DNA of 56,636 nucleotides, from NCBI GenBank assembly GCA_041657565.1, contig JBBABQ010000001.1:1-56636 (forward strand), in the 5' to 3' direction. The position numbers were made by a program, and so were the translations under genes. Below, piece by piece: positions 1 to 56,636 of this stretch; within the stretch, counting starts at the first letter, position 1; each line of letters opens with the position of its first letter. The notes beneath the pieces were generated by a model. It did not search any database, had not been told where the DNA came from, and saw only the letters and a program-made list of their open reading frames with translations. Origin of the DNA: Minisyncoccota bacterium. Its GTDB lineage: Bacteria; Patescibacteriota; Minisyncoccia; Minisyncoccales; JAQTVQ01.

Positions 1-1
1 C

Positions 2-280
2 TCGGCGGCCAAAGCCGGGATCATCGGATTTACCAAGTCCCTTTCTAAAGAGGTCGGGCGTTTTGGCGTAAGGGTCAACGCTGTCGCTCCCGGATTTATA
101 GAAACGAAAATGGCGGAGGCTATTCCCGAACAAATGAAAACAGCCGTCAAACAGCTGACCAGCCTGGGAAGGTTCGGCAAGCCGGAAGAGGTTGCCAGCG
201 TTATCGCGTTCCTTGCGTCTCCTGAAGCGAGCTTCGTGACAGGAGTGGTTTTGAATATAGATGGCGGACTGGCACTCTAA
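2..280 (+). CDS. fabG: 3-oxoacyl-[ACP] reductase (FabG-type SDR), C-terminal fragment; 5' end lies outside the window
   Basis: Frame 2 is open from the window edge to TAA 278-280. The translation [37 protein letters not shown]...[37 protein letters not shown] matches the conserved C-terminal half of FabG-type SDRs. It is absent from the ORF track because it has no start in the window. Confidence 0.8.
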
Positions 281-395
281 AATGCAAAATTTAAAAATCA
301 AAATGAAAAATTGTCGTATCGCTTCGCGATAGATATATCATCCCGCCAACGGCGGGATACCATAATTTTACATTTTGATATTTGCATTTTAAATT
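279..395. repeat. Composite intergenic inverted repeat: AT-rich arms with two small GC hairpins inside
   Basis: aaaatgcaaa (279-288) pairs perfectly with tttgcatttt (381-390). atcaaaatg (297-305) pairs with cattttgat (371-379). Inner stem-loops are tatcgc-ttc-gcgata (317-331) and atcccgcc-aac-ggcgggat (340-358). Confidence 0.7.
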
Positions 396-633
396 ATCGT
401 TAATAGCCAGATAGCCTTCCAAAATATCAACTGATTGACGATAAAATTAATTTATGGCCTGATGTTATTCGGCTCTCGACCTTCGGCACGCAAAATTATA
501 AAATAGAGATGTTGTCGGGCCTCGCTGAATAGCGGGGCCAAAAATCTTCGAGGCAAAAAAGTCGCGGAAATAATCAGAAGTAAAATAAACTTCTCCGGCC
601 TTAAGCCAGGAGAGGGAAAGGCAAAAAAATAAA

Positions 634-1611
634 ATGTTAATAATAAGCCAAAAACAGGTTAAGAAACTTCTTCCTTTAAGCAATATCAAAACGGTCATCA
701 AGGCCGTCGAAAACGCTTTCGGCGATTACGGCAAAGAGCTCGTACAAATGCCTTGCAAACAATATCTTTATTTCACCGAGAACAACGGCGACTTGAGGGT
801 CATGCCTTCCTACTCTTCGGTTTTGAAAATGGCCGGAACAAAAATAGTCAACGTCCACCCGGACAATCCCAAAAAGGGGATGCTGACCGTTATGGCCAGC
901 ATTATTTTAAATGATCCCAAAAACGGAATGCCGGTAGCTTTGATGGACGGGAGCTATATCACCGCGCTGAGAACCGGAGCCGCCGGAGCGGTAGCGGCCA
1001 AATATCTGGCCCGCGAGGATGCCGTTACTTTGGGAGTTGTCGGAGCCGGGATCCAAGCGGTCTATCAGATCGCCGCGACGTCCAAGGTCCGCAAGCTTAA
1101 ATCCATAGCGGTCGCAGACCCGAACGAAAAAGCCGTTAAAAATTTGATCAAGGTCATGGCCAAAGAAGGAATAGAGGTCCATGCCGCCGGGATCGAAGAA
1201 GTTTGCGGAATGGATATCCTGACCACAACCACTCCGGTCAGAAAACCGATCGTCAAAAAAGAATGGATCAGGCCCGGCACCCACATCAACGCCATCGGCG
1301 CGGACGCGGCCGGCAAAGAAGAACTCGATCCGGAAATTTTAAAAATGGCGAAAGTGGTCATCGACGATTGGGCGCAAGCCAGCCATTCCGGAGAGATCAA
1401 TGTTCCTCTCAGCCAGGGGATAATAACCAAAGAGAACATTTGGGCCGGACTCGGCGATATCGTGGCCGGGAAGAGGGTCGGAAGGAACACTCCCGAAGAA
1501 ATAACCGTTTTCGACTCGACCGGACTGGGACTTCAAGACCTTTACACAGCCGCAGAGGTCATGAAGCTTGCCAAAAAAGAAGGCGTAGGCAAAGAGATAG
1601 AACTTATCTAG
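634..1611 (+). CDS. Ornithine cyclodeaminase / mu-crystallin family NAD(P)-dependent enzyme (archaeal-type alanine dehydrogenase-like)
   Basis: 325-aa ORF. It carries the family pattern ...GDLRVMPSY...GTKIVNVHPDNP...DGSYITALRTGAAGAVAAKYLA and the Rossmann motif LGVVGAGIQA. Confidence 0.8.
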   Translation: MLIISQKQVKKLLPLSNIKTVIKAVENAFGDYGKELVQMPCKQYLYFTENNGDLRVMPSYSSVLKMAGTKIVNVHPDNPKKGMLTVMASIILNDPKNGMPVALMDGSYITALRTGAAGAVAAKYLAREDAVTLGVVGAGIQAVYQIAATSKVRKLKSIAVADPNEKAVKNLIKVMAKEGIEVHAAGIEEVCGMDILTTTTPVRKPIVKKEWIRPGTHINAIGADAAGKEELDPEILKMAKVVIDDWAQASHSGEINVPLSQGIITKENIWAGLGDIVAGKRVGRNTPEEITVFDSTGLGLQDLYTAAEVMKLAKKEGVGKEIELI

Positions 1612-1628
1612 CCTCTAAAGATATAGAT

Positions 1629-1663
1629 CGCTTGCTGCCCGTCTTTTAGGCGGGCAGCGAGCG
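1629..1663 (+). terminator. GC-rich stem-loop 18 nt after the OCD-family stop (no clear U-tract)
   Basis: cgcttgctgcccg (1629-1641) pairs with cgggcagcgagcg (1651-1663). The stem is 13 bp with one G-U pair and a 9-nt loop. Confidence 0.4.
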
Positions 1664-1717
1664 GAAAGGCCAGACACTCCGCAATAAAATTAAAAGGGCC
1701 GTATTAAAGTGGAGATC

Positions 1718-1784
1718 AGCTTGTATTTTGTAGAAAAGCGCGATTTAAAAAGATCTACAAGCTACAAGCTAATTCCTACAAGCT
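1718..1784. repeat. CTACAAGCT-family intergenic hairpin, short copy
   Basis: The left arm is cagcttgtattttgtaga. The right arm ctacaagctacaagctaattcctacaagct (1755-1784) is identical to the right arm at 54712-54741. It ends 12 nt before ATG 1797. Confidence 0.65.
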
Positions 1785-1796
1785 AAGAGAAACGCT

Positions 1797-3296
1797 ATGT
1801 TGTATTCCAAAGAACAAGTAAAAAAGATCATTCCCTACGACGACCCGTTCCTTTGGGTCGATGAAGTGGAGAGCATGGAAGACGATACGATCGTCGGCTA
1901 CAAACAAACCTTGCCCACCGACGCATATTTTAAAGGCCACTTCACGGATTTCCCGATAATGCCGGGCGTACTTGTAGTGGAAGGCCTTGCCCAAACCGGG
2001 ACTATTTTGCTCCGTGAAAAACTCGGCAAAGACCATCAGCAAAAACATATCCTGGCCTATCAAGTAAGAAGCGCCATGTTCTATTCGCCGATAATGCCGG
2101 GAGACAGGATCAAATACAAGGTCAAACTTCTCGGCGTATACGGCTCCAAGATCGCCAATTTCGTGGGAGAGGCCTTTGTGGGAGATGTCTTGAAGTGCGA
2201 GCTTAGATTCTCAACAGCCGTTCTCGATAAAAAAGAAATGCAAGAAAAATTCCTGTCCGAAAAAACTGACCACAAAACAGAGAAGAAAAATTTATTCAAC
2301 CTCCCGGAACTGAGAGTGGGCAAATTTATCGCGAAGCTCCCGATCATCCAAGGAGGGATGGCTGTCCGCGTCTCCCTTCACAAATTGGCCGGCAATGTCG
2401 CCAAAGAAGGCGGCGTCGGCATAATCGCCGTCTCGGGAATGAAAGACGGCCAGGAAGTTAAAGACGAGATCAGAAAAGCGCGCGCCATCGCCGGAAAGGA
2501 CGGAGTCATCGGCATCAATATAATGGGGGTCGTTGGACAGTTCAAACAGCTGGTCAAAGCCGCCGTAGAAGAGAAGGTCGATCTTATCGTTCAGGGAGCG
2601 GGATTCCGCACCGATATCTTCGAAATGACCAGAGAAAGCTCCATTCCTGTTTTTGCCATGGCCTCTTCGGCCAAAGTAGCGAAAAAAGCGGAAGAAGCCG
2701 GCGCCTCGGCGATCATCGTTGAAGGCTCCGATGCCGGAGGCCATCTAGGTTTTCCTCACGGCCACCCGTTCCGAAAGACCATCGACATAATCAAAGAGGT
2801 CGTCAAAGAGGTTCATATACCCGTGATCGCGGCTGGAGGGATATTCGATGGTAAAGACATAGTCGAGATGCTGAGAGCCGGAGCGAAAGGCGTCCAGATG
2901 GCGACCCGCTTCGTTTCGACCGAAGAGTGCGATGCCGACATCAAATTCAAAGAAGCGCACATCAACGCAAAGAAGGAAGACGTCGTTATAATCCATTCGC
3001 CCGTGGGCTTGCCCGGACGGGCGGTAAGGACCCCGTTCGTGGACAAACTTCTGAAGGGGACCGCCCCGAAACCGAACCCGATCGAATGCCAAGGCTGTAT
3101 CGGACCGGTATGCGATAAAAGCTATTGCATTTTGAAAGCCCTGGAGAACGCCCGCAAAGGCGACCTGGAAAACGGCCTGGTCTTTGCCGGAGCCAATGTT
3201 TGGAGGGTAAATAAAATGATGACCGTTAAAAACCTTATAAAAGAACTGGCCGACGAAGCGAACGCAATATTAGCCAAAGAACCTTTAATCGTATAA
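1797..3296 (+). CDS. Fusion protein: FabZ/FabA-like hotdog dehydratase (N-terminal ~145 aa) plus FabK/nitronate-monooxygenase-type FMN enoyl reductase, with a Cys-rich tail
   Basis: The N-terminus has PFLWVDEV...YFKGHFTDFPIMPGVLVVEGLAQ, which carries the FabZ catalytic His and Glu context. The C-terminal part has LPIIQGGMAV, DAGGHLG and IPVIAAGGIFDG (FabK/NMO TIM-barrel motifs). The tail carries CQGCIGPVCDKSYC. Confidence 0.8.
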   Translation: MLYSKEQVKKIIPYDDPFLWVDEVESMEDDTIVGYKQTLPTDAYFKGHFTDFPIMPGVLVVEGLAQTGTILLREKLGKDHQQKHILAYQVRSAMFYSPIMPGDRIKYKVKLLGVYGSKIANFVGEAFVGDVLKCELRFSTAVLDKKEMQEKFLSEKTDHKTEKKNLFNLPELRVGKFIAKLPIIQGGMAVRVSLHKLAGNVAKEGGVGIIAVSGMKDGQEVKDEIRKARAIAGKDGVIGINIMGVVGQFKQLVKAAVEEKVDLIVQGAGFRTDIFEMTRESSIPVFAMASSAKVAKKAEEAGASAIIVEGSDAGGHLGFPHGHPFRKTIDIIKEVVKEVHIPVIAAGGIFDGKDIVEMLRAGAKGVQMATRFVSTEECDADIKFKEAHINAKKEDVVIIHSPVGLPGRAVRTPFVDKLLKGTAPKPNPIECQGCIGPVCDKSYCILKALENARKGDLENGLVFAGANVWRVNKMMTVKNLIKELADEANAILAKEPLIV

Positions 3297-3345
3297 AATT
3301 CAAAATCAAAAATAATTTGAAATTTGGATTTTGACATTTGGATTT
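3297..3345. repeat. TTTGGATTT/AAATCCAAA-family AT-rich repeat unit
   Basis: aattcaaaatcaaaaataatttgaaatttggattttgacatttggattt shares tttgaaatttggatttt and gacatttgga with the elements at 6862-6971 and 56041-56152. It ends 8 nt before ATG 3354. Confidence 0.55.
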
Positions 3346-3353
3346 AACAGCTT

Positions 3354-4271
3354 ATGTTCGAGAACAATAAAGTAACAAAACTTTTCGGGATAGAATATCC
3401 GATCATCCAAGGAGGGATGGCCGGGATATCCGAGTCCAGCCTTGTCTCCGCCGTTTCCAACGCCGGAGGCTTGGGGACGATCGGCGCAGGGCTGATGCCC
3501 GCCGCCTGGGTCGAACAGGAGATACAAAAAACCAAAAAAATGACGGACAAGCCTTTCGCCGTCAATCTGTTCATGCAAAATACCAAGGTGGAAGAGATCA
3601 TCAAGGCCATCATAAAGAACAAAGTTCCGATCGTTTTCATCGGAGGGGGAAACCCGATGCTTGTGATGCCTTATTTAAAAAATTCCGGGATAAAAACGAT
3701 ACCCGTGGTTCCTTCGCCGCGCCTGGCAAAAAAAGTTGAAGACAACGGCGCCGATGCCGTAGTGGTCGAAGGCATAGAATCGGGCGGACACCTCGGGCCG
3801 AACACCACTTTTTGCTTGATCCCCCAAACCAGGGAGCTGATCGAAAAAATACCGGTGATCGCGGCTGGAGGGATATTCGACGGACAGACCGCGGCAATGG
3901 CAATGAACGGCGGCGCGGACGGAGTGCAATTGGGGACCAGATTTTTGGCCGTTCCCGAGTGCATCGTTTCCGAAAGCTACAAGAAAAAAATAATAGAAGC
4001 TTCCGCCGATGACATCGAAGTGGTCTTGGCATTCACCGGCCACCCTTTGCGCGTGATCAAAAACAAATGGTCCGAGGATATGAAAAAGCTGGAGAAAAAA
4101 AATGTTTTTCCGGAAGAGCTGAAAGCGGAAAAGATAGCCGGATCGCTGGGAGGGGAGAACGTCGACAACATACCTCTTCTGTCCGGGCTTTGCGCAGCCA
4201 GCATAAAAGAGATCAAAAACTGCAAAGAGATAGTCGACGAAATAGCCGGCGCCCTGAAAAAATATGAATAA
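3354..4271 (+). CDS. fabK: Enoyl-[ACP] reductase II (FabK, FMN-dependent)
   Basis: 305 aa. Motifs are YPIIQGGMAG, ESGGHLG, IPVIAAGGIFDG and GADGVQLGTRF. Overall it is collinear with streptococcal-type FabK as I recall it. Confidence 0.85.
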   Translation: MFENNKVTKLFGIEYPIIQGGMAGISESSLVSAVSNAGGLGTIGAGLMPAAWVEQEIQKTKKMTDKPFAVNLFMQNTKVEEIIKAIIKNKVPIVFIGGGNPMLVMPYLKNSGIKTIPVVPSPRLAKKVEDNGADAVVVEGIESGGHLGPNTTFCLIPQTRELIEKIPVIAAGGIFDGQTAAMAMNGGADGVQLGTRFLAVPECIVSESYKKKIIEASADDIEVVLAFTGHPLRVIKNKWSEDMKKLEKKNVFPEELKAEKIAGSLGGENVDNIPLLSGLCAASIKEIKNCKEIVDEIAGALKKYE

Positions 4272-4926
4272 ATTCGGATCGCTCCTTTGCACGATATTTT
4301 TAAAGCCGCTCATAGAGGCTTTTCTGGTCAAAAAGATCGAAGGCCTGGAAAATCTTCCGAAAGGCAATTTCATCTTGGCCGTTAACCACCAGAGCAATCT
4401 GGACCACGTGGCCGCGGGCTATGTCTGTCTGCCCAGGAGTTTCAGGTTCATAGGCCAATACGACGGGCACAGCGGCTGGAAACAATGGCTTGTCAAAGCG
4501 GTATACGCATTTACCGGAGTGATCCCTTTGGACCGCACAAACAGCGAATCGAAAAAAGACGTCCTTGAGAAAGCCGTCGGGTACGCGAAAAAAGGAGATA
4601 TTATCATCCTTTACCCGGAAGGAACCCGCACGAGGACCGGACAGATCGGGGAGCCCAAGCCGGGAGTTGCGAAAATATTCCTCGGGTCGGGGGTGCCGAT
4701 CGTCCCGATTGCGGTCAAGGGCACCTTCGAGCTTTTTCCGCCGCACGGCAAGCTTAAAATAAAAAGGATAATCGAAATAAAGGTCGGCAAGCCGATCTAT
4801 TTCGAGAAAGAGTTCCAATCCGCGAAAAATTTGTCTTATAAATCGGAGGAATATAAAGATCTCTGCCAAAAAATATCCGAAAAAGCGATGGACGAGATCA
4901 TCGGCCTGGCCGGTCAAAAAAAATAA
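4264..4926 (+). CDS. plsC: 1-acyl-sn-glycerol-3-phosphate acyltransferase
   Basis: The HX4D motif is NHQSNLD and the second motif is YPEGTRTRTG. The start overlaps the fabK stop by 8 nt (ATGAATAA). Confidence 0.8.
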   Translation: MNKFGSLLCTIFLKPLIEAFLVKKIEGLENLPKGNFILAVNHQSNLDHVAAGYVCLPRSFRFIGQYDGHSGWKQWLVKAVYAFTGVIPLDRTNSESKKDVLEKAVGYAKKGDIIILYPEGTRTRTGQIGEPKPGVAKIFLGSGVPIVPIAVKGTFELFPPHGKLKIKRIIEIKVGKPIYFEKEFQSAKNLSYKSEEYKDLCQKISEKAMDEIIGLAGQKK

Positions 4927-6464
4927 TGAGGGAAATTAAAAAAATATTGATAGCCAACAGGGGAGAGGTGGCTTTGCGCATCATCAGAACCTGTAAAGAG
5001 ATGGGGATAAAAACCGCCGCTCTTTGCCCTATGGCCGGACAGGAAAATTATTTCCTCGAGACGAAGTTTGCCGACGAATATTATTTTCTGGAAAAAGAAG
5101 GGTCCCAAGGATATCTGGACCCGCAAAAGATCATCGAAATAGCTAAAAAGTGCGGCGCGGACGCCATCCATCCCGGCTACGGTTTTTTATCGGAAAATTG
5201 GAAATTCGCCGAGCTGTGCGGAAAGAACGGCATCAAATTCATCGGGCCAGACCCGGAAATATTAAAAATATTCGAAGACAAGATCGCGTCGAAAAAAGCG
5301 GCCAAAGCGGCCGGACTCCCGACCCTGCCGGCAAGCGAGGGATCGATCAAAACCCAAAAAGACCTGATAGATTGGGTGGAGAAAATAAAGCCGCCTTTCG
5401 TCCTGAAAGCCCAGCGCGGAGGAGGAGGCATCGGCATCAGGGTAGTTAACGGCCAGATCACGGTCGGAGAGATATCTTCGATATCTTCCGACATCCAAAG
5501 GCAGATGTCCGTTTCTTTCGCGGACGCCGATTTCTTTTTGGAAAAATATCTTTCCGAAGCGAGGCACATCGAATTCCAAATATTGGGCGACGGAAAAAAC
5601 GTCGTCCATCTGGGAGAAAGGGAGTGCACCATCCAAAGAAGGTTTCAAAAACTTTTCGAAGAAGCTCCCTCTCCTTTCATGACCCCGGAATTAAGGAAAA
5701 AAATGGGTACGATGGCGGTCAAACTGGGCCGAGACCTTAAATACGAAGGGGCGGCCACCGTGGAATTTTTGGTGGACAAAGACAGGAACTTTTATTTTAT
5801 GGAGGTCAACCCGCGGCTCCAGGTCGAGCATCCGGTCACCGAAGCCGTGACAGGCATCGACATAGTGGAACAGCAGATCAGGATCGCCAGGGGAGAAAAA
5901 CTCCAATTCCAGCAATCCGATATAGTTTTGAAAGGCTGGGCCGTCGAGGCCAGGATCAACGCCGAAGACCCGCAAAAAAACTTCCAGCCCGGTCCGGGAA
6001 CAGTTTCAAGATACTTGCCTCCGGGAGGACAAGGGATATTCATGCACACCTTTTTGCAAACTGGACAAAAGATCTACCCCTATTTCGACTCCATGCTCGC
6101 GAAGCTGATCGCTTTGGGAAAGACAAGGGAAGAGGCGGTAAACAAATTAAAACGCGCCCTGGACGAACTTATAATAGAAGGGGTTCCGACGACCATCCCG
6201 TTCTTCAAGATGCTTGTCAGGGACGAACTTTTTCTGAAGGGCGAATTTTACACGAATTTCATCGAGCGCAAAGAGATAGCCCAAAAGCTTTCCGAAACGC
6301 CGGCCCAAAAAATTTGCGAGGTCTGCGAGTTCGACGAAAAAGATATCGCCCGCATAACTTTCCAAATATACAAAGAAATGAAAAAGAACAACAAGCCGGG
6401 AAGAAAACAGGGTTCCGCTTCCAACTGGGTGATGGCCCAAAGGCTAAAAATGCTTGGAGAATAA
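4926..6464 (+). CDS. accC: Biotin carboxylase subunit of acyl-CoA carboxylase
   Basis: The N-terminus is KILIANRGEVALRIIRTCKEMGI. ATP-grasp motifs and EVNPRLQVEHPVTE are present. It carries a ~60-aa C-terminal extension. TAATG overlaps the plsC stop. Confidence 0.9.
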   Translation: MREIKKILIANRGEVALRIIRTCKEMGIKTAALCPMAGQENYFLETKFADEYYFLEKEGSQGYLDPQKIIEIAKKCGADAIHPGYGFLSENWKFAELCGKNGIKFIGPDPEILKIFEDKIASKKAAKAAGLPTLPASEGSIKTQKDLIDWVEKIKPPFVLKAQRGGGGIGIRVVNGQITVGEISSISSDIQRQMSVSFADADFFLEKYLSEARHIEFQILGDGKNVVHLGERECTIQRRFQKLFEEAPSPFMTPELRKKMGTMAVKLGRDLKYEGAATVEFLVDKDRNFYFMEVNPRLQVEHPVTEAVTGIDIVEQQIRIARGEKLQFQQSDIVLKGWAVEARINAEDPQKNFQPGPGTVSRYLPPGGQGIFMHTFLQTGQKIYPYFDSMLAKLIALGKTREEAVNKLKRALDELIIEGVPTTIPFFKMLVRDELFLKGEFYTNFIERKEIAQKLSETPAQKICEVCEFDEKDIARITFQIYKEMKKNNKPGRKQGSASNWVMAQRLKMLGE

Positions 6465-6480
6465 ATTTTACGACCACCAA

Positions 6481-6855
6481 ATGAAAATAAAGATCAAAAA
6501 TAAAATTTACGAGGTCAGGATCTCCGAAGAACAAGAGGGGAAGGTAAAGGTCGGCGTGAACGGCCGCAATTTTATTTTTAAAAAGAAGGACGGGCCGAAC
6601 GGAACAGATCCCCGCAAAGATCAGGAGGTTTGCGGAAGATCGCAAAAAGAGATACGCGCCCCGATCACCGGCACCATTTCCAAAATATTCGTTAAAGAAG
6701 GAGAAGAGGTCGAATGCGGACAAAAAATACTGAACCTTTCGGCGATGAAGATGGAAAATGAAATAATTTCCGAATCGGCCGGAAAGATCAAAAAAATAAA
6801 CGCAAAGGAAGGCCAACTGGTGAAAGCAAATGAGTTGTTGGCGGAGATAGAGTAA
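6481..6855 (+). CDS. accB: Biotin carboxyl carrier protein (short, decarboxylase/PCC-type)
   Basis: The biotinylation motif is SAMKMENEI. I prefer ATG 6481 over the TTG at 6454 given in the ORF track, because the latter overlaps accC by 11 nt. Confidence 0.85.
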   Translation: MKIKIKNKIYEVRISEEQEGKVKVGVNGRNFIFKKKDGPNGTDPRKDQEVCGRSQKEIRAPITGTISKIFVKEGEEVECGQKILNLSAMKMENEIISESAGKIKKINAKEGQLVKANELLAEIE

Positions 6856-6861
6856 TCCTTT

Positions 6862-6971
6862 AAATTTCAAAGTCCAAATGTCAAATCAAATCCAAAGCTC
6901 AAAATCCCAAACCGTTTTTGAAATTTGGATTTTGAAATTGATTTGAAATTTGGATTTTAGATTTTGAAATT
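6862..6971. repeat. TTTGGATTT/AAATCCAAA-family long composite hairpin
   Basis: The left arm is aaatttcaaagtccaaatgtcaaatcaaatccaaagctcaaaatcccaaa. The loop is ccgtt. The right arm is tttttgaaatttggattttgaaattgatttgaaatttggattttagattttgaaatt. It starts 7 nt after the accB stop and ends 3 nt before ATG 6975. Confidence 0.7.
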
Positions 6972-6974
6972 ATT

Positions 6975-7508
6975 ATGGTCATCAAGTCTTTCCCCCAGCT
7001 CGATTCCACCAATGCCAAGGCCAAGGAACTGGCTTTAAAGGGCGCGAAGCCTTGGACTGTTGTCGTTGCCGGGGAACAAACGAACGGCTACGGAAAAGAC
7101 CAGCGCGGCTGGTTCTCTCCGAAGGGAGGCCTTTATTTCTCGATCATCCTCCCGAAAAGCAATATAGAGGACCTGCAGACCTTGACCATCCTCGCCGCTT
7201 TCGTAATAGCGAAAACGGTCATGGAAGAACCGGAAGCGGCCCAGACCTTCATCAAACTGCCCAACGACGTCTGGATGAACAACAAAAAGATCGCCGGGAT
7301 ACTGACGGAAAACGTCATCGCCGGGAGAAAGGCCGTCTGCTCCATTATGGGCATCGGCCTTGATACGAACATCGAAAAATTCCCTCCGGAATTGGAAAAA
7401 ATCGCCACATCGCTTAAAATAGAGTTCAAGAGGGAAGTGAGCGAAAAGCAGATGCTGGAAAAAATATTGAAAGGGCTAAAGAAGCAGCTGGCGGTAATAA
7501 GCCGATAA
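6975..7508 (+). CDS. birA: Biotin--[acetyl-CoA-carboxylase] ligase, minimal catalytic domain only
   Basis: 177 aa. Motifs are QLDSTNAKAKE..., WTVVVAGEQTNGYGKDQRGWFSPKGGLYFSIIL and KLPNDVWMNNKKIAGIL. There is no N-terminal HTH and a very short C-terminus. Confidence 0.75.
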   Translation: MVIKSFPQLDSTNAKAKELALKGAKPWTVVVAGEQTNGYGKDQRGWFSPKGGLYFSIILPKSNIEDLQTLTILAAFVIAKTVMEEPEAAQTFIKLPNDVWMNNKKIAGILTENVIAGRKAVCSIMGIGLDTNIEKFPPELEKIATSLKIEFKREVSEKQMLEKILKGLKKQLAVISR

Positions 7509-7628
7509 CGAGCTTGTAGGAATTAGCTTGTAGTTTGTAGGAGTCTTGCCTCCGGCAAGAAAGGAAAAATATATTTTTCCTTTCGCGGAACGAAACGTCT
7601 ACAAGCTACAAGCTAATTCCTAAAAGCT
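7505..7628. repeat. CTACAAGCT-family ~120-bp intergenic element (MITE/REP-like), copy A
   Basis: The arms are agcttgtaggaattagcttgtagtttgtagga and ctacaagctacaagctaattcctaaaagct. The core agaaaggaaaaatatatttttcctttc is identical to the core of the copy at 54613-54741. The birA stop TAA lies in the conserved taacgag left edge. The element ends 8 nt before ATG 7637. Confidence 0.8.
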
Positions 7629-7636
7629 AACAACAC

Positions 7637-9178
7637 ATGGCCTTCGACGAAAAGATCAAAAAATTGGAAAAAGAGCTGAGCGAGCTCGACAGCCCGGAGC
7701 TGGTGGAGAAACAGCATCAGAAAGGGAAGCTCACGGCGCGCGAAAGGATCGAGCTGCTTTTGGATAAAAACAGTTTTGTCGAAATAAATCCTTTTGCCCA
7801 GTCGCGTTTCAACGACTTCGGGATGGACAAGAAAAAATTCCCCGGAGATGCCGTTGTGTCCGGGCTCGGAAAAATAAACGGACGGCAGGTCTGCGTTTAC
7901 AGCCAGGATTTTTCCAAGATCGGCGGATCGCTGGGAGAGATCCACGGACAAAAGATCATTAGCGCGATACAAACGGCCAGGAAGGTCGGCTGTCCCGTGA
8001 TCGGCATCATCGACAGCGGCGGGGCCCGCATCCAGGAAGGCATCGCCAGCCTGGACGGTTATGCCGGCATATTCAAAGAGATGGTGAGGGCGTCGGGCAT
8101 AATCCCGCAAATATCGGTCATACTCGGACCGTCGGCCGGAGGCGCTTCTTACGCGCCCGGCCTTTCCGATTTTATTTTCATGGTCGAAGGGATATCTCAA
8201 ATGTATATAACCGGTCCGGAAGTGATCAAAGCCGTGACCGGAGAAAAAATATCCTTCGACGACCTGGGAGGAGCTTCGGTCCACGCTTTGGAAAGCGGCT
8301 GCGCCCATTTTATTTTCAAAAACGAAAAAGACTGTCTCGAAAGCGTCAGAGGCTTGCTGGAATACCTGCCGCAAAATAATCTGGAAGACCCGCCGGCAGG
8401 GGATTCCATCATCGACACGACCGATCCGAGGCCCGAGCTTCTGAACATCGTTCCCGAAGATGAAAGCAAAGGATATGATATGAAAGAGGTCATCAAAGAA
8501 ATATTCGACTCCGGTTCTTTTCTGGAAGTGCAGGCAGGGTTCGCGGCCAACTCGATCGCCGGTTTCGCCCGCCTTGGCGGACAGACCGTCGGTATCGCGG
8601 CCAATCAAACCAAGCTGATGGCCGGGACTTTGGACGTCGACTCTTCCGACAAGATCGCCCGGTTCGTCAGGCTGTGCGACGCCTTCAATATTCCCGTCAT
8701 CAATCTGATCGATACTCCCGGCTATTTGCCCGGCACCGACCAGGAACACAAAGGGATCATCCGCCACGGCGCCAAGATCCTTTATGCTTACGCCGAAGCC
8801 AGCGTCCCGAAGATCAGCTTGATCATCAGGAAGGCTTTCGGCGGAGCCTATATCGCCATGGCTTCCCGCGAGCTCGGCTACGACAGGGTTATCGCCTGGC
8901 CCTCGGCGCAGATCGGAGTAATGGGCCCGGAACAAGCGGTAAAAATAATCTTCCGCAGGGAACTGGAAAACAGCGACGATCCGGCCAAGGTTGAAAAAGA
9001 AAAGATAGCCGAACTTTCCGAAACTTTCTTAAGCCCTTGGCAGGCGGCCAAGCTCGGAAAACTGGACCTGATAGTAAAACCCCAGGAAACGCGCATGATA
9101 TTGTTCAAACTCCTGGAAGCCCTGCTTAATAAAAGAGAGCCCAAAGCTCCAAGAAAACACGGCAACATCCCTTTGTAA
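7637..9178 (+). CDS. Acyl-CoA carboxylase carboxyltransferase, fused alpha/beta type (PccB / methylmalonyl-CoA carboxyltransferase 12S family)
   Basis: 513 aa. Motifs are GKLTARERIELLLD, IIDSGGARIQEGIASL and NIPVINLIDTPGYLPGTDQEHKGIIRHGAKILYAY. Confidence 0.9.
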   Translation: MAFDEKIKKLEKELSELDSPELVEKQHQKGKLTARERIELLLDKNSFVEINPFAQSRFNDFGMDKKKFPGDAVVSGLGKINGRQVCVYSQDFSKIGGSLGEIHGQKIISAIQTARKVGCPVIGIIDSGGARIQEGIASLDGYAGIFKEMVRASGIIPQISVILGPSAGGASYAPGLSDFIFMVEGISQMYITGPEVIKAVTGEKISFDDLGGASVHALESGCAHFIFKNEKDCLESVRGLLEYLPQNNLEDPPAGDSIIDTTDPRPELLNIVPEDESKGYDMKEVIKEIFDSGSFLEVQAGFAANSIAGFARLGGQTVGIAANQTKLMAGTLDVDSSDKIARFVRLCDAFNIPVINLIDTPGYLPGTDQEHKGIIRHGAKILYAYAEASVPKISLIIRKAFGGAYIAMASRELGYDRVIAWPSAQIGVMGPEQAVKIIFRRELENSDDPAKVEKEKIAELSETFLSPWQAAKLGKLDLIVKPQETRMILFKLLEALLNKREPKAPRKHGNIPL

Positions 9179-9182
9179 AATT

Positions 9183-10049
9183 ATGCTTATCAGCATCATC
9201 ACCGGCCAAAGCGCGTCCCTTCCCAGGGAGATAACGGAACAATATTCCCTGACCATGATCCCTTTTGTCGTTGACTGGGAGGCGGAAAAAAAGAACCTTG
9301 ACCCGAAAAGCATATTCGAGAAAATGGCGGAAGCGGAAGCTGCCGCCGCCGACCTTCCGAAAACTTCCCACCCCGCCCCATGGCTTTTTAAAAAATTCTT
9401 CCAGGAAAAATTAAAAAGCTCCGAGTCCGTCCTTTTCATTTCCATCAGCTCCGGTTTATCGGCGACATTCCAAGCGGCTTCCGTCGGACGGGAGATGCTT
9501 GATCCCGCGGAAAAAGAAAAAACTTTCATTTTCGATTGCCGAAACGTAAGCATAGGGGAGGGGTTGATAGCCATCAAAGCGGCAGAGCTGGCGGCTCAAG
9601 GAAAAAGCATAAAGGAGTTGATCGAAGGTTTGGAGAAATTCCGTTCCAAGGTCTCTCTCGTGGCCTGTTTTAAAGATCTGAAATGGATAGAGAGGGGGGG
9701 AAGAATAAGCAAGATATTAGCCTCCGCTCTCTCTCAAGCCAAAAAGATCGGCATAAGCCCGGTCTTCGGCGTTAAAAACGGGGAGGTTACGGCTGTTAAC
9801 TTCAATTTTGGCAAAGACATCTCCGCCTTGACCATTTTCAACATCTGCGAAAAAGAAAACCGGGGCAAGAAAGTAAGGATAGCCATAGCCCACGCCCAAA
9901 ATGAAGAAGCGGCCAAAGAGTTGGAGAGAATGATAAAAGAAAAAATGCCTTCGGCTAAAATAGAATTTATTTCCGTCCTGGATAATATCATCGGCATTCA
10001 TGCCGGACCTGGCGCTTTGCTTTGCGCTTGGCACGAACTCGACTCCTAA
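9183..10049 (+). CDS. DegV family fatty-acid-binding protein (FakB-like)
   Basis: 288 aa. The N-terminus ISIITGQSASLPREITEQYSLTMIPFVV has DegV-like organisation, and the C-terminus has GIHAGPGALLCAW. Confidence 0.75.
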   Translation: MLISIITGQSASLPREITEQYSLTMIPFVVDWEAEKKNLDPKSIFEKMAEAEAAAADLPKTSHPAPWLFKKFFQEKLKSSESVLFISISSGLSATFQAASVGREMLDPAEKEKTFIFDCRNVSIGEGLIAIKAAELAAQGKSIKELIEGLEKFRSKVSLVACFKDLKWIERGGRISKILASALSQAKKIGISPVFGVKNGEVTAVNFNFGKDISALTIFNICEKENRGKKVRIAIAHAQNEEAAKELERMIKEKMPSAKIEFISVLDNIIGIHAGPGALLCAWHELDS

Positions 10050-10051
10050 TT

Positions 10052-10723
10052 ATGGATATTTTCATCTCTTGTCTGTTAATAGCCCTGGTCTCTTACGTTC
10101 TTGGATCGATCCCGGGAGCGGTTGTGGTCGGGGGGCTGTTCACCAAAAAAAATTTTGAAAAAGAAGAAAGCGGGAACCTCGGAGCGACAAACGCCCTGAG
10201 GATCGTAAGCAAAGAAAAAGGCAAATTCCTCGGAGCGGCGGCTTTTTCCCTTGTTTTTATCTTTGACGCCTCAAAGGCGGTCGCAGCCTGTTTTATCGCG
10301 CAAACCCTTATTCCTGATAATATCGCCGCCGTGACCTTGGCCACTTTTTTCACGGTGGTCGGGCACAATTATTCCATTTTCCTTAAATTCCACGGGGGGC
10401 GCGGAGCCGCGTCCCTGATAGGGATCCTTATTTATCTGGATTACAAAATGTTCTTGGTCTGGTTCGGGACCTTCCTGCTGTCCGCGATAGTTTTTGAGAT
10501 CGTTGAAAGCAAAAAGATCGACAAAAAACTGGTGGTCAGGGCCATAGACAAACAGATCATAGGCAGGCTGGCAGGGGAGGTCCTTGCCCTGGTCCCGATC
10601 TACTTTCTCGACAAGATCGTTTTCTGGCCGACCCTTGCCGTCACTCCATTAATATTGATCAGGCACAAAGAACGGGTCTTAAAACAGATAGAAGAAAGAG
10701 ATAACCAGCGTCTCAATAACTGA
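10052..10723 (+). CDS. plsY: Glycerol-3-phosphate acyltransferase PlsY
   Basis: Motifs are GSIPGAVVV, ESGNLGATNALR and GHNYSIFLKFHGGRGAAS. I prefer ATG 10052 (2 nt after the DegV stop) to the TTG at 10022 in the ORF track. Confidence 0.8.
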   Translation: MDIFISCLLIALVSYVLGSIPGAVVVGGLFTKKNFEKEESGNLGATNALRIVSKEKGKFLGAAAFSLVFIFDASKAVAACFIAQTLIPDNIAAVTLATFFTVVGHNYSIFLKFHGGRGAASLIGILIYLDYKMFLVWFGTFLLSAIVFEIVESKKIDKKLVVRAIDKQIIGRLAGEVLALVPIYFLDKIVFWPTLAVTPLILIRHKERVLKQIEERDNQRLNN

Positions 10724-10725
10724 TA

Positions 10726-11397
10726 ATGGATAGCGAGGTCCTAAAAATATTCTTGGCCTTAACAGCCTCCTACCTGATGGGGTCTTTCCCTTCAGGCTAT
10801 TTGATCTCCAAAAAGGTCGCCAAAAAGAACATTCTGGAGGTAGGATGGAAAAAATCTTCCGGCAGTAATGTTTATAAGAACATCGGCCGTTTCGCGGGGA
10901 TAGCTACCGGCCTGATAGATATAAGCAAGGGAGTCCTGGCGATCTGGCTGGCCCAATATCTCGGCCTAGGACAATGGGGCCAGATCTTTTGCGGCTTGGC
11001 AGCGGTCATAGGGCATAATTGGTCTGTTTTTCTGGGTTTTGCCGGAGGCCGGGGCATCGGCACTTTCGGCGGAGCTCTGGCAGCGTTCTCCCCTTGGCTT
11101 TTCGCCTGGGCCGTTTTACTCTTTGCCGCCTCCTCCTTGGTCTGGACCGGGTCGATAGGAACCATCCTGGCTTTCTTTTTAAGCGCTTGGCTGGCCTTCA
11201 ATGTCTATGGATCTCCGTCCGCCGGATGGTTCTCTCTGCTTGTAATGGTCCCCGTTTTCATTAAAAGGTTAAGCCCCATAAAAGAAGTGATCCACGCCAG
11301 CGGAGAGGGAAAAACCAAACTCATCAAAAACCGCCTGATTTTCGATCAGGACGAAGTACCGCCTTTGCGGATACCGTTCTTAAAACCTAAAGCTTGA
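10726..11397 (+). CDS. PlsY paralog with degenerate first motif
   Basis: Motifs GSFPSGYLI and GHNWSVFLGFAGGRGIGT are present. The GATN motif is replaced by SGSNVYKN. The stop TGA (11395-11397) lies inside the first cttgaaac repeat unit. Confidence 0.7.
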   Translation: MDSEVLKIFLALTASYLMGSFPSGYLISKKVAKKNILEVGWKKSSGSNVYKNIGRFAGIATGLIDISKGVLAIWLAQYLGLGQWGQIFCGLAAVIGHNWSVFLGFAGGRGIGTFGGALAAFSPWLFAWAVLLFAASSLVWTGSIGTILAFFLSAWLAFNVYGSPSAGWFSLLVMVPVFIKRLSPIKEVIHASGEGKTKLIKNRLIFDQDEVPPLRIPFLKPKA

Positions 11398-11511
11398 AAC
11401 TTGAAACATTCGGTTTCCGTCCTTTCAGAGGCTTGAGACCCTCCGAATAGATAAATATCCTTGACGGCTCCGCCTGCCAAAAGTTATAGGGTTCAAGTTT
11501 CAGGTTTCAGG
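11391..11511. repeat. CTTGAAAC-family composite hairpin, copy 1
   Basis: The 5' arm is agcttgaaacttgaaacattcgg. The inner stem is attcgg...ccgaat. The 3' arm is gttcaagtttcaggtttcagg. Confidence 0.65.
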
Positions 11512-11565
11512 ACAGTGCGTTGCCTTTTTGGCTTTTTTTTGATAAACTGGGAACTAGCAAATTCA

Positions 11566-11638
11566 GCCCCCGTGGTGTAATGGATAACATGTCTGCCTTC
11601 GAAGCAGAAGATTGCAGGTTCGACTCCTGCCGAGGGCA
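11566..11638 (+). tRNA. tRNA-Arg (anticodon TCG), CCA not encoded
   Basis: Hand-folded cloverleaf. The acceptor is GCCCCCG/CGAGGGC (one C-A mismatch) and the D arm is GTGT-AATGGATA-ACAT. The anticodon arm is TCTGC-CTTCGAA-GCAGA and the T arm is GCAGG-TTCGACT-CCTGC. The discriminator is A. Confidence 0.85.
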
Positions 11639-11656
11639 CGTGTCCTGGAACGCGAA

Positions 11657-11771
11657 CCCTGAAACTTGAAACATCCGGCTCTCTGGCATTACAGGGTCAG
11701 AGACTGCCCGGATGGCAACATCCTAAAATAAGGTTATTTGCAAAGGTTTCAGGTTCCAAGTTTCAGGTTCC
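11657..11771. repeat. CTTGAAAC-family composite hairpin, copy 2
   Basis: The 5' arm is ccctgaaacttgaaacatccgg. The inner stem is catccgg...ccggatg. The 3' arm is ggtttcaggttccaagtttcaggttcc, ending 11 nt before ATG 11783. Confidence 0.65.
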
Positions 11772-11782
11772 AAAAAAACAAT

Positions 11783-12262
11783 ATGACCATCTTGACTAAA
11801 GCCAATAAAAAGTTCATCCTATTGCTGGGAGCTTTGTCTCTGTTTTTATTTTTAGGAACAAGCGTTCTGGCCCAAGCCCCGGCGCGCACCGGCTGCCCCG
11901 CGGCGGATCAAGGATTCGTTCCTTGCGGGAACATGGTTTGCGACAATAATGGCGTATGCGACGATACTTGCCCTTGCGGATTATGCGACCTGTTCGACAT
12001 GATCAACCGGATCGTCAAGTTCATCATGATAAATATCGTCCCGATAGTGGCAGTGTTGTTCATCGCTTATGGCGGATTCAATTATGTCATTTCCGCCGGA
12101 GACGAAGCAAAATTAAAAAAATCCAAGGATACCTTTACTACGGTGGCGATAGGGCTCGTGATAGTTTATGGGGCCTGGATGGCGGTAGGATTTGCATTAG
12201 ATATGATCGGCGTAGCCACCTGGACCGGACTGGGAAACTGGTACCAGATCGACTGCAATTGA
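11783..12262 (+). CDS. VirB2/TrbC-like T4SS pilin-type protein (signal peptide, Cys-rich segment, two TM helices)
   Basis: From ATG 11783 the translation is MTILTKANKKFILLLGALSLFLFLGTSVLAQAP...GFVPCGNMVCDNNGVCDDTCPCGLCDLFDMINRIVKFIMINIVPIVAVLFIAYGGFNYVISAGDEAKLKKSK...IGLVIVYGAWMAV. The VPCG...CxxCdlf pattern followed by a 2-TM hairpin matches the CPR T4SS_pilin family as I recall it. Confidence 0.7.
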   Translation: MTILTKANKKFILLLGALSLFLFLGTSVLAQAPARTGCPAADQGFVPCGNMVCDNNGVCDDTCPCGLCDLFDMINRIVKFIMINIVPIVAVLFIAYGGFNYVISAGDEAKLKKSKDTFTTVAIGLVIVYGAWMAVGFALDMIGVATWTGLGNWYQIDCN

Positions 12263-12274
12263 TAAATAGGCCTT

Positions 12275-12347
12275 GCCCTCATAGCTCAATTGGTAGAGCA
12301 CTTGCCTCTTAAGCAATTGGTTACAGGTTCGAGTCCTGTTGAGGGCA
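12275..12347 (+). tRNA. tRNA-Lys (anticodon CTT), CCA not encoded
   Basis: The acceptor is GCCCTCA/TGAGGGC and the D arm is GCTC-AATTGGTA-GAGC. The anticodon loop is CTCTTAA and the T arm is ACAGG-TTCGAGT-CCTGT. The discriminator is A. Confidence 0.9.
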
Positions 12348-12365
12348 CAGCATTTCTTGGAACGT

Positions 12366-12455
12366 GAAGCCTGAAGCTTGAAACATTCGGTCATAGTCCC
12401 TTCCGAGGCCCGGATCGGACCCAAAGGTTTTAAGTTTCAAGTTTTATGTTTCGAG
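12366..12455. repeat. CTTGAAAC-family composite hairpin, copy 3
   Basis: The 5' arm is gaagcctgaagcttgaaacattcgg. The 3' arm is ggttttaagtttcaagttttatgtttcgag. Confidence 0.6.
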
Positions 12456-12536
12456 AAAGGAACCGATGCGAAGCCGGCCTTCGCGGCGAAGCAACGGAGA
12501 TGATAAGAAGAATAATAAAAAAACATAAAAAACACT

Positions 12537-12797
12537 ATGTTCAAAACAGAAGATAAATTAAAAGTCATTGAAGAATACAGAGTAAACGAAAAAGACACCG
12601 GATCGGTGGATGTGCAAATAGCCTTGCTGACCGAAGAGATCAAAAGGCTTTTGGAACATTTTAAGACCCACAAAAAAGATCTTCACTCCAAGCGCGGCCT
12701 CCTGAAAATGGTAGCCAAAAGAAGAAAGCTTTTAAAGGTTTTGGCCAAGGAAGACGAAAAAAGGCATAACTCTTTAGTAAAAAAGTTAGGCCTCTAA
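12537..12797 (+). CDS. rpsO: 30S ribosomal protein S15
   Basis: 86 aa, with DTGSVDVQIALLTEEIKRLLEHFKTHKKDLHSKRGLLKMVAKRRKLL. Confidence 0.9.
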   Translation: MFKTEDKLKVIEEYRVNEKDTGSVDVQIALLTEEIKRLLEHFKTHKKDLHSKRGLLKMVAKRRKLLKVLAKEDEKRHNSLVKKLGL

Positions 12798-12801
12798 AAT
12801 A

Positions 12802-13308
12802 ATGCCAAAGCTTGGACAAAAAGAACAAAGAGTGGCAGTGCTTATCGACATTCAGAACATGTATTATTCCGCCCGGAACTTGTACCAGGCCAAGGTTAAT
12901 TTTGCCGAGTTGCTTAAAGCCGCCGTTAACGGCCGAAAGCTTATCCGCGCCATCGCCTACGTGATCAAAAGCGAAAGCCAGGACTCGGACGCTTTTTTCA
13001 AGGCCCTGTCCCATATCGGGATAGAATTGAAAACGAAAGATCTCCAGATCTTTCCCGGAGGCCTGAAAAAAGGGGATTGGGACGTCGGCATCGCGATGGA
13101 TGCCGTAAGGCTGAGCACTTCTGTAGATACGATCGTTCTAGTTTCCGGCGACGGAGACTTTTTGCCGTTGATAGACTACATCAAAAACGCCACGCCGACC
13201 CGCGTGGAAATAATGGGGTTCGGAAGGACCACTTCCGGCAGAGTAAAAGAAGTTGCGGATTATTATACTGATCTCGACGAAAACAAGCAAAAATATCTAA
13301 TACCTTAA
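12802..13308 (+). CDS. NYN-domain (LabA/DUF88-like) predicted ribonuclease
   Basis: 168 aa, with VAVLIDIQNMYYSA...GDWDVGIAMDAV...TIVLVSGDGDFLPLIDYIK. This is the acidic-residue pattern of NYN/PIN-like nucleases. Confidence 0.8.
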   Translation: MPKLGQKEQRVAVLIDIQNMYYSARNLYQAKVNFAELLKAAVNGRKLIRAIAYVIKSESQDSDAFFKALSHIGIELKTKDLQIFPGGLKKGDWDVGIAMDAVRLSTSVDTIVLVSGDGDFLPLIDYIKNATPTRVEIMGFGRTTSGRVKEVADYYTDLDENKQKYLIP

Positions 13309-13312
13309 TTTT

Positions 13313-15415
13313 ATGGAAGACAAAATTTTTAAATTAGAGATCGGCGGGAGGACACTTGAGGTCAATACCCGCAACCTGGCAAGGAACGCCAACGGATCGG
13401 TTTTGGTCAAATACGGAGACACAACCGTTTTGGCTACTTGCGTAATGTCTAAAAAACCATTGGAAAAAATGGACTTTTTCCCTTTGATGGTCGAGTATTC
13501 CGAACGGTATTACGCCGCTGGAAAAATTTTAGGGTCCAGATTCATCCGCAGAGAAGGAAGGCCTACCGATGAAGCCATTTTAATTTCCAGGATAATTGAT
13601 CGCACTGTTCGCCCTCTTTTTCCGGCAAACCTCAAACGCGAAGTCCAGATAGTCATCACTTGCTTGTCTTGGGACGGAGAAAACGATCCCGCGACCTTAG
13701 GCCTTTTTGCCGCTTCGCTCGGCCTCTTGATCTCAGATATACCTTGGAACGGACCGACAGCCGCAGTCCGGCTTTCCAAAAACGAACAGATCAAACTTTT
13801 CCCGAATTACCAAGAGAGGGAAGAAGGCATATATGATATGATCGTGGCCGGAGTTGATTCCGAAAAAGGGATCCTCGTTAACATGATCGAGGGCCAGGCA
13901 AAAGAAGCTCCGGAACAAGCTATTTTCGAAGCTTTCGATTTTGCCAAGCCGCAAATAAAAAGTTTGCTCGATCTCCAAAAAACCATCCAGAAAGAGATAG
14001 GCAAAGAAAAAATAAAAATAACCGAGAGGGAGGCGGATAAAAATTTCGAAGACGGCGTAAAAGGATTCCTGTCCGGGAAAGTCGAACAGGCCATGATGGC
14101 CTCGACAGATGAAAACGGCTCGGAATATTCCTTGTCTGACCTTAAAAACGAGCTGAAAGAATTTTTGAAAGACCAGGACCAGGAAAAATTGAACTACGGC
14201 AGCGAAATTTTTGAAAAGGAAGTGGAAAAAACCTTTGAAGACAATATTTTAAAAAATGAAAGAAGACCGGACGGCAGGAAACTCGATCAAGTAAGAGAGC
14301 TCTCTTGCGAAGTGGGATTATTGCCCCGTATCCACGGCTGCGGGTTATTCTCCCGCGGAGAGACAAGCGCTCTGTCTGTCCTGACTTTGGGAGCCCCGGG
14401 CGACCAAAAATTAATGGATGGAATGGAAGTAAGAGGCAAAAAAAGATTCATGCATCATTATAATTTTCTGCCTTACTGCACCGGAGAAGTGAAGCCTATG
14501 CGCGGAACCGGACGCCGCGAAGTAGGCCATGGAATGCTTGGCGAAAAAGCCATCTTGCCAATGCTTCCAAACGTTGAAGACTTTCCTTACACCATCAGGA
14601 TCGTTTCCGAGGTCCTTTCTTCTAACGGATCATCCTCCATGGCTTCAACTTGCGCCGCAAGCTTAGCTTTAATGGACGGCGGCGTGCCGATCAAGAGACC
14701 GGTAGCCGGCATTGCCATGGGATTGGTCACCGATGGAGAAAAATATAAAATTCTGACCGATATCCAGGGTCCGGAAGATCATCACGGACATATGGATTTT
14801 AAAGTAGCCGGAACGAAAGATGGCGTAAATGCCATCCAGCTTGATGTAAAAACATTAGGATTGACCAAACAAATATTGGAAGAAACTTTATTAGGAGCGA
14901 AAAAAGCCAGAGAAGAAATCTTGGCCCAGATGCAAAGAACCATAGCGGCTCCCCGTGCGGAACTTTCTCCGTTCGCCCCGAGAATATTCGTATTTGTCAT
15001 CAAACCGGACAAGATCAGAGAGGTCATCGGTCCAGGCGGAAAAGTGATCAACGAAATAATCGACGCATGCGGAGTTTCCATTGACATCGAAGATGATGGA
15101 AAGGTTTTCATCACCGGCGAGAACGAAGAATCGGCCAAAAAAGCTTTGGAATGGGTCAAGAACATAGTTCACGAAGTGGAAGTAGGGGAGATGTTCCAGG
15201 GGAAAGTGAAAAGAATACTGGACTTTGGCGCATTCGTGGAATTTTTGCCCGGCCAGGAAGGCATGGTGCACATCTCCCAGCTCGCTCTTCAGCGCGTTGA
15301 AAAGGTAACGGATGTGGTAAATCTCGGCGATATCATACCTGTAAAAGTCATCTCTATTGACCAGCAGGGCCGAATCAATTTATCATTAAAAGAAGCGAAG
15401 GGAAATTCCAAATAA
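13313..15415 (+). CDS. pnp: Polyribonucleotide nucleotidyltransferase (PNPase)
   Basis: 700 aa with two RNase PH domains (GPEDHHGHMDFKVAGT). The KH domain has IREVIGPGGKVINEI and the S1 domain has GKVKRILDFGAFVEF. Confidence 0.95.
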   Translation: MEDKIFKLEIGGRTLEVNTRNLARNANGSVLVKYGDTTVLATCVMSKKPLEKMDFFPLMVEYSERYYAAGKILGSRFIRREGRPTDEAILISRIIDRTVRPLFPANLKREVQIVITCLSWDGENDPATLGLFAASLGLLISDIPWNGPTAAVRLSKNEQIKLFPNYQEREEGIYDMIVAGVDSEKGILVNMIEGQAKEAPEQAIFEAFDFAKPQIKSLLDLQKTIQKEIGKEKIKITEREADKNFEDGVKGFLSGKVEQAMMASTDENGSEYSLSDLKNELKEFLKDQDQEKLNYGSEIFEKEVEKTFEDNILKNERRPDGRKLDQVRELSCEVGLLPRIHGCGLFSRGETSALSVLTLGAPGDQKLMDGMEVRGKKRFMHHYNFLPYCTGEVKPMRGTGRREVGHGMLGEKAILPMLPNVEDFPYTIRIVSEVLSSNGSSSMASTCAASLALMDGGVPIKRPVAGIAMGLVTDGEKYKILTDIQGPEDHHGHMDFKVAGTKDGVNAIQLDVKTLGLTKQILEETLLGAKKAREEILAQMQRTIAAPRAELSPFAPRIFVFVIKPDKIREVIGPGGKVINEIIDACGVSIDIEDDGKVFITGENEESAKKALEWVKNIVHEVEVGEMFQGKVKRILDFGAFVEFLPGQEGMVHISQLALQRVEKVTDVVNLGDIIPVKVISIDQQGRINLSLKEAKGNSK

Positions 15416-15446
15416 AAATCAATTCTAAATTTTTGGCAAGCTTCTT

Positions 15447-17135
15447 ATGTCGGAAGAAATCAAAGACCTTTTTCAAAGAGAAAACATCTTAACAATGAAA
15501 AAAGACTTGAGGAGGCTTGCCGAGTCCGAGACCGAGGTCAAAAAAGAGGAGATTTTAGGTATTAAAAAAGAGAAAAGAAAAGAAGCCTATGCTCCGCTGG
15601 CGCCGGCTCCAACCGTAGTTATCCCGGCTCCGCTGCCCGAAGAAGAGCCCATAATGGACGACGTACAAGAATTGTCGGCCAAATTCGATAGAATAAAAGC
15701 GAAGCAGGAAGAGAAAAACCAGGCAGAAAAGGAAAAGAGCCAGAAGAAAGAAGAAGAGAAAAAGAAAGAAGAAGAGGAAAGACTGATCGAGCAAAAAAAG
15801 GAGGAAGAAAAAAAGAAAGCGGAAGAAGCCGAACAGAAAAAGAAAGAAGACGAAAAGAAAAGGATCGACCAAGCTTTATCAGGGCCGGCCGTACCCGTCC
15901 CCCCGATCTGGCCGGACAGGCAAACCCCTCCAGCCCCTGTCGCAAAAGCGTCCGGGGACGGATATAAAGAATCCATCGAAGAAAGCGAAGCGGAAAAAGA
16001 ACCGACGCTGTTCGGAAATAAAAACCAGTCTCTGCCAAAGACAAAGATCCCCGTCCAGCCGCCGGCCCAGCCTGCCAAAACGGTCATAAAAGCCGAGGCA
16101 AAAACCCGCCAAAAGCCGCAAGAAGAGGAGACCAAAACTTCTCAACCCGAACAGGCGGCAAAAAAAGAGGCTGTTAAAAAAAATATCGAATCGGCCAAAC
16201 CGGAAGAGCCTATCGAGGACGAAGAAGGAATAGACGAAGAAGCCAAACAGATCCCGGTCGATCAAACGCCCAGCATGTCCAACGAGAAAGAATTCCTCGA
16301 ATTTTTAGATGAAAAAGAGAAAGCGATAGACAAAGAATCTTCAAAAATAATACAAGAAAAGATCCCTGTCAGATTAAGAGTGGACGATATCGCCAAAGAG
16401 ATAGAAAAAACCAAGCAAACCCAGCTTCAAAAAATATCCGCGGAAGAGCTGGAGATAGAAAAAAGACTCCGCCAGCTGGAAGATAAAGAAAAATCGACCG
16501 CCTCTACGGAAGAGAGAAGAAGCGCCGAGGCCGAAAGGCAGGAGATCGAGAACCAAAGGGAAGAGGTTGAAGCAAAAAGATACCAGGCAGAGGATTCCAT
16601 CGCCAACCTGGAGATCCAGTTAAGCGAATGCAAGGGAAATTACGCGCGCATAACCGAAAGAGAAAAAAAGCTTGCCCTAGAGAAAGAGAGCATCAAGAAC
16701 AAAAGGGAAGTATTTTCCCTGAAAAAAAGAAAATCTCAAGTGGAAGAAGAGAATGGGAAGGTCGAAGAAGAGTTGAACTCCCTTAGGAGCGACCTGTCAT
16801 CCGTTCTGAGAAGGAAAGACGAATCAGACGAGGCATTGAGCGGGATCAGTCAAAAAGAGGCCGAGATAGAATCTCAAGTATCCGTGCTGGAAGAGCAAGA
16901 GTCAAGAGCCGAAGAACCAAGCCTGCGCAGAGAGATCGAAGCCCAAAGGAAGATCTTGGCCGGCCAGCGCAAAGAGATCGAGAAGGAAAGATGGGTCGTC
17001 GAAGACAAAAACAAAGAAATAGGATCAAAAGAGAGCGAAATAAAACGGGAATACCAGAAATTGGCAAAAAAAGCCGAGGAGATAAAAAAAGAGCTTGAAA
17101 CCATTAATGACCGACTAAGCCAAATAAATGGCTAA
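15447..17135 (+). CDS. E/K-rich low-complexity coiled-coil protein, function unknown
   Basis: 562-aa ORF with no TM segment. It has long EEKKK runs, a Pro-rich segment and a heptad-like C-terminal half. The ORFs in the two other frames and on the antisense strand are low-complexity shadows. Confidence 0.6.
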   Translation: MSEEIKDLFQRENILTMKKDLRRLAESETEVKKEEILGIKKEKRKEAYAPLAPAPTVVIPAPLPEEEPIMDDVQELSAKFDRIKAKQEEKNQAEKEKSQKKEEEKKKEEEERLIEQKKEEEKKKAEEAEQKKKEDEKKRIDQALSGPAVPVPPIWPDRQTPPAPVAKASGDGYKESIEESEAEKEPTLFGNKNQSLPKTKIPVQPPAQPAKTVIKAEAKTRQKPQEEETKTSQPEQAAKKEAVKKNIESAKPEEPIEDEEGIDEEAKQIPVDQTPSMSNEKEFLEFLDEKEKAIDKESSKIIQEKIPVRLRVDDIAKEIEKTKQTQLQKISAEELEIEKRLRQLEDKEKSTASTEERRSAEAERQEIENQREEVEAKRYQAEDSIANLEIQLSECKGNYARITEREKKLALEKESIKNKREVFSLKKRKSQVEEENGKVEEELNSLRSDLSSVLRRKDESDEALSGISQKEAEIESQVSVLEEQESRAEEPSLRREIEAQRKILAGQRKEIEKERWVVEDKNKEIGSKESEIKREYQKLAKKAEEIKKELETINDRLSQING

Positions 17136-17260
17136 ACAACTGCTTTTCGTAAAAATTTTAATCAGATTCTTAATTCTAACAGTTTTCGGGGCTTTATTGG
17201 CCGCAATAATATTTTTTTTCAAAAAAATAGGCTAAGCCGATCATTTCCCCTTGATCCAAC

Positions 17261-17620
17261 ATGGAAAATAAGGAATTCATAGAAAAAATAAAAGCCGTGC
17301 TCCAAGAAAAGAAAACCTCCCTCGAAAAAGAGTTGAGCAGTTTTGCCAATGAAAGTCCTGAGGCGAAAAAAGACTGGCAGGCCCGCTTTCCGCAATTCCA
17401 AGGCAGCGGATTGGAAGATGCAGCGGACGAAGTGGAAGAATACGAAAGCCTCCTTTCGATAGAAAAAACCTTGGAGAAAAAGCTCAAAGATATAAATTCC
17501 GCCCTGGAAAGGATAGAGCAGGGGAAATACGGCATATGCGAAAAATGCGGAGCGGAAATATCCGTCCAAAGGCTGGAGGTCTGTCCCGAAGCCAGCTGGT
17601 GCTCGGAATGCATAAAATAA
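17261..17620 (+). CDS. DksA/TraR-family C4 zinc-finger protein
   Basis: 119 aa. The C-terminus is GKYGICEKCGAEISVQRLEVCPEASWCSECI. Confidence 0.8.
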   Translation: MENKEFIEKIKAVLQEKKTSLEKELSSFANESPEAKKDWQARFPQFQGSGLEDAADEVEEYESLLSIEKTLEKKLKDINSALERIEQGKYGICEKCGAEISVQRLEVCPEASWCSECIK

Positions 17621-17658
17621 AGGCCTTATTGTCGGCCGATAAAATAATTGTCTTAAAT

Positions 17659-17696
17659 ATTGCATTCCGCCGCTTTGGCGGAATGCAATTTTTAAA
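17659..17696 (+). terminator. Rho-independent terminator-like hairpin abutting the comM start
   Basis: There is a perfect 13-bp stem: attgcattccgcc (17659-17671) pairs with ggcggaatgcaat (17677-17689) around the loop gcttt. It is followed by ttttaaaatt, and the next ATG is at 17700. Confidence 0.7.
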
Positions 17697-17699
17697 ATT

Positions 17700-19238
17700 A
17701 TGCCGGTCAAAATATTCTCGGCCGCCCTGGTCGGCCTGGACGCGCAGATCGTTGAAGCTGAAATAGAGGCTTCTTGGGGTTTGCGCTGTTTTAATATTGT
17801 AGGACTGCCGGACAAGACCATCCAGGAATCCAAAGAAAGGATCGGAGCCGCCATCAACAGCTCCAAGCTGAAAAGCCCTTTATCCCAGCCGGCGAGAGTA
17901 CTGGTAAATCTTGCCCCGGCTGGCCTGAAAAAAGAAGGGTCCCTTTACGATTTGCCTATAGCCCTCGGCTATCTTTTGGCCTCGGGTCAGGCCAAATTCG
18001 ATCCTGCCGGGAAGATGATCCTGGGAGAACTCTCTTTAAGGGGAGACCTGCGGCCGATAAAAGGCGCTCTTATCGCCGCCTCGAAAGCCCTGTCGTGCGG
18101 ACTCAAAGAGATCATCCTGCCTAAAGCGAACGAAGAGGAAGCGGCGCTTGTAAAGGGCCTCCGAGTAATAGGGATTGGAACGCTGGAAGAAGCCCTGGCT
18201 TATTTGGAGGGCCGCATCCAGATCGAGCCGGCCGCGAGCTTCTCCGAAAAAGATCTTTCAGGTCCCTCGGGACAAAACCAAAACCAGATCGACTTGAACT
18301 GGATACAAGGCCAAGAGTCCGCTAAAAGGTCTTTGGAGATCGCCGCCGCCGGAGGGCATAATCTGCTGATGGAAGGTCCTCCGGGCACGGGAAAAACCTT
18401 GCTGGCCAAAGCTCTCGCTTCTATCCTGCCGCCCCTGGACCTTGACGAGATAATAGAGCTGGCCAAGATCTATAGCGCAAGCGGCCTTTTAACCCAAGAA
18501 AACCGGCCGGGACTGGGGATCCGTCCGTTCCGTTCTCCGCACCACACGGCCTCAGGAGCGGCCCTGATAGGCGGAGGAAGCCCTTTACTCCCCGGAGAGA
18601 TAACCTTGGCCCATAGAGGCGTTTTATTCCTTGACGAATTCCCTGAATTCCACCGGGACGTGCTGGAAAGCCTGCGCCAGCCCTTGGAAGAAGGAAGTAT
18701 TACCATTCTCCGATCCAACGCCCGCATCCGGCTGCCAGCCCGCTTTACGTTAGTGGCGGCGGCAAACCCTTGCCCTTGCGGGAACTACGGTAATCCTGAT
18801 AAACCCTGCTCCTGTTCTCCGGGACAAGTCCTCAAATACCAAAGAAAACTTTCCGGGCCGATCATCGACAGGATAGACCTGTTCATCAACGTTCCTCAAA
18901 TAAAATTCGACAAGCTGACCGCCAAAGAAGGGGAGGGGCAAAGCTCTTCGGCCAAATCCAGAGTTGGGCAGGCCAGAGCCGTTCAAAAAGAAAGGTTCAA
19001 AAACAAGCCGGGAAGGCTGACCAACAGCGAGATGACCGCTCCGGAGATAGAGGAATATTGCAAAGTCGGAGAAAGCTCAAAAGAGGTGTTGAAACAAATG
19101 GTAAATTCCGGCCGCCTCTCCGCCCGCAGCTACCATAAGGTCCTGAAGGTGTCCAGAACCATCGCCGACCTGGAAGGGTCCGAGGTAATAAAAAACTCCC
19201 ATTTGATGGAAGCTTTGATGTACCGGCAGAGGAGCTAG
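17700..19238 (+). CDS. comM: YifB/ComM-family Mg-chelatase-like AAA+ ATPase
   Basis: 512 aa, with Walker A GPPGTGKTLLAKAL, GVLFLDEFPEF and the Cys cluster CPCGNYGNPDKPCSCSP. Confidence 0.9.
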   Translation: MPVKIFSAALVGLDAQIVEAEIEASWGLRCFNIVGLPDKTIQESKERIGAAINSSKLKSPLSQPARVLVNLAPAGLKKEGSLYDLPIALGYLLASGQAKFDPAGKMILGELSLRGDLRPIKGALIAASKALSCGLKEIILPKANEEEAALVKGLRVIGIGTLEEALAYLEGRIQIEPAASFSEKDLSGPSGQNQNQIDLNWIQGQESAKRSLEIAAAGGHNLLMEGPPGTGKTLLAKALASILPPLDLDEIIELAKIYSASGLLTQENRPGLGIRPFRSPHHTASGAALIGGGSPLLPGEITLAHRGVLFLDEFPEFHRDVLESLRQPLEEGSITILRSNARIRLPARFTLVAAANPCPCGNYGNPDKPCSCSPGQVLKYQRKLSGPIIDRIDLFINVPQIKFDKLTAKEGEGQSSSAKSRVGQARAVQKERFKNKPGRLTNSEMTAPEIEEYCKVGESSKEVLKQMVNSGRLSARSYHKVLKVSRTIADLEGSEVIKNSHLMEALMYRQRS

Positions 19239-19243
19239 AGACT

Positions 19244-20302
19244 CTACTTGAAAGAAAGGGCGGAGCCCCAATTGTATTTAGCTAAAGGGTTGGCGGAACC
19301 GCGAGTTTCAAAATGCAAGTGGCATCCGGTGGCCCCGACGACATGGCCGGTATTGCCGATATAGCCGATCAACTGGCCCTGGGAAACTTCCTGGCCGACC
19401 GAAACCAAATTCCTGGAAAGATGGGCGTAAAGAGTGACCACGCTGTTCGGGTGGACTATCCTGATATAATTGCCGTAAGGCCAAGCGTTTGTGGAAACTT
19501 GGATCTTTCCGCCGGCAGACGCGTAAACAGGGGTGCCGCAAGGGCCGCCGACATCGACGGCGTTATAAACATGAAGGGTCTGGGTTATATGCCCGGTAGT
19601 GGGGATCATAAAGAAAGAGTTCGACAAAGCGACGCTTGCCGGCGAAACAACATTCTTAACCGGAGAAGAGACAGCAGCCGGGCTGATCTTTCCTCCCGGG
19701 ACCACCAAAATATCTCCCAACATAAGGTCTGCTCCGGCGTCCAGCTGGTTGAACGCTATAATATCGTCCTGACTGGAGGAATAAGATTTGGCCACTTTGG
19801 ACAAAGTATCCTTCTCTTCTATTATATGCATCACTCCCGAGATCGGAAGGATGACCAATTTTTCTCCCGGCTTTATGGAGGACCATTTTTTCAGATCGTT
19901 GGCCCAAAGGATCGTTTCAAGGCTGATATTGAATTTTTCGGCCAAGCTGGCCAGCGTGTCTCCCTCCTTTACGGTATACTGGATTATGTCCCTTTCCACT
20001 CTTTCGCTCTGGGAATCGGCCTCGGGCTCGCCGGACATCGATGCCAACGTTTGGGGGGCCGCAAAAACAGGAGAGGGCACGCTTTTTAAGCTGCTGCCCT
20101 CTAAAATAGCGTAAGGCTGGATGGTTTCGACCGAATCTTTGGCGCTTAAAAGCGACCCGGCAATATATTTTCCGGTATCGTTGCTGTCTTGAGTCTGGGA
20201 CGAGAGGTCATCCTTCGAGCTGGCCATTCCAAAAAAAGCCAAACTGGCAAATCCCCCCAAAAAACAAAAAAGAAGGCTTTTGTTTTTTAGGCCGTCTTTC
20301 AT
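19244..20302 (-). CDS. LysM-repeat / M23 family peptidoglycan metallopeptidase
   Basis: It has an N-terminal TM segment and two LysM repeats (YTVKEGDTLASLAEKFNISLETILWAN; HIIEEKDTLSKVAKSY). The M23 motifs are GNYIRIVHPN...LYAHL and GNTGHVVGATGCHLHFE. Confidence 0.85.
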   Translation of the reverse strand: MKDGLKNKSLLFCFLGGFASLAFFGMASSKDDLSSQTQDSNDTGKYIAGSLLSAKDSVETIQPYAILEGSSLKSVPSPVFAAPQTLASMSGEPEADSQSERVERDIIQYTVKEGDTLASLAEKFNISLETILWANDLKKWSSIKPGEKLVILPISGVMHIIEEKDTLSKVAKSYSSSQDDIIAFNQLDAGADLMLGDILVVPGGKISPAAVSSPVKNVVSPASVALSNSFFMIPTTGHITQTLHVYNAVDVGGPCGTPVYASAGGKIQVSTNAWPYGNYIRIVHPNSVVTLYAHLSRNLVSVGQEVSQGQLIGYIGNTGHVVGATGCHLHFETRGSANPLAKYNWGSALSFK

Positions 20303-20332
20303 TCCTCGTATGTTCAGACTCTTTAACGAAAA

Positions 20333-20362
20333 TTGGAAATATTTAGAAATACGCTATATAAT
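20333..20362 (+). promoter_or_regulatory. Candidate sigma70-type promoter for rsmA
   Basis: TTGGAA (20333-20338), an 18-nt spacer, then TATAAT (20357-20362), 19 nt upstream of ATG 20382. Confidence 0.35.
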
Positions 20363-20381
20363 TTAATGGTTTAGACCTCAA

Positions 20382-21224
20382 ATGTCAAGCAACTTATCCA
20401 CAATTCAACATACTAAGGATCTTTTGTCAAGATACGGAATACAGCCAAAAAAACAGTTCGGCCAGAATTTTTTAGTGGATAAAAACGCCGTTAAGGCCGT
20501 TATAGAAACCGGGCAGATCCAAAAGAGCGATACTGTTCTGGAGATCGGGCCGGGGATCGGCGTCCTGACCAAAGAGCTGGCTCTGGCCGCCGGAAAAGTG
20601 ATAGCGGTGGAGAAGGACCCGCAAATGGTCGAGATATTAATAAGCGAACTGGCCGATTCAAAGATAGGCAACGTGAAGATCGTCCAACAAGACGCTCTGG
20701 AATTCCTGGCCAGCGGCGGGGCGGACAGCCTCGGAGCCTACAAGGCGGCGGGAAACATCCCTTTTTATCTTACCTCCCACCTTGTAAGGGTCCTCCTCGA
20801 AACAAAGAACCAGCCTCAAAAAATAGTTTTCGTCATGCAGAAAGAGGTTGCCCAGCGGATCGCCAGCGTTCCACCGGACATGAGCCTGCTTTCCGCCTCG
20901 GTCCAATTCTATGCCCGGCCAAAAATCGGCGGTTACGTAAAAAGAGGCTCCTTCTGGCCCGCCCCGGACGTGGACGCGGCGATCATCGGGATAACCCCGG
21001 ACCAGCCGCAAAGAGACATCGACCGGGACCTTTTTTTCAAAATTTTAAAAGCCGGCTTCTCCCAGCCGCGGAAACAACTTATCAACAACTTATCAAAATC
21101 TTTGAAAGCTGATAAAATAAAGATCAACAATTGGCTTTTAAAAAATAACATCCAACCTGTCCGTCGGGCCGAAACATTATCGATGGGGGACTGGGTGAAT
21201 CTAACCAAAACCTCCGATGTTTAA
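20382..21224 (+). CDS. rsmA: 16S rRNA (adenine1518/1519-N6)-dimethyltransferase
   Basis: Motifs are FGQNFLVDKN and the SAM motif VLEIGPGIGVLT. Confidence 0.9.
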   Translation: MSSNLSTIQHTKDLLSRYGIQPKKQFGQNFLVDKNAVKAVIETGQIQKSDTVLEIGPGIGVLTKELALAAGKVIAVEKDPQMVEILISELADSKIGNVKIVQQDALEFLASGGADSLGAYKAAGNIPFYLTSHLVRVLLETKNQPQKIVFVMQKEVAQRIASVPPDMSLLSASVQFYARPKIGGYVKRGSFWPAPDVDAAIIGITPDQPQRDIDRDLFFKILKAGFSQPRKQLINNLSKSLKADKIKINNWLLKNNIQPVRRAETLSMGDWVNLTKTSDV

Positions 21225-23334
21225 CACAAACGGCAAAAAGATCTTTTGCTTAGTCGCAGCTCTTTCTTTTATTTTTCTCTTTTTCTTCACGCCGACCTGC
21301 AGCGCTTTTGACGTCGGCCAAGCGGTGCAGGGCGCCTGGGATTGGGGAGTCGGCGTCGTATCTGGCGGGTTAAAAGCCATAGGAAACAGCGCGAAAGCCA
21401 TAGGAGACGCCGTAGTCGGCGCCGCAATAACCGCCATCGGGGCCTTATTCATTGCGCTCAGCCTCGGGTTCCTTACTTTTTGCCACTCCGTATTGATGTG
21501 GGTGATAAGCCCGGACTTTTTAACCGTTCCCATAATAAGCAACGAATTCGTAAGGGGCGTGGGGCTGGCAATAACCATACCGCTCGCGAACATGGTCATC
21601 TTCCTCTCCTTGATAGCTATCGGACTGGGAACCGCTTTGAGGCTCGACAAATTCGATGCCAAAAAAAACCTGCTCCAGCTTCTTATGGTAGCTTTGCTTA
21701 TCAATTTCGCTCCCGTATTTTGCGGCGTCGTTATAGACGTCTCCAATATCTTGATGAACTTTTTTCTGGGAGGGGGAAGCGATGGCTTAGGATTTTTGGT
21801 AAACAATTTCAATAACGCGGCAAAAACGCAAAAAGTCGCCTGGGAAGTGGGCGCCGGAAACGGAGTTGCCGTCAGCCTGCTCGCCAACACCATAGCGATC
21901 GTCGCTTTCAATTGGACCGCCGGAGGGGCGTTCCTCCTTTTTGCCTGGCTATTCCTGCAAAGATACGTGGTCCTTTGGGTGCTTGTGATCCTCTCTCCGA
22001 TCATGGCTTCTTTTATGATCCTGCCCGCAACCAGGGGATGGTGGGAAAAATGGCTTGACCAATTTTTAAGCTGGTGCTTTATCGGGACCATAGCGTCTTT
22101 CTATCTTTACCTGGCCAACCACATGATAGATCTTATCGGCCATGGAAAACTGCTCGGAGGGGCGGGACAAGACCTGGGAGTAGTAGGATCGTCCCTGCTT
22201 TATCTTGTGCCTCTCATTTTACTGCATTACGGTTTCTTCAAAACAATGGAAAGCAGCGCCATCGGTTCCGGCGCAGTCGTCAAATTCGCCCAGACCAATA
22301 CAAAAAAGGCCAGGAACTGGGGATTCACAGCACCGACAAAATTAGCGGCCAAGACAGAGGTCGGAAGAAAAGTTACGAACGCCATAGCGGATGCCGACAA
22401 ATGGGGCCAAGGCAAAAAAGGTTTCGGGGGATGGGCTAAACGCTCTGTTGGAGGGGTCATCGGTTCTGCCGGGATTAAGATGGCCGACAAGCGAGATGAG
22501 CTGATGTCCGAAAAGGCCAAAAAGGCTGCAAAGATGAGCGACCGTCAAATCTCTCACGAACTAATGCACGGCCTTATGACTCCGGCAGAAAAGGCATTGC
22601 TCGTCTCGACCCTGATAAAAGATAAAGATAAAGACGTTCAGAAGAAGGGGAGAAAAGAAGTGGAAGGAAAGACGCTGGAACAGCTTGCAAAATGGGTAGA
22701 TGCGCTGAAAAAAGAAGGCCAAAAAGACGCGGCTCTGCCGATCTTCCTTGCGGCATCGGGCAAAAAGATCGCGGATGGCTCCAGAGCCATTGTCCCGGAG
22801 GATATCGGCTTTGACAATAAGTCCCAGCTAAGCGAAGAAGAGAGAGCTGAGTGGGACAAAAAGAAATGGAACAGCCAAAGCGATAAGGTTTGGAGTAATA
22901 AAGAGAATATAGAAAACGCCGCCGAGGGATTCTGGGAATCGAGTGCCGCGTCATCGGCCATACGCAATTTCTGGGGGTCCGAAGAAATGGGAGCGGCGAC
23001 CAAAAAGTTCAAAGAGCCTCTTGTCAACAGCATTAATGAAGGCACAAAAAACCTTCTCGAGAATATAGAGAATATAGAGACAACCGACCCTGTTCGGGCA
23101 GAAGAGTTGTTCAAGGAGTACGTCCGCAGGAATCCCAAGCTCGCCTCATACGGCGAATCGAGCGCCGGACAAGCGGCTGGGATAGTGTCCATGTGGGAAA
23201 GGGCTCCAAAAGCAATAAAAGACCAATATGACGAAAAGGCGAAAAATGGAAAAGGCTACGAAGGAAAAGGATATAAAAAATTCCTTTCCGACTTGGCCAA
23301 GACCCCTGCTCCCAAAAGCCCAAACACCCCTTAA
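21217..23334 (+). CDS. Large polytopic membrane protein with a ~330-aa hydrophilic K/E-rich tail; possibly a VirB6/TrbL-type analogue (speculative)
   Basis: 705 aa. The signal-like N-terminus is followed by at least 6 hydrophobic helices and a Gly/Ala-rich segment GGLKAIGNSAKAIGDAVVGAAITAIG. The start overlaps the rsmA stop by 8 nt (ATGTTTAA). The CDS call is solid; the functional call is weak. Confidence 0.6.
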   Translation: MFNTNGKKIFCLVAALSFIFLFFFTPTCSAFDVGQAVQGAWDWGVGVVSGGLKAIGNSAKAIGDAVVGAAITAIGALFIALSLGFLTFCHSVLMWVISPDFLTVPIISNEFVRGVGLAITIPLANMVIFLSLIAIGLGTALRLDKFDAKKNLLQLLMVALLINFAPVFCGVVIDVSNILMNFFLGGGSDGLGFLVNNFNNAAKTQKVAWEVGAGNGVAVSLLANTIAIVAFNWTAGGAFLLFAWLFLQRYVVLWVLVILSPIMASFMILPATRGWWEKWLDQFLSWCFIGTIASFYLYLANHMIDLIGHGKLLGGAGQDLGVVGSSLLYLVPLILLHYGFFKTMESSAIGSGAVVKFAQTNTKKARNWGFTAPTKLAAKTEVGRKVTNAIADADKWGQGKKGFGGWAKRSVGGVIGSAGIKMADKRDELMSEKAKKAAKMSDRQISHELMHGLMTPAEKALLVSTLIKDKDKDVQKKGRKEVEGKTLEQLAKWVDALKKEGQKDAALPIFLAASGKKIADGSRAIVPEDIGFDNKSQLSEEERAEWDKKKWNSQSDKVWSNKENIENAAEGFWESSAASSAIRNFWGSEEMGAATKKFKEPLVNSINEGTKNLLENIENIETTDPVRAEELFKEYVRRNPKLASYGESSAGQAAGIVSMWERAPKAIKDQYDEKAKNGKGYEGKGYKKFLSDLAKTPAPKSPNTP

Positions 23335-23340
23335 TGACAC

Positions 23341-23368
23341 AAAAACGGGACAAATGTCCCGTTTTTTA
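23341..23368. terminator. Bidirectional terminator hairpin between convergent genes
   Basis: The sequence is aaaa-acgggac-aaat-gtcccgt-tttttatt. It has a 7-bp GC-containing stem flanked by an A-run and a T-run. Confidence 0.7.
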
Positions 23369-23374
23369 TTACAA

Positions 23375-24778
23375 CTACCCTCCATATCTTTTCTTGTCAA
23401 AGTCCGTCAATATCTTATCAAGTTCAGCTCCCACAGAAGCGCCGCTAGAAGAGCCTGCCGGCTTCTTTTCTCTAACGCCAGCGTCAGCATTTTGCTTAAC
23501 CTCTTTTCTCTCTTCTTTCGGCTTTTCATCTCTTATTCCTTCCTCTCTCTTCTTCTCGGGAGCATCCTCTTCTTTGCTCTTCTGAACAGCGCCGGCCGGG
23601 CTCTTAAGATCCAACATCTTAAAAGCTCCAAGAGCACCCAAAATAGCTTTTTCCGCTCCTTCGGCGCCATTGATCCTAAGGTCCAAGTAAGCGTTCTTAT
23701 TCAGGGCCATCTGCCTGACGGTCATATCTCCAGCCATTTCCATAACCTTGCCCATCAACTCTTTATTTCCCACTATCTCTTTCTGCAGAGCTTCAGGGGT
23801 CTTCCCGCAAGCCTTGGCGACCATATTCATGAACAATCCCATGGTCCCGGCTGCGTTTCCTTCTGCCAATAAAAACGCTGCTCTCCTTTCTCCTTCAGCT
23901 TTGTTGATATTGGCATCCCTTTCTCCTTCGGATATCGTTACAGTTTTCTTCTTCGTCTGCTCGGCGGTATAAGGATCGGACAAAGACTTCTTGATCTCTT
24001 CGGGGAGTTCTATGCTCAATATCTGGATGCCGGACAATTCCACTCCGTAACTATCCAGCTTTTCCTTGACAAACCTTCTGTCTTCCTTGATTTTCTTTCC
24101 ATTTATTCTTGCCCTGAACACCTTATCCGTGATTATCCTTTCAAAAAAGATCCTTCCAAGGTCTCCCATTCCCGAGTTCAGCTCGTTCAAGGTATACTGG
24201 CCGATCAGGTCCCTGACCTGGTTGTTCAAGTCATTTACGGCCGTATAAGTCCAATTGGTAATATTGTACCTGGACTTTACGGGATTTTTAGCTCTCATCG
24301 TATACCCGATCTTTACCCTGAGAATGGTTGCCCCGTCTTTTGTGACCGCGGCATTTTCATTTGTTTCCCTTCTCGCGACCAATTCTGAATAGTAAACATC
24401 CGGGATCAGATAGATATAGTCCACCGGTCTCTCTTTGTGATGTTTCTTGTTTCCTTCCGAATCAACTGTGTCCCATTCCCAAGGAAAAATCTCCACGTAA
24501 TTAAGGGGGTCCAAACTGAAAATCTCAATTCCGCCCAAAAATTTCTCAGGATCTTTTTCTCCGGGGCCCAAGGGGACGACATCTCCTTTCTCATCCAGCT
24601 TGAATCCCTTATAGTTCAGCAAAACTTTGATGATCTGGCCTTCTCTTGAAATAAGTTTTGCTTGCCCGTTTTCCATCTTCGTTCCGAACCTTCTCCTTGA
24701 AAGCTCTGAAGGTTTTTTCATCAAAGTTACTTCTTTTTCCTGGCCGGTTTTGGCAGCGTCTTTTTCTGTTTCTTCCAT
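23375..24778 (-). CDS. SPFH/band-7 (prohibitin/flotillin-like) domain protein with extended N- and C-terminal regions
   Basis: 467 aa. The core is GVELSGIQILSIELPEEIKKSL...AEGERDANINKAEGERRAAFLLAEG. The tail is E/K-rich. Confidence 0.75.
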   Translation of the reverse strand: MEETEKDAAKTGQEKEVTLMKKPSELSRRRFGTKMENGQAKLISREGQIIKVLLNYKGFKLDEKGDVVPLGPGEKDPEKFLGGIEIFSLDPLNYVEIFPWEWDTVDSEGNKKHHKERPVDYIYLIPDVYYSELVARRETNENAAVTKDGATILRVKIGYTMRAKNPVKSRYNITNWTYTAVNDLNNQVRDLIGQYTLNELNSGMGDLGRIFFERIITDKVFRARINGKKIKEDRRFVKEKLDSYGVELSGIQILSIELPEEIKKSLSDPYTAEQTKKKTVTISEGERDANINKAEGERRAAFLLAEGNAAGTMGLFMNMVAKACGKTPEALQKEIVGNKELMGKVMEMAGDMTVRQMALNKNAYLDLRINGAEGAEKAILGALGAFKMLDLKSPAGAVQKSKEEDAPEKKREEGIRDEKPKEERKEVKQNADAGVREKKPAGSSSGASVGAELDKILTDFDKKRYGG

Positions 24779-24946
24779 ATTTATTTCTTAAAAGAACTCT
24801 CTCCCAGCCTTGGAGTCGACCGTGGCTGGAAAGATAATCCTTCTAAGGATTAATTTACAGCCTTTGGCTCGAAACCAAGACTTTTATATACTTTATCTTA
24901 TAAAATAATTTAATGATTTTGTCAACGGCAAACCGGCCCAAATTAA

Positions 24947-24967
24947 AACTCCCCAAAAAAGGGAGTT
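24947..24967 (-). terminator. Terminator-like hairpin downstream of the 24988-25665 gene
   Basis: aactccc and gggagtt form a 7-bp stem with a 7-nt loop. On the minus strand it is followed by ttaattt. Confidence 0.45.
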
Positions 24968-24987
24968 CTAATTTATAACGATCACCG

Positions 24988-25665
24988 TTATGGCTTCAGC
25001 CGGTAAAAAGGAGTATTGCCGTTCTCGGCTTTTTCTCCTTCCAGCCCGCCAAGCATCCAAAGACTTCCGGCGGCCATGTGCAATTCGACCTCATGGTAGG
25101 TTTCATTAATATACCGCGAGGTGAAGATGACCTTCTCTCCGCTTATTCTCCAAGTGCCGCTGCGAACCGTGTCTTCCCGAAGAACCGAGTCTCTGAAACA
25201 GCCGTAGTAAGAAACCCTCAGCAGGGCCCTTCCTCCTTCTTCCAACTGGATGTTATACCAGCTGTTATTCCAAAGGCCCTCCCAAAGAAAGGCCAGCTCT
25301 TTTTCGGTCAAAACCGTATCTTCCGGATAAGAGGGGAGGCGGTCGCGTCCGGCCTCCAGCCTTATCGGTACATAAAAATAGGTTACCGCATCGGTAATGG
25401 GCTGGAGCATCTTCTCCCGGTCCCTGGGAGAGATCATCGGATCTTCCTTGGCGGCTATGGCTTGGCAATTTTTCGAAGCCTGCGGGCTGTTCTGCTCTTT
25501 CGGAGATTCAGGCGCCGCTTGATTGCTGGCGCTTTGCACCAAAGAAGCCTGCCCGGCCTTGGAAAGTTCCGTTGCCGGGGCGCGGTTCAAAAAAAACAGG
25601 GGAAACCCGGCAAAAACGAGCACGGATATAATGGAAACGATAATCGCTTTCTTCTTTTTGTCCAT
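24988..25665 (-). CDS. N-terminally membrane-anchored hypothetical protein
   Basis: 225 aa. The TM segment is AIIVSIISVLVFAGFPLFFL, followed by a low-complexity linker and a ~130-aa W/Y-rich domain. The overlapping + strand ORF 25078-25707 looks like a shadow ORF. Confidence 0.55.
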   Translation of the reverse strand: MDKKKKAIIVSIISVLVFAGFPLFFLNRAPATELSKAGQASLVQSASNQAAPESPKEQNSPQASKNCQAIAAKEDPMISPRDREKMLQPITDAVTYFYVPIRLEAGRDRLPSYPEDTVLTEKELAFLWEGLWNNSWYNIQLEEGGRALLRVSYYGCFRDSVLREDTVRSGTWRISGEKVIFTSRYINETYHEVELHMAAGSLWMLGGLEGEKAENGNTPFYRLKP

Positions 25666-25883
25666 ATTCTTTACCCTTTTAAAGGTGCTTTTTGGCCGTT
25701 CTTTTAAGAATTGGCCAAGTGCCTCCCTAAAAGGGGGTCATGCCAATAACGGCAAAACTTTATTGCTTCCCTCCGGTCGATATCCGAGAGGTGTTTTTAC
25801 TGTAAATTGACTAATTTATAATAGATATCGGGGCTGATGTCAATGGCTCCAAAAATTCGGACGAGCGGGGAAAACTTTTGCTT

Positions 25884-25910
25884 TTGACAAAAGTTTTTTT
25901 ATGTTAAAAT
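25884..25910 (+). promoter_or_regulatory. Candidate promoter with extended -10, very close to ATG 25920
   Basis: TTGACA (25884-25889), a 15-nt spacer, then TGtTAAAAT (25902-25910). Only 9 nt lie between the -10 element and the ATG. Confidence 0.35.
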
Positions 25911-25919
25911 ATTTTTAAT

Positions 25920-26495
25920 ATGCAAAAGAATATTACCAAAGAAAAATTTTGGGAAATATACGAAACCCTGCCCGAAGAATTGCAGGACGCGATCTTCTCC
26001 GGAGTAACGGCTGAGGCTATTTCCAGTGCCTGCATTGGAAGCGGAGTAGAGGAAAAAACCCGCCAAGTCGCGAGCTTGGTGGGGGATGTTCTTTTGGGAC
26101 TTTCGCAAGCAAGCGATTTCAAGATCGGTCTGGAACTTGATTTAAATCTCGAGCCTTCCCAGGCTCAAAATATTTACAGCGCCATTAACGCTTCTGTCTT
26201 CGAACCTGTAAAATTACAACTGCAAGAGATATCTTCTCCAAGCAAGAAAATAAAACCGGCCGAAGGCCCCGAAAAAAAAGAAGAAGAAAGAATGGCTGAG
26301 GATCACGAATCCGCTAAGGAAGCAGTCCAGACAAAAGAGACTCCAGAAGAAATCCCTCCCGCTTCAAAACCGGAGATTGAAATGGTTGCACCGGCAACTG
26401 CCCCTAAAAAAACGAAAAGGGTTCCAATAGTAAAAATCTCCAAAGAACCTCCGGCCCCTCCGAAAGGCAGCGATTCTTACCGCGAAACTTTCTGA
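25920..26495 (+). CDS. Hypothetical protein (helical N-domain, Pro/Glu/Lys-rich tail)
   Basis: 191-aa ORF with no recognised motif. It is the first gene of the co-directional T4SS-like block. Confidence 0.5.
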   Translation: MQKNITKEKFWEIYETLPEELQDAIFSGVTAEAISSACIGSGVEEKTRQVASLVGDVLLGLSQASDFKIGLELDLNLEPSQAQNIYSAINASVFEPVKLQLQEISSPSKKIKPAEGPEKKEEERMAEDHESAKEAVQTKETPEEIPPASKPEIEMVAPATAPKKTKRVPIVKISKEPPAPPKGSDSYRETF

Positions 26496-26514
26496 TAATT
26501 TTTAGCCAAATAAT

Positions 26515-26928
26515 ATGCAATTCCAGCTCCCCCAATTCATCGAGCACGAAACAGGTTTTTTAGGGCCCCTCACCGTAAGACAGACCGTTATTTTTGCGTT
26601 CGGACTGGGGATCTCTTTTTTTCTCTGGCTGATCCTTGGCAAAAATAATTTTTGGGTCTTTGTCTCCCTCTCTGTTGTTGTGATCTCTTCCTCTCTGGCC
26701 TTGGGATTCGGAAAAGTGAACGGACTGAACATGACCACGGTATTGAACAATTTTTTTGTTTTTTCCGTACGGCCGAAGCTTTATCTCTGGAAGAGAAAAG
26801 AAGTGACCGTATACTATGAAAGAAAACCCCAGGCCAAACCGAGCAAAGATCCGGAAGAATCCCAGCTGAAGGTCACCAAATCAAGCAAGACAAAAGAATT
26901 AAGCAAAAAAATACAATTCGGCAGCTAG
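26515..26928 (+). CDS. PrgI-family / VirB3-like small membrane protein
   Basis: 137 aa. MQFQLPQFIEHETGFLGPLTVRQTVIFAFGLGISFFLW is followed by a second TM segment. This matches the PrgI pattern as I recall it. The gene lies directly upstream of VirB4. Confidence 0.65.
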   Translation: MQFQLPQFIEHETGFLGPLTVRQTVIFAFGLGISFFLWLILGKNNFWVFVSLSVVVISSSLALGFGKVNGLNMTTVLNNFFVFSVRPKLYLWKRKEVTVYYERKPQAKPSKDPEESQLKVTKSSKTKELSKKIQFGS

Positions 26929-26934
26929 CCATTT

Positions 26935-27576
26935 ATGGAATCTCCAACACAACAATTCATCCCGATAGACCAGATCAGAGAGGGAGTGATGATAATGAAG
27001 GATAAATCCCTGAGAGGAGTGATCCTTGTTTCGTCCCTGAATTTCGCCCTGAAATCGGAGGATGAACAAACGGGAATAATATATCAATTCCAGGATTTTT
27101 TGAATTCGCTGGATTTTTCCTGCCAGATATTGGCCCAATCAAGAAAATTGAACATAACCGGATACTTGGAAAAGCTCAAGGAGATAGAGGCAAAACAGGA
27201 GAACGAACTTTTGAAGATCCAAACGGGCGAATACCGCAAATTCATCGAGCAGATCGTTGGCGGCGGCTCGATAATGTCGAAAAGCTTCTATGTCGTCGTT
27301 CCTTATTATCCTTTGATCGAGGTCCCCGGAGCTGCCGGCATGGCCGAGAAGAACGCCAAGGCGACAAAAAAAGATCTGACCGAAGACAAATTCCAGCGCG
27401 GGAAATACCAGCTCTGGCAAAGGATGGAATACGTCATCCTTGGGCTGAGGCGCTGCGGACTAAGAGCCAGCCCGATGACCTCTCCCGAGCTTATCGAAAC
27501 GCTTTGGGCTCTGCACCATCCCAAAGAGGCCGAGTCCGGATACTACCCGGAACTGCCGCCGGAAATATTAGCATAA
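26935..27576 (+). CDS. VirB4 N-terminal-region-like protein (split from the ATPase ORF by one in-frame TAA)
   Basis: 213 aa, with IPIDQIREGVMIMKDKSLRGVILVSSLNFALKSEDEQTGIIYQFQDFLNSL. This resembles the N-terminal part of Gram-positive-type VirB4 proteins. It is in the same frame as 27598-29367. Confidence 0.5.
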   Translation: MESPTQQFIPIDQIREGVMIMKDKSLRGVILVSSLNFALKSEDEQTGIIYQFQDFLNSLDFSCQILAQSRKLNITGYLEKLKEIEAKQENELLKIQTGEYRKFIEQIVGGGSIMSKSFYVVVPYYPLIEVPGAAGMAEKNAKATKKDLTEDKFQRGKYQLWQRMEYVILGLRRCGLRASPMTSPELIETLWALHHPKEAESGYYPELPPEILA

Positions 27577-27597
27577 CCAGGACAAACAAAATTTTCG

Positions 27598-29367
27598 ATG
27601 AATTTTCTAAACAAAGGGAAGCCGGAAAAACTGTTCGAGTCGGAGAGGATGGACGCGAAAGACATAATCGCGCCCGCTTCGATCGAAATAAAACAGAATA
27701 TGATAAAGCTGGGAGAGAGGCTGGCCAAAACCTACTTTGTCTTTTCTTATCCGAGATACCTGACCACCGGCTGGCTTTCTCCGATCATCAACCTCGACAT
27801 CCCCATGGACATCTCCTTTTTCCTCCACCCGATGGACACCGGAGAAACTCTTAAAAAATTAAGAAGGAAAGTGACCGAGATCCAAGTCGAGATCATAAAG
27901 AACGAAGAGAAGGGGCTTATCAGAGACCCGGCCTTGGAAACAGCTTACAGCGACCTGGAAAGCCTTCGCGACAATTTGCAAACAGCGCAGGAAAAAATGT
28001 TCAAATTCGGCCTCTATATCACGGTTTACGCCGAAACCGAAGCCCAGCTTAACGACATAGAAACGACCTTGAGATCGGTCCTCGAATCGCGCCTTATTTA
28101 TTTGAAACCCGCCCTTTACCAGCAAAAAGAGGGTTTTCTTTCCGTCTCTCCTTACGCTCTCGACAAACTGCAGATCCACAACAGTATGAACACCGGACCG
28201 CTGTCTTCCGTTTTCCCGTTCGTATCTTTCGACCTGAGCTCCAACGAAGGGATATTGTACGGGATGAACAAGCATAACAGCTCCCTTGTCCTGTTCGACA
28301 GGTTCACCTTGGAAAACGCCAATATGGTGATCTTCGCCAAATCCGGTTCGGGTAAATCTTACGCGGTGAAGCTGGAGGTCCTCCGCTCGCTGATGATGGG
28401 AGTGGAAGCCATCATCGTCGATCCCGAAAACGAATATGACATGCTTGCCGGCGCCGTCGGCGGGTCTTTTTTCAGAATATCCCTCAGCTCCGAAGATCAC
28501 ATCAACCCCTTTGACCTGCCCGCCCCGAGGGAAGACGAAAAACCTGAAGATGTTTTGAGGTCCAATATCATCAACCTTGTCGGGCTGGTAAGGATCATGC
28601 TGGGCGGCCTCAGCCCCGAAGAAGATGCCATTATCGACAGAGCTCTGGCGGAGACCTACGCGTCAAAAGACATTACCCCCGATTCCGACCCGTTCACTTG
28701 GAAAGATAATGTTCCCATCCTTTCAGATCTGGAATCGGTCCTTGAAACAATGCAAGGAGCGGATTCTCTGGTACAGCGGTTAAGAAAATTCACCCGCGGG
28801 ACCTTTGCCTCTTTCTTCAATCAAAAATCCAATATCTCCATGACAAATCCCTTGGTCATCTTCGGCATCAGGGATATGGAAGACGAGCTCAGGCCGATGG
28901 CCATGTTCATTATCATGCGTTATATCTGGAACGCCGTCAGGTCGGAATTGAAAAAAAGGATATTGGTGATAGATGAAGCTTGGTGGCTGATGCAATCCGA
29001 AGACGGAGCGTCCTTCTTATACGGAATGGCCAAGCGCGCCAGAAAATACTGGCTGGGAGTTACGACCATAACCCAGGACGTCTCGGACTTTATGAAATCG
29101 TCCTACGGCAAGCCCATTATCACAAACTCTTCCCTGCAGATCCTGCTGAAACAAAGCCCGGCCACGGTCGATGTCGTCCAGCAGACATTCAGCTTGACCG
29201 CTGAAGAAAAATTCCTGCTGCTCGAAACGCCTGTCGGAGAGGGGATATTTTTCGCCGGCCAAAAGCACGTAGCCATAAAAATAGTCGCTTCTTACACCGA
29301 GGATCAGATCATAACATCCAGCCCGGAACAGATACTCAAGATCAAAGAGGCCAAAAGGAACGCCTGA
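27598..29367 (+). CDS. VirB4/TrbE/PrgJ-family T4SS ATPase (C-terminal 589 aa)
   Basis: The N-terminal part has DIIAPASIEI...YPRYLTTGWL. Walker A is AKSGSGKS (28336-28359) and Walker B is ILVIDEAWWLM. ITQDVSDF is also present. Confidence 0.85.
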   Translation: MNFLNKGKPEKLFESERMDAKDIIAPASIEIKQNMIKLGERLAKTYFVFSYPRYLTTGWLSPIINLDIPMDISFFLHPMDTGETLKKLRRKVTEIQVEIIKNEEKGLIRDPALETAYSDLESLRDNLQTAQEKMFKFGLYITVYAETEAQLNDIETTLRSVLESRLIYLKPALYQQKEGFLSVSPYALDKLQIHNSMNTGPLSSVFPFVSFDLSSNEGILYGMNKHNSSLVLFDRFTLENANMVIFAKSGSGKSYAVKLEVLRSLMMGVEAIIVDPENEYDMLAGAVGGSFFRISLSSEDHINPFDLPAPREDEKPEDVLRSNIINLVGLVRIMLGGLSPEEDAIIDRALAETYASKDITPDSDPFTWKDNVPILSDLESVLETMQGADSLVQRLRKFTRGTFASFFNQKSNISMTNPLVIFGIRDMEDELRPMAMFIIMRYIWNAVRSELKKRILVIDEAWWLMQSEDGASFLYGMAKRARKYWLGVTTITQDVSDFMKSSYGKPIITNSSLQILLKQSPATVDVVQQTFSLTAEEKFLLLETPVGEGIFFAGQKHVAIKIVASYTEDQIITSSPEQILKIKEAKRNA

Positions 29368-29427
29368 TCGCGGACGCCGTTCAAATATCTGGGCGAGGCT
29401 GCTGGACATTCGCGAAAAAACTGAAAA

Positions 29428-30192
29428 ATGAACAATCCCTTTTATAACAAAATAGCCTCTTTCTCAAAAAAAGCTTTTTACGATCCTGATTCCAGGATCT
29501 TTGTGGCGGTAAATGATTTCCTCTCCTTTGTCACGATCATCTCAATAGCAACGATCATCCTTGAGACCGTACCCGCCTTGTCGCCCGAGCATCCCTTGTT
29601 CCTTTTTATGGAATATACCGCCGTAGTCTTCTTTTCCATCGAATATGTTTGCCGCATCATAGGGGCCAACAAAAAACTTTCGTACGTTTTCAGCTTCTTC
29701 GGTCTTATCGACCTTTTGGCCATTATTCCCACCTTATTGCATTTGAGCAATTTAACCCCCTTAAAATCAGTAAGAGCTATAAGGATCTTGCGTTTTTTAA
29801 GGATATTGCGGATCGCCAAAGTGGACCGGATCGAACCCGGCGACAGCCAGGAGGAATTCGTGGAAGTGTATAAAATAAATTTGAAAATATATTTTCTGGC
29901 TTCCTTAACGATAATTTTGATCCTGGGGAGCCTCGCTTACATATTTGAAGAAGGCAACTATGGTTTTGGAAGCATTCCCGAAAGCATGCTTTGGGTCACC
30001 AAAATAGTTTTGGCGGACCCCGGGATCAAAACATTCCCCCAAACGATCGGGGGGACGGCCATCTCTCTCGTTGCAAGGTTTTTCGGATTGGTCCTGCTCG
30101 GATTCTTGATCCGCATCGTTGGAGATTTGATCAACCGATTCCTTCTCGGCATAAAGACCATTGATCGCGATACTTTAGACAATAAATTTTGA
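29428..30192 (+). CDS. 6-TM voltage-sensor-containing ion-transport protein with a non-canonical pore
   Basis: S4 is VRAIRILRFLRILRIAKV, with a basic residue at every third position. The pore region SIPESMLWVTKIVLADPGIK aligns to [20 protein letters not shown]-type K+ channels but lacks TVGYG. Confidence 0.7.
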   Translation: MNNPFYNKIASFSKKAFYDPDSRIFVAVNDFLSFVTIISIATIILETVPALSPEHPLFLFMEYTAVVFFSIEYVCRIIGANKKLSYVFSFFGLIDLLAIIPTLLHLSNLTPLKSVRAIRILRFLRILRIAKVDRIEPGDSQEEFVEVYKINLKIYFLASLTIILILGSLAYIFEEGNYGFGSIPESMLWVTKIVLADPGIKTFPQTIGGTAISLVARFFGLVLLGFLIRIVGDLINRFLLGIKTIDRDTLDNKF

Positions 30193-30194
30193 CC

Positions 30195-30689
30195 ATGGCA
30201 GAAATTGACGCAAAAAAATTGGGCAGAGATAAGATCCTGGAAAAGATCCGGGAGGTTTTCGAAAGGGAAGGAGAGGCTTTTGACGGAGACGAAACGGATG
30301 GGGGAGAAGTATCGGTCGGCAACAAACCGAAAGATCCCGATTTCCCCGTTATCATCTTCCTTCTAGCGATAGCGAAAGACATTCTCGACGCCCTCGACCT
30401 GACGCTGATCGCCATAATCTTCACTTTTCCCATAAAGCTTTTCATCATCATAATTATTTTTGTCTGGGGCTTCGGAAAAATGAAATTCGGGGGGTTTAAA
30501 AAAATGATCCTCCGGATGATCCTGATCGCGATCTTGGAAATGATACCTGTATTGTCGATAATCCCCACGGAAACGATATTCGTTCTGATGATCCACTTCA
30601 GGGAGAAAAAACTGGTCAAACTGTTCAACTTAGCTCTTGAAGAGCTGAAAAGGGATATGGACCTTGAATTAAAAATGCACAGGAGGTAG
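30195..30689 (+). CDS. Small polytopic membrane protein, unknown function
   Basis: It has an acidic N-terminus and then 3-4 hydrophobic helices (VIIFLLAIAKDIL, LFIIIIIFVWGF, ILRMILIAILEMIPVLSII). I prefer ATG 30195 to the TTG at 30189 in the ORF track. Confidence 0.5.
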   Translation: MAEIDAKKLGRDKILEKIREVFEREGEAFDGDETDGGEVSVGNKPKDPDFPVIIFLLAIAKDILDALDLTLIAIIFTFPIKLFIIIIIFVWGFGKMKFGGFKKMILRMILIAILEMIPVLSIIPTETIFVLMIHFREKKLVKLFNLALEELKRDMDLELKMHRR

Positions 30690-30754
30690 ATCTTATTGTT
30701 TTAAAAAGGCCCCGCATAGTGTAAACTAATAATAAATAACGGCAAAAAAATAAA

Positions 30755-32389
30755 ATGCTGGAGAAAAATAAAAAATTATTTTTAATATTTTTAACGGCAT
30801 TTTTTCTGTTTTCCGGATATTTCTGTCTTGCCGCTCCCTCCGAGAACCTGGAGAACCAATATCCGGTTCTGCCCGGGATGACCGGACAGGAGGTCCCAAC
30901 CTCCACGCAAACGTCCCTTCCGGCGGCAGTAAGGTATTTTTTCCATTTTGTTGTTTTTGCGGCCGGACTTATTATATTTTTAGCTTTCATAAAGGGAGGA
31001 GTGGACTATCTCCGTTCGGCGGGAAATACGGCAAAAACGCAATTGGCAAAAGAAGAGATGACCTCCTCCGTGATCGGGGTCGCGATAATCCTTTGTTCCT
31101 GGCTTCTTTTAAGCACGATCAACCCTACGATCTTATTTTACGGAGGGAAGGTGCAGACCACGCAGATATCTACTATCACTCCCAATGCCGATGAAGACCC
31201 GGCTAAACGGGAATTTTTCCAGATCCCCATAGGAAGGCTGATAGAACGGGCTATCCTTGAAGACGGCGCCGTCGCCAATATAGACACGGCCAATCAAAAC
31301 CTGGAAGAGGTCAAAAATAAGGCGGAAAACCTCAAAAACCTGGCCGCCGAACTGAAAGACATCGCCCTCTCTTTTGAATGCGGGGATTCTTCCTGTAGCG
31401 GCAGCTGCAACGGGTCGGGCTGCGGAGACAACTACGACCAAGCGGCTATCGACTCCAAGGTCCAAGAGATAAACGACGCCATTGATGAGCTGAAAGCGGC
31501 GAGAAAGGACGATGTCCGGCCGAACAGATGGGACATCAACAACCCCCGATACGACCTAAGGCTCGCAGCCGCTTTGATCACCGGCGCCTGTCCGTCCGGA
31601 GCAATAAACCAAACCGATTTTGTCGGGATAGAAAATTCCATCAAAAAAGAGGACTTGTCCATCAAGACCTTCCCGGGATGGCCGGATAATAAAATACAAT
31701 ACGGCGGAGCGATTATCGACGATCCCGCCACTTTCTATTGCGAAAATCCCGATTTCTCCACCGCAACGGAGATCGTCGACACTACCGACGAGATCATCGA
31801 AAATCTTCCCTCTGACGAGCTTCCTGCCCCCAGTTCCGGGTCCGCCCCTCAGGTCCCATCTGCTCCAGCTACCGGCAACGGTACGTACTCTTTACCCAGC
31901 TATCCGTTCCTGTCCCAGTTAGACTTGGCCCACGCCAATTGGAGAGGCATAGCTTGCGGGCCGACCTCGATAGCCACAATATTAAGATTTTACGGAGTAA
32001 AGGTGAACGGCCAAGATGCGGGCGGAGACAACCTGATCACCGACATGAAGACGCACGGAAACACAATCTGGTCGGATTCTCCAAGGGTCGGGATGGATCT
32101 CGGCGCGGCAAGGCCGTATGTTAGGAACACCTTCGGATTGAATTACAGCCAGCTTTCCAATATTTCCCAAATAAAAACGGAAGTGGTCGATAACCACCAC
32201 CCGGTCATAATCCTCTGCAAGGGATTTACCGGCATTTATGCCCACTTTATGGTCGTATACGGCGCCGAGTATTCCGGAAGCACTCTGGTCAAAGCTTATA
32301 TAATGGACCCGCTGAAATATAAGATATCCGAGCTCACAGGCTCGCAGGTGTCGTCTAAGTGCGGCAGTTATACTTCTTTTTGGCCTTAA
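30755..32389 (+). CDS. Pilin-headed surface protein: signal peptide, VirB2-like 2-TM head, Cys-cluster linker, C39-like cysteine peptidase domain
   Basis: The head is LENQYPVLPG...VRYFFHFVVFAAGLIIFLAFIKGGVDYLRSAGNTAKTQLAKEE...LCSWLLLSTINP. The C-terminus has WRGIACGPTSIATILRFYG and a later AHFMVVYG (a papain-like Cys...His arrangement, C39_2-like). Confidence 0.65.
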   Translation: MLEKNKKLFLIFLTAFFLFSGYFCLAAPSENLENQYPVLPGMTGQEVPTSTQTSLPAAVRYFFHFVVFAAGLIIFLAFIKGGVDYLRSAGNTAKTQLAKEEMTSSVIGVAIILCSWLLLSTINPTILFYGGKVQTTQISTITPNADEDPAKREFFQIPIGRLIERAILEDGAVANIDTANQNLEEVKNKAENLKNLAAELKDIALSFECGDSSCSGSCNGSGCGDNYDQAAIDSKVQEINDAIDELKAARKDDVRPNRWDINNPRYDLRLAAALITGACPSGAINQTDFVGIENSIKKEDLSIKTFPGWPDNKIQYGGAIIDDPATFYCENPDFSTATEIVDTTDEIIENLPSDELPAPSSGSAPQVPSAPATGNGTYSLPSYPFLSQLDLAHANWRGIACGPTSIATILRFYGVKVNGQDAGGDNLITDMKTHGNTIWSDSPRVGMDLGAARPYVRNTFGLNYSQLSNISQIKTEVVDNHHPVIILCKGFTGIYAHFMVVYGAEYSGSTLVKAYIMDPLKYKISELTGSQVSSKCGSYTSFWP

Positions 32390-32400
32390 ACTTAAAAAAT

Positions 32401-33216
32401 ATGCCATCAAAAATAAAAACCATCAACAAAAAAATATTTCTGCTTGGATTGGCGGCGCTTTCGGCCGGCCTCGCGATCCTTTTTCTGAACTTTCCGGACC
32501 AGGCCAAGGGCCAGGGAGGGGATACGTCTTGCGACACAGAGATCCCGATCGGGGAAGCGATGGAACAAGCGGTTACATTTACCGGAACAGTGAGGAATAG
32601 TATTTTTTCCTCGGAACAATTGATCGATGATGAGATCGACAAGATCAAAAATCTCATCTCCGCGGTCCAAAGATGCGACCCGAACAAGTGCGATCCCGTC
32701 TGTTATTTGGTCCCACACACCTCTACCGCTCCGGGGGCGCCAGGCCAAGGCCCGGTGACCATCACTACTTACACTTGCGAGCACGATGCTTGCACAGGAG
32801 AGATTTGCCCCGTTTCCAGTATTAATTCCGCCTATCAACAGGTGGAGGCTGTATACAACAGCATTGTCGGCGTCCAAGAAAGCACAAAGACCTATACCGG
32901 GAAGAAAGATTATTCCTGGAAATACGGCAGCCAAAATTACAATGACCAGTCGGCGGGCGGGATCGTTACAGCCATGCTTAAAACCGCCAGAGAATCTTTT
33001 AGCGGATGTTTCCTGACTTCGGACGAATGGAACCAATATCAGGAAGGCAAAATAACCGGGAAGATAATATCTACCTGCCCCGAAGCCATGATATTGGGCA
33101 GAGAGCTGCCTGATGAGTGCAAGATCGTTTGCAATACCAATCCTCCTTCCGATGCATGCTATGACTGCATGGATTGCAAAAGCCCGGGTAATTTCTTTTG
33201 CTGCGACTTAAAATAA
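32401..33216 (+). CDS. Cys-rich secreted or anchored protein
   Basis: From ATG 32401 there is a signal/anchor segment IFLLGLAALSAGLAILFL. More than 15 Cys residues include CDPNKCDPVC, CEHDACTGEICP and CYDCMDCKSPGNFFCC. Confidence 0.55.
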   Translation: MPSKIKTINKKIFLLGLAALSAGLAILFLNFPDQAKGQGGDTSCDTEIPIGEAMEQAVTFTGTVRNSIFSSEQLIDDEIDKIKNLISAVQRCDPNKCDPVCYLVPHTSTAPGAPGQGPVTITTYTCEHDACTGEICPVSSINSAYQQVEAVYNSIVGVQESTKTYTGKKDYSWKYGSQNYNDQSAGGIVTAMLKTARESFSGCFLTSDEWNQYQEGKITGKIISTCPEAMILGRELPDECKIVCNTNPPSDACYDCMDCKSPGNFFCCDLK

Positions 33217-33229
33217 TAAAAACAAACTT

Positions 33230-34567
33230 ATGAAAAAAATATTATTTATATTCGTCTTGCTGGGAGTACTGGCGGCAACCGTTGCTTTCGCTATGCCGCT
33301 GGAGAACAATTACCCTGTCATAGGAAGCACTGTTGCTCCGACCTCGACCAAAACAAGCATGCCGACGCTCATAAAATATTTCTTCGGGATTGCCCTTATT
33401 GCCGCCGCTTTTATAGCTTTCGGAGCGCTGGTCTACGGCGGAATAAAATACTTGACCTCCGCGGGCAACGCGTCCCAGACCAGTACGGCCAAGGATATGA
33501 TATTCTCGGCATTCCTCGGCTTGGGAATACTCCTTCTGTCTTGGCTGATGCTGGGCACCATCAACCCAAAACTGACATCCACGGGATCAATATCCATGTA
33601 CGTGGCTCCGGGATCCGGAGTGGTGGTCACTTACGCGGACGGAGAGACCATAGTCTACCAGCAATCCGTCAAATCCCTTGAAGGCACCGTCAAGAACATT
33701 ACATTCGAGCCGAAGAACTACGGCGTAAACGGATACACGGAAGAAAATTGGGAAGGGACGAAATCGGCTATAACCTCGGGGAATCAATCCAGCGTTATAA
33801 AATCCTTGGAGATATCTCCGAAAATGCCCGGCGTTTATTTGTGCTACCAGGAGGGAGGGATCGAAATTTGCAGGGCCTTCACAGGGGGCTCTTCAAGGCT
33901 GGGAGAGGAAAAATCCAAATATAAAACAATAAAAATATTCGACCAGCTTGATGACGCCGGCAATGCGATAAAAAGATACACCGCCATAACGTTCGAGAAA
34001 GAGAACTACGGATTCGGAGGGCTGGACGTTTACGAAAGCGACGAAACACCGGCATCCGGGATGATTGGGCCGGTAAGGACCGGCTATTTCAACTCAAAAG
34101 AAGTTCTGAACATAGATTTGAACACCGACTGGACGGCAGCGTCAATGGCGGTCATTTATCACGATCCGCGGAAGACCTACAGCAGCACCGTAAAAGTTTG
34201 CAGCCAAAAAGACATGACCGGAGAGTGCCAAATACTTGGAGCTCAATCAACGGCCTTCCAAGTCCTTAGAAGCGGCGTAAACGATGAGGTTAGGTCTATA
34301 GACCTGCAAGGAAGCGTCATTAATATCTTGTGCGACAAAGAATGCACCCGTTCGGGATCTGACCCGGACCTGTACGCCGGGTCTTACAGATGCGGCTCCG
34401 GCAACAAGTGCCAGATATTCGATCAATCCAACGCCCCGAACAGCAACTTGACCAACGATCCGATAGGGACCTGCCGGCCGGCCAGCAACAACGTCAACAT
34501 GCCGTGGATCTCAAACCTGCCGTGCGCGACCTATTACATAATCAAGGCTTACGAAAGCGGGACTTAA
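33230..34567 (+). CDS. Second pilin-headed surface protein with a ~330-aa C-terminal domain
   Basis: The head LENNYPVIGS...IKYFFGIALIAAAFIAFGALVYGGIKYLTSAGNASQTSTAKDM...LLSWLMLGTINP is paralogous to the head of the 30755 protein. Confidence 0.6.
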   Translation: MKKILFIFVLLGVLAATVAFAMPLENNYPVIGSTVAPTSTKTSMPTLIKYFFGIALIAAAFIAFGALVYGGIKYLTSAGNASQTSTAKDMIFSAFLGLGILLLSWLMLGTINPKLTSTGSISMYVAPGSGVVVTYADGETIVYQQSVKSLEGTVKNITFEPKNYGVNGYTEENWEGTKSAITSGNQSSVIKSLEISPKMPGVYLCYQEGGIEICRAFTGGSSRLGEEKSKYKTIKIFDQLDDAGNAIKRYTAITFEKENYGFGGLDVYESDETPASGMIGPVRTGYFNSKEVLNIDLNTDWTAASMAVIYHDPRKTYSSTVKVCSQKDMTGECQILGAQSTAFQVLRSGVNDEVRSIDLQGSVINILCDKECTRSGSDPDLYAGSYRCGSGNKCQIFDQSNAPNSNLTNDPIGTCRPASNNVNMPWISNLPCATYYIIKAYESGT

Positions 34568-34580
34568 ACCAATAAATTAA

Positions 34581-34612
34581 AAAACCGCGGGCCTTACGGG
34601 TCCGCGGTTTTT
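34581..34612. terminator. Bidirectional Rho-independent terminator
   Basis: The sequence is aaaaccgcgggcc-ttac-gggtccgcggttttt, a GC-rich stem with one mismatch, flanked by an A-run and a T-run. It lies between convergent genes. Confidence 0.75.
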
Positions 34613-34624
34613 ATTTTAAAAATA

Positions 34625-35068
34625 TCAAACCGGCTTTACAACAACCCTTCTTTCGGGGTCTTCGCCGATACTCTCCGTCTTTATGTCCGTCCTGCTGGCC
34701 AGCTCCATATGGACGATCCTCCTGTCAAAAGCGGATAGGGGAGGGAAAAGCTTCTCCTTTTTGGTAAAGGCAACCTCATCGGCGATCGCTTGCGCCATTT
34801 CCTTCAAATAATCTATCTTTCTTTTTTTATAGTTCTCAACGTCCAAGCTCAGGAATATCTCTCCTTCAAAATTGTTTCTGATGATCTTTGTCAAAAGGTG
34901 CTGGAGGTCCGCCAAGGTTTGGCCTCCCTGGCCGATCAGCAAACTCGCTTCGTCCGACCTTATATTGGCGGAAAAAACATTGCCGTCCAAAGATGCCTCC
35001 AACTCCACAGGGCATTCCATCTTTTGGAAAAACTCTTTTATTAAGTTTTCTATTTTTTTGTCCTCCAT
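34625..35068 (-). CDS. jag: Jag/KhpB RNA-binding protein (KH + R3H)
   Basis: 147 aa. The R3H motif is FDRRIVHMEL. The gene lies downstream of yidC. Confidence 0.85.
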   Translation of the reverse strand: MEDKKIENLIKEFFQKMECPVELEASLDGNVFSANIRSDEASLLIGQGGQTLADLQHLLTKIIRNNFEGEIFLSLDVENYKKRKIDYLKEMAQAIADEVAFTKKEKLFPPLSAFDRRIVHMELASRTDIKTESIGEDPERRVVVKPV

Positions 35069-35084
35069 TAACTATAATATAGAA

Positions 35085-35819
35085 CTATTTCTTCCTAAAA
35101 GCCAGATAGTTCTGCCCTATGGCAAAAATGGTCGTAACAAGCCAGTATAGCCCGAGGCCGGAAGGCAGGGCGGCCAAGATGGCGACCGTCATTATCGGGA
35201 AGAAATACAGCATATATTTCTGCATCATTCCGGAGAACTGGGCCATCTGGTCGTCTTGCCCGCTTTTCGGAGCCGCCGGGGGCATAGAGGTCTTTCCCTG
35301 GAAATACTGGGCGATGCCGACAACGAACGCGAATGCCAAATTCGGTTTCGAAAGGTCAAGACCGAGGAACATCTGATTTATCTCTTGGGGCCTTTGCACA
35401 AAAGAGTAGAGAAGATCAAGGTGCTCTTTCCCGATCCCCGTATTGAGCATGCTGTAAAGAGCGATAAAAATGGGAAGCTGGATGAACAAAGGAAGGATCC
35501 CGGAAAAAGGATTGAAATTCTTTTCCTTATAAAGCTTCATCATCTCTTCGGCCTGTTTCTGCTGGTTGTCTTTATATTTTTTTTGGATCTCTTTGACCGC
35601 CGGCTGGATCTCGTTCAGCAATTTTTGAGATTTTAACGACTGCTGGGTCGAAGGATAAAGAACGGCCTTGGTGATCAAGGTGAGGACTATGATCGCCAGC
35701 CCGAGGTTTTGCCCCGGCAGATAAAGATAGAGGATTATCAAAAGGTTCACCAGCGGCTGGTAAAGGACAACATTAAAAATATTAGTGATGGTTAATTGCA
35801 TGCTCAATAGATTATACAA
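35085..35819 (-). CDS. yidC: Membrane protein insertase YidC (short form)
   Basis: Contains LYKEKNFNPFSGILPLFIQLPIFIALY and five hydrophobic helices. Confidence 0.85.
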   Translation of the reverse strand: MYNLLSMQLTITNIFNVVLYQPLVNLLIILYLYLPGQNLGLAIIVLTLITKAVLYPSTQQSLKSQKLLNEIQPAVKEIQKKYKDNQQKQAEEMMKLYKEKNFNPFSGILPLFIQLPIFIALYSMLNTGIGKEHLDLLYSFVQRPQEINQMFLGLDLSKPNLAFAFVVGIAQYFQGKTSMPPAAPKSGQDDQMAQFSGMMQKYMLYFFPIMTVAILAALPSGLGLYWLVTTIFAIGQNYLAFRKK

Positions 35820-36171
35820 CTAAAAGGCGGTTTTCTGAAAGCCTTATCTTGCCGATGATATCTCTAGTCAAAGCCTCTCTTTCTTTGAACCCAAGCTCTT
35901 TGATGGCGGGGTAGGCGATAAAGACCGCGTCGTATCCCGTTTTTATCTTTCCAAGGTCGCGCCGGACTATATCTCTCAGATGGCGCTTGATCTTGTTCCT
36001 TTCCACCGCCCTTTTGGCGGTTTTTTTGCTCACAATAAAACCGAAACGGCTTTGGCTCAGGCCGTTTTTTGTTATTTTCAAAAAAAGGGCTTTTTGCCTA
36101 AGCCCCTTGCCGAGTTTCAAAACCCTCTCGAAATCCTTTTGTTTTCTAAGCCTGTTTCCTTCCGGCAACAT
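35812..36171 (-). CDS. rnpA: RNase P protein component
   Basis: Contains RLRKQKDFERV...RFGFIVSKKTAKRAVERNKIKRHLRD. It overlaps the yidC start by 8 nt. Confidence 0.85.
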   Translation of the reverse strand: MLPEGNRLRKQKDFERVLKLGKGLRQKALFLKITKNGLSQSRFGFIVSKKTAKRAVERNKIKRHLRDIVRRDLGKIKTGYDAVFIAYPAIKELGFKEREALTRDIIGKIRLSENRLLVV

Positions 36172-36277
36172 AAAGATGCTATTTCGCTGAAATTAAAAAC
36201 CGCTTATTCTGCTAAAAACCAACGCCGCTAAATTCTGCCAATTATTAGGTATCAGCGACGGTTGATCTTCACAAAAA

Positions 36278-36412
36278 TTAAACGGTTAACTGCCAGCGGC
36301 CTTTCTGTCTCCTTCTGGAAAGGGTCCTTTCTCCTCCTTTTGTGGATTTTCTAGCTAAAAACCCGTGGGTTCTCGCTCTTTTTTTCTTTTTAGGCTGATA
36401 TGTTGAACTCAT
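36278..36412 (-). CDS. rpmH: 50S ribosomal protein L34
   Basis: Hand translation of the minus strand gives [44 protein letters not shown] (44 aa). It is too short for the ORF track. Confidence 0.9.
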
Positions 36413-36481
36413 ACAAATTCAAATATACCAAATTTAACGCTTTTGTCAATTTAAAAGACGGCAATCCGGCTTAATAACAGC

Positions 36482-36549
36482 TTTTCCACAAGTATTGCAC
36501 AGGGAGGCGATCTTCCATTGAAAAACAGGGAGTTCTTTACTTATCCACA
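36482..36549 (+). promoter_or_regulatory. DnaA boxes upstream of dnaA
   Basis: A perfect TTATCCACA lies at 36541-36549. TTTTCCACA lies at 36482-36490. Confidence 0.55.
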
Positions 36550-36572
36550 GCTTATGCTTTATAATAATTTTA

Positions 36573-36626
36573 CCCCATTAGAAGTCTGGCCGCTATAAAA
36601 AGCTAACGATCGGACTTCTAACGGGG
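36573..36626. repeat. CCCCGTTAGAA-type hairpin in the dnaA leader
   Basis: ccccattagaagtc (36573-36586) pairs with gacttctaacgggg (36613-36626). The stem is 14 bp with one mismatch and the loop is 26 nt. The arm motif is shared with 42111-42215. Confidence 0.6.
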
Positions 36627-36676
36627 CCTCGCAAAATAACTGTTAATTCTCCAGAAGATAAAGTCTGCTTCCCCAT

Positions 36677-38041
36677 ATGACTTATCAAGAGCTGTGGCAA
36701 ACCGTGCTGGCGCAGATCCAGCTTAACATTTCACCAGCTAATTTTGCTACCTGGTTTGCGAACACAAAGATATCATCTCAAGAAGAAGGGACTATTTTTG
36801 TTTCCGTTCCCAATTCTTTCGCGAAAGAGTGGCTGGAACAAAAATACAACAAAGAAATATTAAGAATATTAAGAACGCTGGACAACAGCATCAAAGAAAT
36901 AAGCTACCGCATCGATTTTCCCGCCGCAAAAACAAAAGAGGCGCCCAAACAACCCGACTCTCAAGAATTGCCCGCCGAACAACTAGGGTTCGCCGAATTG
37001 GAAGTGGACAAAGAGACGAACTTAAACCCAAAATACAATTTCCAAAATTTTATTGTGGGGCCGTTCAACGAACTGGCGTTTGCCGCAGCCGAAGCCATTG
37101 TTAAAGAGCCGGGAAAGGTTTATAACCCCCTCTTCATTTACGGGGGAGTGGGGCTTGGCAAGACGCACCTCTTGCAGGCTGTCGGTAACGAACTGTCAAA
37201 AAGAAATCCTCCCTGCAAAGTAAAATATATTCCCTCGGACAAGCTCATCTCCACAATAGTAAACTCCATCCGCAACCGAAGCATCGACGAGCTAAAGGTA
37301 ACCCTAAGAAAAGTGGATATCCTGATAGTGGATGACGTTCAATTCTTCGCCGGGAAAGAAAAAACCCAAGAAGAATTTTTCCACACATTTAATGATCTCT
37401 ACCAAAGAGGAAAGCAAATAATTCTGTCCTCCGACCGGCCGCCCAAAGCGATACCGGCAATAACAGAAAGACTAAAATCCCGCTTTGAGGGAGGAATGGT
37501 CGCCGACGTCAGCCTGCCGGACTATGAAACCCGTTTGGCGATATTAAAACAAAAAGCCGTGGAAAAGAACGCCGACGTCCCGATCAAGGTTTTGGAATAT
37601 ATATCCGCCAATATCCAAAAAAATGTCCGCGAGATAGAGAGCGCATTGAACAGGCTTCTGGTCTTCCAAAAAATAAACAACAAAACCCCGACGTTCGAGG
37701 AAGCAAAAAAGCTTTTAAGGAGTGTTATTGTTTCCCCTTCAAAATTCACCAATCCCACTAGAATAATCCAGATGGTCAGCGAGTTTTACGACCTGGAAGA
37801 TAAGACCCTTTTTTGCTCGTCCCGCAAAAAAGAATTCGTTAAACCCCGCCAGTTGGCCATGTATCTGTTAAGAAAAGAATTAAGTTTTTCTTTTCCGGCC
37901 ATCGGCCGCAAGTTCGGCGGCAAAGACCACACGACAGTAATGCACGCATGCCAGTTGATCGACCGCGAAATGCAAGAAAATGAAAAATTTTCCCAAGAGG
38001 TGGACCTTATCCTGCAAAAAATTTACAGCTTAGAGGCATAA
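36677..38041 (+). CDS. dnaA: Chromosomal replication initiator DnaA
   Basis: 454 aa. Walker A is GGVGLGKTHLLQA. The domain IV motif is GGKDHTTVMHA. Confidence 0.95.
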   Translation: MTYQELWQTVLAQIQLNISPANFATWFANTKISSQEEGTIFVSVPNSFAKEWLEQKYNKEILRILRTLDNSIKEISYRIDFPAAKTKEAPKQPDSQELPAEQLGFAELEVDKETNLNPKYNFQNFIVGPFNELAFAAAEAIVKEPGKVYNPLFIYGGVGLGKTHLLQAVGNELSKRNPPCKVKYIPSDKLISTIVNSIRNRSIDELKVTLRKVDILIVDDVQFFAGKEKTQEEFFHTFNDLYQRGKQIILSSDRPPKAIPAITERLKSRFEGGMVADVSLPDYETRLAILKQKAVEKNADVPIKVLEYISANIQKNVREIESALNRLLVFQKINNKTPTFEEAKKLLRSVIVSPSKFTNPTRIIQMVSEFYDLEDKTLFCSSRKKEFVKPRQLAMYLLRKELSFSFPAIGRKFGGKDHTTVMHACQLIDREMQENEKFSQEVDLILQKIYSLEA

Positions 38042-38319
38042 TTTTTATTTTCTCTTGTGGATTAACTGTTTAGAAACTATAGGACAAATAATTGGAAAGA
38101 ACAGAGGATAAAAAGGAATAGATTTAACGGACTTTTAAAAACAAAAATTCGTCCCGTTATCCCCAGCGGCCATCCACCATTTTTTCCACAAGCAGTACAT
38201 AGGCGAAGGGAACCGCCAACATCTGAAAAATAACGATTTCCAACTTCTTTCCACAACAATATCCACAACGCTAATAATAACAATAAATATAAATTTTATA
38301 TTTTTAAATTACTATTATT
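38042..38319. other. Candidate oriC (DnaA-box cluster plus AT-rich unwinding tract) between dnaA and dnaN
   Basis: The boxes are TGTGGATTA (38056-38064, reverse), TTTTCCACA (38182-38190), CTTTCCACA (38247-38255) and ATATCCACA (38259-38267). They are followed by an almost pure A/T run at 38271-38319. Confidence 0.5.
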
Positions 38320-39465
38320 ATGAAGATCACTTTATTAACCAAAACCCTGAAAAAAGGTTTGGCCGCGGTGGAGAAGATCGCCGGCCGGGTTTCCACCTTG
38401 CCGATACTTAACAATGTTCTCATTGAGGAAGAGCAAAACTTTATCAAGCTTTCCACTACGGATCTCGAACTCGGTATTCAATGGTGGGGTCTTTGCAAGG
38501 CGGAAAAAGACGGGAAGATAACGGTTCCGGCCAAGTTTTTTTCTCAATTGGTGGGATCGTTAAATGACGAAAAAATAGATATAGAAGAGAAGAATAAAAC
38601 CTTGCACATTGAAAGCAAAAATTTTAAAACCCAAATAAAAGGATTTTCCGCTGATGATTTTCCGATCATCCCCACTTTTTTAAAAGACTTTTATATAGAG
38701 GTTAACAGCAAAAAACTAAAAGAAGGGCTGATGGATGTTATAGACTTTACCAGCTTGTCTCAAGTCCGGCCGGAGATATCCGGAGTTTATTTCTCTTTTA
38801 AAGACGATTGCCTTAAATTAGTGACCACCGATAGTTTCCGCTTGGCCGAAAAAACCCTTGCGTTCTCAGAGAAAAAAGAGGAATACAAGAATCTTTTTAA
38901 AAAAGAGGTTAATTTTATCTTGCCCCAAAAAACAGCCAAGGAGCTGATCTCTATTCTTTCCGATACCACTAAGAACGTGAAGATATATTTGTCCGAATCT
39001 CAAGCAATGTTCGAGACGACGCTTCAAGAAACAGACCACCCGGAGGTCAATTTGGTTTCTCGCCTGATCGAGGGGGAATATCCGACATACCAAGAGATAA
39101 TCCCAAAAGACAGCCAAACCAAGATCACTCTAGACAAAGAAGAATTTTCCAAACAGATCAAAATAGCCAGCTTGTTCGGAGGAAAAATAAATGAGATCAA
39201 AATAAAAGCCAACTCCGAGGAAAAAGTGATGGAAATATTGAGCCAGGACCCGGACGTCGGCGAAAGCAGATCTACTTTGCCGGCCAGGATAGAAGGGAGC
39301 AAGGTAGATGTGGCTTTCAATTGGAAGTTCGTTCTCGACGGGCTTAATAAAATAAAGAGTTCTGAAGTATTTTTCGGACTCCACGACAACAAAGGCCCGG
39401 CAGTATTGAAGCCCGTGGGAGATCAGAGTTATTTATATGTAGTAATGCCGATAAATCCCGACTAA
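38320..39465 (+). CDS. dnaN: DNA polymerase III beta sliding clamp
   Basis: 381 aa. It sits immediately after dnaA, has a three-domain length, and ends in the typical ...YLYVVMPI. Confidence 0.9.
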   Translation: MKITLLTKTLKKGLAAVEKIAGRVSTLPILNNVLIEEEQNFIKLSTTDLELGIQWWGLCKAEKDGKITVPAKFFSQLVGSLNDEKIDIEEKNKTLHIESKNFKTQIKGFSADDFPIIPTFLKDFYIEVNSKKLKEGLMDVIDFTSLSQVRPEISGVYFSFKDDCLKLVTTDSFRLAEKTLAFSEKKEEYKNLFKKEVNFILPQKTAKELISILSDTTKNVKIYLSESQAMFETTLQETDHPEVNLVSRLIEGEYPTYQEIIPKDSQTKITLDKEEFSKQIKIASLFGGKINEIKIKANSEEKVMEILSQDPDVGESRSTLPARIEGSKVDVAFNWKFVLDGLNKIKSSEVFFGLHDNKGPAVLKPVGDQSYLYVVMPINPD

Positions 39466-39489
39466 TCTATCAACTAGAGAAGCTCTTTT

Positions 39490-39954
39490 ATGGATATTAA
39501 TGTTGTCGGACAAAAACAATCAAAAAAGAACAAATCTGTTGTTTTTTGGATATTTTTGGCCGTATTATTTTTGATCCTTTTCGGCCAAAATTCTCCAGTC
39601 TTTATGGTCGCGCTGGTCATCCTTTATTTTTATTTAAAGTTCTCGGGGAACATTAAATGGCAGACATGGTCCAAAGAGGGGGATGTTATAGAGGAAGCCA
39701 AATCTTATTTATTTGATCCGGGAGCAGAAAATGATCCTATTCCTTCTCCTTGGCAGAATACAAATATGCCGCCCGTGAAAGTAAAACATTCTTATCGCAG
39801 CGATCATGATCGGGCTGTGGAAAGCGAGTGGAAACAAAGAGGAAAAAATGAGGATAGCGATGAATATTGGAGAGCGAGGGTAGAAGAAAAGACCAGCGGC
39901 GGGGCGATGTTCAAGGGGATAGCGAAGAGAGGAGAGAGCGAGAGGCTTGGATAA
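39490..39954 (+). CDS. Small membrane protein, unknown function
   Basis: 154 aa with two hydrophobic helices (VVFWIFLAVLFLILF, VFMVALVILYFYL) and a charged tail. Confidence 0.5.
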   Translation: MDINVVGQKQSKKNKSVVFWIFLAVLFLILFGQNSPVFMVALVILYFYLKFSGNIKWQTWSKEGDVIEEAKSYLFDPGAENDPIPSPWQNTNMPPVKVKHSYRSDHDRAVESEWKQRGKNEDSDEYWRARVEEKTSGGAMFKGIAKRGESERLG

Positions 39955-39968
39955 TAATGATGGTAAAA

Positions 39969-39997
39969 TAAAAAACCGCTTTCAAGGCGGTTTTTTT
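39969..39997. terminator. Weak bidirectional terminator hairpin
   Basis: The sequence is aaaaaaccgc-tttcaag-gcggttttttt. It has 4 GC pairs extended by A-T pairs and lies between convergent genes. Confidence 0.5.
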
Positions 39998-40011
39998 GAT
40001 GGCCGAATGTT

Positions 40012-42051
40012 TTAATAGATCAGTTCTCCCGTGGTGGTGTTGTAAAGATGGGCCGGGGCTGGAATGGTCACGGTGCCTCCTGTGGTCGTCGTGGCGGCCG
40101 TAGTGGTGCTGTTTTCGCCCGGAAGGTTGATCATCGGTTCGTTGAGCTTGGGTAGGGCCTGAAGCATAAACGCGCGCCAGATCGGGCCGGCCATGGCCTC
40201 GCTGATCTTTTGCATCGGCGCCCGGTTGTTGTTCCCGGACCAAACGCCGACCGCCAGCCGGGGAGTGAAACCGATGGTCCAACCATCCTTGTTCTCTTGC
40301 GTGGTTCCTGTTTTGACCGAAACCTTGTAATTTTCGAAATAAAGGTTTGAATAATATCCGAAGACGGGAGCTCTGGCGTTGTTGTCTGACAGAACATCGG
40401 CGATGGTGCTGCAAACGCTTTCCTCTAAAACTTTTTTAGGGGTGGGGTCGTTTTCGTAAAGGAGATCGCCGTTAGCGTCTTCTATTTTTAATATCGCGGC
40501 CGGGGGGATATAATATCCGCCGTTGGCAAAAGTGCTGTAGCCGGCCACCATATCCAGCAGTTTTACGTCTCCGGCGCCGAGCACCAATGGCAAGCCGTAA
40601 AAAGAGGCTGGCTCGTTTAATGTTGTTATGCCCATCGCTTTAGCCAATTTAATACTATCTTCAAGCCCGGCCATATCGCGCAAGACCTTCAAAGCGGGGA
40701 TGTTCAACGATTGGGCAAGGGCGTTCCTTAAGGTTATCGCTCCGCGGAACAGCCCGTCGTAATTGGAAGGGATGTAATGCTTGCCTCCATATACGCCAAA
40801 ATCGGTCAGTTCGTCGACAACAATGCTTTTGTCGGTGAAGCCTTTATGGAAAGCTTCGGCGTAAATAAAAGGCTTGAAGGAAGACCCCGGCTGGCGGTTC
40901 CCCTGGGTTGCGACGTTAAAGTCCGGCACGAATTTACAGGTGGTTGCGGGGTCGCATCCTTCCGGGAAAGGATCTCCTTCAGGATCGGCAGAGCCGACCA
41001 TGGCCAGGATCTCTCCTGTTTTCGGAGCAATGGCTATCAGCGCGCCGTTATATGCCCCCCAGGCTTGGTTTTTTTCCGTTCCGTCTTTCACGTCTTTTTG
41101 CGCGGCGACCTGGAGGTCCCAATCAAGAGTGGTGTATATTTTTAGTCCCTTTGTTTCCAAAAAATCTTGGCCGTATTTTTCGTTCAGCTGCTGTTTGACG
41201 TAAGTTACGAAATGGGGGGCCAGGGTTTTTGGGAGGCTGTCGAAGGCCAGTTCTTCCTTTTTTGCCTCGTCGGCTTCTTCTTGGCTTATATAGTGTTCTT
41301 CGGCCATCCTGTCGAGGGCATAGTCTTTTCTGGCCATTAATTCTTCAAGATGATAGCCGTAAGGATTGTAATAGCTCGGTCTTTGGATAACGGCGGCCAA
41401 GAGGGCGGCTTGAGCAAGGGTCAGTTCTGAAGCAGGCTTGTCAAAATAGGTCAGGGAAGCCTCTTGGGCTCCGTAAATATTTATGCCAAAAGGCACCTGG
41501 TTTATGTACCATTCCAATATCTGGTCTTTTGGGTATTTTTTATCGAGTTCTAGGGACAGGATTATTTCTTTCAGTTTCCGGTCGATGCTCTTTTCGTTGC
41601 TTAACAAAGAAGAGCGGATCAGCTGCTGGGTGATTGTCGATGCCCCTTGCTTTTTTTCTCCTGATTGCAGGTCTACCCCTATGGCCCTTATTATTCCTCG
41701 GATATCGATGCCATTGTGCTGGTAAAAGCGGGCGTCTTCGGTGGAGATGATGGCTTTTTGCAGAACGTCGGGTATTTTATCGATGGTCAGGTATGTTCTT
41801 TTTTCTTCTCCGTAGATGCTTGAGAGGACCACTTTTCCGTCCCGGTCGTATATCTTGGTTGCCTGGTTTATTTCGTTATCGGTGAATCTTTCCGGCCGGG
41901 GGAGGTCCCTGGTGTAAACAAAGAACAGCGTGGCCGCGGCGATGATCCCGAAAATTATCGTCCCAAGGATCAGTTTGAGAATAAAAAACAGGCCCCTTCC
42001 CAGACCGTTGATCGTTTGATAGACTTTTAAAAATCTTTTTCTTTGCGCCAT
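40012..42051 (-). CDS. Class A penicillin-binding protein (glycosyltransferase + transpeptidase)
   Basis: The GT51 motifs are EDARFYQHNGID and GASTITQQL. The transpeptidase motifs are SSFKPF and KTGTT. There is an N-terminal TM segment and a Thr-rich C-terminus. Confidence 0.9.
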   Translation of the reverse strand: MAQRKRFLKVYQTINGLGRGLFFILKLILGTIIFGIIAAATLFFVYTRDLPRPERFTDNEINQATKIYDRDGKVVLSSIYGEEKRTYLTIDKIPDVLQKAIISTEDARFYQHNGIDIRGIIRAIGVDLQSGEKKQGASTITQQLIRSSLLSNEKSIDRKLKEIILSLELDKKYPKDQILEWYINQVPFGINIYGAQEASLTYFDKPASELTLAQAALLAAVIQRPSYYNPYGYHLEELMARKDYALDRMAEEHYISQEEADEAKKEELAFDSLPKTLAPHFVTYVKQQLNEKYGQDFLETKGLKIYTTLDWDLQVAAQKDVKDGTEKNQAWGAYNGALIAIAPKTGEILAMVGSADPEGDPFPEGCDPATTCKFVPDFNVATQGNRQPGSSFKPFIYAEAFHKGFTDKSIVVDELTDFGVYGGKHYIPSNYDGLFRGAITLRNALAQSLNIPALKVLRDMAGLEDSIKLAKAMGITTLNEPASFYGLPLVLGAGDVKLLDMVAGYSTFANGGYYIPPAAILKIEDANGDLLYENDPTPKKVLEESVCSTIADVLSDNNARAPVFGYYSNLYFENYKVSVKTGTTQENKDGWTIGFTPRLAVGVWSGNNNRAPMQKISEAMAGPIWRAFMLQALPKLNEPMINLPGENSTTTAATTTTGGTVTIPAPAHLYNTTTGELIY

Positions 42052-42110
42052 TTTTGTTTCCGCTAGTTCGTTGCGGCTGATTTATTTTACCACGGCGGGT
42101 TAAAACATCA

Positions 42111-42215
42111 ACCCCGTTAGAAATTCTAAATTCCAAGGTTCTCCCGGAAAACCGTTGTTTTTCAGTTATACGAAGGACCTTCTCTCCTCCTGGTTTTTAG
42201 AATTTCTAACGGGGT
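42111..42215. repeat. Perfect 20-bp inverted repeat (CCCCGTTAGAAATTCTAAA type) with a 65-nt spacer
   Basis: accccgttagaaattctaaa (42111-42130) is the exact reverse complement of tttagaatttctaacggggt (42196-42215). Confidence 0.85.
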
Positions 42216-42435
42216 CAACCCTGCCGGACAGGTGCTCCTTTATCCGATGGCAGGGCCCCTTAAATGGATCGGTTTTGCTTTATTGAGGGGATAGGCCAGA
42301 CGGGAGAGCGGCGGATTTTTACAAAAAGCGTTGATTGGGCTAAAATTAAAAAGCGGCTCCATTGGGAGGCTTTGTCGTTTGGGCTTCCGTTCAAATCCGC
42401 TTTAATATGCCAGTATAAAGATAATAGCTAAAATT

Positions 42436-43647
42436 ATGGACAAGAAAGAGAAAATAAAAGAGATATTGACCAGGGGAGTGGAGCAGATCGTTGACAGAGA
42501 CCATCTGGAGCAAATGCTGCTGGCCGGAGAGCCTATAAATGTTAAACATGGCGTCGACCCTACGGGTCCGCGGATACACCTTGGCCGTGCCGCCCAACTT
42601 CTTAAACTCAGGGATTTTCAGGACATGGGGCACAAGGTCACCCTGATCATCGGGGATTTTACCGCCCAGATCGGCGACGCTTCAGATAAAACCGCGATGA
42701 GACAGCCTATCTCCGAAGAGAAGATCAGGGAGAACATGGTTGATTATTTGCCGCAGATAGGAAGGGTTTTGGACCTGGAGAAGACAAAAATATACTATAA
42801 TAGCGAGTGGCTGAGCCGTTTAACGGTGAAAAACCTGTTTTTGATCGCTCAAAATTTTACGGCCCAGCAGATGATCCAAAGGAGGAATTTTAAAGAGAGG
42901 TGGGAGCAAGAAAAGCCGATAGGATTTCATGAGCTTCTTTACCCGATGTTCCAGGGATATGATTCCGTGGCGATCAGGTCCGATCTTGAGATCGGAGGGT
43001 ACGACCAGCTTTTCAACCTCCAGACAGGCAGGACCGTCCAGAAATTTTTTGGCCAAAAACCCCAGGATATCATGACCTTGAAAATGATCTATGGTCTGGA
43101 CGGCAGGAAGATGTCGACCAGCTGGGGGAACGTTATCAACATAGCCGATGACGCCCAACAGATGTACGGGCTGGTAATGTCTATGCGCGATGAGCAAATG
43201 TTCGATTATTTCGAGCTTTGCACTCGCGTTCCGATGGAAAAAATTTCAGAGATGAAAAAGGATTACGACGGCGGGAAGGCGAACCCTCGGGATATTAAAA
43301 AAGAATTAGCGAAAGAAATAGTGTCCGTCTTCCACGGGAAAGAGGACGCTGTCTGCGCGGGAAAAGAGTTCGAAAATATTTTTAAGGACAAGGGGCTTCC
43401 TTCCGAGATACCCCAAGAAGAGATAGAGGAAGAGGAGATGGGGATATTGGATCTTCTTGTCTCTTTGAAGCTTGCCGGTTCAAAGTCGGACGCCAAACGG
43501 CTGGTCTCTCAAAAAGGAGTGAAGATGGGGTTTGGAGAGGGAGAATTGAAGGTCAAAGACGACTGGCAGGCGAAGATAAAAGCGGAAGAGGGCCTGATCG
43601 TCCAAGTTGGCAAAAGGAAGTTCGCCAAGATCAAAAAAAAGAACTAG
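42436..43647 (+). CDS. tyrS: Tyrosyl-tRNA synthetase
   Basis: The HIGH-like motif is GPRIHLGRA and the KMSKS-like motif is GRKMSTSWGN. The C-terminal S4-like domain has SKSDAKRLVSQKGVKM. Confidence 0.9.
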   Translation: MDKKEKIKEILTRGVEQIVDRDHLEQMLLAGEPINVKHGVDPTGPRIHLGRAAQLLKLRDFQDMGHKVTLIIGDFTAQIGDASDKTAMRQPISEEKIRENMVDYLPQIGRVLDLEKTKIYYNSEWLSRLTVKNLFLIAQNFTAQQMIQRRNFKERWEQEKPIGFHELLYPMFQGYDSVAIRSDLEIGGYDQLFNLQTGRTVQKFFGQKPQDIMTLKMIYGLDGRKMSTSWGNVINIADDAQQMYGLVMSMRDEQMFDYFELCTRVPMEKISEMKKDYDGGKANPRDIKKELAKEIVSVFHGKEDAVCAGKEFENIFKDKGLPSEIPQEEIEEEEMGILDLLVSLKLAGSKSDAKRLVSQKGVKMGFGEGELKVKDDWQAKIKAEEGLIVQVGKRKFAKIKKKN

Positions 43648-44144
43648 TTTTTTAAAAGCTTTAAGGAATCGCAGCCGCAGATCGCAGCCGCCAAAGCGTC
43701 CGCCGCGTCGTCGGGTTTTGGCAGCTCTTTCAATCTCAAAAGGATTTGGACCATTTTTTGTACTTGGAGCTTTTCCGCCCGGCCATAACCGCAGACGCAT
43801 GTTTTTATTTGAAGCGGAGTGAATTCAAGGACTTGGACGCCTTTTTTTGCCGCTTCCAACAAAACAACACCGCGCGCTTGGCTGACGGGGAGCGCCGTTT
43901 TGAGGTTTTTGAAAAAAAAGAGGCTTTCAACGACGATGATCTTGGGCTCGTATTCCTCTATTATCTTTATCAGTTCGGAGCTTATCTGCGCCAGTCTTTG
44001 GCCCATCTCTTTTTTGGGGCTGGTTTTGATCACGCCGTAATCGACACAGGATTGGATCTTTCCTTTCCCGGTTTTTTTGATGTTGTTCTCAACAACGCCG
44101 TATCCGGTGGTGGCTGTGCCTGGATCGATCCCAAGAACTATCAT
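43644..44144 (-). CDS. ruvC: Holliday junction resolvase RuvC
   Basis: Starts MIVLGIDPGTATTGYGVVE. Its stop shares the palindrome CTAG with the tyrS stop. Confidence 0.9.
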   Translation of the reverse strand: MIVLGIDPGTATTGYGVVENNIKKTGKGKIQSCVDYGVIKTSPKKEMGQRLAQISSELIKIIEEYEPKIIVVESLFFFKNLKTALPVSQARGVVLLEAAKKGVQVLEFTPLQIKTCVCGYGRAEKLQVQKMVQILLRLKELPKPDDAADALAAAICGCDSLKLLKN

Positions 44145-44151
44145 TTATATT

Positions 44152-44883
44152 TTAGAATTTTAGATTGGAGTAAGCTCTGGAGATGTCGTCGTTGGCTTCA
44201 AGGTCTTCCAAGAGTTTTTGGTTCGAGGCCATTGTTTTTTCGTCTGCACTTACCTCTTCTTTGGCAAACCATCCCAAAGAGGACTCTTCGGTCTTTATGC
44301 CTTTGGCTTCAACGCTTTTTTTGACCTGATCAAGCTCTTCCGCCCTAGTGAACACTTCCAAGATGTCTTCGTCCCAGCTGGTATTCTCTGCTCCGGACTC
44401 GATAATAGCCATCTCCAGATCGTCTTTGGATTGGTGCTCGGGGGATTGGGCTTTCATATCTACGACCATATACCCTTTGTGTTCGAACATCCAGCGGATC
44501 GCTCCTTCGTTGACGAGCTTTCCGTTATTTCTGTTCAAGGCTATCCTGGCTTCGCTTAACGCGCGGTTCTTGTTGTCGGTGATCCCTTCGGCGATTATTG
44601 CTATCCCGTTCGGGCCGTAAGCTTCGATCGAGAACTCTTCCAGCGTCGCGCCCGGCAGCTTGCCGGCGCCTCTTAAAATGGCGCGTTCAATGTTCTCGCG
44701 AGGCATATTGAACTCGTGGGCTCTGTCGATGGCCGATTTCAGTTTAGCGTTGGTTTCCGGATTGTCGCCGGTTTTGGCCGCGATAGAAACCTCTCTCGCC
44801 AATTTGGAAAAAACCGAGCTTCTTTGCGCGTCGGCTAAACCTTTTTTATGTTTTATACCTGCCCAGTGGGAATGACCGCTCAT
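44152..44883 (-). CDS. yebC: YebC/PmpR-family transcriptional regulator
   Basis: Starts MSGHSHWAGIKHKKGLADAQRSSVFSKLAREV. Confidence 0.9.
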   Translation of the reverse strand: MSGHSHWAGIKHKKGLADAQRSSVFSKLAREVSIAAKTGDNPETNAKLKSAIDRAHEFNMPRENIERAILRGAGKLPGATLEEFSIEAYGPNGIAIIAEGITDNKNRALSEARIALNRNNGKLVNEGAIRWMFEHKGYMVVDMKAQSPEHQSKDDLEMAIIESGAENTSWDEDILEVFTRAEELDQVKKSVEAKGIKTEESSLGWFAKEEVSADEKTMASNQKLLEDLEANDDISRAYSNLKF

Positions 44884-44936
44884 AGTGTTTGTTTGCCCGC
44901 CGTAGTCCCGCAGGCTTGCGGGACGGAGGAGGGCTT

Positions 44937-45692
44937 TTAGTTTCTTATTTGTTGTAGGCTCCTTTTTAAAAGTATAATAGTTGCTCCGCTAAAAATTGCA
45001 AGCCCGAAAGCGATCGTCCATGCTTTTGCCTTGATCGGTCCGGTTTTCCCTTTTTGCCCGTCCAGACTGGCCGAAAGGCTGGTTTTTTGGACTGATCCGT
45101 CTTTTTCTGTCCTTTCAAGGGAATTTGCCTCTTTTTGTTTTTTGGCCGCTCCCGTGCTGTTTTTTTCTCCCGGCGTCCCTCCGTCGGCCAGGCTTGTCTG
45201 CCAATTAACGGCCGTTTCGCCGCCTTTCCCGGGATCGATCCTTTCCATCGTCTGTTTCGTTTTGTTGTTTCCTCCGAACCAGCCGCCGGAACAATCTACT
45301 TTTTCCGCCAAAGAACCGTCCTTGCGATATAAGCTCAGTTCGGCCCCATTATTGTTCAGAGACCCTTTAAATATCTGATCTGCCTTAACCAATGGCAGGG
45401 CGTTGTCGTCGGTCCTTTCTAAAATATAAAAACCCTTTGCAGGGATGGCGCCTTCGAGCTGTATGGTCAAAGAACCTTTGGCCTTGAGGCTCCAGCCGTT
45501 TAAGTTTATACCATAATCGGCGTTATTGTAAAGCTCCAGCCATTCATCGGTTGCCGAATTTTGCGTTCCCATCCAAGATATTTCGCTTACCACCACAGAG
45601 AGGCCGTCCTCCGGGGCCGAAAGGGCGGGAAAGCCGGGCAAGAGCCAAGCGAGGGATATCAGAGCAAATAAAATTGTTGGTCTTGCTGCCAT
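44937..45692 (-). CDS. Lamin-tail-domain (LTD) protein with signal peptide and C-terminal TM anchor
   Basis: Contains VVVSEISWMGTQNSATDEWLELYNNADYGINLNGWSL. The C-terminus is WTIAFGLAIFSGATIILL. The start overlaps the ruvB 3' end by 34 nt. Confidence 0.7.
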   Translation of the reverse strand: MAARPTILFALISLAWLLPGFPALSAPEDGLSVVVSEISWMGTQNSATDEWLELYNNADYGINLNGWSLKAKGSLTIQLEGAIPAKGFYILERTDDNALPLVKADQIFKGSLNNNGAELSLYRKDGSLAEKVDCSGGWFGGNNKTKQTMERIDPGKGGETAVNWQTSLADGGTPGEKNSTGAAKKQKEANSLERTEKDGSVQKTSLSASLDGQKGKTGPIKAKAWTIAFGLAIFSGATIILLKRSLQQIRN

Positions 45693-46675
45693 TTGATGTT
45701 CAAATGCTCGTAAGCCGTTTTTGTGGCGACCCTGCCCTGAGTTGTCCTCTCGACCAGGCCAAGCTGCATAAGGTAAGGTTCGTACAGATTAAGGATGGTA
45801 TCTTCCTCTTCCGCTGAAGCGGCGGCCAAAGATTTCAACCCCACCGGCCCGCCTTGGAACTTGTTTATAAGTATCCCCAGCAGCCGCCGGTCGGACGGCC
45901 CAAGGCCCAGCTTGTCTATCTCGAGGAACCCTAAAGATTCTTGGACTATATCTTTAGTAATGATCCCTCTGCCTTCCACTTGGGCGAAATCCCTTACTCT
46001 TTTTAAAAGATTGTTTGCGATGCGCGGAGTGAAGCGGGAGCTGCGGGCCAGGATATTCAGAGCGCTTGGTTCGATCTTGACCCCGAGGATATCGGCTGAC
46101 CTTTGCAGTATTTTTTCCAGTTCGGCGTCTTCATAAAAATTAAGCTGGAAAACTCCTCCGAATCTGCTGCGCAGGGGAGGGGAAACCAAACCGACGCGCG
46201 TGGTGGCCCCTATAAGAGTGAAATGAGGGAGATTAAGTTCCAGCGTCCTGGCCATCGGGCCCTTCCCAAGCACTATGTTCAGGCGGAAGTCTTCTATCGC
46301 GGGATAGAGATATTCTTCTATCGTTTTGCAAACCCTGTGGATCTCGTCGATAAAAAGAACGTCTCCTTCCGAAAGGCTGGTCAAAAGCGCGGCCAGGTCT
46401 CCGGTTTTCTCGATCGCCGGCCCGGAAGTGATCTTTATGTTGGAATTTAATTCTCTGGCAATAAGATAGGCCAGGCTTGTTTTTCCCAGCCCCGCGTTGC
46501 CGTAAAAAAGGAGATGGTCGGGAGCTTCTTTCCTTTCTTTGGCCGCATCGATCATCACCTTAACGTTCTTTTTTATCTTTTCTTGTCCGATGTATTCGCC
46601 CCAAGACTGAGGCCTCAAAGTGGAGTCTATCTTTTCGTCCGGCTCTTCAATTGTTATATCTCTCTTGACAGACAT
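45659..46675 (-). CDS. ruvB: Holliday junction branch-migration ATPase RuvB
   Basis: 338 aa, with LRPQSWGEYIGQEK, Walker A GNAGLGKTSLA and DEIHR. Confidence 0.95.
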   Translation of the reverse strand: MSVKRDITIEEPDEKIDSTLRPQSWGEYIGQEKIKKNVKVMIDAAKERKEAPDHLLFYGNAGLGKTSLAYLIARELNSNIKITSGPAIEKTGDLAALLTSLSEGDVLFIDEIHRVCKTIEEYLYPAIEDFRLNIVLGKGPMARTLELNLPHFTLIGATTRVGLVSPPLRSRFGGVFQLNFYEDAELEKILQRSADILGVKIEPSALNILARSSRFTPRIANNLLKRVRDFAQVEGRGIITKDIVQESLGFLEIDKLGLGPSDRRLLGILINKFQGGPVGLKSLAAASAEEEDTILNLYEPYLMQLGLVERTTQGRVATKTAYEHLNIKWQQDQQFYLL

Positions 46676-46702
46676 TTTGGATTGTTTTATATTAGGTAGG
46701 TT

Positions 46703-46831
46703 AAAACAACTTCTCGACTGGGGGTAGGGATTTCTTCTGATTTGGACGACCTGGATCCGTCTGGGCCGCTCCTCAAAGAAATTCTACCTTAGTAAGCCTA
46801 TACTAAAGTCCCCCAGTCAAGGGGTTGTTTT
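46703..46831. repeat. 129-nt structured palindromic element between pilB and ruvB (possible ncRNA or terminator)
   Basis: The outer stems are aaaacaac (46703-46710) with gttgtttt (46824-46831), and gactggggg (46716-46724) with cccccagtc (46810-46818). The interior has further partial complementarity (gggatttctt with aagaaattct). Confidence 0.5.
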
Positions 46832-46898
46832 TTTATAGGCTTGTATCTTATATATACCCTTCAATTTTCTTTTGGGCAAAGAGGGCTCGCCGCATTTT

Positions 46899-48194
46899 TT
46901 AACCGACCGCTTTTTCGACTTCGTCTATAGTGGTGAGCCGTTCCAAAACTTTTAAGAATCCGTCGGTTTTCATCGGGACCATTCCTTTCTCCTTGGCTTT
47001 TTTGGCCAGATCGGAGATCGTCGGGTTTGTGGCTATAAAATTTTCTATGTCGCTGTCTCTGCGGAAGGCTTCGTATATGCCGATCCTCCCTTTATAGCCG
47101 GTAAAGTTGCAATGCTCGCAGCCCTTGGCATCGTAAACCACGAAGTTGCTTAAGCCGGAGTATCCTTTTAATAGGTCTGCCGGAGCATCAGCCAGGGCTT
47201 CTTGCATTTTTTTCTCTTCTTCCGGTGTTGCCGGGCGCGGCTGACCGCATTCCTTGCAGACCTTTCTGATCAATCGCTGGGCGATTATCAAATTGATCGC
47301 CGGCCCGATAGTGTAAGATTTGGCTCCCAGGCTGGTCAAGCGGGCGATAGTGCCGGCCGCGTCGTTGGTGTGCAGGGTGCTGAAAACCAAATGGCCCGTT
47401 AAGGCCGCTTGAAGAGCAATGTCGGTCGTTTCCAGGTCTCTGATCTCTCCGACCAGGATGACGTCCGGGTCTTGGCGGACGATGGATTTCAGTCCCGAGG
47501 CGAAATTATATCCCTTCTCCGGGGCCACTTGCGTCTGGGAGACGTCGTCCAGATGGTATTCGATAGGATCTTCAATGGTGATGATCTTTGTTTCCGGGCT
47601 GCGTATCTTTTTCAAAAAGGCGTAAAGAGTGGTTGTCTTTCCCGACCCGGTCGGACCGGTGACAATGATCATCCCATTTGGTTTTTCTATTTCCTTGCTG
47701 AATATTTCATACAGGTCCTTTCTCAGCCCCAAGTCTTCTATGTTGATCAGGCTTTTCGGGTTCAACACCCTGAGAACGGCCGTTTCCCCGTATTGGGTGG
47801 GGAGTGTCGAGGCCCTGATCTCTATTTTTTCATCGGGCATTTCTATTGAAAACCGTCCGTCTTGAGGTTTGTCCTCGACGTTTAATTTGACGCCCGACAA
47901 GAGTTTTATCCTTGATATCAAAGAGGCCTGTTTCGAAGGCTCAAAGATCAAAGCATCGTGCAAAGACCCGTCAAGCCTTACTCTCAACTTCGCCTGGCCC
48001 TCTTGAGCCTCAAGATGAAGGTCCGAACATCCGAGAATGACGGCTCCGGCCAGTATCGTTTTTAGAACGGTAGAGGTGTCTTCTCCCAAAGATGAGGATA
48101 CGGCTTCTTTCATCTGGGTCAGGCTTTTGACCCTGCCGGATAGATCGTCTAAAAAGTCTTTCTCGATTTGGATCTTTCCGCTGGCTTGTTGCAT
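46899..48194 (-). CDS. pilB: Type II/IV secretion ATPase (PilB/GspE family, short N-terminus)
   Basis: Walker A is GPTGSGKTTTLYA. The Asp box and His box are present. The tetracysteine motif is CKECGQ...CEHCNFTGYKGR. Confidence 0.85.
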   Translation of the reverse strand: MQQASGKIQIEKDFLDDLSGRVKSLTQMKEAVSSSLGEDTSTVLKTILAGAVILGCSDLHLEAQEGQAKLRVRLDGSLHDALIFEPSKQASLISRIKLLSGVKLNVEDKPQDGRFSIEMPDEKIEIRASTLPTQYGETAVLRVLNPKSLINIEDLGLRKDLYEIFSKEIEKPNGMIIVTGPTGSGKTTTLYAFLKKIRSPETKIITIEDPIEYHLDDVSQTQVAPEKGYNFASGLKSIVRQDPDVILVGEIRDLETTDIALQAALTGHLVFSTLHTNDAAGTIARLTSLGAKSYTIGPAINLIIAQRLIRKVCKECGQPRPATPEEEKKMQEALADAPADLLKGYSGLSNFVVYDAKGCEHCNFTGYKGRIGIYEAFRRDSDIENFIATNPTISDLAKKAKEKGMVPMKTDGFLKVLERLTTIDEVEKAVG

Positions 48195-48215
48195 GGGTTT
48201 TTGAGATCTATTATT

Positions 48216-49367
48216 TTATTTGTTAATAGCATTAAGTACTTCTTTTTGGGCTGTTGCCGGGTCCGAGCTTCCGGCCGGGAAAAGGGTGCCGTTGCCTTTA
48301 TTCTGGCCGTTAAATATCCGGCCGATCCTTTTTGCCGTCTCTTCGTTTTCAGAATAGAATATTCCCATTGTTTTTTTCTCCGCGTTTTCCGGACAGCTTT
48401 CCCACAGAAGCAAGAAAGACGGGGGATTGAAGCAGGACTTCAGCTTTTCGACGACAAACCCCAAGTCTTTTGAAGAGGCCTCGGCCAGGCAGAAATCTTT
48501 TGCCGTCAAGATAGAGCAGAAAATGTCGCAGCCGCAAGGTTCGAGCTTTTTCAGGGTCCTGTCCAGCAGCCTTTTTCCGGCCGGATTTGCCTCTCCGACG
48601 CCAAGGATCAGAGACAGGTCTCCGCCCCTTTTTATCGTCCAAGCAAAAAAAGGAAGCGCCTTCCGTCCGTTTTTTTTGCCGGCGGTTTTTAAAAGCGACC
48701 CGGCTCCATATAAGAGGGAGCTGGCGGCGTTGTCGTCAACAATATTCTGGTCGAGGTTTCTTAGAAAATAAGCGCAAACCTGGGACAAAGAGGAAAAATC
48801 CTTGAGGATGTTGAAATCGGCATATTTTTGGTTGAGAGGGCTATTGTCGATGTTGATCATTTTTATATCGAGGGGGATCCGGGCCGAGAGGAACTCCGAC
48901 CCTTTCTCGACATCTTGAAAGGCCGGCATCCCAAGAACTATCACCAGGTCCGGTTTTGGGAAATCGGGAGAAGGGAGCTCCGCCGCCTCATGGTCCGCGA
49001 TCGTTTTAAAGGATAGGTCGCTGGCGCTGATGTCGTCTTCTCTCGGTTTGAGATACAAATTGACCTCTCCTTCTTTCTTTTCGTAATAGATCTCGGATAT
49101 GTCTTTTTTAAGGGAGATCAAAAAAGTTTTTTTCGCCGGTTTTTTGAAGCGGTCCGCTATCTTCCGGGGAATTTCCGGGATGGTGGGGATGTTTACATTC
49201 TTGCCAATATTTTTTAAACTAAAAAACAGCGCTAAAGCCGCGCCGGTCGCATCCTGGCTTGGATCGTTCTGAGTCAATATAGTTATGTTCTCAGCACCGT
49301 AAACGGCCTTTTTGAGGCCTTTAAAATCTTCCATATTCTTCATCCAAAGTACTTTATTTTTTCGCAA
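48216..49367 (-). CDS. DHH/DHHA1 (NrnA-like) fold protein with substituted catalytic motifs
   Basis: 383 aa. It is collinear with NrnA-type phosphoesterases. Motif I reads NDPSQDATGA, motif II reads LVIVLGMPA, and DHH is replaced by DNS (48840-48848). Confidence 0.45.
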   Translation of the reverse strand: MRKNKVLWMKNMEDFKGLKKAVYGAENITILTQNDPSQDATGAALALFFSLKNIGKNVNIPTIPEIPRKIADRFKKPAKKTFLISLKKDISEIYYEKKEGEVNLYLKPREDDISASDLSFKTIADHEAAELPSPDFPKPDLVIVLGMPAFQDVEKGSEFLSARIPLDIKMINIDNSPLNQKYADFNILKDFSSLSQVCAYFLRNLDQNIVDDNAASSLLYGAGSLLKTAGKKNGRKALPFFAWTIKRGGDLSLILGVGEANPAGKRLLDRTLKKLEPCGCDIFCSILTAKDFCLAEASSKDLGFVVEKLKSCFNPPSFLLLWESCPENAEKKTMGIFYSENEETAKRIGRIFNGQNKGNGTLFPAGSSDPATAQKEVLNAINK

Positions 49368-49398
49368 AAGTCAATTTGAAAAATGTTCGGCGTTGAAA

Positions 49399-49926
49399 AT
49401 GGAAATCAAGACATCGGGATATAAAAAAACCCAGGATCTGGGCAAGATCTTTGCCCAGGAAGTCCTAAGAAAGGGCCCTCAAAAAGGCGCCGTTGTTTTG
49501 GCTTTGGAAGGAGACCTGGGGGGAGGCAAAACCACCTTCGCCCAAGGTTTTGCCAAAGGATTGGGCATTAAAGAAAAAGTGGCCAGCCCGACCTTCGTCA
49601 TTTTTAAAAAATTCAAAATAAGGAACGGCCGCCTCCATGGATCGCCAAAATCTTCGTTTTTTGAAAATTTTTATCATTTTGACTGTTATCGCCTCTCGGG
49701 AGAGAAAGACGCTTTAAGTTTGGGGTTTGAAGAGATCGTCTCGTCTCCAAAAAATATCGTGCTATTGGAGTGGGCTAAGAATATAGATAAGTCCGTTCCG
49801 CAAGAGGCCATTTGGCTGAAGTTCGATTTCGTGAGCAAGAACAAAAGAACGGTGATTTTGAGCGAGAACAAGGAGAGCAAGCGATGCAAAAAAGAAATGG
49901 AGAAAGAAATAATATCCGGCAACTAA
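49399..49926 (+). CDS. tsaE: tRNA t6A37 biosynthesis ATPase TsaE
   Basis: From ATG 49399 it contains GDLGGGKTTFAQGFAKGLGI...VASPTFVI. The upstream part of track ORF 49312 overlaps the antisense gene start. Confidence 0.8.
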   Translation: MEIKTSGYKKTQDLGKIFAQEVLRKGPQKGAVVLALEGDLGGGKTTFAQGFAKGLGIKEKVASPTFVIFKKFKIRNGRLHGSPKSSFFENFYHFDCYRLSGEKDALSLGFEEIVSSPKNIVLLEWAKNIDKSVPQEAIWLKFDFVSKNKRTVILSENKESKRCKKEMEKEIISGN

Positions 49927-49929
49927 TTT

Positions 49930-50028
49930 TTAATTAACCTAATTGTTCTAATTTCTAATCAAACCCCAATGACCCAATGCCTAAAATCGAAAACGGTTTG
50001 GGATTTAGAAATTAGGTAATTAGAAATT
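49930..50028. repeat. TTAGAAAT-family AT-rich imperfect inverted repeat
   Basis: The left arm is ttaattaacctaattgttctaatttctaatc and the right arm is atttagaaattaggtaattagaaatt. It starts 4 nt after the tsaE stop and ends 9 nt before ATG 50038. Confidence 0.45.
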
Positions 50029-50037
50029 CACACGGTT

Positions 50038-50997
50038 ATGGCCTCCAACGAGAATACATTGCTCATCATCGACGGGAACGCGATCGTCCATCGCGCTTAT
50101 CATGCCTTGCCGCCGCTAACCAATAAAAAAGGCCAGCAGCTCGGAGCGGTATACGGTTTTTTATTGGCTTTTTTCAAATCATTAAAAGATTTCGAACCCA
50201 AATACATTACGGCTTGTTTCGATTTCCCCGCCCCCACTTTCAGGAAGGAGATATTCAAGGATTACAAAGCTCAGCGGCCCAAAGCCGATCAGGAGCTTTA
50301 CGACCAGATCCCGCTCGTAAAGAAAACGCTGGAAGACCTTGGAGTGATGGTTTTGGAAGAGAGGGGGTTCGAGGCGGATGACCTTATCGGGACCGTTGCC
50401 AGCATGGCGTCAAAAGAGGGAGGCGGGATCGGGAACATGATCTTGAGCGGAGACAACGACGTCCTGCAATTGGTGGGTGAAAACACATCGGCCTGCATTT
50501 TAAGAAAGGGGGTAAAAGATGCGGCGATATTCGACCAAGGGTCGGTTTTTGAAAAATACGGCCTTCAGCCCGCCCAGCTTGTCGACTATAAAGCTTTGCG
50601 AGGAGACCCGACAGACAATATTTCCGGCGTAAAAGGTATCGGCCCGAAGACAGCCACAGAGCTTTTGCGGAATTTCCATTCCCTGGACCGGCTTTATGAA
50701 GAGCTGGAAAACGGATCTGCGGGATCCGGAAAAATAAGCGAGAAGATGAAGGAGATGCTTTTGTGCCAGAAAGAAAAATGCCTTACGAGCAAGATCTTGG
50801 CCAGGATAAAAACAGACGTCCCTGTCGAATTCAACTTGGCTCTTTGCAGATGGCAGGGGATAGACAAAGAAAGGACGGCTGTTATTTTGGAAAATTTCGA
50901 ATTTTTCAGCTTGGTCAAGCGCCTTCTCGGCCCGGAAGCCGGTGCGCCATCGACCAATCCACCTCCAGACTTTAAAAAAAATTTAAAATTATGGTAG
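50038..50997 (+). CDS. Stand-alone 5'-3' exonuclease (Pol I N-terminal/FEN-like domain)
   Basis: Contains LLIIDGNAIVHRAYHAL, SGDNDVLQLV and the H3TH motif GVKGIGPKTATELL. Confidence 0.85.
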   Translation: MASNENTLLIIDGNAIVHRAYHALPPLTNKKGQQLGAVYGFLLAFFKSLKDFEPKYITACFDFPAPTFRKEIFKDYKAQRPKADQELYDQIPLVKKTLEDLGVMVLEERGFEADDLIGTVASMASKEGGGIGNMILSGDNDVLQLVGENTSACILRKGVKDAAIFDQGSVFEKYGLQPAQLVDYKALRGDPTDNISGVKGIGPKTATELLRNFHSLDRLYEELENGSAGSGKISEKMKEMLLCQKEKCLTSKILARIKTDVPVEFNLALCRWQGIDKERTAVILENFEFFSLVKRLLGPEAGAPSTNPPPDFKKNLKLW

Positions 50998-51043
50998 AAT
51001 AGTAAAAGATTCATAAATTTTTTATTGTTGACGGGACGCCAAG

Positions 51044-51709
51044 ATGAAATTCAATTCGCTGCATTTTAAAATGATCGGAGGGATAGTTCTTTTTTGTTCG
51101 CTTGTTTTTTCCCTGGTATTTTATCTCGTCGTTTTTTATCAAAGAGAGGTCTTTTCCCGCGCGGCGGCGGTAGGGATGGCTTTCCCCCAGCACTCTTTTG
51201 AGTTCATCCAGGAGAGGGTCCTTTTATCCATGGTTTTCGGGATCGTCCTTTTGGCTTTGGTCCTTTTTCTTTTTTTAAATGCGATAGTCATCCGCCCGAT
51301 CAAAGAGCTCAAAAGAGGGGTTGGTTTTTTCGCTAAAGGCAAATTCGACTATGAGATCAAAAAAATATCTTCCGACGAGATAGGCGACCTGGCGGGAGAA
51401 TTGAACGAAATGTCCAAAGAGCTTTATAAATCTTACGACTCCCTCGAGGATGCCATTAGCCAAAGGACAAAGGAGCTTGAAGATTCCCGTACCGTTTTAG
51501 AGATAAAGATCCGGGCCAGGACGCGCCAGCTTCAGGAGATGAACGACAGCCTTGAAAAGCAAGTCAAAGAGAAAACATTGGAACTGCAGGAGAAGCTGGG
51601 CGATCTGGAAAGGTTCAATAAGCTTATGGTGGACAGAGAGATGAGAATGATAGAGTTAAAAAACGAGGTCCAAAAACTAAGGGACAAGGCGGATAAAGCG
51701 TTAAAATAA
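51044..51709 (+). CDS. Membrane sensor module (2 TM + HAMP + coiled coil) of a split histidine kinase
   Basis: The HAMP domain is IRPIKELKRGVGFFAKGKFDYEIKKISSDEIGDLAGELNEMSKEL. It is followed by LERFNKLMVDREMRMIELKNEV. The ORF ends with TAA in frame with the kinase ORF. Confidence 0.75.
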   Translation: MKFNSLHFKMIGGIVLFCSLVFSLVFYLVVFYQREVFSRAAAVGMAFPQHSFEFIQERVLLSMVFGIVLLALVLFLFLNAIVIRPIKELKRGVGFFAKGKFDYEIKKISSDEIGDLAGELNEMSKELYKSYDSLEDAISQRTKELEDSRTVLEIKIRARTRQLQEMNDSLEKQVKEKTLELQEKLGDLERFNKLMVDREMRMIELKNEVQKLRDKADKALK

Positions 51710-51718
51710 AATAGAACC

Positions 51719-52906
51719 ATGGACCCCCAAGAAGAGAAAAAAAATATCGGAGCCGGCCCGGGAGATCCCCAGGAAACAGAAAGCGACCTAAGGCAGGCGC
51801 GCAGCGCCCTTTTGAACATATTGGACGATACGGAAATGGCGAGAAGGCTAGCCGTCGAGGAGAGGAATAAAACGCTGGCGATCGTCCAAAATTTTTCCGA
51901 TGCTATTCTTGTGTTCGACGAAGAAAACAGTCTTGAACTGATCAACCCTCTGGCCGAAGAATTTTTGGGAGTGAAGGAAGAGGACATTTTAAGAAAAAAA
52001 ATAGAGGACCTTCTGAACCTGCCGAAAACCAGGGCTTTGATGGAGGTTCTCGATATGTCGGGAAAAGATTCCATCGAAAAGGTTTTCAGAAAGGAGTTTA
52101 TGATGAGGCCGGATTTTTATTTGGAAATAACGACCGTCCCGTTGGTTATGGACTCTCGAGCCAAAGGAACGCTGATCGTTCTGCACGATATCACCAGGGA
52201 AAAGAACATTGAAAGGATGAAGACGGAATTTGTCTCAATTTCGGCTCATCAGCTCAGGACCCCGTTGTCGGCGATCAAATGGACGCTGAGGATGCTGCTG
52301 GACAGCGACGTCGGACCGGTCACTCCCGAACAGAGAGAGGTTTTGGAAAAAAGCTATTCGAGCAACGAAAGGATGATCAACTTAGTCAACGATCTTTTGA
52401 ACGTTAGCCGCATCGAAGAGGGCAGATTTTTATATAAGCCCGAGCCGGCCCAGCTGGAGGAGGTTATCGGCGCCGCGGTGGACGCCCTTCAAGAAGATGC
52501 GAAAAGAAGGGGCCTGTCCCTGGTTTTTAACAAAAATAAAGACCTTTTGCCGATGGTCAAGCTGGACAAAGAGAAAATGAAGCTGGCTCTGGATAACCTG
52601 GTGAACAATGCCTTGAAATACAACACTACAAAGAAGGGAAAGATAGAGGTCTCGTTGGAAAAATTAGACGGAAAACAGGCGCAGATCGTTGTCAGAGACA
52701 ATGGGCTGGGGATACCGACTCCCCAGCAGTCCAGGATATTCACCAAATTTTTCAGAGGGGAAAACGTGGTTAGGCTGGAGGTCGATGGATCCGGCCTAGG
52801 CCTTTATACAACGAAGAACATTATCGAGGCTCACGGGGGAAAAATCTGGTTCGAATCGAAGCAAGGAGAGGGAACAGCTTTTTTTATAGCCCTTCCCTTC
52901 GCTTAA
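51719..52906 (+). CDS. Histidine kinase catalytic module (PAS + HisKA + HATPase_c)
   Basis: The H-box is SAHQLRTPLSAIKW, the N-box is LVNNALKY, and the G-boxes are DNGLGIP and GSGLGLY. Confidence 0.85.
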   Translation: MDPQEEKKNIGAGPGDPQETESDLRQARSALLNILDDTEMARRLAVEERNKTLAIVQNFSDAILVFDEENSLELINPLAEEFLGVKEEDILRKKIEDLLNLPKTRALMEVLDMSGKDSIEKVFRKEFMMRPDFYLEITTVPLVMDSRAKGTLIVLHDITREKNIERMKTEFVSISAHQLRTPLSAIKWTLRMLLDSDVGPVTPEQREVLEKSYSSNERMINLVNDLLNVSRIEEGRFLYKPEPAQLEEVIGAAVDALQEDAKRRGLSLVFNKNKDLLPMVKLDKEKMKLALDNLVNNALKYNTTKKGKIEVSLEKLDGKQAQIVVRDNGLGIPTPQQSRIFTKFFRGENVVRLEVDGSGLGLYTTKNIIEAHGGKIWFESKQGEGTAFFIALPFA

Positions 52907-52982
52907 GATGTGGATAAATTGTTTGTAAAAAAGGCAGAAAACGGTAAGATATAAATAATATTTCAATTTAATTTTTCAGGTT

Positions 52983-53354
52983 ATGGCGAAAAAAATCTTG
53001 ATCATCGAAGACGAGGATATAATGCGCAACTTGTTGGACAAAAAACTTCAGGCAGCCGGTTATCAGATATCCACGGCGAAAGACGGCCAAGAAGGTTTCG
53101 ATCTTTTGAAAAAAGAAAGTTTCGATCTGGTGCTTTCAGATATCATAATGCCCAAAATGGGAGGGTTTGAAGTAATGGAAAAAATGAACCTGGACCCCGT
53201 ATTGAAAAACATACCGATCATCGTAGTTTCCAACTCCGGCCAGCCGGTGGAACTGGACCAGGCTAAAAGGTTTGGCGCCAAGGATTGGCTCGTGAAGACG
53301 GAATTCGATCCCCAAGAGGTCATCGTCAAAATAAAAAAATTATTAGGAGAGTAA
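52983..53354 (+). CDS. Single-domain response regulator (REC only)
   Basis: 123 aa, with ILIIEDED, DLVLSDIIMPKMGG and DWLVKTEF. Confidence 0.85.
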   Translation: MAKKILIIEDEDIMRNLLDKKLQAAGYQISTAKDGQEGFDLLKKESFDLVLSDIIMPKMGGFEVMEKMNLDPVLKNIPIIVVSNSGQPVELDQAKRFGAKDWLVKTEFDPQEVIVKIKKLLGE

Positions 53355-53359
53355 ACCAT

Positions 53360-53731
53360 ATGCCTCACAAAATTTTATTAGTCGAAGACGACCGATTCTT
53401 GAGAGAACTGATGAGCCAAAAACTTATAAAGATGGGATACGACCTGATCGCCGCGGTCGATGGAGAGGAAGGAGTGGAAAAAGCGAAATCGGAAAAACCG
53501 GAAATAATCCTGCTGGATATCATGCTTCCAGGGATAGACGGCTTCGGGGTATTGACCCAGGTAAAAGCCGACTCGAGCATATCCGATATACCGGTAATAA
53601 TGCTTTCCAACCTCGGCCAAAGAGAGGATATCGACCGGGCGTTGAAGATAGGAGCAACGGATTTTTTGGTCAAAGCCCACTTCACCCCGCAAGAGATCAT
53701 CGATAAAATAGAACAATATCTTAACAGATAG
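53360..53731 (+). CDS. Single-domain response regulator (REC only), tandem paralog
   Basis: From ATG 53360 it contains ILLVEDDRF, EIILLDIMLPGIDG and DFLVKAHF. It is one of the few genes here with an SD-like aggagag upstream. Confidence 0.85.
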   Translation: MPHKILLVEDDRFLRELMSQKLIKMGYDLIAAVDGEEGVEKAKSEKPEIILLDIMLPGIDGFGVLTQVKADSSISDIPVIMLSNLGQREDIDRALKIGATDFLVKAHFTPQEIIDKIEQYLNR

Positions 53732-53734
53732 GAA

Positions 53735-54607
53735 ATGCCGGAACTTCCCGAGGTGGAGACAATAGCGGAAGAATTGAAATTAAAGGTCCTTAACGGGACC
53801 TTTATTGATCTTTGGACCGATACGGAAAAATTGATAAAATTGCCCGCGTTCGGAAAGTTCAAAAAAGAAATGATCGGGAAAAGGATCGAAAAAGTAAGCC
53901 GCCGCGGAAAAAATATCATCTTTGATCTTTCTCAAGGCAAGACCCTCTTGGTCCATCAGAAGATGACGGGCCACCTGCTTTTCGGGAAATGGGAAAAAAG
54001 CGGGAGCGGCTGGAGGTCTTTGGTTCCCGGGCCGATGGCCGATGATAAGATGAACAGCTATCTGCACCTGATATTTTGGCTTGATAGCGGCCAAATGCTT
54101 GCCTTGTCGGACCTGCGCAAATTTGCCAAAGTAGAACTGTGGAGTTCGGAAGATTTTTATAAGTCGGGATATTTTAACGAGTTGGGACCGGAGCCCTTGG
54201 ATAAAAATTTTTCTCTGGAAAAGTTCGAAAACCGGCTGTCTGGAAAGCCCGGCAGGATCAAACAGGTCCTTATGGACCAGAGCGTGATCGCGGGCATCGG
54301 CAACATTTACGCGGACGAGATATTGTGGGCCGCGAAGATCAGCCCGTTCAGGCGGGCGGACAGCCTCTCTGGCCAGGAAATGAAAACCGTTTATAAAGAG
54401 ATGAAAGATATTTTAAAGACGGCGATCAAGGTCAAAGGATCCAGTATGTCCGATTACAGAACCCTGTCGGGAGAGAAAGGAGGATATCAGCTGATCAGCA
54501 AAGTCTACCGCCGCGAGGGGGAGAAATGTCCGAATTGCGGAGAAACCATTAAAAGAGAGAAGATCGCCGGCCGGTCCGCCCATTACTGCCCGGTTTGCCA
54601 AAAGTGA
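53735..54607 (+). CDS. mutM: Formamidopyrimidine-DNA glycosylase
   Basis: Starts MPELPEVETI. It has the H2TH region and the C-terminal zinc finger CPNCGETIKREKIAGRSAHYCPVCQ. Confidence 0.9.
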   Translation: MPELPEVETIAEELKLKVLNGTFIDLWTDTEKLIKLPAFGKFKKEMIGKRIEKVSRRGKNIIFDLSQGKTLLVHQKMTGHLLFGKWEKSGSGWRSLVPGPMADDKMNSYLHLIFWLDSGQMLALSDLRKFAKVELWSSEDFYKSGYFNELGPEPLDKNFSLEKFENRLSGKPGRIKQVLMDQSVIAGIGNIYADEILWAAKISPFRRADSLSGQEMKTVYKEMKDILKTAIKVKGSSMSDYRTLSGEKGGYQLISKVYRREGEKCPNCGETIKREKIAGRSAHYCPVCQK

Positions 54608-54612
54608 CAAGC

Positions 54613-54741
54613 GTAACGAGGAATTAGGAATTAGCTTGTAGCTTGTAGGAGTTTTGCTTCGCGAAAGAAAGGAAAAATATATTTTTCCTTTCCCCGCCAG
54701 AGGCGGGGCCCCTACAAGCTACAAGCTAATTCCTACAAGCT
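54613..54741. repeat. CTACAAGCT-family ~120-bp intergenic element, copy B
   Basis: The left edge is gtaacgag. The arms are ggaattaggaattagcttgtagcttgtagga and cctacaagctacaagctaattcctacaagct. The core agaaaggaaaaatatatttttcctttc is identical to that of copy A. It ends 3 nt before ATG 54745. Confidence 0.8.
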
Positions 54742-54744
54742 AAA

Positions 54745-55695
54745 ATGATAATTTTTCTATACGGCCCGGATACTTACCGCAGCCGCCAAAAGTTGAAAGA
54801 AATAACTGAAAGTTACAAAAAAGCCCATAAGGGAGGGCTTAGTTTGAGTTTTTTTGACGGGCAAAGCTTCGGCTTCCAGGATTTTCGGGGACAGGCGCAG
54901 TCGATGTCGATGTTCAAAGAGAAAAAATTGATAGTTTTGAAGAACTCTTTTGAGAACAAAGGCTTCAAGGAGTTATTTTTGAAAAGCAAGGACCATTTTT
55001 TAAAGTCGGATGACATAATCGTCTTTTTCGAGGAGGGAAAATTGCCGGCAAAAGACGCTTTAGCCGGTTTTTTGAAAGAGAAGGCGGATAAGAGCCAGGA
55101 ATTTGATCTCCTTTCCGGCGCGCAATTGAAAAACTGGGTCAGGAAAGAATTTAGCCGCTTGGGCGCCGAAGCTGAGCCGGAAGCGGTCGAAAAACTGGCC
55201 AGGGAGGTCGGCGGAGACCTTTGGCAGATGTCCAACGAAATAGCGAAACTTGCCAGTTTTAATACCAAAGAAAGAATAGCCGTTAAGGATGTCGATCTGC
55301 TGGTCAGGCCGAAAGTTGAAACGGACATTTTCAAGACCATAGATTTTATCGCTCAAAAAGACAAAAAGTCCGCTTTTCTTCTTATCAAAAAACACTTGGA
55401 AAAAGGAGATGCCCCCTTTTACATTTTTTCCATGATAAATTTTCAATTCAGGAACCTGCTGGTGGTCAAGGCGAAGGCCCAAGAAGAAGGCTCTTCTTCC
55501 GGCCAATTCAACGTTTGGGCCAAAGAACTCGGTATGCATCCGTTCGTCCTGAGGAAGGCCTACGATCAATCCCAAGCCTTTGCCCTTGAAGATCTGAAAA
55601 AGATCTATCAAAAGATATTCAAGGTGGACCTCGCAACAAAAACCGGGGAGCTGTCCCCGGAAGTTGCTTTGGATATTTTTATCGCCCAGCTTTAG
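54745..55695 (+). CDS. holA: DNA polymerase III delta subunit
   Basis: 316 aa. It starts MIIFLYGPDTYRSRQKLKEI, and its length and helical C-terminus are typical of delta. It is convergent with rpsT, as in many genomes. Confidence 0.7.
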   Translation: MIIFLYGPDTYRSRQKLKEITESYKKAHKGGLSLSFFDGQSFGFQDFRGQAQSMSMFKEKKLIVLKNSFENKGFKELFLKSKDHFLKSDDIIVFFEEGKLPAKDALAGFLKEKADKSQEFDLLSGAQLKNWVRKEFSRLGAEAEPEAVEKLAREVGGDLWQMSNEIAKLASFNTKERIAVKDVDLLVRPKVETDIFKTIDFIAQKDKKSAFLLIKKHLEKGDAPFYIFSMINFQFRNLLVVKAKAQEEGSSSGQFNVWAKELGMHPFVLRKAYDQSQAFALEDLKKIYQKIFKVDLATKTGELSPEVALDIFIAQL

Positions 55696-55696
55696 T

Positions 55697-55963
55697 TTAC
55701 TTTCCGACTTTGGCGGCTGCCAAAGAAATTCTTGATTTTCTGCGGCTGGCGTTGTTCTTTTTAATGATGCCGACTTTGGCGGCCTTGTCCAAGGCTTTAT
55801 AAACTTCGGGCAAAACTTCTTGCAGTTCTTTGTTTTTCTTTCCCGCCGTCAAAATTCTCACCTTTTTTAAGGCTTCTTTGAGGTTCTTTTTGTATTCCAG
55901 GTTTCCTTCATTTCTTTTTACGGACTGGCGGTGGGCTTTCTTGGCTGATTTTGTTATTGCCAT
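55697..55963 (-). CDS. rpsT: 30S ribosomal protein S20
   Basis: 88 aa, starting MAITKSAKKAHRQSVKRNEGN. Confidence 0.9.
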   Translation of the reverse strand: MAITKSAKKAHRQSVKRNEGNLEYKKNLKEALKKVRILTAGKKNKELQEVLPEVYKALDKAAKVGIIKKNNASRRKSRISLAAAKVGK

Positions 55964-56040
55964 ATTCTATTTGGTATATTTGTTGATTTAACGGTTAACG
56001 AAAAAATCATAGCATAAACGCCTAAATTAGGCAACCTAGC

Positions 56041-56152
56041 GTCAAAATCCAAATGCCAAAATCCAAATTTCAAATAAAGATCAAAATCCAAAACGATTTT
56101 CGAGCCTTGGATTTTAGATTTGATTTGACATTTGAGCTTTGAAATTTGAATC
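56041..56152. repeat. TTTGGATTT/AAATCCAAA-family long composite hairpin in the rpsT/ruvA divergent spacer
   Basis: The left arm is gtcaaaatccaaatgccaaaatccaaatttcaaataaagatcaaaatccaaaa. The right arm is cttggattttagatttgatttgacatttgagctttgaaatttgaatc. The right arm is nearly the reverse complement of the left arm of 6862-6971. Confidence 0.7.
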
Positions 56153-56231
56153 TTAAGACAGATGGGACTCCTTTGGGCTTTGTCTTTAGAGAAGATAGCA
56201 AGGTTTTTTGCGATAATGTATAATATAGCCA

Positions 56232-56636
56232 ATGTTCAACTATATTTCCGGTATTGTCACGGATAAAGACAGTAAAATGGTCGTTTTGGAGGTTCAGGGA
56301 ATAGGATTCGAGATCTTTTGCTCGCAAAAGGCCATAGAAGGATCGGCGATAGGCCAAAAAGCCAAGATATATACTTTTTTGAGCGTCAGCGAGCGGGCCC
56401 TGGAGCTTTACGGATTTTTGACCGCCGAAGAATTGGAATCGTTCAAAGTTTTGAATGACATTTCCGGTATCGGCCCGAAAACGGCTTTGGGTTTGGCCGC
56501 CATCGGCCCAATGGAAACCATTAAAGAAACCTTGGAGCAGGGGAAGATCCCGCCGGAGGTTAAAGGCATCGGTCCGAAAAGGCTGCAGAAGATCCTGCTG
56601 GAATTGACCGGGAAGATACAGGAGATATCGAAACAA
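56232..56636 (+). CDS. ruvA: Holliday junction DNA helicase RuvA, N-terminal 135 aa (3' end outside the window)
   Basis: Hand translation from ATG 56232 gives MFNYISGIVTDKDSKMVVLEVQGIGFEIFCS...LNDISGIGPKTALGLA...VKGIGPKRLQKILLEL (OB fold plus two HhH motifs). It is open to the window end. The antisense track ORF 56070-56636 is a shadow. Confidence 0.85.
   Translation, partial: MFNYISGIVTDKDSKMVVLEVQGIGFEIFCSQKAIEGSAIGQKAKIYTFLSVSERALELYGFLTAEELESFKVLNDISGIGPKTALGLAAIGPMETIKETLEQGKIPPEVKGIGPKRLQKILLELTGKIQEISKQ

Follow-up and report, generated by a model that had tools for sequence, protein, structure and literature searches.

A resident, origin-adjacent T4SS-like cluster with pilin-headed proteins in a Candidatus Paceibacterota genome and its probable role in surface contact with a host

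A chromosomal cluster of VirB2-, VirB3- and VirB4-type genes close to dnaA raises the question of whether it is a conjugative element or a resident apparatus with another function. The window analysed here is a 56.6 kb contig (56 636 nucleotides) of a Candidatus Paceibacterota MAG, in which all nine co-directional ORFs listed in an earlier note on this DNA were recovered where that note had placed them, on the + strand and separated by gaps of 6–65 nt or slightly overlapping. The genes rpmH (36278–36412, − strand) and dnaA (at 36677) lie 1.7 and 2.1 kb downstream of the cluster, respectively, matching the c. 2 kb noted earlier, and the cumulative GC-skew minimum falls at c. 37–39 kb. The GC content of the cluster is unremarkable, its composition being that of its flanks.

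Profile-HMM searches upheld the PrgI, VirB4 and pilin assignments made in that note. The PrgI/VirB3-like protein with two TM segments (26515–26928, +) scored 31.7 bits against PrgI (Pfam cut-off 27), and a gene of this type occurs in 77 of 83 loci. VirB4 is encoded by two genes that share one frame with a single TAA between them. The second gene (27598–29367, +) encodes the rest of the N-domain and the ATPase domain, as judged from profile matches (P-loop_TraG, 3e-25; AAA_10, 1e-13) and motifs (Walker A, AKSGSGKS, at precisely the expected 28336–28359; Walker B at 28960–28977). Its product matches positions 180–734 of the NCBIfam CD1110-family VirB4 model (371.7 bits, cut-off 325), and has the C-terminal domain of Thermoanaerobacter VirB4 as its closest solved relative (4AG5, 2.3e-39). 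Searches of Patescibacteria genomes gave 586 confirmed relatives, the best 80 of which are 64–81% identical to it. The first gene (26935–27576, +) encodes a TrsD/TraC-like protein equivalent to a detached VirB4 N-terminal domain; it matches positions 1–117 of the CD1110-type model (1.7e-5), so that the two products tile one full-length VirB4, as well as positions 103–217 of the Mbov_0397 VirB4 model (1.7e-9) and TrsD (0.006). Its precomputed Pfam assignment is PF26593 ('TraC-like'), and the top 14 PDB fold matches of its AF2 model (pLDDT 75) are all TrwK/VirB4 (probability up to 0.97, E from 8e-3). The earlier description of a VirB4 in two pieces stands as to identity. The split is no broken gene but a conserved two-gene state, shared by 78 of the 80 related loci.

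A polytopic membrane protein of 705 aa (21217–23334, +), which had been put forward as a possible VirB6-like part, combines a signal peptide with about six TM segments (residues 65–338) and a hydrophilic C-terminal tail of c. 365 aa. The window protein itself had no Pfam match; among 43 homologues, four matched TrbL/VirB6 (best 7e-6) and three TrbL_4, while the orthologues of the two closest relatives carry a precomputed TrbL_3 assignment (38% identity to that in L081). Topology, homologues and synteny (54–59 loci) support its predicted membership of a VirB6/TrbL-like family and of the cluster.

Gene order around these components is common to 80 species-level Patescibacteria genomes (the loci of the best 80 VirB4 relatives), in answer to the synteny comparison that the earlier note had proposed. 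It runs from LysM/M23, ksgA, VirB6-like, hypothetical, PrgI, TrsD-like and VirB4 genes to the small 3-TM protein, pilin-headed proteins, jag-yidC-rnpA-rpmH and dnaA, the housekeeping gene ksgA being embedded within the cluster and the chromosomal slot always lying beside jag-yidC-rnpA-(rpmH)-dnaA-dnaN. Since this order is kept in 80 species-level genomes, the cluster is vertically inherited and resident rather than an ICE; it is a T4SS-like cluster of the kind carried by most ultra-small Patescibacteria. The conserved soluble hypothetical protein (25920–26495, +; no TM segment) directly precedes the PrgI gene and matched no Pfam or NCBIfam family; its homologues hold the same position, always preceding PrgI, in 60 of 83 loci. 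Just 5′ of this first ORF lies a promoter-like site (25884–25913, +; TTGACA-18-AATATT, 10/12 matches), which is only suggestive because the number of such sites in the region does not exceed the shuffled expectation. A secreted LysM + M23 peptidase (19244–20302, −; Peptidase_M23 7e-26, LysM 8e-20), whose gene occupies the same place, upstream of both ksgA and the gene for the VirB6-like protein, in at least 30 related loci, is a candidate cell-wall hydrolase and VirB1 analogue; LysM/M23-containing VirB1 homologues occur near virB4 in Paceibacteria (PMC12102498). An SPFH/Band-7 protein (23375–24778, −; Band_7 3e-11) is a frequent neighbour, encoded between the VirB6-like and hypothetical genes in 38 of 83 loci, and its role in the cluster is uncertain.

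Two proteins of the cluster begin with a VirB2-like head. The heads share 49% identity over 94 aa (E 2.6e-25) and the tails are unrelated, bearing out the paralogy proposed earlier. The first (30755–32389, +) comprises a signal peptide and VirB2-like hairpin (aa 1–125; T4SS_pilin 30.3 bits, cut-off 26.6), a Cys-rich helical middle (c. 156–301) and a Peptidase_C39_2 domain above cut-off (383–519; catalytic Cys401, His497 and Asp518). Cys401 and His497 are invariant in eight homologues and residue 518 is Asp or Asn; the AF2 C-terminal domain (pLDDT 80–90) matches the folds of CdiA-CT, other papain-like toxins, staphopain and the ComA C39 domain (E 6e-4 to 1e-3), so the model supports a putative papain-like peptidase with its catalytic residues. 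The second (33230–34567, +; head aa 1–115, Cys-containing tail of c. 330 aa) scored 23.2 bits against T4SS_pilin, just below the cut-off of 26.6, and 6e-6 against the NCBIfam Mbov_0395 pilin-like model; its orthologue in close relatives shares 45% identity over the full length. Between them is encoded a signal-anchored Cys-rich protein (32401–33216, +; 16 Cys, one N-terminal TM segment) that had no Pfam or PDB sequence match but is matched by the middle of the 30755 protein (2e-8); 50 of 83 loci contain this module, whether as a protein of its own or as a middle or C-terminal part of a pilin-headed fusion. The unlinked pilin suggested earlier is a 159 aa VirB2-like protein (11783–12262, +) with a signal peptide and two TM segments, flanked by tRNA-Arg and tRNA-Lys genes (T4SS_pilin 35.2 bits, above cut-off; TrbC 22.5 bits, 1.3e-4; Mbov_0395 5e-4). 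Across the 80 loci there are 123 pilin-headed ORFs (128–2095 aa, median c. 520 aa), including small pilin-domain ORFs of 128–240 aa, with homologous heads, in which positions Y61, G82, G108, I122 and P124 are nearly invariant, and variable tails that include InlB B-repeat, SpaA-like, LTD and fn3 domains. The outer domains joined to the pilin heads are swappable, and those in the window include a papain-like peptidase and a Cys-rich module. The VirB2 assignment depends on short, low-scoring profile matches, with one of the three pilins under the cut-off; searching by sequence with a profile built from the heads retrieved no solved pilin, and the AF2 head reached a pLDDT of only 60–69.

The small 3-TM protein (30189–30689, +) belongs to no Pfam or NCBIfam family, yet a global search returned 297 representative clusters of its family and an iterative HMM search placed it in 58 of 83 loci. 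Where gene order was inspected, its gene lies just 3′ of VirB4, or immediately beside the pilin-headed genes if these sit across the cluster; it is a conserved partner of the pilin-headed genes. The voltage-sensor channel-like protein recognized earlier (29428–30192, +; six TM segments) was confirmed (Ion_trans 3.6e-18) and carries the S4 motif RAIRILRFLRILRIAK at 29773–29820, with no TVGYG-type filter and no Ion_trans_2 match in its close family. The evidence gives no more than partial support to its place in the apparatus: the gene is missing from the loci of all 83 close relatives and is therefore not core, whereas homologues abut a 30189-family gene in L085, L169, L086, L088 and L172. The channel is a lineage-specific accessory that recurs beside the 3-TM partner in other lineages.

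Our preferred reading, to which we assign a probability of about 0.8, is that the locus encodes a minimised, chromosomally fixed, origin-adjacent apparatus derived from monoderm conjugation machines and used for surface contact with a host, not DNA transfer. A VirB3/VirB6/VirB4 complex would extract pilin-type hairpins from the membrane in an ATP-driven manner and assemble them on the cell surface. The shaft would consist of the small pilin at 11783, whereas the two pilin-headed proteins (30755, 33230) would be minor subunits or tip subunits, or else stay membrane-anchored. A VirB2 hairpin has both of its ends on the outer side, so the pilin-headed proteins would expose their C-terminal domains to the exterior: the papain-like cysteine peptidase and Cys-rich modules here, and adhesin-type repeats in relatives. 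Such a structure would touch or penetrate the envelope of the host cell and would support an epibiotic lifestyle. The LysM/M23 peptidase probably makes an opening in the cell's own wall, the 3-TM protein is perhaps an assembly or insertion factor, and the channel is an optional add-on.

A Pfam search spanning essentially all ORFs of ≥ 70 aa in the window agreed with the earlier note in finding neither mobility genes (relaxase, VirD4, integrase) nor VirB8/9/10/11 nor a replication gene, only housekeeping genes being recognised besides; outer-membrane core genes were absent from the locus, as were att-like flanking repeats and an adjacent tRNA from the surroundings of the cluster. A T2SSE-family ATPase (46899–48194, −) was rejected as VirB11, being of GspE/PilB type (c. 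420 bits versus 56 bits for VirB11). The search covered only the 56.6 kb contig, and the gene for a coupling protein could lie in another part of the genome; Patescibacteria commonly have T4CP homologues at a distance from virB4 (PMC12102498). That the cluster is a decayed integrative conjugative element, its relaxase, coupling protein and integrase lost or off the contig, is nevertheless highly improbable: the matching VirB4, TrsD, PrgI and pilin-like models do derive from ICEs or plasmids (CTn2-type CD1110, Mycoplasma ICE Mbov_0395/0397, pGO1 TrsD), but every component is intact, one slot and order persist across 80 species-level genomes at the VirB4 identities given above, integrase, att repeat and flanking tRNA were not found, and native composition and the embedded ksgA point the same way. 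On the same grounds we concur with the earlier view of a resident, non-conjugative surface apparatus of a small-genome episymbiont. The missing relaxase and T4CP would also suit a device that imports DNA, nucleotides or other host molecules and exports nothing, like the Helicobacter pylori ComB T4SS or archaeal Ced, and uptake has been raised as possible for auxotrophic Patescibacteria in reviews (PMC11665869; PMC12857230). We regard this as unlikely, since the match of VirB4 to the CedB DNA-import model (8e-13, 47.8 bits) is tiny beside the 372 bits on conjugative VirB4 models, the locus holds no DNA-binding or ComEC-like partner, and displayed peptidase and adhesin-like domains better suit contact or attack; the direction of transport is not readable from sequence.

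The size of the putative subunits poses a problem for a filament, because a VirB2-type pilus is tightly packed and would hardly accommodate a large C-terminal domain on every subunit. The machine may be real and the pilin-headed proteins non-polymerising, the VirB2-like hairpin acting as a membrane anchor or export tag by which enzymes or adhesins are displayed or released. We hold this possible though doubtful. Most pilin-domain ORFs in this order are indeed large, their tails resemble exoenzymes, toxins and adhesins, and monoderm T4SSs are normally without pili (PMC12102498); however, small pilins exist as well, both in the window and among relatives, the heads are conserved far above the need of an anchor, and the pilin arrays of Southlakia epibionticum are essential (PMC10633639).

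Compared with the VirB/D4 T-pilus and the VirB2 arrays of Bartonella and Anaplasma, the window shares the VirB2-type head (signal peptide and two hydrophobic helices) and several divergent paralogues beside the machine. Those systems are diderm, include VirB7–11 and VirD4 and use small pilins, which in many cases are cyclised, whereas the long C-terminal outer domains here would preclude cyclisation. The MPF-FATA systems of monoderm conjugation (CTn2 CD1110-type VirB4; pGO1 TrsC/TrsD/TrsE; pCF10 PrgH/PrgI/PrgJ) have several features in common with the window: the CD1110-family cut-off is passed, a TrsD-like N-domain gene precedes VirB4, a PrgI homologue is present, a VirB7/9/10 outer-membrane core is lacking and the closest solved relative is a Firmicute VirB4. 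The contig differs from them in having no relaxase, T4CP or oriT context, in its VirB2-like pilins and in being a fixed chromosomal resident instead of a mobile element. Likeness to the Mycoplasma ICE module stays below cut-off throughout (VirB4 274 bits on Mbov_0397, the TrsD-like ORF on positions 103–217 of the same model, two pilin heads on Mbov_0395), and there VirB4 is a single protein of c. 894 positions in a mobile ICE.

The closest counterparts are the T4SSs of the Patescibacteria themselves. In S. epibionticum the homologous cluster SEML1_0006–0019 is essential for epibiotic growth (Wang, 2023; PMC10633639), and it contains essential pilin genes without recognisable relaxase or coupling proteins (PMC10633639); essentiality was shown only in Saccharimonadia, whereas the present contig belongs to the class Paceibacteria. 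A phylum-wide survey reported monoderm-type VirB4, TrsD and VirB2-like arrays with no relaxase (Quinonero-Coronel, 2025; PMC12102498), placed the T4SS near dnaA/rnpA/rpmH/ksgA (PMC12102498) and gives the order VirB6-x-VirB3-TrsD-VirB4-x-VirB2 for a Paceibacteria genome (Table S3 of PMC12102498). The cluster described here is likewise chromosomal, with VirB4 and adjacent TrsD, PrgI/VirB3, VirB6 and arrayed VirB2-like pilin genes; a peptidase is encoded downstream of virB4, the neighbourhood lacks a relaxase and a T4CP, and dnaA, dnaN, rnpA, rpmH and ksgA are close by. The resident, non-conjugative reading is therefore right but not new, the same conclusion having been published for the phylum from 2023 to 2025 (PMC10633639, PMC12102498, PMC12857230). 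The accessible parts of the published Patescibacteria T4SS text hold no mention of the conserved 3-TM partner, the Cys-rich module or the occasional channel gene, nor do those of its supplementary text match PF00520/Ion_trans or PF13529/Peptidase_C39. In contrast to the published clade, most of the pilin-domain proteins here are long fusions whose outer domains vary, and what is mildly new lies in these swappable domains, the conserved two-gene arrangement of VirB4, the 3-TM partner and the recurring channel gene.

The nine co-directional open reading frames (ORFs, named here by coordinate) on the + strand between 25920 and 34567 are packed as tightly as an earlier note had read them, with gaps of 6–65 nt or small overlaps, and profile searches supported its PrgI, VirB4 and pilin assignments. 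The PrgI/VirB3-like protein 26515 scored above the Pfam cut-off. The VirB4 ATPase 27598, with its Walker A motif exactly at 28336–28359 as proposed, matched P-loop_TraG (3e-25) and AAA_10 (1e-13) in Pfam and reached 371.7 bits on the NCBIfam CD1110-family (monoderm) VirB4 model (cut-off 325); its closest solved structure is 4AG5, a Firmicute VirB4 C-terminal domain (2.3e-39). The description of this ATPase as lying in two pieces holds in that 26935 and 27598 are two ORFs in one frame with a single TAA between them, but the split is not damage: the two-gene state, with a TrsD-like gene directly upstream of virB4, is kept in 78 of 80 related loci. A pseudogene, a sequencing error and stop-codon recoding were rejected on account of this conservation. 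The pair has the TrsD/VirB4 arrangement of monoderm systems of the pGO1 type, which has been reported before as the commonest T4SS component in Patescibacteria. On the CD1110 VirB4 model (752 positions), 26935 covers positions 1–117 and 27598 positions 180–734. Further matches of the smaller protein were to the VirB4 model of the Mycoplasma ICE (1.7e-9) and, at a weak level, to TrsD; in databases its homologues are assigned to Pfam PF26593 ('TraC-like') and labelled by JGI as a VirB4 component. The top 14 fold matches of its AF2 model (pLDDT 75) were TrwK/VirB4 chains of the R388 machine, with probabilities up to 0.97 and E-values of only 8e-3 to 0.25.

The membrane protein 21217, guessed to be a possible VirB6, is indeed VirB6-like, as judged from its topology (a signal peptide, then approximately six TM segments, then a tail that is hydrophilic) and from its homologues, the only two grounds for placing a VirB6 near virB4 alongside the PrgI/VirB3 gene. 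It had no direct Pfam match itself; TrbL/VirB6 was found in 4 of 43 homologues, TrbL_4 in 3 of 43 and TrbL_3 in the orthologues of the two closest relatives. Sequence-profile searches of the VirB6-like and TrsD-like families against solved structures returned nothing meaningful.

The absence of relaxase, VirD4, VirB8/9/10, integrase and plasmid replication genes, on which the earlier note had based a resident apparatus, was borne out by Pfam searches of essentially all ORFs of at least 70 aa across the 56.6 kb, where the other hits were housekeeping genes. The features that define an ICE or plasmid (a relaxase and a T4CP, together with att or oriT accompanying an integrase or replication gene) were not found within the 56.6 kb, and neither att-like or flanking direct repeats nor tRNAs were seen at the locus borders, nor any compositional break at the locus. 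A diderm VirB/D4-type machine fared no better, as neither a VirB7/9/10 outer-membrane core nor VirB11 was found and the VirB8, VirB9 and VirB10 families had no Pfam match in the window. The sole T2SSE ATPase of the window (46899–48194, − strand) was considered as a VirB11 and rejected, being of the GspE/PilB type (~420 bits versus 56 bits for VirB11). This ATPase is only 431 aa long and adjoins a family-less 383-aa protein, and a secreted lamin-tail-domain protein (44937–45692, − strand) lies beyond ruvB; the genes of this region (44937–49367, − strand) are probably related to type IV pili or competence and separate from the T4SS.

The window is a complete contig from a MAG of Candidatus Paceibacterota. 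When a single genome of each species was scanned, 586 stretches proved to encode a VirB4 relative, and the best 80 of these (64–81% VirB4 identity) were from Patescibacteria MAGs, labelled Paceibacterota, Minisyncoccales, Nealsonbacteria, Staskawiczbacteria, Parcubacteria, Saccharibacteria or just 'bacterium'. The synteny comparison that had been suggested revealed a strikingly constant order in these 80 loci: a LysM/M23 peptidase (− strand), ksgA, the VirB6-like gene and sometimes an SPFH gene (− strand); then a hypothetical gene, PrgI, a gene of ~213 aa, VirB4 and 0–4 pilin-headed genes; and finally jag, yidC and rnpA (− strand), followed by dnaA and dnaN. In the two closest relatives the order is the same, and 30755, 32401 and 33230 all have orthologues there; VirB4 is 94% identical in L081, the one of the two that was measured. 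An ICE was rejected, given the fixed chromosomal position of the cluster in 80 genomes and its borders free of att-like repeats and tRNAs; together with the constant gene order and the lack of a compositional break, this establishes the locus as a vertically inherited resident system. In the window, ksgA lies at 20382, rnpA at 35812, and rpmH (36278–36412, − strand) and dnaA (36677) follow downstream as close to the locus end as had been noted; the cumulative GC skew has its minimum at ~37–39 kb, which fits a replication origin there. An SPFH/Band-7 gene (23375–24778, − strand) separates the VirB6-like gene from the remainder of the cluster, as in 38 of 83 close loci, and next to it a 225-aa signal-anchored protein (24988–25665, − strand) had no homologue in any related locus.

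Elsewhere in the window, a lipid-metabolism block (1797–11397) comprises a FabA-like/NMO fusion, a second NMO, an acyltransferase, biotin carboxylase, carboxyltransferase, biotin ligase, DegV and two tandem PlsY paralogues, which is notable because fatty-acid synthesis is generally said to be missing in Patescibacteria. A 562-aa Lys/Glu-rich, apparently coiled-coil protein (15447–17135) had no Pfam family and a weak SMC-like match (1e-3).

The pilins of the cluster have the signal peptide, two hydrophobic helices and profile match of the VirB2/TrbC superfamily. Two of them (30755 and 33230) are encoded 1.4 and 3.9 kb downstream of virB4 and a third (11783) 15 kb away; T4SS_pilin scores were above the Pfam cut-off for 30755 (30.3 bits) and 11783 (35.2 bits) and just short of it for 33230 (23.2 bits), and TrbC gave 22.5 bits for 11783. 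The heads are paralogous as claimed, the first ~115 residues of 33230 sharing 49% identity with the 30755 head (E 2.6e-25), and the tails are unrelated. AF2 drew a two-helix hairpin (residues 55–122) with low confidence, and a sequence-profile search of the heads against solved structures gave no match to solved pilins. Head-bearing ORFs numbered 123 in the 80 loci (128–2095 aa, median near 520 aa), with conserved heads and non-conserved tails; T4SS_pilin was detected by Pfam in 43 of 70 sampled, their tails containing scattered adhesin-like or enzyme domains. Since VirB2 has both termini outside the cell, the tails should be extracellular. The third pilin (11783–12262) is a small protein encoded between tRNA-Arg(TCG) and tRNA-Lys(CTT) (region 11566–12348), with a cluster of eight cysteines at its mature N-terminus. 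The heads of 33230–33574 (6e-6) and 11783–12262 (5e-4) also matched the NCBIfam Mycoplasma ICE 'Mbov_0395 pilin-like conjugal transfer protein'. VirB2-like proteins are usually stated to be absent from monoderm MPF-FATA systems, and these matches hint that they may not be wholly so.

The C-terminus of 30755 contains a Peptidase_C39_2 domain (29.3 bits, cut-off 24) with invariant Cys401 and His497, the Cys/His pair of a papain-like fold. The model of this protein was built on an alignment from database hits and is shallow (pLDDT 66), as there were just eight homologues; fold matches are reported for the peptidase domain alone, which is well modelled. Foldseek linked it to papain-like proteases and toxins (E 6e-4 to 1e-3, target TM-score 0.54–0.73), among them staphopain, the ComA C39 domain and toxin domains that act between bacteria, such as those of CDI. 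The protein 32401, described earlier as Cys-rich and secreted, is signal-anchored with 16 cysteines and weakly matches residues 156–301 of 30755. This system-specific module (~240 aa, 32401–33216) was found in 50 of the 83 close loci, either free and signal-anchored or fused to the middle or C-terminus of pilin-headed proteins. It had no PDB sequence match and, like the families of the small 3-TM protein 30189 and of the soluble protein 25920, no Pfam or NCBIfam match in a scan of ~96 homologues of these families.

The 3-TM protein (30189–30689) looked unique by BLAST; an iterative HMM search found its family in 58 of the 83 close loci and in 297 representative clusters of a global library. 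Where gene order was read, its members lie just 3′ of VirB4 or, where the pilin-headed genes occupy the opposite side of the cluster, directly next to these. The preceding gene (29428–30192) encodes the voltage-sensor channel-like protein, supported by the Pfam family Ion_trans and by a complete S4 arginine ladder (RxxRxxRxxRxxRxxK). The TVGYG-type selectivity filter that would also be expected of a voltage-gated K+ channel is missing: there is no GYG/GFG after the pore helix, and Ion_trans_2 is not carried by the close family. On sequence the protein is channel-like. It is not a core component, being absent from all 83 close loci. Its approximately 80 homologues in Patescibacteria are not randomly placed; a metagenome scan returned mostly generic Kv channels of other phyla, with ~6 of 80 loci useful. 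Among 13 independent contexts, five adjoin a 30189-family gene, one is near a VirD4-like ATPase (two genes downstream of the channel in L084) and seven are unlinked. The pairing was seen in 6 of 14 channel contexts examined, in the window and in no fewer than five further contigs of Patescibacteria, with the genes in three different arrangements. The order is VirB4-channel-3TM-pilin in L085 and L169 and 3TM-channel-x-pilins in L086; L088 and L172 also have the channel abutting a 30189-family gene. Chance adjacency would be far below 1% per context, and a binomial estimate for four adjacencies at p = 0.005 gives 4e-7, ignoring relatedness. The two genes therefore look like a facultative pair. 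The stronger proposal of a T4SS link for every channel homologue with 52% identity or more was rejected, as one 54% homologue lies among unrelated genes. In L085, two 23S_rRNA_IVP-family genes (2105–2470 and 3677–4039), of which one gave a weak bAvd-like match, are inserted within the T4SS cluster, one of the two between the TrsD-like gene and virB4; such proteins can go with diversity-generating retroelements.

A tentative reading, to which we assign a probability of about 0.2, is that the T4SS 'pilins' of this Paceibacteria lineage form a modular display. Recombination would join a conserved VirB2-like head to interchangeable outer domains (the Cys-rich module, adhesin repeats, and a protease of papain type with kinship to contact-dependent toxins), and the display would be serviced by the unnamed 3-TM partner, itself repeatedly paired with a voltage-sensor channel-like protein lacking the K+ filter. 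If true, this would imply a filament for attack or attachment on the surface, with membrane potential coupled to its assembly or firing. On the choice between a machine that builds a filament and one that only displays or exports proteins, our confidence is moderate. Patescibacteria account for a large part of bacterial diversity and spend their lives attached to other microbes, and their T4SS is one of a small number of machines for which an essential role in this lifestyle has been shown. The locus suggests the pilin-anchored cysteine peptidase and the Cys-rich modules as candidates for host-facing parts, and highlights the 3-TM partner and the channel as unstudied accessory parts.

The machine itself is, with high confidence, an unremarkable example of a system already known. 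In a Saccharibacterium, epibiotic growth requires a T4SS cluster that includes essential pilin genes and in which no coupling or relaxase proteins are recognizable (Wang et al., 2023; PMC10633639). A survey of 3,035 genomes assigned most VirB4 proteins to a Patescibacteria clade within MPF-FATA, with TrsD, PrgI/VirB3, VirB6 and VirB2-like pilins, often in arrays, encoded nearby, relaxases nearly absent, and the Paceibacteria cluster near dnaA, dnaN, rnpA, rpmH and ksgA; its Table S3 gives VirB6-x-VirB3-TrsD-VirB4-x-VirB2 for one Paceibacteria genome (Quinonero-Coronel et al., 2025; PMC12102498). A 2025 review offers the same account and speculates on a pilus conduit (PMC12857230). The earlier note's finding and its interpretation of a resident, non-conjugative apparatus, though correct, thus coincide with knowledge published in 2023–2025, and nothing about the existence or general composition of the system is new with this locus. 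Long pilin-head fusions as the norm in this order, the 3-TM partner family, the Cys-rich module and the channel pairing are refinements suggested by sequence analysis and were not found in the searchable text and supplements of these papers. The locus could serve as a compact, well-conserved Paceibacteria example. Judging by the similarity of its VirB4, it probably belongs to the Patescibacteria VirB4 clade nested in MPF-FATA, and it resembles the T4SS of that clade in lacking, across the contig, a relaxase or coupling protein and in its chromosomal position near dnaA, rnpA, rpmH and ksgA.
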